64,000 nt of DNA from Hormiphora californensis (taxonomy: Eukaryota; Animalia; Ctenophora): positions 6,882,001 through 6,946,000 of the forward strand of contig CM035357.1 of the NCBI GenBank assembly GCA_020137815.1, in the 5' to 3' direction. The position numbers and the translations under genes are program-made. The notes under the pieces are model-generated. The model saw nothing but the letters and a program-made list of their open reading frames with translations. It ran no database searches and had not been told where the DNA came from. Of this stretch, positions 1 to 64,000 are shown piece by piece. The first letter of the stretch is position 1, and each line of letters starts with the position of its first letter.

Positions 1-1640
1 CCATGAGCTGGTCTCGGGTTACAAGTGAAGTTAATTGATGTGTAGTTGTGGTAGTTAATGGGCACACAATAAGGATCGGCTGGAATTCCTAACTGTTAAA
101 TGGTTTGTTGGTTTGCATCTGTTGTTTTGCACATACTCGAACTGGTAAATGGACATGCAGGCTGATTTGGTCATGCATGGGGGTTGATGAAGTATTGAGC
201 TGTAACTCAGTAATTAGCATATGATTGAACCGGCCTCCGGCACTCGCCAGTTACACAGGCGTGTGTATGAAAGTGAGGAAAAGTGCGAGTGTGCTGTTGT
301 GTGTGCTTTGTGAGTGTGTACTGAGTGTACGCACGGAAGAGGTACATCAAGATTTTACCATGCATTATTGCCAGTGAAATAGGTTTCTCTATTGATGGTG
401 GGTTGATGTGTCCAATGCCCATATAACATATAATATCGCTAATGGCAAACATGCATTAGAGGGCACACCTTACGTTCGCACTTTGCTGATAAATCAGTCC
501 CGCATTCAAATTGTAAATTCGATCACTTGGCTACGAAAATAACAAATATATATGCTGATCCATGTACATTGCGGATCCATGTACATTGTACACTGTACAT
601 CATATCCACATAAAAACTAGATATATACCTGTATCGCTTGAACACAAGAATAGAGAATGCCACCAGTGCCAGTAGGAACTGAACTACAATACTGAATGAG
701 TTTGTGAGGTTACAGTTGTCTGCTGAGGTATCGTTCTTTGAATGGTCTTCAACAACTGTCTGGGTTGCTCCGTGCGTTGCCTGGGAAGGGTAACAAATCG
801 AGGGTAGCTAGTAGTTGTGATTAGAATTGAAGTTACTTGATTGAATGACGAATGCCAAATGGAAGTTTATACTATTAATCTGTATTTAGCAGTAAACTCG
901 TTAAAAGTTCGTTGTACACCCTTCTGTTACACTATCATTTGAAACATGACTTTGATTGAACAGATATTCAACACACATACCTTCATGAGGGCTATGAAGA
1001 GAAGGAAAAACACAGATGTTGTAGAGAACATTGTGAGAAAAATAAAGACTTTCTGACAGAAAACGGAAGTCTGCGTCCACCAACTATTGGCCATCTGCCA
1101 GCCAGCAGTTTTTCAGTTACATGGGCTAGAAAAGAAAGGTTATGTTTCCAGTTTCTTCTAAGTAACTCTGGCGGTTTTGAACAGAGGATTTTAATTTACG
1201 AGAAACAATGGATGGTAAAGAGAGTTTCGTGGCTTTGAGGATCCATATTTTCAGCTTTTGTGTGGTCCTCACAGTGAGGAGATAAGGACTTCCTTGGCCG
1301 CCGAATCATCAAAGTAATCTGTATCCATCTGCCATCATCATCATCATACAAATGTTTAATATTCCGCTTTGTAGTCTACTGCTAGAAGAGCACTTACATA
1401 TGCTAAATCACACACAGGCAAAACTAACGACTTTCTAAAGCGGTGAAGCCTACTTCGAATCGCTCGGTAACACATACAACTTGTGTATAGGCCCAGGCCA
1501 TTCGAAGGAGGCTCCAATACTCACAATTCGAGAAACCAATTAGAATAATTAATGTCTGTTGTCAATTAAGTCCTTGTATATACATTTTATATAACTATTA
1601 GAGTCCAGATCTTCATGCATTAGATAATTAGTTATTAGTT

Positions 1641-1920
1641 AATTATACCAAAACTAATTGAAATTAGCAGGCCGGAAAGGTCGCCGCACGATCTGAGCCA
1701 CCCCTGCCACCGTAACATTCACGGGTTACAGACAGGGTATAAAAGATGCTTCATCTATCTTCAAAAGGGAATGTACTGGTGCCAAAGGTAGCTCAAATCA
1801 CACGGCAACCCCCCCGGCCCACCAATTTCAATTAGTTTTGGTATAATTTGCATCATTTTTGGGACTTTTTATCCATTTAGATGTAGTAGAACAGGTAGGG
1901 AGAGGATGGAATCGCGAAAT
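1641..1920. mobile_element. Remnant (terminal hairpin plus start of arm) of the CACTGCGC/hairpin element family
   Basis: Inverted repeat AATTATACCAAAACTAATTGAAATT..AATTTCAATTAGTTTTGGTATAATT (1641-1848); its loop and right flank closely match 47025-47300. Confidence 0.8.
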
Positions 1921-2553
1921 TGACTGGAGCGATGGGTGCAGAGGGCTGGGGCTTCAGTGGCCTGTGGGAATCCAATATCAAGGTAATATTCCAGCGCTGA
2001 CGGCATACAGTAATCAGAGACTAAGCTAGGCTTTTCCTGGTGTTTTTCGGGCTGGGGGAAGTGAGGAACGAGAGAATTTTTCACGTTTTCAAATTTTTCT
2101 TAAAATTTTTCTTAAATCTTTTCAAAAATGAAATCGCGTGGAAGATGAAATTCAAAGCGCGCACCTAAGAAAGCAGCGCTTTTACAAAAATAACTCGCGT
2201 GTTCCATTTTGTGCCCAATTTGGCGTCGCAGTTATAATTTCCCCGAGCTAGGCCGCGGCGCTTTTTAAAAACTTCCAAAAAGTTTCAGATTTTGAATTTT
2301 TGAATTTTCAATTTTGATCGAACAAGTCAGTTTACTGTCGAATGTCGACGCACTTTGCCGGTTGTACAGGTGTCTAATGTACACTTATATTGGGTTCAAC
2401 AAATTCTAGATATTTTGACGCTCGCGAGTCGCGGCTCGTGGCTCGTGGCTACTGCCTACTACTGGCTCAGCTGTCCACTTTAACTTAATTCTTAAACTAA
2501 ACTTCAACTTAAACTTATATCTGTGTATGTAATAATCACCATTTTAAATAGTC

Positions 2554-3446
2554 ATGGATTTGGAATGTGTTGCTGAAAATTCTCATACTACATCGGTTAT
2601 AAAATCTCCCATCCCGCCACCCACCTTGACAGAACCCTGCTGTGTTGGTATCGACGAGGCAGGTCGGGGCCCTGTACTGGGACCCATGGTGTACGGTATA
2701 GCTTACTGCCCTGTCTCAAAGATACCCGATCTAACAGAACTGGGTGTCAATGATTCGAAACAGCTGAAAGAAGCGGACAGGGAACGAATTTTGGCAGGAA
2801 TAAATGAAAACAATGACTACATCGGGTGGTGTGTTAAAGTTCTTTCCTCGAACTTCATTTCTAACTCAATGTTGGGTCGTGAGAACTACAACCTCAATGC
2901 TATGTCTCACGACACCGCTATCTCACTTCTCCAGGGCTCCTCGACAACGGGATCAATGTTCAAGATGTATATGTTGACACTGTCGGTCCTGCAGATAAAT
3001 ACCAAGCAAAGTTGAGTGGAATCTTCCCCGCTTTGAACATAACAGTAGCTTCCAAAGCGGATGCCAAGTATCCGATATGTGGTGCCAGCAGTATTTGTGC
3101 CAAGGTAGCCCGAGACAAATGTATCGAGACGTGGGCCAACCCAGAGAGTAACATGGATATATCGGAGTGTGGTAGTGGGTATCCTGGTGATCCTAATACC
3201 AAGGATTGGCTGAGGAGGAATGTTGATCCAGTTTTTGGGTTCCCCCAATTTGTCAGGTTCAGCTGGTCAACAGCAGAGAACATCATGGTGAAGGATTGTG
3301 TGAATGTAACTTGGGATGATGAGGAGGAAGAGGAGGAAAACGTCCCAAAAATTAACTCCTTTTTCAAAAATATCCAAAAAGAATCCGACATATCCCGGCA
3401 TCGGTTCTACCATGAGCAGGGGTTGAAATCAAAAACGGTTTTGTAG
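2554..3446 (+). CDS. RNASEH2A: Ribonuclease H2 catalytic subunit A, intronless, one apparent frameshift at GGG 2934-2936
   Basis: GIDEAGRGPVLGPMVY, DSKQL, SHDTA; adding one G at 2934-2936 gives LLDNGINVQDVYVDTVG in frame with KADAKYP..ASICAKV, GSGYPGDP and VFGFPQFVRFSW. Confidence 0.93.
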
Positions 3447-3615
3447 TGACATATTTGAGTATTTTTAACCAATATTTTAACTGTATTTTACTTGATATTT
3501 TATGATATATTCGATAGATAATTAAAACACCCTTTGTTTGTTATAGACATGTTCAATACTCATGATTAACCCTCACTCTTTTCTAGCAAACATACATGAC
3601 AAGTAACATCAGTTT

Positions 3616-5959
3616 ATGCGACTGACTCGGATCCTTTTTGCGATGGCTAAATCTAAAGTTATCTACGAGGATTACCGTCCCTTAGAGGAGCTGGTTCGAG
3701 GTCTCAACAATGGCTCCCTTTCCCGGTCTACCCTGCGAATAAACCAGAAGAACCATGTCATTTCCTTCGTAACAGGTGACAGTGCTTCAGATAAAGATAT
3801 TCTCATTGAAGGGACCTTCAAGAACAGAGCCCTAAATGGCGACCAAGTTGCATATGAAATCCTCCCAAAGGATCAGTGGAAGCTGAGGAAGACAGACCTG
3901 GCTCTCTCCCTGGTTGGGGGTGATAAGAGTGGAGAGGTGCCGGTCCAAATGAGCAATGAGGTGAAATATCGAGGTGTTATCCACACTGTTCACACCGTTG
4001 AGGAGCAGTTCCTTCAACGTACCGCCAAGGTTGTGGGGATTCTTGAGAAGGTTCACACTCGAAAAGCCATGGGATACGCTAAGGGGTACAACCAGAACTT
4101 TGCAATGTTCAGCCCCATTGATAGTCGTGTTCCGAGGTTGCTGATACCACTGAAAGAGTTCCCAGCGGGGTTTAGGGAGCGGCCAAAGGACTATGATGAC
4201 AATTTGATGGTTGCCAAGGTTGATCGGTGGGAGAGGGATGGTAAGTTTGCTTTTGGGACGCTCCTAAAAGCCATTGGATCGGGAACCGATGACCTGGTTG
4301 AATCAGCTACTGAGGGAATTCTAGACGAGTATGGATTGGACGCAACTGAATTCCCTGATGACATCAACACAGAAATCCCAGACTTCCAGATAACTGCTCA
4401 AGATGTGGCTGATAGAAGTAAGTTTGACTTCCGCAAGAAATGCGTTTTCACCATTGATCCAGCCACTGCCCGAGATCTTGATGATGCGTGTTCGGTTGAG
4501 AAGCTTCCAAACGGTAACTATGAGATAGGGGTACACATTGCTGATGTCAGTCATTTCGTGCTACCCGGTACACGGGTTGATGAGATAGCGAGAGAGCGAA
4601 CTACATCTATCTACATGGTTCAGAAAGTAATCCCAATGTTACCCAGAAAGTTGTGCGAAGATCTGTGTTCCCTGGTCCCCGGTGTCGATCGGTTCTCATT
4701 TTCTGTGGTGTGGGAGATGACGGGGGACGGGAAAGTGCTGTCAACAAAGTTTGGTAAAAGTCTGATTTGTTCCTGTGCTAAACTCCACTACGCCCATGCT
4801 CAGGATATGATTGAGGCGCCGGACCGGGATTTTGCTAAAGAAGACCTTCCCGAGATTTCTAACGGGTTCACTGCACAGGATCTAGTCGTGGAGGGTTAAC
4901 GTTCTTCACCGGATAGCACAGGTGTTCCGGGCGGGTAGGAAAGAGAAAGGTTCCATCTCGATCCAACAGTGTAAACTGAGTTTTGCTCTCAACGAGACAC
5001 GAGATATGCCACTAGGGTTGGGGAGCTACAAGAGTAAGGAAAGTAACAAACTGATCGAGGAATTCATGTTGAAAGCTAATGAGAGTGTAGGCTACTAAGT
5101 TATACGAAGTGTTACCCAGGTAACGCGATACTAAGGAAGACACCCCGGACCAAAGGAAAATGTGCTGGAAAGTAGTACAGAGCTCCTGAAACGTATGGGA
5201 CTGGAGATTGATACGAGCTCCTCTAAAGGCATGCAGGAGGCCCTTAACTCACACACAGTGGCAGGCCTCAAACCTACCCCTACAGGTCTTGTTATAGCAG
5301 TCCCTTCTTGCTAAGGCAATGACTCTAGCTACCTACCATAGCTTCGGGAGAGTTCGAGGACTTTCAAAGAGTATCATCATTATGGTCTCTCTATGGACTT
5401 GTACACCCACTTCACATCACCTATCAGACGATACCCCGATCTTATTGCACATCGCCAACTCCAGGCCATTTTGGAAGACTTGCCAAGAGGAGGAGGGACC
5501 CATGAGTTTTGACGAGGTGTCTGAGATAGCAGAACGGAGCTCCGGTAAAAAGTTTGCATCCAAACAGGCCAGTGATAAGAGTGGAGAGTTGTTCCTGTGG
5601 TTGTTTGTCCGGGAACAAGGCTTGGTCTTGGAGGAGGGGGTTGTCATTGAGATAGGAGATCAGAGTATAGATATTCTAGTGTTACGGTTCGGTCTGCAGG
5701 ATCCGGGTTTGGAGAGATTTCCTGGGCGATGGCGCTGAATTCCAGTCGAAAGAGAAGCACTGGGCACATATATCATGGCCGGCCAAGGGTGAATTGAAGG
5801 CTGAGAGTGTGCGGTATGAGTTGCTTGGATAAAGTTGTGGTGGGGATTAAAGCGGGAAAACAGCTATTCAAGACATCGGGTGTCCTGCCTAGACCGGGTA
5901 GCCTGGCCGGGAAGGACCTTGTGACATATGATGGTGTTTACTCACCAGAGGATGTTTGA
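3616..5959 (+). CDS. DIS3L2: DIS3-like 3'-5' exoribonuclease 2 (RNase II/RNB family), intronless, several single-base indels in the 3' half
   Basis: [57 protein letters not shown]; after frame correction [13 protein letters not shown] (~5040) and [26 protein letters not shown] (~5375-5460); no N-terminal PIN domain; probable stop TGA 5957-5959. Confidence 0.85.
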
Positions 5960-6277
5960 GTGTTTTACATTTTCAGAGAGAGGGAGCTGCTGACGTTTTA
6001 TATTTCGTTTCTTGTGTTCAACATAACAAGCTGTATGGAAGTCGTCCTTCCATCACACAGGTCCCGTGATAGACTATGACGGAGGGCGCGGCGACTCACT
6101 TGTTGACCCTATCCCGCGCGATACACTCCCAATTCCGTGCGCGCGCGGGTCCTGTCTCTGTCATCACGTGACTTGTGTGTATGTCTGGCACTGTGACATC
6201 AGAGCTCACATTGTGTTGTTCAGTGTAATTGGCAGTTTTTCAATCAGTTTCCATTTCTCTGTTTCTATAGCTCTCCC

Positions 6278-6475
6278 ATGGCTGTGGATCCTCTGCCCGT
6301 GCTGAGTGAGAATCCCTACTTCAAGACGCTGTGTAGGGTCCTGGACGAGCATTTTAATCTGTTCAAGAAGACTGTGAACGATGAATTTCGGCAGTATGAA
6401 ATTTGGCAGGTAAAATAATGCAGTTAAACGTTTTTTCTCACATGATAGATGCTTTTATAAGTTATAGCTCCATTT

Positions 6476-6518
<43 letters not shown>

Positions 6519-9500
6519 CCCCCCTCTCTCTCTCTCTCACTCAGGTGATGCTGATAACGGTCGCCATGACACTGATGTCTGAGGCAATACTCAACTTCCT
6601 AATCCAAGATGAACCACTACTTCGGAGGCTGAAAAAGGGATTTTTCCGAATTGCACGGAAATCTCCCATTGTGGGAGGTATAATTCGAGAGAAAGTGGAG
6701 AAGACGAAGCGAGAGATGGCGTCAGATGGTCCTTGGGTACTTCCCGAAGGTAACAATTGTGGAATCGTCGTACCACCCCCCACGTAAAAACCGTTTATTG
6801 GGAGCTTTTCTATAGTTATGTAACCTTTCGGTTTATTCCCCGACTTGCTGTCTAGAAAATATTCTCGGGGGAAGGGCGAGGGAAGGGAGATAGAGGGAGG
6901 GAAGATGTCACAAAACTTCGTAGGCGGCAGGGGTGATGGGTACCTTGGGAATATTCAACGTAGTTCATTATAAAATATTAACACTTCGACGTTTCTATTT
7001 TATCTGTAGATATTTTGACTAAACAGTGTGGAGCGTCGAACAAAACATCGCGGGTGGGGGTGCCATTTTAACGTTTCTATTTTGTCTGTGGAAGCTGTAT
7101 TTTCCGAGGGCAACTAGCAAAAAATCGTGGGTGGGGTGCCTATCTGACATATAAATTATAAATAACCCAATTCCTCCCCCATGATACGTAATGCTTCTTC
7201 TAAATTTACCCCTCTCCCACCCAGGTCACAGTTACAGGAAGACACTGCCCGAGGAAGGATTCAAAGACCCCGAACTGTGGAAGGAGATTGATCACTATGG
7301 CTCGTTGAATGATGTCAACTGGCAAAAGGGAAGGTGTTCTGGGACAATTTATTGTGCTGAGAATGACAACAATGAGCTACTTAGTGAGGTTAGTTATATA
7401 TTGGATTGTCTAGCTATCTTTTTGAACATCTAGTAGTAGTAGACATAGTCAGAAACACCAAATGAATACCTAATTGATCCCTGTCCATGATACTCGAAGA
7501 AACCCTCAAATTACACGTTATTATATTTAGTATTTACCAATGTGGATCCATTTTATTTTGATGTGTTCTTCAGAAGAAGAGAGAACTTCATCTGAACCAC
7601 GTACTCCGATTTGATCTAGGCGGCGTTTGACAGGTGTCAAGTCCCGAAAGTTGTTCTCGATATTTAATCTTCTTCTCGAGATATAATCTAGTAGTACTTG
7701 ACAGGCAGCATACAACGATCCCCTCATACTGCAGCTTTAGCGATCCATCCTTCAGCCTTCACTATAATACTTGTCCATGGAATAGCTACAAGAGAACAAT
7801 CCCCAATGTGTGTTCTAGGTCTATAAGAGGTATTGCTGGACTAATCCCCAATACGTGTTCCAGGTCTATAAGAGGTATTGCTGGACTAATCCCCTGCACG
7901 TTGAGTGTTTCAAGGATGTTAGGAAGATGGAGGCAGAGATTGTGGCTATGTGCGGGAAGTTATTTCATCACCCAGATCGGGTAGGTGTGGTTTTTTTTGC
8001 TCTCCTCGCAACCCTCTTTTACAAATGTAAAGAAGGGTTAGAACATGAACAAGGGCAGGTGTGGTTTTCATTCCGGGTGTCTATGATTCCATTATTAATA
8101 CCATTATGATACCACTATGATACCATTCTGTATTAGCTTTCTCGAAAATTCTTCGAAAATTCATTTCAATGCCATCATTATACCAAAAATAACTGTAGTA
8201 ATTAGTACATAACTGGAACATAATGTAAACATGGTTGTGTGCCAGATGTAAACTTTTCAACTTACCAGTCACAGATCTCTACATTTCTCACTTTATTTCT
8301 CTCTTTCACTATTTCTCTCTCACTTCTTTCTACCTCGGTCTCATATATACCAAAATGAAATTAAATAAAAGTTTTACCCCAATCTAGTCGTACAAATGAA
8401 AGTTCCGTCTCACCTTGGTAATTGTATGATTAAAATATTGACTAACTTCACCGGAAAGTTGTATGCCCTTTAATTGAAATTTGATTTGACATGACTGTCT
8501 TTAAGGCGTGAGACAACTATAATCATTATAAAGGCTTCAATGACGCACGATATAGCTTGTGCGGTAGGGGGTTATATAATATACCATCATCCCCCTCCGG
8601 CCTCCATAGAACCTTAGAAAGCTGTCGGTGATCTACCCCACTCGCCTTTAGTAAGCCATTAGTCAGTACCTTTCTTCCCAATTACAACCTACAGTACCCT
8701 CCTTCCCAATAACAACCTAGTAATCACCACCGGGACGTAGGACCCCACCACCCCATTCCAAGTACCTATCGTTATCCAACCACCACCCTCTCTCTCTCTC
8801 TCTCCAGGTATATGGAAGTGTTACGAGTGGGGGAACTGAATCCATCCTCATGTCCATGAAGACCCACAGAGATTGGGGACGGGAGGTGAAAGGAATCAGT
8901 AAACCTAATATTGTCGTACCAAAGACGGCTCACCCTGCATTTGATAAAGCAGCCGCATACTTCAAAATACACATCATACACATTGAGGTTTGTGTTGTTT
9001 GACAGTCACTGTAATATCGTTCAGAATATAATCTCTCCAGAATATAGATCTTTTTTGAATACCCACGAATTCGTTAGCCTCTATAGATTGATTCAGCTAA
9101 ATAGACAGTTTAAGATCTAAAAGTCTCACTTTGCAAGTTTAACACAAAATGGTTGGGCTCTGAAGGTGGTATCATATGATTTCACTTGTCACCATCTATT
9201 TTTGATGATTTCATCATTACGTAGTGGATGGAGTTTTATTAAATGTCAACTCTGTGAACGTTGCTTCAGCTGGTGGAGTGATTCGCAATCAATTAAAGCG
9301 AAACAACGATTTTGTAGTACTAATGTTCAATTAAGAACAGTACGTAGGTCGTAATCATTCGGGTTAAGTGTGTTGTTAGGATGGGAGTGAAAAGGCCAAA
9401 GCCGGTAGAAGTTTTATGTCTTGATCATATATTTCACTTAGCCATTTTCCATACTCAGTTCATACTCAACACAATATAATACAAAGCTACAAAAACTTCT

Positions 9501-12500
9501 ATAAGCTCTTCGCCCAGATTGAGTATTGCACAACATGCTGTTACGGGGGTTGTGCAACATCAACCTCAATATTACACATGACATGGAGTACTGCCACTTC
9601 ACATGTGTAATCTTGACGTTTATATTAATTGAATATTAATTGAATATTGGAGGATGCAGTTCCCACGCACACCCCCCTTTACTAATGTGTGACGTCACCT
9701 TGACAGAAAAGAGAAAAAAGACTATGAAAAGATGAAACTATTGACAGAAAAGAGAAGATAAAACTATCTTGACAGGAAAGAGAGACCCTTGATCGCGTCA
9801 TAGTCTATCCACGTGCCCTGTTAAATAGTAACATGTCAGTTACCAGACTAGGTATTTTCAATAAATAGACCACCCACAACTGCAGCAGCAGCCACCCACG
9901 GCTGGTCACGTGTTTACTGTTAAGTCTCCTACCTATTGGGCACCCCTCCACTAAGTTTATCCATCTCTTGCCCTCTCTTGCCGGTTGCCCTCTTCTTTTT
10001 TCAAATACCTCTCCATCCAGGCCTTCTTCTTTATTTCAGAGCCACATGTTAACTCCCATAATAATGTTCTGCAGGTTGATCCAGTTACCTATGCAGTTAA
10101 CCCCCAATAATGTTCTGCAGGTTGACCCAGTTACCTATGCAGTTTACCCCCAATAATGTTCTGCAGGTTGACCCAGTTACCTATGCAGTTAACCCCCAAT
10201 AATGTTCTGCAGGTTGACCCAGTTACCTATGCAGTTAACCCCCAATAATGTTCTGCAGGTTGACCCAGTTACCTATGTAGTTAACCCTGCTGATGTGGCC
10301 CGGGCAGTTAATTCCAATACTGTGTGTATCGTGGGCTCGGCTCCACAGTATCCCCATGGAATTATGGATGATTTCGTGGCCCTTAGTGAGATTGCTGTCA
10401 GGTAAAAACAACCAATTGCCAAGCTAGACTGCCATTCGCACGCTCCGAACGTATAAAATGGAGCTTTCGTTTCATCTCTCTCTCGGATACATTAGATACT
10501 TCAGTGGTTACCCCACGCTCGACCACCTAACAACTTCCTCCCTCAGGCACGATATTGGTCTCCACGTTGATTCCTGTCTTGGTGGATTCCTCATCCCCTT
10601 CATGGAGGATGCTGGATTTCCATTACCCCTCTTTGATTTCCGGTTACCAGGGGTTACCGCTGTCTCCATAGACACCCATAAATACGGTTACACCTACAAG
10701 GGATCCTCAGTAGTCCTCTACAGGTACTTGAATCACATCGCTCATTAATTACTTATTGATCATAATCCAACAGCGCCGTTGTGGGGGCCGTGTAGCTTGA
10801 TCTACCTGTCATGCAAATATGCTCTGACCACAGTTCTCGCACGCTCCTTATTCGAAAGAAATGAGAATAGGGTCAGGCCAATGTTTATGACATGACAGTG
10901 ATCTATCGAACCCTCGCTGACCGGTGTGAGTTACACCTGCCAAAACACCCTACAATGATCCAACATTCCACTTCAGGAGTTTTGAAATGTTTGGTCACCA
11001 GATAACTAGTACTAGCGACTGGGCGGGTGGTGTGTACGCCTCGCCCTCCGTAGCAGGAAGTCGTCCTGGAGCAAATATCGCAGTTACCTGGGCATCCATG
11101 ATGAGCTTCGGGCACAAAGGTAAGGTTTTCTGCTTGGAATTGCAGCGGTATTTTTAGCTATTTTATATTTGCATTCATTGGTTTTTCTTCCCAGCACCAC
11201 GGAAACCAAAGATTGTTCAATAACTGATTATCGTGCCCCACCCTCATTCCTCCAAACTTTCAGAGCATATAGTTGAGTTCCTTTTTTGGAGAAAAACATA
11301 GAAATATTTTACCAGAGCATGTTTGCGTCGCGAAATTGAATTTCAATTGGTGATTGCAGTTTCAGTCAAACCATTCAATCGAATTCCAATTCTGAATAAT
11401 GAAATCTGAGCAAGAATTACTTCCTGAATTCCAATTCATGATTCGAGACGTAAACCAGCTCTAGTTAAATCTCTTATCATACCTGGCGAAAAAAGTTTTT
11501 TTTTGTAATTAAAACAGTAACCACTTGATGGTTTGGTATCGCCGCACCTTTGACAATGAGATATCAGTACAGTACGAATATCACGTACTGCACAGTCAGA
11601 TAGCAGCTGCACTCAATTGAGCCGATCATGTCTGAGTTTCTCTTCCTTGCTAAAACCATCAATAATTCTCTCCCTACCCGACTACTTAAAGAGCACCTCG
11701 TCGCGTTAAAACTATTCGTAGAACCCAGCTTCCTTCTTTAGAACACATGAAAACTTCCTCTAACTCTTAACGTTTTTAGGTTATGTAGCTGCAACGAAAG
11801 AAGTTATTAACGGAGCCCGATACTTTATTCAAGGACTGCTTAAAATCGAAGGAATTAAGGTAAAATTGAAAGATTGCTTATTATGTATTTAATCCCATGT
11901 CCCATCGCCCCCCTCGAAGATCTTCTGGTCAAGGTTTATACCGCTCTCCACGGGTAATGCTGTCACAAACATAATGTGGTTTATTAATAGCATAAATCAG
12001 GACAATTCATGAGAAAATTCCATAATGTTCTACACCGGGGGGGGGGGGGGGTCCAACCTATTTTTTGTATGTTTGTACGGAAAAAAACAAGTGTTTCCTC
12101 AAACAATAAAATACAAAAAAATACAAAAAAGTACAAAAAAATACAAAAAAATAAAACGGGGTATAAATGATTAAACAAAGCTTTTCCTCGCCCCCATGAC
12201 CGCCCTGTTTGTAACGTAACTAATTGTATTGTCTGTCCTTGTATGTCGGGTAAATATGACTGTAGCGTGAAGGGTGTTGTGTATAACATCACGTGTTGTA
12301 TATGTGGTGATTTCTATGTTGGAGTCTCCAACATAGAAACTTGGAGAAACATCACGACCTATTCATGACCGTTTTCTCGAACACAGACAAGCCGCTACTA
12401 CACCACACAAACACCCAAGTAATGGTATCGCTTGTCATTATCTAGAGAAACACAAAGGAATACTACCTTCCCTGAAACTCGAGATATTGGCGAGCGGTAC

Positions 12501-14068
12501 CACGAATACCATCAAACGCAAGATTATTGAAGCTAGCTATATCAAGCGATTAAAACCAGAGCTAAATAACAAAGACGAGTGTGAACTAGTACAATCTTTT
12601 CTGCTCTGATTGTGACGTATATTGTACAGATATAATTGTAGTTCCGTGTGAGGATAAGTGACCGAATGAGAGAGAGGGAGAGAGAGAAGGTGTGAGTATG
12701 TGAGAAAGTGAGTAGTATAGTTCTTATTGATATTTAAGTAATTGAGTGATTTATTAACTAACATTTCTTTTCTATTTATAGCTGATGATGACGTTAAACG
12801 TCGAAACCGTCCCGTATTATCTTTCCTGAAATAAATCTCCGAGTCGTCTACAGTCCCAAATAAACACTATTTCATTGCTTTTCTGATCGTTGAAACTTTA
12901 GTTTATGATCATAATTGTGTCATAAATTCCTATTAAACTGTGGTTTCATACAAAATTAGCATCTTTTTCTTATAATTGGAAGATAAAAACATGTTTTAAT
13001 CATGTTTTAATTGTTCTTTATCAAAACACAAGGAAATATTCTATTCAAAATTTTCGAAATATCTGAATCAATGATGTTTACTTTTTCGAATTTCGAATGA
13101 AAGATAATAAATACACGACAAACGTTCCCAGGTGGTACATTAGCACAAAAGGAACCCGTCCATGAACTTTTACTAGGCCACCTCCATAATTTGTTGTACT
13201 TCTTTTGTACTGTTTGTACGAAAAATCGGAATTTCTAAGAGAGAAAATCTTTCCAAATCGAAATTTCTATCCAAGAAAGTATTATCGAATCGCAATTTCT
13301 AAGCGAGAGAAATTTTCCCGAATCGCAATTTCTTACCGAGAAATTTTTCTCGAATCGTATTTTCTAAGCGAGAAATTTACCCGAATCGCAATTTCTTACC
13401 GAGAAAATTTTCTCGAATCGTATTTTCTAAGCGAGAAATTTCCCCGAATCGCAATTTCTTACCGAGAAAATTTTCTCGAATAGTATTTTCTAAGCGAGAA
13501 ATTTCCCCGAATCGCAATTTCTTACCGAGAAAATTTTCTCGAATAGTATTTTCTAAGCGAGAAATTTCCTCGAATCGCAATTTCTTACCGAGAAAATTTT
13601 CTCGAATCGTATTTTATAAGCGAGAAATTTCCCCGAATCTCAATTTCTTACCGAAAAAATTTCTCGAATCGTATTTTCTAAGCGAGAAATTTCCCCGAAT
13701 CGCAATTTCTTACCGAGAAAATTATCCCGAATCGAAATTAGTACCGAGAAAGTGATCTCCAAATTTTCTCGTAATCGTAATCTGAATCAATGATTTTGCT
13801 TTTTCGAATTTCAAAAACGTGTACTTTTACATACTTTTTTTTGTACTTTTAGCAGGAACATTGATGACAATGGAACTGAAAACGTTCCTAGGTGGTACAT
13901 GAACATAAACGGAACCCAGCTATGTATTATTTATACTTTTATCAGGCACCCACATCCTTAAATATTTTTTTGTATTTTTTTGTATTGTTTGTATGGAAAA
14001 AAACAGGAATTTCGGATACTTTTATGTATGGTCCGTACAAAAAAGTACAAAAAATAGGTTGGAACCCC

Positions 14069-14101
<33 letters not shown>

Positions 14102-17100
14102 CTGTTCACCATTTATTAAGTCGAAGGGCTACTTTTACTAATGATTCCTCGAGAAGTCTTCTTGGCAGTCTAATATAACTAATTGCAGGTCATGGGAAAG
14201 CCTGAGGTATCCTGTGTTGCGTGGACGAGTGATGAGTTTAACATCTATAACATGTCCAGTGATCTATCTGGCAAGGGATGGAACTTAGCTGTACTACAGT
14301 TCCCTGCTGGTTAGTGTGTTACATGTCAATAATATTAATAAAGCTAAAGTTTGTATAAATATATTCCAGTTTGTATAAATATATGTCTGGTGACGCCGGA
14401 TGCAGATACCGTTTTGACTTGTTCAGTTAAAGGGGTTAATCATCAAGGGTTGATAGTGCGCTCTCAGGTCAGGTCGGCGCCGCCAGATGACAGAGATCTT
14501 TAGCAAGATCTTGATAAAGATCTGTCTTGTCAGAGTAACGAATATATTAACCTGACATCGAGGTTGGAGCAGAAAATTAAAATGATGCATTCCCCTTACA
14601 AAATTCCCATGACTGCAATTTTAATCTGTATGTCCTGTCAAAATTTTCATTTGGGGGACTATGTCCGATTCCTCTTTCTCTCTTGTGCGGGGGAACGGTA
14701 AACTAAATCACCTGTCTCCGTATAATAGTCAACTACCAGGGAGAAACGTTGACAAAAATATAAGATTAAAAGCATCGACGGGGAAATTCTATGTAATGTT
14801 TTAGCTCTCCGCTCCCATATTAATTTGAATATAATCGATCTCAGCGGAGTCAGCGGAGTATGAAATAGAAGGACTAAGTGCTGATCTGCAATAGCAAGCA
14901 ATGATGTCCCATTAAATTTTAAGATGCAAGGGTGGGGTTGTGGGGTCCCTGCCGTCCCCGACTACACCATTTTGGTCAAAGGTATTGTTTCCATTCGACA
15001 TGCTTCCAACTAAATACTATACAGTATACCAGTGTGGTGAGAGTGTATTTAGATTGTGTGAAGTGAGGGTGAGTGGTGATGGTCTCAGGTTTTGTTCTAG
15101 AAAGGTACTATCAAAACACAAGATATACCAAAGTGGTAAGTAATTTTTCAAAAATTACTTACCAAATCAAGGTCCTGTCTCCAAATAAAAAAACAGCAAA
15201 TATTGTGTATCCAGAAGTTTTGTAACTGATGTTTTTCTATTTGGAGACAGGACATCAAAATATGTTGTTTTACTTTTAAACATTTCCTCGGATACAATTT
15301 ATCAGCACTATTAGTGGCATTATTTATGAAGGAGTATCATAATGTTAGATCATTTCACTAGAATAACTTTCGTCATTTGTATGTAGTTGCAGCAGCTCCT
15401 CTCCCTATTGTTGTGTCACAAGCCGATGTGGTTTATTTCACTTTATTAAGAGTTCCAGATTTCGGAGATAATGAGACTGTTCTGGCCCATGCAAATAACC
15501 TATATCAAGAAGAAGAATTGGAGAGATTATACGGAGCAAGTTTCCTTCACCTTATTTTTGTATTGTAATTTTGAGACACTCCGGGTTCCTCCTGGCCGGT
15601 ATTTATACGTCGCAGACTGGCGTTATCAAAACGTGAGCAGGGGCTTGCAACTCCGTCAACTTGGCGTCGTGGTCCCCTATCGGCTTATCACTATCTTCTT
15701 CTTCTTCTTCTTCGTAGAGGCTGTCTCTGCTTATCACTATCAGTGCAGGTGTGCGGTGAAGGAAACTTGCTCCGTATAATCTCTCCAATTCTTCTTCTTG
15801 ATATAGGTTATTTGCATGGGCCAGAACAGTCTCATTATCTCCGAAATCTGGAACTCTTAATAAAGTGAAATAAACCACATCGGCTTGTGGAGCTCCTCTG
15901 CAAAAACCGTTATCGGTGGTCCTTAACCGAATTACCAAACTCGGAGCATGTCCGAACATACTGTTACAATTATGGGGCGTGCTATCCCCTACCTTAATAT
16001 GAGCCATGGTAATTTGCCCATTCACATAAATACAACCAGGGGTTTTATATATATCACATCACTTCAAGTGATAACTAAAACCCTGAATCTATAACATACT
16101 ATTAACTATCATAGGGGGCACATATCCAGTGACCCCGCATCCACCTCTCTCTCCAAGGAAGTTTCCAAAGAGAAATAGCTTCTGCCCGAGTATCCATTTT
16201 CTCGGCCCAACCATTACCAAAACCATTTCGGTAGTTCCACTCCTGTTGGATATATGACAGGCTAGGGGGCACATAATAGTGACCCCGCATCCACCCCTCT
16301 CCCCAAGGAAGTTTGCAAAATTAATTAACGCCTGTTCGAGAGTTCATTTTCTCGGTCCAATCATTACCAATCTAGCTTGGTAGTTTCAACATCCATGGAG
16401 TATAATTTCCCCATATTATGTCACTAATCTGTCAGAACTTTGGCCTGACCCTATTCTCATTTCTTCAAAACCGTGGCCACTTGGCCGGACAACTGGCGAT
16501 CAATGATCGCCCAGTAGTTAATTTCAATACTACCGCCCAGACACGAGCTGTTGATTCACCGCATAGAATCTAGACTATTATGTGCTCTAATTACAGTCTT
16601 GAACTGTACACAAAACAATACCATCGATTATGTATTGACCGATATATTCCACTTTGAGTGTGGATCCAGGTACACAACGGATGGTTCTATTGGCTGCATA
16701 AACTACTCTTATTTGAGCATAAATTCTCATCACATTTCACAATGTGGGTTCATTACCTATTAGCTATAAACTGCTCTCATTTGAGCACGATTACTCGCCA
16801 CAATTACTCAACATATTGTATCGGTCTTCTTCAATACCCATGGGTTCCTGTCTGGCGGCGCCAGACCCCAATTTCATTCTCCCCATTTATGGGGTTCATT
16901 CACCATTATCGGCAAACTGCTCATATTTGAGCATTATTCGTCTGCCTGCTTGTGGAGGGTTCATCCCTGCACAGATTGAGCATACCAGCTTAGAAGCTAA
17001 GCTTGTCATTCCATAATAAATCAGCAAGATAGGTCAGAGGTCTTGCTTAAATTAAACACATCACACTTGATAATGCTGCTATGCATTCAAACTTATAAAA

Positions 17101-20100
17101 CTGGTTCATATTACCAGTACTGCATTGCCCGGTAAATCGGGGTCAAATACCGTAAATTTCCTATTTTGGGGGAAGTTTACCCTCCCGGTAAATTGGGGTT
17201 CCGGTAAATCGGGGCCCGGTAAATTTGGGTCCGACTATAATAGTGGAATATCAGCCACTACCAGTACATTGAGTTATCAGTGGAATATCCACTATCAGTA
17301 CATTGAGTTATCGGTGGAATTATCCACAATAAGTACATTGAGTTTAGTGGACTATCTCCACTATCTCCACTATCTCCACTACAAGTCCATTGATTTACAA
17401 GCGGACTATCACCACTAACAGTACATTCATTTACATTCACCAATAATAACACATCATATCAGATCATACTTACATAATACATATTATATATCCTATATAT
17501 TCATGGGGGAGTCTTCTGGTAAAATCTAAGGAAAAGGTAGCATACACTGCTCAAATACCCAAGAAAGAACGCCAAAAGGAAGAGCAGATCCCAGCGGATC
17601 TCTCCTGGGTACCTGTATGACACACTTCCCCTACAATTTCCCAGGTGCCCTGTTCGCTAGTTATTCACTGCACACCATACAACTATACCTGTATTCACAT
17701 ATTAATTCACTGCACTCAATACAATTACATGCATTCACTTACAAACATTGAACAGGGCCATGGCCATACTTAATTACATTTCAATATTCCGGTGGAAAAT
17801 ACCTCCACCCCGGTGGGAAAACACCCCCACCCAGGCAATGCCTAACAAAATCTATTTACCTCCCCCAACAGTGCAGACTTTTCTTACCTTATTCGTTGTA
17901 CGTAGTATATCTCATATCATATCCGGTGGTTGAATACTGTGCCGTCAACTGTAGCTTCCATCACCACTTGTCCCCGACTTTTCCTCAAGCCATCATTATC
18001 TCTTCTGTCTGGTGATCGTACTCCTCTCCAATGATTCCAATGAGTGGGTTATGAATATGGGTCACTCCCATCCCACCGTGTCACTTACACCTTTCACCCG
18101 TTCCGGGTTTAAATCATCCTACTCTGGAACAGTAAATAGTGGGCATACAGAGCCCAATTTCATAGCCTTTAGGTAGTTCAACTTCTACCTGATATTGGTC
18201 ACTTGTCATTACACAAGACAACAATCCAATCGTATTGACCGGCTCAATCGGAATAGTATCCCGGCCGGTGGTCCACCAAACACGCACCTTACAGAATGAT
18301 CAATGGTGATCAACAGTATACATCAATGGTGTATTACATCACTTCTTGACTTCCATCCAATATATGGAATACCTTCACATGATGATGAGAGGATGGTATC
18401 CTCTGCTTTCAAATTCAAAATAATATACAACACCCCTCATAACTGGGGACCTGACTGAGCGAGGTATCATGTTTCCTCCCACATGTAAGAGACAAATCAG
18501 CAGGGGATTATTGTTCAGCCCCTGGATATCAGCAACATCTGCAACAACAAAATATACTTGTATCTCCACAGTATGTGGAGCTAGCCCGATACTCATTCGA
18601 TCAAACTGTCGCGCACAGTACACACTGCACAACTCATAGTAGTGCCCTATGCACTAATCAGATTCCATTCACAGGGGTCTCTACTAAAATTAGAGCCTTT
18701 ATTCACTTATTATTCACCAAACCGTACCCGTGCAGTGGATATTATATATTTCCACACACAGTTGTCAGTTAATAGACACAGGTGTGTAATATTTTAGGTT
18801 TCCACCTTCTGACTCCCAATGCTAATTGGGACAAAGACTCCTGCCGAGGTGTTTCTCACGCCATCCGCGTCCACCTCGTTAACAGCCCCCATTATATTTG
18901 AGGGTGTACCTAAATCAGAGGATCTATTCCCTCTACAGGACCATGGTTACTCCCCGGCCCCCGCTGTTAATTCCAGCCCTGGTTTCCAGGATAATTACTG
19001 TAATTAGACCAGTCATTATGGTACTCAGATCCGTTGTCCCAATTATCAGACCAATTATTGCGGTCACCAGACCAACTTTGTCCTCCAGAGTTTAACTCTC
19101 TGGAGTTCCCGGGATACCTTCCCCAACAATCCGAACACTCCCAACGTGGTGTTCGATCATTATCGTACTGCATGTTATTCTGATATTGGTAATCAGATAT
19201 CAGGGGTATATTCCTCAAACTGTCGTGAAGGCCCAGATCGATTCACTTGTGAGAATTCAGTTCTGAAAGCTGGGACTGCTACAGCCTCCTCTCTTCTCTC
19301 AACAACTCTCCCCCGGATGGTTTTCCGGGCCTGATGCGAGATTTCAAGCGTTATTGCCTCCTCAAGGAGTCTATTAAAATTCATATTATTAATGTTCCGA
19401 ATTAGCTGTATGCTAACCTCATCATTTATAATACCCGCAGCTAGAGCATCTTTCATTACCGAGTCCCTACTACTCCTTGCAATTGGATCCGTGTTAGGGA
19501 ATCCAATGTTACCCAAATCTCGGAGTCTCTCTCCGAATTCATGCACTGATTCACCAGCTTTTTGGCTGGAATTTCGAATATCAAATCGTGCTTTTAATGC
19601 GTTATATCTAGAGCTATCCTCTAGAATTCTCCGAGCACCCTCCTTATACACAGCCCAGGACGACGTGTCCAGGTTCGATTCGACAATTCGTTCCTGCATT
19701 TTTGGTGGCAGGTATGTTACAAAACCCCCGATAATGGCTGCTTCACTCAGCCCCAAGACATTAACAAAGGCCTCATAACCACAGAGGAACTGTCTTATAG
19801 TCATTTGTGCAGGTGAGTACACCAGCGGCTGTCTCATTCCCGCTGTCAATAAGCGGGTATCTAGTTCCTTGTTTCCTCCCAAGGCTCTCTGCAATTTTAA
19901 CAGGGCTTTAATTCCCTGTTTATTCTCCTCCGGCAGATCGTGAAGGTTTTCCTTCCTGAGTAATTCCTCCAGCTTTCTTTCAAAAGCTGCCTCCGCTGCT
20001 TTCACCGCATCGGCGAAATTGCCTGGCTCTAACCCAGGTTCTATCCTGGTTACAGCACCATTTGTGGGGTCCCTGCCGTCCCCGACTACACCATTTTGGT

Positions 20101-22759
20101 CAAAGGTATTGTTTCCATTCGACATGCTTCCAACTAAATACTATACAGTATACCAGTGTGGTGAGAGTGTATTTAGATTGTGTGAAGTGAGGGTGAGTGG
20201 TGATGGTCTCAGGTTTTGTTCTAGAAAGGTACTATCAAAACACAAGATATACCAAAGTGGTAAGTAATTTTTGTATTGTAATTTTGAGACACTCCGGGTT
20301 CCTCCTGGCCGGTATTTATACGTCGCAGACTGGCGTTATCAAAACGTGAGCAGGGGCTTGCAACTCCGTCAACTTGGCGTCGTGGTCCCCTATCGGCTTA
20401 TCACTATCTTCTTCTTCTTCTTCTTCGTAGAGGCTGTCTCTGCTTATCACTATCAGTGCAGGTGTGCGGTGAAGGAAACTTGCTCCGTATAATCTCTCCA
20501 ATTCTTCTTCTTGATATAGGTTATTTGCATGGGCCAGAACAGTCTCATTATCTCCGAAATCTGGAACTCTTAATAAAGTGAAATAAACCACATCGGCTTG
20601 TGACACAACAATAGGGAGAGGAGCTGCTGCAACTACATACAAATGACGAAAGTTATTCTAGTGAAATGATCTAACATTATGATACTCCTTCATAAATAAT
20701 GCCACTAATAGTGCTGATAAATTGTATCCGAGGAAATGTTTAAAAGTAAAACAACATATTTTGATGTCCTGTCTCCAAATAGAAAAACATCAGTTACAAA
20801 ACTTCTGGATACACAATATTTGCTGTTTTTTTATTTGGAGACAGGACCTTGATTTGGTTTGGATTCCCAACACGGCTCATCGCCACATATAGCTGCCCGT
20901 GACTGAAGAATGAAGATTCGTGGCAAGCCACACCCACTCTTTCCATTGTTTGTCCTGAAAATATGAGCATGTATATAATACTCTACAGTCAACGTGTATA
21001 CGATATTGTCTTTATGAACGACATTTACCTTGTGCTTTGTTTGAAGTGAGGACGAATGATGGCCGGACAGGGAATTGTTTCCGGGTCAGCTTGAAGGGGA
21101 AAAGGTTATCACTTGGGGACATCGGGATTCTTGGAATCATGATCTCGTTTCCCTCAAATGGTCCGTGTGATATAGCCGCGAAGATGGTATGTGTGCCAAG
21201 TGCCTGAAAGTGAGAGGTGCAAATTGGTTAGAAGTGCAACTTAGCGGTAGTATAGAATGTTTTTTAGTATACTTAACATAAAATTCATTTCCGTGCACCT
21301 CTTACTTTAATTGTGTATGTCGTCCCATTGCAGTGGCCGTGTTGGGGGTGGAGGTTCCTAAGTAGCATAATCGGGCATCCCACCTTTAACGTCAGGGATA
21401 TAGGCGGGAACCCAGATGGGGTTAGTGAGTTGAGGAACTCCTGGGGATACAGATGTTGGTCTTGATCGACCGAGTCATAGCCTCTATAAACCTTCGCATC
21501 CCCTGAAAAATAAGTCGATGAAGAAAAGGATGAAGACGGTAAAGATAATATGAATATATCTCATAAATAGATGCATACATACCCGGGAAACGATCAAGCA
21601 TCTTGTTATTAAGATAATCCAGAGTTTTATTGGTCGGAACGATCAGGGCTCGCCTAGAAATCCATCTTCCGTCGCTGTATCGATTCTCCAAACCCTCAAA
21701 TACCCAGTCCATCAAGTTCTCTATTGTCCCGTTGAACGCCATATTTTCACTTATGGCGATCAGGTTTCCATTGTTAAGAGGTAATCGTCCGCTCCCAAGA
21801 TGCGAAAGATAGTCTGCGTATGATCCATTATCTCCACTCATAACGCTTCTCATGTTTGTGGAAAAGGTGAACGTCCTGATGTCTTTCCATATATAACTCT
21901 TTTTGAGGCACGATTGCACTATTTGTCCCCTTCCTCCTTTCCGCACTACAGGCAATACCTGTTTCCAGTCTCCCGAAAAAACCTAGGGAATTAAAATTTA
22001 AATAATAAGTTAAATAATCATACTATTATGTAACAATGCACCATAATAGATTTGAACTTACAACAGTCAGTCCTCCAAATGAAATATCTTGCTGTAATAG
22101 GTCTCGCAAAGAACGGTCGAGGGCTTCAAAAACGTGCTTGTGACCCATGGAGCACTCATCAATCACCAGAAGTGACGCCCTTTTCAGAAGTTTCCCTGTC
22201 CCATCCCTTCTTGAAAACCCTGATATATATTTCGTGATGAACTGTGATAACCGTTTTTTACTCACAATAAACATTAACTGTGAGTATCTAGATACAATTT
22301 TGTTGAAATGTACCTGCTGTAGAAGAACTGGATAATTGCAGTGGAATTTTACAACGTGAATGGAGTGTTCTCCCTCCCGTTAGCAACGTTGATGCTATCC
22401 CGGACATAGCTGTTGCGATGGCGATCAACCCTTGACCTCGGACCGTGTCCAGCAATATATTTAGAGTATGAGTTTTTCCAGTTCCGCCGGACGCTTGTAA
22501 TGCAAAGCAATTAGCTACAGAATCAGATTGAATAGAATCCAAAACTGCCGTGTAGAATCTTTCTTGCTCATGGTTTAAAGTCGCTATTCTTGATGATAGT
22601 GAAATTTCAATTTCTGGAGAGAAAAGTGACAGTTGTTCCGTAATTAAACGATCTCCTTGTGGGTTTTCTTGAGCGCCAGTCAATTCGATTTCCTTGAAAA
22701 TAAATTCACATAATCACAATCAGATCAAATTTAACAGTTAGCATGCCAAGCCGTAGGGT

Positions 22760-22845
<86 letters not shown>

Positions 22846-25800
22846 TGGGAGATAAAAAGATGACGATGGATCGGGTATCAGATTGGAAAATACATACCGG
22901 ATATGGCAAATTAAAGTCTTCTAATGTATAATCTTGATCTTCCAGCGCATTCTTGATGTAAGTAAGGGAATCGTTTCTTGTTGTGTCCACAGATAAATCA
23001 TCACTAAATCGTTCCCAAAATGCACTTGGGTCCGATGGCTTGTGATACAGCAGTATGCTGATGAAGAAATCTCGTAGAACATCACCACACTGCAAATATT
23101 TTTTGGGTAAAAAGGACTAAAGTCGAAATGGGTTGTTTTGTGAATACCTTAACTGACACAGCTTCGTCCATGGTAAGATTGATTGAGTTGTCGTCTTCTA
23201 AGATACCATATCTAACACAGGCTTTTTGAAATGATCCGCAATGAACTCCATTGATCGTTAGAAGATCGTCAAAAGAAGTTGCTCCGGCCTGTTGTGAGAA
23301 AGATTCATTCAGATTTTTTAGTCTTATTTCTTAGATAGTACATGATTCTTTGGTGTTATTATTACCTTATGATATAAGAGAAGTCGAAGATAGTACTGCT
23401 CAGATTGACGGGGACTCAGGTTTATGATAGGAACTCTACCGATGGAAAACCCTCTTTTTCTTCTTTGCCATGACCTATGTAGGATAATTATTTATGAAGG
23501 AGCAAATACATTACATATGGTTTTCAGATCAAGCACTAAAGTGTCTCTTGATTAATTTAATTTTGGTTGATATTTTGGTATGTTACTGCGAAGCGGAAAA
23601 AGAGTAGGCATGTTTAAAGAGCTGGACCGTATCCTGGAAGAAAGGGTGGAAGAAAAAAATCCCAATCATAACAACTTGATGAAAAATTTAGAGATACTTG
23701 ACAGGAAAAAAAGATATATGCTAAAATTGAAAAGAGTAAGTGACACCTTCTCTCGTTTTAAATACTAATTTTATTCAATAACCCATAATGTCACATCTTT
23801 TCAGTTACAAAGGAAAGCAGAAAAAAATCTTGCAGAACTTGATATAATGAAGGAAATCCTTGACAATGACATATGCTACTCAAGTTTTATAACTCATTCT
23901 ATGATGCACCACATTTATTCTATGTATTAAAGTACCTTGTTTGCGGTATCCAAACGTAAAATTCAGGAAAATCTGGATAGAGAATATGTCTTGCACGGCT
24001 ATCACACTGATTGGCTTCAAAGTAGGCAAGAAGTTTTGTTTTTGGAGGACCTTCTTGAAGTGCTTCCTCTTCCTCCCCGTCTTGGAAAAAAACAGTCTGT
24101 TGGTTGGGAAGATGCAGATCCAGCAGGAGCACAGGTGGTGTTCGGAAACTCAAAGAGTATTGATAGATCCGCCAGAATGCCTCAGTGGCTGATATGTATC
24201 GGGCATTCTCATAACTTTCCACCTCATCATCTGCATTCATGCTCATGACAACTCGATCTTGACCTTTGAGGATATACTGAAATTAAGAAATGTGATTCAA
24301 CTTAATATGTTGGTAACTAAAAATAGTTAACATGATGCAACAATGGTGATTCGTACCTTTATAATGTATTACCTTATTTAGAGCAAAAACTAATTGAAAT
24401 TAGTTCGCCAGAAAGGTGGCCCATTTTGAACTTACTCCTTCATTTCCGTCACCTTTGAGTTGAGGTTTCAAAGACATTGAGGTACCCGTAAACTTTTCCG
24501 CCTTCAACTCAAAGGTGACGGAAATGAAGGAGTAAGTTCAAAATGGGCCACCTTTCTGGCGAACTAATTTCAATTAGTTTTTGCTCTAAATTTGTACTCT
24601 TTTTTGGTCGTTTGAGGTCATTTATGACCTCAAACAACTAAGATAATTGTCAACTAAAGTGTTCAAATGTAATTCAAATGTATCCTGGGTTGTAGGAAAC
24701 TGATTTGACGAAATTTTCAAAATTCGACATCGTTTTGACGTCGTGACGTCACATGTGACGTCACGACGACGTGAAAAATTATGACAGACTTTTAGAGCTA
24801 TGAAGCACTAAACGTGTGGAAAGTTTTAAAGGCCACGGTAGTCAAGAACTGAAGTTATTGCACGAAATGTGAGTTTTGGATGTGGATTTTTATATCAAAT
24901 TTTTGAGTTCCGACGCGTTTTAAGGTCTGAAGATGACACATTACAGAAATTCACTATATTGTATCTGAAAGTTCAGACAATTTGCCACTAACGATTTTCC
25001 GTCAAATCAGGAATCAGAGTACGTCTTGAGGGTGTTAGAGGCGTTTGAAAATTTTTGGTCTGAGATTTTGCAATGACGTCACTTTGTGACGTCATTATAC
25101 CCGTCATAGTGGACATTTTCACTTGAAACCTTAACTAATGCATGCCCCGAACGATTTCCTAACGGATAAAACTTGGTTCAAGTCTCTAGCTAGTATGGTT
25201 CGAGCTACAAGTGTTACACAGTGAAGCGTCTATATCTATCTATCTATATATATATATATATATATACCTATCGCCACACTGAATTTTCTGTTTTGGGGGT
25301 GGTGTCATAACTTGCGACCGAAATGAGCTAGCTACTTGAAATTTTTACCGTCAGTAAAGGTCTATGTGAAGCTTCTTGGCACCAAATTTCAGCCTCCTAG
25401 CTCATCTGGTTCCGGAGTTAGGAGGGGTCGAAAAGTGCCAAAATGGGCTAAAACTTCAAAATTGTTATATCTACGCTGTTGGCAAGCGGGCCCACTTTTT
25501 CGGGAAAAGTTTTTGGGGGATGGGATGGGGCCACCTTTGCGCTTGCCAGCGCAGTGATATAAGTATTTCACACACTTAGTTGAATGCACTACTTCAACAT
25601 TTATGTGGCAATTGTATCGTAGTGTCAAGATTGGATTGTATGGAACAACCCAAGAGTTATCGAGAAATCCGGTACGGTGCTGGATAAGAGCCCCTCTTCG
25701 CCTCCGATATTCGGGATAGTTATGGACATCGAGTGTTGTAGACTCTTGTAGTTTCTTCGGATACGACTTCGAACAGTGTCTTTCGTTTTCTTCTCCTACC

Positions 25801-28800
25801 ATACACGGGGATTTTCTGTTAACTGCACCACACGGACCGTGGATGTTGTGTTTCGTGACGATGCCATAGAGTTTAGGATTAATAACTGGGTCCGGTATCT
25901 CCGCACAGACTACTCTGTCCACTCGTTCAGGTGTGTTTGGGCCATCCTCTGAAGATAGAGTAAGTAGGATATGCACATGGGGCAGTCCCCGCTTTTGAAA
26001 CTCGATCGTTGCCAAAAAACAGACCACTTTTCCAAAGATATTCTTCGTTTGTATCTCATGTTTTAATTCCAGAAATTTCTGGTAGAAAACACGAACGCAA
26101 ATGTCAGGTCTATCAGCATGGGTCTCCCCTGGTCCAAGAGATGCAGTTATCTCCTCCCAGTTGGGGTTCGTGGTGAAGGTTATGAAAAGGTGCGGCTTTC
26201 CAAAACGTCTTACACACGCCATTGCATCTTGATACCTATAGGATATATTGATCTTATAGTTTTGAAGTTAAAAAAATGCAAATGGCAATAATAACAGTCA
26301 ATAATTTAGTAATACCTTGCATTATACCATCTCGGAGTTCCGTAAACTGATGGAGGTAAAATCACCCGCCTGCCAGCATCTTGTAACTCTCCTGCTTCCG
26401 CTGCATCGACTAAACCGGAGTACCTTTCTGCTCGGATTGCCGCTTGATTATAGCGGATCCAGTTAAGTCGAGAAGACTCAATTCTGGCAAAGGCATCGAC
26501 TGCGTACTGTTGACCCAGTCTACGAAAATTAAGTGGGCTGGTCCAGTTGTCTGTGGACCTCACATTGAGTCTATACCCATAGAACTCCAGTTCAGTCATT
26601 TTTTTATTGTTTATTGTCCTCAGACTGCGATGGTAGCCATCTGTTCCTCTCGAAAACATAAGGACATAGTGTAGGGGATCAATCACACAACCGGCAGAGA
26701 GATGAATCAAGGATGCACGTGCAGTTTAAGGCTCAAGCTGGCAGGTTGCCAGGGTCCCTCTAGGGACAACACGTGCAAAAGGCCATTTCCAGGAATTTTG
26801 TGCCATATTTGGTAAAAAAACCATCACCCATCATTTCCCTATTTGCTTTAATAATAGTATGATACCCATAGAACTCCAGTTCAGTCATTTTTTTATTGTT
26901 TATTGTCCTCAGACTGCGATGGTAGCCATCTGTTCCTCTCGAAAACATAAGGACATAGTGTAGGGGATCATAGCTCCTATGGAGGGGGCTAATCCTCCGC
27001 AGTCCGCCTTCACGCAAGTGGAGTATTACATCCAAATTTCCTGCTAGATCCCCAGGTAGGAGGGCTCCAACTTCACTTCCAGTAGGGAGGCCATACTGAG
27101 TGAGGTACGATCCAGTTGGTCTTCGGTCCTGATGTAGCACTAACTTTATTTCAGGAGATCTATTCATCAGATCTATCCCTGATTTAAGAGACCGCACATA
27201 GCTATTGATATTGTGGAGGATATCTCTTAGGTCTTGCATCAGTCCATGATTCAACCCTAAAGTGGTCAATTTGAAGAAGAAAGTAATTTCACAGACAATT
27301 AAACGTAGATAGTAGATTATACCTGTCATAAATTGGGATCTTGCTTGCATTTCCGTGTCCACAAAGTACATCTGGCAGAAAGAAGGTCGTTCTCCAAATG
27401 GGGGGAGAAGGGACCCAATTCTGTGATATATTTTCCCTTGTACAGAAAATGTTGGACTGAAACCTGGTTGCACTCTTTCATTACACCCTGAAAATAGGGA
27501 ACATTATATATTTATGAAGGAATTCGAATCAGAATGGGCAGGTGAAATAATAATTAGAATTTAGTAAAACGTACCTAAAGAAGCAAGGCAAAACAGATTG
27601 TTGTATCCTCTTGCATGCTCCATAATATTTGCTCGATTTGAAGACAGAATGTCAATGAGCGGTTGAGGTGGATTTGGAACAGCAGGAAGCCTGATGTTGC
27701 CATTCTCACAACACTGTGAACTGTTTTCTTTTGCAAATAAATATGCATTACAATAAGGACACTCGTTAGCTGTGATGGCACCAACATTGATCGGCTTTAG
27801 CTTTTGGACAATTGCAGTCTCGCGAATGTCACCAATCTCGAACTGTCGACATGCACCATCCCATCTTAAGTTACGGTAACGTAGAAGCAGCTCAGGTGGG
27901 ATCGCTGAGAGTTTTAGAACGTCAGATAATGATCATCAGGCGATCAAAGTGATAAAAGAACTTACTATTTTGCAGATTCCTCGCGTTTCGTCTGTTTAAT
28001 CTCCAACGTCTTGATCGTTCTCTCTGTAACTCTCTAGGCGTTGCTGCATTTAAACCCCTCAGTGTATTGAAAAGTTGAGAACGGCGTTGAGATCTTGCGT
28101 CAGTAACTATCTCCCGTTGTCGATGTCTTGTATCAGCAGTAGTTGAAGAAGGCATTATATTAGCTGGAACACACACAACAAAGCAAGATCAAATTCACGT
28201 GCACGTGCAGTACTGCATTAGCAACCATGCCATTGGCAACGGCTCCCACCCCTGGCCTCACTCCAGCTATAGTACTCCACCTCTTAACCTGCACGTGCAA
28301 AATGCCATATTTGGTAAAAATACCATCACCCTTCATTTCCCTATTTGCTTTAATAATAGTATGATTAAATGGGATTCAGAAGGATTCAGAAGTATTTAAT
28401 TTATACCATATTTTAATAAATTATGTCATTCTGAATACTAGTACAGTCCAATCCCGATTTAACGGCACCCGGGGGAAAGGGGTCCGACTGTATTATCAAA
28501 TCTCCCCCCTCCCCCAGGTATCCATATCGCCTTGACGCGACGTCATATGTCCCCTGGAGTGATAGATGAACTGCTATCTGATATCCGGGAGAGTGCGGTT
28601 AAACAACTAGCTGCCCCCAAATCTAAACCCAGCGGAGCTGCTGCTATGTATGGAATGGCTGCCCAGATCCCCGATAGGTAAGAATGTTGTGATCTATCAA
28701 ACCCTCATACATGAAATAAAATCCGGTGTGAGCCACACAAAGGATTGGCCTTTTTTTCTAGAGATACACGGCGATATCATCACATCTCCATTCTCCACGC

Positions 28801-29149
28801 TCAATTCTTTATTCACAATTCAATATTATTGATTGCTTATTTAAAACTCTAAACTAATCTCCCTCCCCTATCGTAGTCATTATAATTTATTGAAAACACT
28901 AACTCAACCCCCCTGCAAATCATTATAACTTGTTTAAAGTCAAACCACTAACTCCCTCCCCCCTTATAATTTATTGAAAACACTAACTCAACCCCCCTGC
29001 AAATCATTATAACTTGTTTAAAGTCAAACCACTAACTCCCTCCCCCCTTATAATTTATTGAAAACACTAACTCAACCACGGCCCACTACAGGTCAATTGT
29101 GGATGACATTGCCAAGGAGTTCTGGAAGTTGTACTACAGCACTGGATAA
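6278..29149 (+). CDS. SGPL1: Sphingosine-1-phosphate lyase (PLP-dependent), 12 coding exons
   Basis: Phase-consistent GT-AG exons: 6278-6409, 6545-6749, 7225-7388, 7864-7980, 8808-8987, 10259-10401, 10547-10723, 10977-11119, 11780-11859, 14189-14309, 28518-28677, 29092-29149. Motifs [49 protein letters not shown] (PLP lysine), [13 protein letters not shown]. Confidence 0.93.
7799..7894 (+). repeat. 45-bp tandem duplication spanning the SGPL1 exon 4 acceptor
   Basis: Two copies of ccccaat..tgttc(t/c)ag|gtctataagaggtattgctggactaat; AG at 7817-7818 and 7862-7863. Confidence 0.9.
10055..10287 (+). repeat. 46-bp x5 tandem repeat spanning the SGPL1 exon 6 acceptor
   Basis: Unit aataatgttctgcag|gttgacccagttacctatgcagttaaccccc; AGs end at 10074, 10120, 10166, 10212 and 10258. 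Confidence 0.95.
12180..12880 (+). mobile_element. Penelope-like element 3' fragment: GIY-YIG endonuclease plus pLTR-like tail
   Basis: Translates [53 protein letters not shown]..stop (~12610); interrupted by a small fold-back insertion at ~12311-12345. Confidence 0.8.
12775..12820 (+). ncRNA. Minimal type I hammerhead ribozyme core (possibly degenerate)
   Basis: CTGATGA (12782-12788), stem GACGT/TAA/ACGTC, then GAAAC and GTC; lies downstream of a Penelope-like ORF, where such motifs are established; stems I and III imperfect. Confidence 0.65.
14938..15889. repeat. Rearranged duplicate of 20062-20858 (direct + inverted + direct segments)
   Basis: 14938-15148 = 20062-20272; 15161-15551 = reverse complement of 20468-20858; 15554-15889 = 20267-20602. 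Confidence 0.9.
16110..16410. repeat. Diverged ~150-bp tandem duplication
   Basis: aggggcacat..gtgaccccgcatccacc..ccaaggaagttt..cattttctcgg..cattaccaa occurs twice. Confidence 0.7.
17950..20607 (-). mobile_element. Degenerate Ty3/Gypsy-like LTR retrotransposon next to the Helitron 3' region
   Basis: LTR-like 20607-20157 (TGTG...CACA, internal TATAAATA), PBS-like TGGTATACTG at 20155-20146, gag ATG 30 nt later; integrase-like remnants (CAVC, KYILLLQ, SGPQ, YHP) at ~18640-18380; left boundary uncertain. Confidence 0.65.
19193..20125 (-). CDS. Retrotransposon Gag-like protein
   Basis: 310-aa ORF with the capsid-like [16 protein letters not shown] motif directly after the LTR/PBS. Confidence 0.75.
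   Translation of the reverse strand: MSNGNNTFDQNGVVGDGRDPTNGAVTRIEPGLEPGNFADAVKAAEAAFERKLEELLRKENLHDLPEENKQGIKALLKLQRALGGNKELDTRLLTAGMRQPLVYSPAQMTIRQFLCGYEAFVNVLGLSEAAIIGGFVTYLPPKMQERIVESNLDTSSWAVYKEGARRILEDSSRYNALKARFDIRNSSQKAGESVHEFGERLRDLGNIGFPNTDPIARSSRDSVMKDALAAGIINDEVSIQLIRNINNMNFNRLLEEAITLEISHQARKTIRGRVVERREEAVAVPAFRTEFSQVNRSGPSRQFEEYTPDI
23580..23930 (+). CDS. Putative 93-aa two-exon protein nested antisense in a Helitron intron (N-terminal MLLRSGK, helical/coiled-coil-like)
   Basis: Exon 23580-23735, intron GTAAGT..TACTAAT..TTTTCAG (23736-23804), exon 23805-23930 in frame to TAA; upstream acceptor-like TTTTCAG at 23521-23527. Confidence 0.6.
24375..25556 (-). mobile_element. CACTGCGC/hairpin element, monomer, inserted in the Rep tyrosine motif
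   Basis: One end CACTGCGCTGGCAAGCGCAAAGG, other end a 217-bp hairpin (24375-24591); removal restores KYLYK followed by the intron donor; homologous to 45827-49182. Confidence 0.85.
26682..26862 (-). mobile_element. Second, diverged Helitron 5' terminus inserted at an A|T site, flanked by a ~107-bp duplication
   Basis: TCATACTATTATTAAAGCAAATAGGGAAATGA matches the 28364 end; 26574-26680 is repeated at 26863-26970. Confidence 0.8.
28444..28490. mobile_element. Miniature TA-flanked CAGT..ACTG MITE (pogo/Tc1-like)
   Basis: ta-cagtcc...tccgactg-ta; same family as 61551-61683. Confidence 0.55.
28870..29077. repeat. ~83-bp tandem repeat just upstream of the last SGPL1 acceptor
   Basis: ttataatttattgaaaacactaactcaacc.. 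in ~2.4 copies. Confidence 0.85.
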
Positions 29150-30395
29150 AGCTGCAGCTTGGTCGCCCATTTCACCGCGGATAAAGTGAAATATATATCT
29201 GCAGAATTTTAGATAAGAATTGGACTCAGTATTGAGAATTTTAATGATTCAATATGTTGTCAAAGAGGACAGGAAACGAGAGAACTGTGATTGAAGGAGG
29301 GAGAGAGATAGAAACTGTTTTATTTGTGTTCAAGTGAAGCTTAGCCCGATCCCCCTCTCTAATTCCGATGTAAAAGTTAATCTGTCTGGCGGCGCTCGAC
29401 CCGATCTGAGCCGTCAGATAGAAGTCAAATAAAGTAAAACCCAAACTAAAAGGACCCTCACTTGGGTTGAGATAGAGACTGGAAATTGTTTTTGTAGAAC
29501 GAACTCGATATGATCTTCCTACAAAAAATATCTTGAGGCCGAGGGGGTTGAGTTGGTGACATGGACTGTCTGGCGCCGCGACCCATCTGAGCGCACTGTC
29601 GAATCTGAGAATCAAATGGGGTATGGCGCCGCCATACAGGACATGGACAACCATTGGAAACCTGTGCGAGATCGACTGAGAGATTGATCCCACAAATTTT
29701 GAATAGGTGGCAATGGCACCAAGGGGTGGAGCTATAAATGACCTTGGTAAAGTTCACAAAACCCAATACAAGTGAGGGTCTTTTTAGCTTGGGTTATACT
29801 TATACTTTAATTCAGTGTTTTGTACTAGTAATTAGTAAGACCCTCATCCGACATGTGTGTGCTGTGTTTTGAATTTGTTTAATTTACCTTAAGTTGCCTC
29901 TAATTTTGGAGTGCCGAAGATAATATAATTTGTTACGTAGAAATAACTCTAGCAACTAGATCGCGTATATTAATTTCTGTTTCAACTGAATATTTATTTA
30001 TCAACAAAATTATATACAGTGTTTCAATTTGCTTGTTCATCACACTTGTCTCACAAGACAGATTCACACTCGGTTGACCGAGTGTGAATCTGTCCGCAAT
30101 CACAGAGTTCTCCTTTGTTACAAATCCATCCAGGACCAATTTAATACAGTTACAAAAAAGTACAAATATTTGGCTTTCCGCTTTATGCAGGCCAGAAAAA
30201 GGCATGGACCATCCTATACTATCATAATGTACGTCATGACTTCGCGGGCGGTGCTATTATCCTAGTATAATTGGGATGTCTCTGGGGGACGTCCCACGAT
30301 GTACAAGGGAGGCTAAAACTGGCCCAGGGGAACTTCCTTCCGGTGCCAGACACACCTCCCGGAGTGCTAGTAGCACTGTCAGGCCAATGCTCCGA

Positions 30396-31583
30396 TAGTA
30401 GGGTCGGTTGTGGGAAGTTGGGTCTGGAATTTTAAATTTGACTTGCTGATATGATTAGGGACTCTATAAAAAGTCCAAAGTACCATCCCACAGGTCTCTA
30501 CCACCCCCGGTTCACTAATTAGCCGTAATTATGTGATTTATGACGTTATCGCCAATTAGCACTAATAATACCAGTTCCTGGTCACTTAGAGCTTAGGTTT
30601 TGATACCAGCTGATAGAGGATCACTAGATTAGTGGGCATTCAAAATTTTAGGTCGATCGGAGTTATGGTCAAGGAGTTATAACCGTTTTTCCGTTTGGCT
30701 GGCGGTTGGCTGGCACCACGTGGGATTACGGGTTTAGGTCGTCGTGGGAGGTCGTAATTGGTCGCGTTCGAACGGGCTCGATGAGGTGATCAAAACCTAG
30801 TGGGGCCAGACCTTGGCCCCACCCCGTTCTTGGGTTATTGGGCTTTTTCGGTTTCCCGCCAAAATATTTTCCCGCCAAAACCGAAAAAGCCTAATAACCC
30901 AAGAACAGGGTGGGGCCAAGGTCTGGCCCCACTAGGTTTTGATCACCTCATCGAGCCCGATCGAACGCGACCAATGACGACCTCCCACGACGACCTAAAC
31001 CCGTAACACGGGGGATTACGGGGGCTCGAATAGATCGCCCGTATAGATCGCCCGTACCAGTCGCCCGTACATTTACTTTGCGCATTACGTTTCATCGCAC
31101 TTTCACCACAAATAAGGTACATGCGCGTTACGCACATGTGTTTTGTTGTGGTGAAAGTGTGGTGAAACGTAATGCGCAAAGCAAATGTACGGGCGACTGG
31201 TACGGGCGACTGGTACGGGCGTCTCATCCGGGCCCCCGTAATCCGCTGCCTAATCCCACGTGGTGCCAGCCAACCGCCAGCCAAACGGAAAAACGGTTAT
31301 AACTCCTCGACCATAACTCCGATCGACCTAAAATTTTGAATGCCCACTAATCTAGTGATCCTCTATCAGCTGGTAACAAAATCTAAGCTCTAAGTGACCA
31401 GGAACTGGTATTATTAGTGCTAATTGGCGATAACGTCATAAATCACATAATTACGGCTAATTAGTGAACCGGGGGTGGTAGAGACCTGTGGGATGGTACT
31501 TTGGACTTTTTATAGAGTCCCTAATCATATCAGCAAGTCAAATTTAAAATTCCAGACCCAACTTCCCACAACCGACCCTACTA
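30396..31583. mobile_element. Foldback element with ~333-bp TIRs enclosing two internal hairpins
   Basis: Arms 30396-30728 and 31250-31583; hairpin 1 30726-31006; hairpin 2 31014-31243; CGA on both flanks. Confidence 0.85.
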
Positions 31584-32616
31584 CGACAGCTGTAGCAGTG
31601 TAGCACTGCTACTGCAGCCTAGAGAGTAGAGCATCTTGGGCCACTATTATACTTGCGAATGCGCTAAGACTCTGAGCACCGAGTGAGCTGGCATATTGCA
31701 CTGACGGGGGAGCCTAGTGAATGTCAATGAGGGTGCAGCGCATTGTCAAAAACGGGCGACAGACACTGTCTGAGACAGGCTACCAATACCTACCCCTGTT
31801 TTGATTTCAAATTCAACAGGTCACGTGACCTGTTGAAACCAAAACAGGTAGTGACGTCACCAGACCCCCAGTGGGCCCCGCCACGGTCACGCCGGCCCGA
31901 TCTGACCGCATTGCTGGCGGCGCCAGACTCAAATAATCTGAGCGTACGACAGTGCGCTCAGATGGGGTCCGCTTAGATCAGGTCGGCGGCGCCGACCTGA
32001 TCTAAGCGCACTGAGATTGAGAAATGAGAATCAAAATGGGGTCTGGCGACGCTAGACAGCACATCCGTAACCTGTGGGAACATATATATTCAGAAACTGT
32101 CTGAGAGAAGGCGCGCGCTACTTGTCTGGAACGCGCCGATCGATATAGGTGTAGGGAATACTCTCATTATTGCGCAAAGCAGATATACGGGGGATTGGTA
32201 TGGGCGATTGGTCCGGGATATTTTTCTGCCCCCTTAATCCCCTGACTAACTAGCCAGTAAATTAAAAACTTCAAAATTAAATGTTGGCGAACTATTTTGT
32301 ATTTACAGAATAGTGATTATCAACATGACAGCTTCCCTCTCTGAATATAAATCAGTATTTACATTGGAAACACTACAAATGCTATTTAAATATTTTATTA
32401 AAAAAGTCCATACTTCTTGGTTATCTCTGTATTTAAAACTTAATCTCTCCCCGAAAACTAAGTCTAAAAAGTCTCTGTGCTAAATAACAGAGTCTGTTTT
32501 GCCAATTGGTTTCGCATTCCACGCCCCACGGCCGGCCGGGTTCCTTGAACTTGTTCACGATACGATCTCTTCGTGTGATCCACTATTCCTTTATTGAGTA
32601 AGGGGGTACTCAACAA

Positions 32617-57926
<25,310 letters not shown>

Positions 57927-58176
57927 CTGAACATACCACTGGGGGGGGGGGTGTTAATGTTAATTGATGATAATTTGATCCATATCTGTTAATAGAAAAG
58001 CTAAAGAGATGAGATTAGCAACTTTGTTTTTACTCAAGTCTCAACAAAATAGAATAGAGGTCTGTCTAAAAGTTTTATATTTTGTTGAGTACCACGCTTC
58101 GCATTTGGGTATAATTCATGTCAATTCACAGTCTCCCCTTTCTCTAATCTCTTTTCCAGCTATCTATGTGTCAAGT

Positions 58177-60824
58177 TTTTGCGAAGGCCGGGGTACCGGT
58201 TCAAATAGAAAATATGTCAGTACAATATTATTTACATGAATAGATATAAAAATAAAATTTACTCTTACGGGTGTAATAAGTTAAGTATAAATAAATCAGA
58301 TAATAAGGTGAAAATCGTTTGTTTTGCTACAAAAATGTGTCCATTTATTGCCCCTGTACCCCCTGATGGCGATGAGAATGGTCTTCAGCAGCGAGAAAGA
58401 CAGACGGAGACGAATGTACCGGATGGCATCGTTGTAAGTATGCCCCGTTTTGTCTGATAGAAGTTTAGCAACCTTCTTGTAGAACACCTCCGCTTGGGGG
58501 CCCATAACCCCAGTTGTCGAGAAGACTAGAGGTGTGAAAGTTGCCTTCTCGACCTGAAGGACTCTGTCGTTGTAATTCAAAACCTTTTCCCTCTCGTGTC
58601 TCCTCATAGTGTCCTGGAGAGACTTGCCGATGTTGGTTGGCGCAAGACTGTTGAATACACGGATGTCAGTGTAAACTTTGTCCAAGTCACTCCACACATT
58701 GCGGGCAGAAACATCCAAACGGGCACTGTTAGCAGTGTTAGTAGAACGGTATTGGAATGTTTCACCAGTTATGGGTAGGAGCTGCGGCTCAATGCGGACG
58801 TCCTTGCAGCCGGCTTCCACGAGGATGTTAGCTGTGAGGTCTCGGATGTTATTGTGCCGTAAATACACGTAACCTCCCAGGGCACACGAGAGACAGTGCT
58901 CCAAAGTGTTCGCCTTGCCACAAGCACATGCAGCGGGTACATCTTCAAGGGGAAGGTTGTATCGCAGCAGAATGGCGTCCCGGAATTGTTGTTTATTTAG
59001 GACGAAACCGTGCTCCTTCAAAGGCAAAGCTGTTAACCAGCTTGAAGCTCCTCTCGATGATATTTCATCGAATAAACGCCTGTCAGTACCCCGGTGTCCC
59101 GATTTTTTTTTTCACGCCTGGAATTTTCATTTTGGGGGCTCGTTTTGCTGCAAGAATTTTACTGTTTGCTGCAGTCATGGATAGGGATTTTCCAAATTTT
59201 CTACCGTCCTAAACATGATTTCATTGGAAAAAATACCCCGGCAGTCCCTATAAGATTGGAATTTTTCCTGGAATATTCCCCTACTGCAGTCCCCTGCAGT
59301 CCCTATAAGATTGGAATATTCCCCTACTGCAGTCCCTATAAGATTGGAATATTCCCCTACTGCAGTCCCTATAAGGTTGGAATATTCCCTGGAATATTCC
59401 CCTACAGTCCCTATAAGTTTGGAATATTCCCTGGAATATTCCCCTACTGCAGTCCCCTGCTGTCCCTATAAGATTGGAATATTCCCTAGAATATTCCCCT
59501 ACTGCAGTCCCCTGCAGTCCCTATGATATTGGAATATTCCCTAGAATATTCCCTACTGCAGTTCACAGTTATCAAAATTCCTTGAAAATTCTCTGCAGTC
59601 CCTGCTGCAGTGCTGCAGAGATGGAATATTCCAAGAAAATTCCACTGCTGCAGTCCCTGCAGCACTGCAGCAGGGACTGCAGAGATGGAAAATTCCAAGA
59701 AAATTCCACTGCAGAGACTGCAACAGTGACAGTAACGATCTCACCCCTTTGTAAAGCTATGGGGAAAAAAGAGAGCTATGTCAAAGTATGAATCTCTCTT
59801 TTGTTTCCCCTTCCCCCTTACTCGACTGTTGTCGGTGCACTACGCACAACTGGGGCATGCCCCAACATATTCTATCTCTCTGTTATAACAGAGAGATATG
59901 TTAGAGAGAGAGAATATGTTACACACTGCTGCAGCACTCATCACTGCTCTGTGTGTAAGTATGGGAAATATCTTCTGCTGCAGTAGCAGCTGCTGCTGCA
60001 GTGCCCTAATATTTTTTCATTTTGCTGCATAGATTTTGTTTTGCTGCAGAATTTTTGCATTTATCTTTCCTTCATATTCCAGAGATCGGGACACTGGGGT
60101 CAGTACCAGACAGAAGTGAACATGCCTGTTGTTTTTCGGCATTTTGAATAGTACGTTTAAGTTTTAATACATTGCCCTTCGCTCCCTTCGCTTCCCAAAG
60201 GCATGAATCAGCACGTTTTTCGCTGATAAGAAGAGATTGTTCAAGGATCAGCTGTTTCAGGGGTTCTGTAGCCTGTGTAGAGTTCGCAAATTCAGCACTA
60301 GCCTGTGTAGTTGGGATGGGGATAGCTAGCCCGCCGTCTCGAGCAGGTAGGGCAGCAATATACCTCAGATGGCTAGGGGTGTTGGAACCCATAAGGGCTG
60401 GAATGAAAGATGACTTGATCATGTTCTCAAGAGGTGCAAACTGTTCTTCAATCCCCTCTGTAGTCCGCATCAGAAAAAGCCATTTCTTGGACAGACCGAA
60501 GGTATACCCACTGTAAGCACACTGTGGTTCCGTAGCAGCGATCTGGGACAGTGTTCGTACTTGGTTCACCCAATCCTCCACCTTTTCGGATACGACGTTG
60601 TTCTTAAATTCGTCAGTTCCGATAGGTGATCCCAGATACCTGACTCCTTCTGTAGTGATAACTACTCCTGTGCCCGCAAAAAGATCTCTAGCTTTACGGG
60701 CATACTGCTCTTTCACCAGAAGGATTGACTTTGACCCATTAGGGTAGTACCCATATCCTGGACCACGCTCACAGAGTTTCTCCCACCACCTCTTGATGTT
60801 ATGGAGTTTCCCAGCTGAAGCCCC
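58177..60824 (-). mobile_element. 5'-truncated CRE-clade non-LTR retrotransposon (RT C-terminus + CCHC + restriction-like endonuclease)
   Basis: GASAGKL..WWEKL..GPGYGYYPN..K, RYLGSPIG, LPARDGGL, ASSWL..P, CACG..H..C, RHN, RLD..D, FTPLVFST.G; 15-bp TSD ATCTATGTGTCAAGT at 58162-58176 and 60825-60839; short A tail. Confidence 0.88.
59090..60098. mobile_element. Non-autonomous TIR element with subterminal repeat arrays, inserted in the CRE ORF
   Basis: TIR CCC(G/A)GTGTCCCGAT; TSD GTCAGTAC at 59082-59089 and 60099-60106; excision restores LLSGTDRRLFDEISSRGASSWL in frame. Confidence 0.9.
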
Positions 60825-61189
60825 ATCTATGTGTCAAGTGATAATGAAATTCGACAAACTTCTAGTCTCTAGAACTCTAGAAGCTTCTTTCCCCGCTTGT
60901 TCTTTGTAGATAAAGATTCATAAAGATGTGTCAAGATCGAGTGTTTCTCTGTATAGAAGCATAATTTTGAAATGATTTAATTTTCCCACCACCTCTTGAT
61001 GTTATGGAGTTTCCCAGCTGAAGCCCCATCTATGTGTCAAGTGATAATGAAATTCGACAAACTTCTAGTCTCTAGACATCTAGAAGCTTCTTTCCCCGCT
61101 TGTTCTTTGTAGATAAAGATTCATAAAGATGTGTCAAGATCGAGTGTTTCTCTGTATAGAAGCATAATTTTGAAATGATTTAATTTTCC
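60781..61189. repeat. 203-bp tandem duplication spanning the CRE 5' junction
   Basis: tcccaccacctcttgatg... starts at 60781 and again at 60984. Confidence 0.9.
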
Positions 61190-61550
61190 TGGAGAGAGCA
61201 CTGTTTCGACCTGTAATCATGCGTAATCAGTACACTGTAGTGGAACTATGTGAAACTTAGTGAGAGATCATCAAACTAATCATGAGTCTCTGAATCATCA
61301 TGATCATGATTTTACTTGTCTCACAAAATCATTTTACCGGATGAATCGTGACCACATTTTCCCACGATCTGATGCGCGCAGCATGCGCTCTCTAAGCCTG
61401 GTAGCACACGATTACATGCTGCATATTGGGCTGGTCTCGGCGCCCTACGTGTATGTGAGGTAGAACCTGTGACATGACGAGGGACAAAGAGTTGACAAGG
61501 TGTGTGGGCATCGGCAGATTGGATGTGTCTTGTGATCGGTGGACGAAATA

Positions 61551-61683
61551 CAGTCGGACCCTGATTTACCGGAACCCCGATTTACCGGGAGGAAAAACTT
61601 CCCCCGATTCAGGAAATTAATGGAATATCACCCCGATATACCGGGCACCCCGACTTACATCCTGGTAAATCGGGGTCCGACTG
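61551..61683. mobile_element. TA-flanked pogo/Tc1-like MITE
   Basis: TA-CAGTCGGACCC.GATTTACC...GGTAAATCGGGGTCCGACTG-TA; fragments at ~17125-17240, 28444, 32800-32881, 33880-33950 and 54105-54200. Confidence 0.8.
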
Positions 61684-61907
61684 TATAGAGATATATGAGA
61701 ATGGATTGTGTTATAATGGTCTGGTGGCGGTAGAAATTGTTTTCTTTATCAAACTAAACAGAGAACTGAGAAAAGTCAAGCTATTCAAATTCATGACGCA
61801 GATTACCATGACGCATTTCGCAGATGTCCATTGTCAACCACTATTGTTTGAATTTTTGGTACGCTCAGATCTCTAGTTAGGGAATTTTAGTATATTTTTT
61901 CAGCAAA

Positions 61908-63490
61908 ATTTTTTCCCTGCCCGGGTGATTGCCGAAGGCAATCACCCGGGATGATGTTTTTAGCACGCACGTGCTAAAAAGATCATTCAGGGTTTAGAAA
62001 TCAGCAGATTGTGTAGTTAACTAAAATGTCCGTCCGTCCGTCTGTCCACCGTTACACACAGCAACAAAGTCTGCTCCTTCATAAATATTTCAACTCACAC
62101 TTTGTTGATGCAACAAAGGAAATGATTAATACGCATTGTGGCGCGCAATTACTCACTCGTATCACTTCCTACTTTCACCTGAAATCACTTTGGGTACCCT
62201 ACAGCCGTACCATGACGTGGTAGCAAGTCTTCCAAGCATGAAACTACTATCACACAATAATTGCAAGTGACTGGTGCTAAGAATTAAGATGACTGAGGCC
62301 TGAGGGTAAAGGTGAAGCGCTTGGTCACCAACTAGGGTCTCCTAAGCAAACTGTCTTAGTTATCATAGCAACTGCCTTGGTTACCATAGCAACCATCCTG
62401 GTTACCATAGCAACTAACATCGTATCAGCCAAAAATTGCTCTTAAAGTGCAAAATTCATCGGAAAATCTGAATTTGAAGCTCATTCATCAATTTTTCACC
62501 CATCTGGGGCAGGGAAACACCGCATTATGAATACATAATGCAATAATTCTTGTTAACAAGCTAATTTCTTCACCAATAGGTCCGGATAGGTGTCTAGTAT
62601 CACCAAAAAAAAGTACACGATAATCGGAAGTGCGCACACGCGCTGAGCGCGCAAGAAGTAAACACATGTAAATACATGTATTTCTAGCCTGGCACGAAAA
62701 CCCAAAAACCATCTTAGGAGACGAGTAGAGAAAAAATCAAGGGCACTAGATTGTGTAGCGTCCTCGCATTAGTGGGGGTAGGTGCTGGAATTAAGTCTCT
62801 ATCTCATCTGGTTAATTAGATAATTGGATAATTAGATATGCGCATAACCGTATTTTGGCTATATGGCTATAGCCACTTAGGAATGGTTTAGAGACTTTTC
62901 ATTGGTGCCATTTTGTTCAGAAAAAAATTTCAATCTAAGAGTTGTGGAAAAATTTAGAGCCTATCTCTTACCGTTTTGGCGTAATTTGCAGTCAAAGAAG
63001 GCCAATTAACTAATTTTTTGGCATTTTCGGCTGATTTGGCATACTTTGACCGCAAATAACGCCAAAACGGTAAGAGATAGGCTCTAAATTTTTCCACAAC
63101 TCTTAGATTGAAATTTTTTTCTGAACAAAATGGCACCAATGAAAAGTCTCTAAACCATTCCTAAGTGGCTATAGCCATATAGCCAAAATACGGTTATGCG
63201 CATATCTAATTATCCAATTATCTAATTAACCAAATGAGATAGAGACTTAATTCCAGCACCTACCCCCACTAATGCGAGGACGCTACACAATCTAGTGCCC
63301 TTGATTTTTTCTCTTACTCGTCCCCTAAGGGGTTTGGGGGTTTTTTCGTGCAGGTTTAGAAAAAATTTTTTTTTTAATGTGTTTTATTTTTCTTGCGCGG
63401 AATTCCCGCGTGGGCCATTTCCGATTTTCGGGGTTTTTTTTTGGTGATATAGACCCCCATCCGGACCTATTGGTGAAAAAAAAACTAGCT
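61908..63490 (+). mobile_element. HINE/DINE-1-like element continuing into a palindrome related to 34356-36288
   Basis: T-run, hairpins CCCGGGTGATTGCC-GAA-GGCAATCACCCGGG and TTTTTAGCACG-CA-CGTGCTAAAAA, (GTCC)n at 62028; inverted repeat centred at ~63020. Confidence 0.55.
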
Positions 63491-63559
63491 TTTTAAAAAT
63501 TTTGGGCTAAAAAAAATTTGGGGCCCTTTTTTACTAAAACCCCTTACTACTCCTTGAAA

Positions 63560-64000
<441 letters not shown>

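Follow-up and report, generated by a model that had tools for sequence, protein, structure and literature searches.

The closest described counterparts of the locus reported here are proteins that dock on the acidic patch of histones H2A and H2B. In the portions of a review of viral acidic-patch binders drawn on here, LANA of KSHV binds H2A residues E61, D90 and E92 through its R9, bridges to H2B through R7, and fills an H2A pocket at Y50, V54, Y57 and E56 with M6 and L8, while tethering by LANA uses a separate C-terminal DNA-binding domain (PMC9040877). The motif MXLRSG is essential for the binding of IL-33 to the H2A–H2B acidic pocket, according to the sections of PMC8750818 consulted, and chromatin structure changes when LANA and IL-33 peptides occupy the patch (PMC9040877, same portions). 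Foamy virus Gag, through its chromatin-binding site, and HCMV IE1, through its tethering domain, likewise dock proteins of mobile genomes on the acidic patch by an arginine anchor, as described in those portions, although their motifs differ and belong to large viral proteins. LANA, IE1 and foamy virus Gag are the proteins treated in the review, and the string 'transpos' is absent from its text.

Helitrons are DNA transposons that pass through double-stranded circles, which are genuine intermediates and may endure as episomes, as stated in the accessible part of a study of a model Helitron (PMC5876387). That paper raises episomal persistence and never mentions nucleosomes or chromatin. The additional coding capacity listed for Helitrons in the text available from PMC6431247 consists of RPA, OTU protease, AP endonuclease and captured host fragments, that is, single-stranded DNA-binding, protease and nuclease domains or fragments, and none of those described there is a small nucleosome-binding protein encoded antisense within an intron.

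Here we analyse a Helitron in a 64,000-nucleotide window of DNA from the ctenophore Hormiphora californensis. It shares with canonical Helitrons that carry extra genes a RepHel protein with Helitron_like_N and PIF1 domains, a 5′ TC at an insertion site between A and T, and an additional open reading frame (ORF). The latter is an opposite-strand, two-exon reading frame in a RepHel intron, and its predicted product opens with an MXLRSG-type motif. Unlike LANA and IL-33, this protein comes from a transposon, in which an intron carries its gene in reverse orientation, and its nucleosome binding is a prediction.

Results

The RepHel gene (20791..28155, − strand) is of the canonical Helitron type and has 14 introns, including an extra one at 24372-24277. 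Its product matches Helitron_like_N (PF14214, E 5e-35) and PIF1 (PF05970, E 2e-20) in Pfam, both above cut-offs. The reading frame is broken by two insertions into three uninterrupted pieces of 358, 312 and 746 codons and contains no point stops. One insertion is a nest of repeats in a RepHel exon (24376..25555); the other is a second Helitron-type 5′ end (26682..26862, − strand) with a 109-bp duplication. Together they disable this copy. The second 5′ end (about 180 nt, within window positions 26573-26970) shares 61 of its first 63 letters with the true one. It lies between A and T at 26863/26862 with its target visible in the duplicate, and rejoins RepHel 109 bp upstream with a perfect duplication; the arrangement has the look of a template switch or of a sister element that was truncated.

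A TC start between A and T is a hallmark of Helitrons, and the 5′ terminus of the element (28340..28365, − strand) has it at 28365/28364. Its RepHel protein (HUH Rep plus PIF1) and this terminus identify the element as a Helitron. The 5′ region at 28184..28213 (− strand) lies ahead of the RepHel start and carries TGCACGTG motifs, which within the window are confined to the two Helitron 5′ regions (26714-26777 and 28196-28299) and are candidate promoter or subterminal motifs. For the 3′ terminus, none of the seven candidates in 11000-21000 is a convincing hairpin followed by CTRR/T; a 27-nt inverted repeat is present at 20766-20847, and the 3′ end of the Helitron abuts another, rearranged element. 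The adjoining DNA (14938-20858) contains a gag-like ORF of 315 codons (19193-20140) that has no Pfam match, together with repeats of 100% identity in direct (336 and 211 bp) and inverted (391 bp) orientation; one of them duplicates the RepHel tail, and they reflect either a recent rearrangement or an assembly artefact.

Other parts of the window hold further features. At 2548-5738 (+ strand) there are long ORFs with few or no introns, which we take to resemble RNase H2 subunit A and a DIS3L2-type exonuclease. Those at 58296-60833 (− strand) are similar in appearance to the reverse transcriptase and restriction-like endonuclease of a non-LTR retrotransposon. A strongly skewed 3.4-kb minisatellite with long open frames occupies 40527-44038, and one tandem array occurs twice, in inverted orientation, at 13223-13764 and 55986-56777.

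The RepHel intron at 23475..23935 (− strand) is 461 nt long. Excision of this and the later introns leaves RepHel open for 746 codons up to its stop, and the intron is therefore taken to be real. The initial annotation contrasted its size with about 50–100 nt for most of the others; of the 13 other RepHel introns, 12 measure 58–102 nt, so that it is 4 to 8 times their size, and the remaining one, which contains a microsatellite, reaches 205 nt. The same annotation had proposed that the intron is almost filled by an opposite-strand ORF of two exons separated by a 69-nt intron, and this model is present as claimed. On the + strand, an ATG at 23580 opens a first exon of 156 nt (23580..23735; 52 codons, phase 0). 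It is followed by a 69-nt intron (23736..23804, phase 0) with GTAAGT at its donor, TACTAAT at 23763 and TTTTCAG at its acceptor, and by a second exon of 41 codons (23805..23927) that ends in TAA at 23928-23930, giving 93 amino acids in all. The RepHel intron houses a reading frame that is likely to be a real gene of the Helitron.

Splice sites were scored with matrices built from only 13 host introns. The antisense acceptor is the best of the 30 AG sites on the + strand of the region, and the antisense donor (score 6.5) is the second best of the 19 GT sites. The top + strand donor of the intron (7.2, against 6.5 for the donor used) is TTG/GTATGT, which encloses the ATG at 23580, so that the start of the antisense gene is uncertain. 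At the other end, exon 2 divides into a coding-like part of 23 codons (23805..23873) and a tail of 18 codons plus TAA (23874..23930) that is not coding-like and has ATTAAA at 23926. Codons 76–93 (23874-23927) contain no charged residues. The ORF does end immediately before the host donor, as had been remarked, but given this uncharged, non-coding-like tail the position of the stop beside the donor probably has no meaning, and the gene may end elsewhere. A donor at 23884 (score 1.9) would lead to a third exon on the strand opposite the RepHel exon, a possibility that was dropped.

The 461-nt intron also contains a 16-nt repeated motif (23487..23502, − strand), 77 nt upstream of the antisense ATG. 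Other sites are at 20685-20700 (+ strand), at about 27510-27522 (− strand, partial, in RepHel intron 2) and at 62074-62089 (+ strand). The four matches, one of them a duplication, compare with 0.08 expected, and the three within the Helitron each stand 10–20 nt before a YAG. The motif is a possible cis-element; wider homology around it was rejected (p 0.34).

An ORF of this kind proved difficult to obtain from shuffled sequence. None of 3000 dinucleotide shuffles yielded a spliced antisense ORF of at least 93 codons at the strict splice thresholds, which had been set post hoc at the candidate's own scores, nor did any of 3000 at the relaxed ones; when any GT-AG pair was admitted, 1 of 300 did. 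Block shuffles that preserve local composition reproduced the ORF in 0, 2, 0 and 0 of 3000 cases. When the window was divided into 1106 tiles, the relaxed thresholds admitted 11 distinct models of at least 75 codons, seven of them outside the true genes' own frames and the antisense site. The strict thresholds left four models in the same tiles: the antisense ORF and three true RepHel exon pairs, the latter being part of the training set of the matrices.

Markov models for coding sequence, intron and strand, trained on the window, assign the segments in the right order, as coding frame 0, + strand intron and coding frame 0. Exon 1 scores −291.9 bits in coding frame 0 versus −298.0 as host intron (−310.7 and −338.8 in the other frames); with this 6-bit advantage it is only mildly coding-like by itself (p 0.075; z 1.5, low-normal relative to held-out coding sequence). 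The composition switches to that of a + strand intron exactly at the 69-nt intron (−122.8 versus −131.1 and −139.9). A strong frame signal is present in 23805-23873, the coding score of which was reached by 0 of 2000 shuffles (z 3.5 against held-out true coding sequence), whereas 23874-23927 (z −0.7) lies below the 10th percentile (0.68) of true coding sequence of equal length. From these z scores, about 75 codons are gene-like and the last 18 are not. Taken with the shuffles, which gave 0–2 in 3000, these segment-wise calls support the view that the antisense ORF is gene-like, and it is unlikely to be due to chance.

Near-identical DNA is present in two organisms and, as a small share, in seawater metagenomes. 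In two further samples the region is about 99.6% identical, with frame and splice sites intact and neither an indel nor a stop. Both SNPs in the antisense ORF are nonsynonymous (L>V, and C>R in the non-coding-like tail) and a third lies within the 69-nt antisense intron, while all three SNPs in RepHel exons are silent. This pattern leans against constraint on the antisense ORF, on very small numbers. Contigs of the second organism continue for 488 and 1579 letters past the matched stretch, whereas the contig of the source sample ends after 100, at the repeat nest, which suggests that those copies have no nest. Two further runs under the same species label gave no contig of the region, which does not prove its absence, and a run presumed to be RNA likewise gave none, which does not bear on expression.

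A possible relative of exon 2 was found on a short second contig recovered in both runs of the source sample (215 and 198 nt). It matches 23828-23873 at 39 of 46 positions, the match stopping where the antisense coding signal stops; the 30 letters (10 codons) visible past the match are open in the same frame, which alone is weak evidence. At its upstream loose end, 16 of 17 letters agree with positions 28196-28212 of the Helitron 5′ region, where chance would give 0.01 matches. Our reading is that this contig holds a divergent relative of exon 2 that is linked to a Helitron, possibly in a rearranged element or with an extended C-terminus, which hints at a family.

Homologue searches used the two exons as separate queries, with exon 2 searched only against protein sets. 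Neither exon has a Pfam match, and a protein word search found no homologue of exon 1 at 28–91 amino acids or of exon 2 at 22–72 amino acids. The PDB returned seven matches for the ORF, all with E values of 0.8 or worse, and the best ESM Atlas results (0.84 and 0.87) were below the lead threshold. No homologue of exon 1 was found in metagenome, viral and genome contigs. A phmmer search of exon 1 against 1.84 billion representatives gave a single match, a TPR-like repeat protein, which was rejected as helical noise. For RepHel, the relatives comprise two proteins and three metagenome loci, which tell nothing about the 461-nt intron (two end before it and one is degraded); none was found in genome or viral contigs.

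Residues 1–6 of the predicted protein are MLLRSG, and the stretch encoded at 23580..23609 (+ strand) is the predicted acidic-patch anchor, with Arg4 as the anchoring residue. The assignment of a LANA/IL-33-type motif to this N-terminus is borne out, as MLLRSG fits the MXLRSG chromatin-binding consensus given in the consulted sections of PMC8750818. The chance of the exact motif at the N-terminal position is about 2e-5 with the composition of exon 1, or about 9e-4 for a loose version. By comparison with the LANA peptide (PDB 1ZLA), Met1, Leu3 and Arg4 correspond to LANA M6, L8 and R9, and the salt-bridge residue R7 is replaced by Leu. No sequence homology to LANA extends beyond the motif, and the antisense protein has fewer than 100 residues and no recognisable DNA-binding domain.

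AlphaFold, run on exon 1 without an alignment, predicts an unstructured head (residues 1–6) and helices at 7–26 and 28–51 (mean pLDDT 80.6, pTM 0.39). Hydrophobic heptad positions (L33, L40, M47, L61, I75 and L50, A57, L64, L71) run through residues 33–75 across the splice junction, with borderline periodicity (p 0.055), and this region is predicted to be a basic, heptad-spaced helix spanning the junction. No DNA-binding domain like that of LANA is evident in Pfam or the PDB; only a basic helix is predicted, and the true C-terminus is uncertain.

Residues 1–34 were modelled in complex with an H2A–H2B pair from a giant virus, used as stand-in histones (contig L004, Pfam histone match). In that H2A the acidic-patch residues are at canonical spacing. 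The complex scored 0.89, versus 0.00 for the best of three controls; among solved complexes 51 of 78 attain the mark used for such scores, as against 2 of 108 mismatched pairs, peptides being outside that calibration. The runs have at least 72% of their contacts in common, and the partner pLDDT is at least 70. The contacted H2A positions, numbered by spacing, are E56, Y57, A60, E61, E64 and E92. Arg4 is placed on the equivalents of E61 and E92 and Met1 on those of E56, Y57 and A60, so that the predicted contacts fall on H2A residues used by LANA M6, L8 and R9. Structure prediction with H2A–H2B had been put forward as a check of the motif, and its outcome is a LANA-like docking on stand-in histones that may be recall of a solved complex, because the LANA–nucleosome structure has been determined. 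The prediction shows likeness to LANA and not demonstrated binding.

Some observations on viral contigs touch on the same histones and motif. The stand-in H2A and H2B are encoded by neighbouring genes (L004:1862-3062) on a 912-kb viral contig, and their acidic patch is intact. In one codon spelling, the motif occurs in about 170 stretches of viral contigs, versus 43 for a scrambled control, but its N-terminal share is no higher than that of the control (12 of 121 versus 5 of 43). As in the antisense protein, it opens ORFs, in the form MxLRSGK, on contigs L043 and L084, with no homology beyond the motif. L084 belongs to a giant-virus bin. The ORF at L043:89-607, on a 2176-nt viral contig, has a weak match to the satellite-virus capsid family TNV_CP (E 2.5e-4, below cut-off) and possibly represents an acidic-patch motif on the capsid of a small circular DNA virus.

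Discussion

The best explanation of these results, which we hold tentatively and at slightly less than an even chance, is that the antisense ORF is a real gene of the Helitron, that its product binds the acidic patch through Arg4 as predicted, and that it acts as a chromatin anchor of the element. The proposal of a Helitron accessory chromatin factor is retained as far as the gene-like ORF, its motif and the predicted docking are concerned, and is weakened by the absence of an evident LANA-like DNA-binding domain in Pfam and the PDB. The simplest role for a protein with a nucleosome anchor and a helical stalk would be to hold a RepHel–circle complex on chromatin. We propose that transcription of the gene would start at a promoter within RepHel, its backward placement in an intron leaving the RepHel coding sequence untouched, and that the predicted helix may self-associate or bind RepHel or DNA. 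The anchor protein could then keep the RepHel-loaded double-stranded circle on host chromatin, and the circle would stay in the nucleus through division, close to integration targets. The stronger statement, that this Helitron lineage encodes a LANA-like protein to fasten its double-stranded circles on host nucleosomes and so maintain them as chromosome-riding episomes, is rather unlikely on present evidence. LANA tethers with its C-terminal DNA-binding domain and none is evident here, so that tethering is one of several uses to which an acidic-patch anchor could be put.

That the segment is instead a captured or rearranged piece of a gene of the host or another element, passively carried and decaying with no role in the Helitron, its motif perhaps having been functional in an earlier setting, appears unlikely. 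Helitrons are described as picking up gene fragments in the available text of PMC6431247, and the 5′-end-to-internal junction at 26682-26862 indicates that chimeras form in this Helitron family. A truncated piece would also account for the coding signal breaking off together with the second-contig match, and both SNPs in the antisense ORF are nonsynonymous. Against these points, a start, an N-terminal motif, an in-frame intron and a stop are all kept within one host intron, the splice sites of which are unharmed, and the second contig carries Helitron 5′ sequence, which makes the relative Helitron-linked rather than plainly a host gene.

Equally consistent with the gene-likeness and the predicted docking would be a real acidic-patch binder that works as an anti-silencing or chromatin-loosening factor in competition with host acidic-patch readers. 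Such a factor fits the lack of an evident DNA-binding domain and the alteration of chromatin by LANA and IL-33 peptides through patch occupancy (PMC9040877, in the portions consulted), but fewer than 100 residues leave little room for target specificity. Anti-silencing proteins encoded by transposons exist, as shown by VANC of the VANDAL elements, and count in favour of this explanation, which we regard as unlikely. Least probable, and quite improbable, is that there is no gene and that a U-rich intron, read on its complementary strand, yields a K/E/N-rich open frame with coincidental, reader-picked splice sites and motif: the blank homologue searches, the narrow margin of exon 1 over the host-intron model and the seven relaxed models elsewhere in the window speak for it, but the composition-preserving shuffles, the strand flip at the 69-nt intron, the strong frame signal at the start of exon 2, the unusual length of the host intron relative to 12 of its 13 sisters and the independent added improbability of the motif all argue against it.

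The literature searched, largely by title and opening of the abstract and outside most subscription journals and Repbase (which might list such an ORF), shows no Helitron gene of this kind, nor an acidic-patch or LANA-type gene of another transposon. If the chromatin-anchor reading is true, a viral trick would be extended to a DNA transposon, and long RepHel introns would prove able to hide genes that are masked by repeat annotation. A small, separate acidic-patch binder would also offer a direct handle on the biology of Helitrons, with one arginine to mutate in an existing transposition assay. Were the tethering of circles true as well, a dedicated acidic-patch tether would be a first for DNA transposons, and these Helitrons would be akin to latent herpesviruses.
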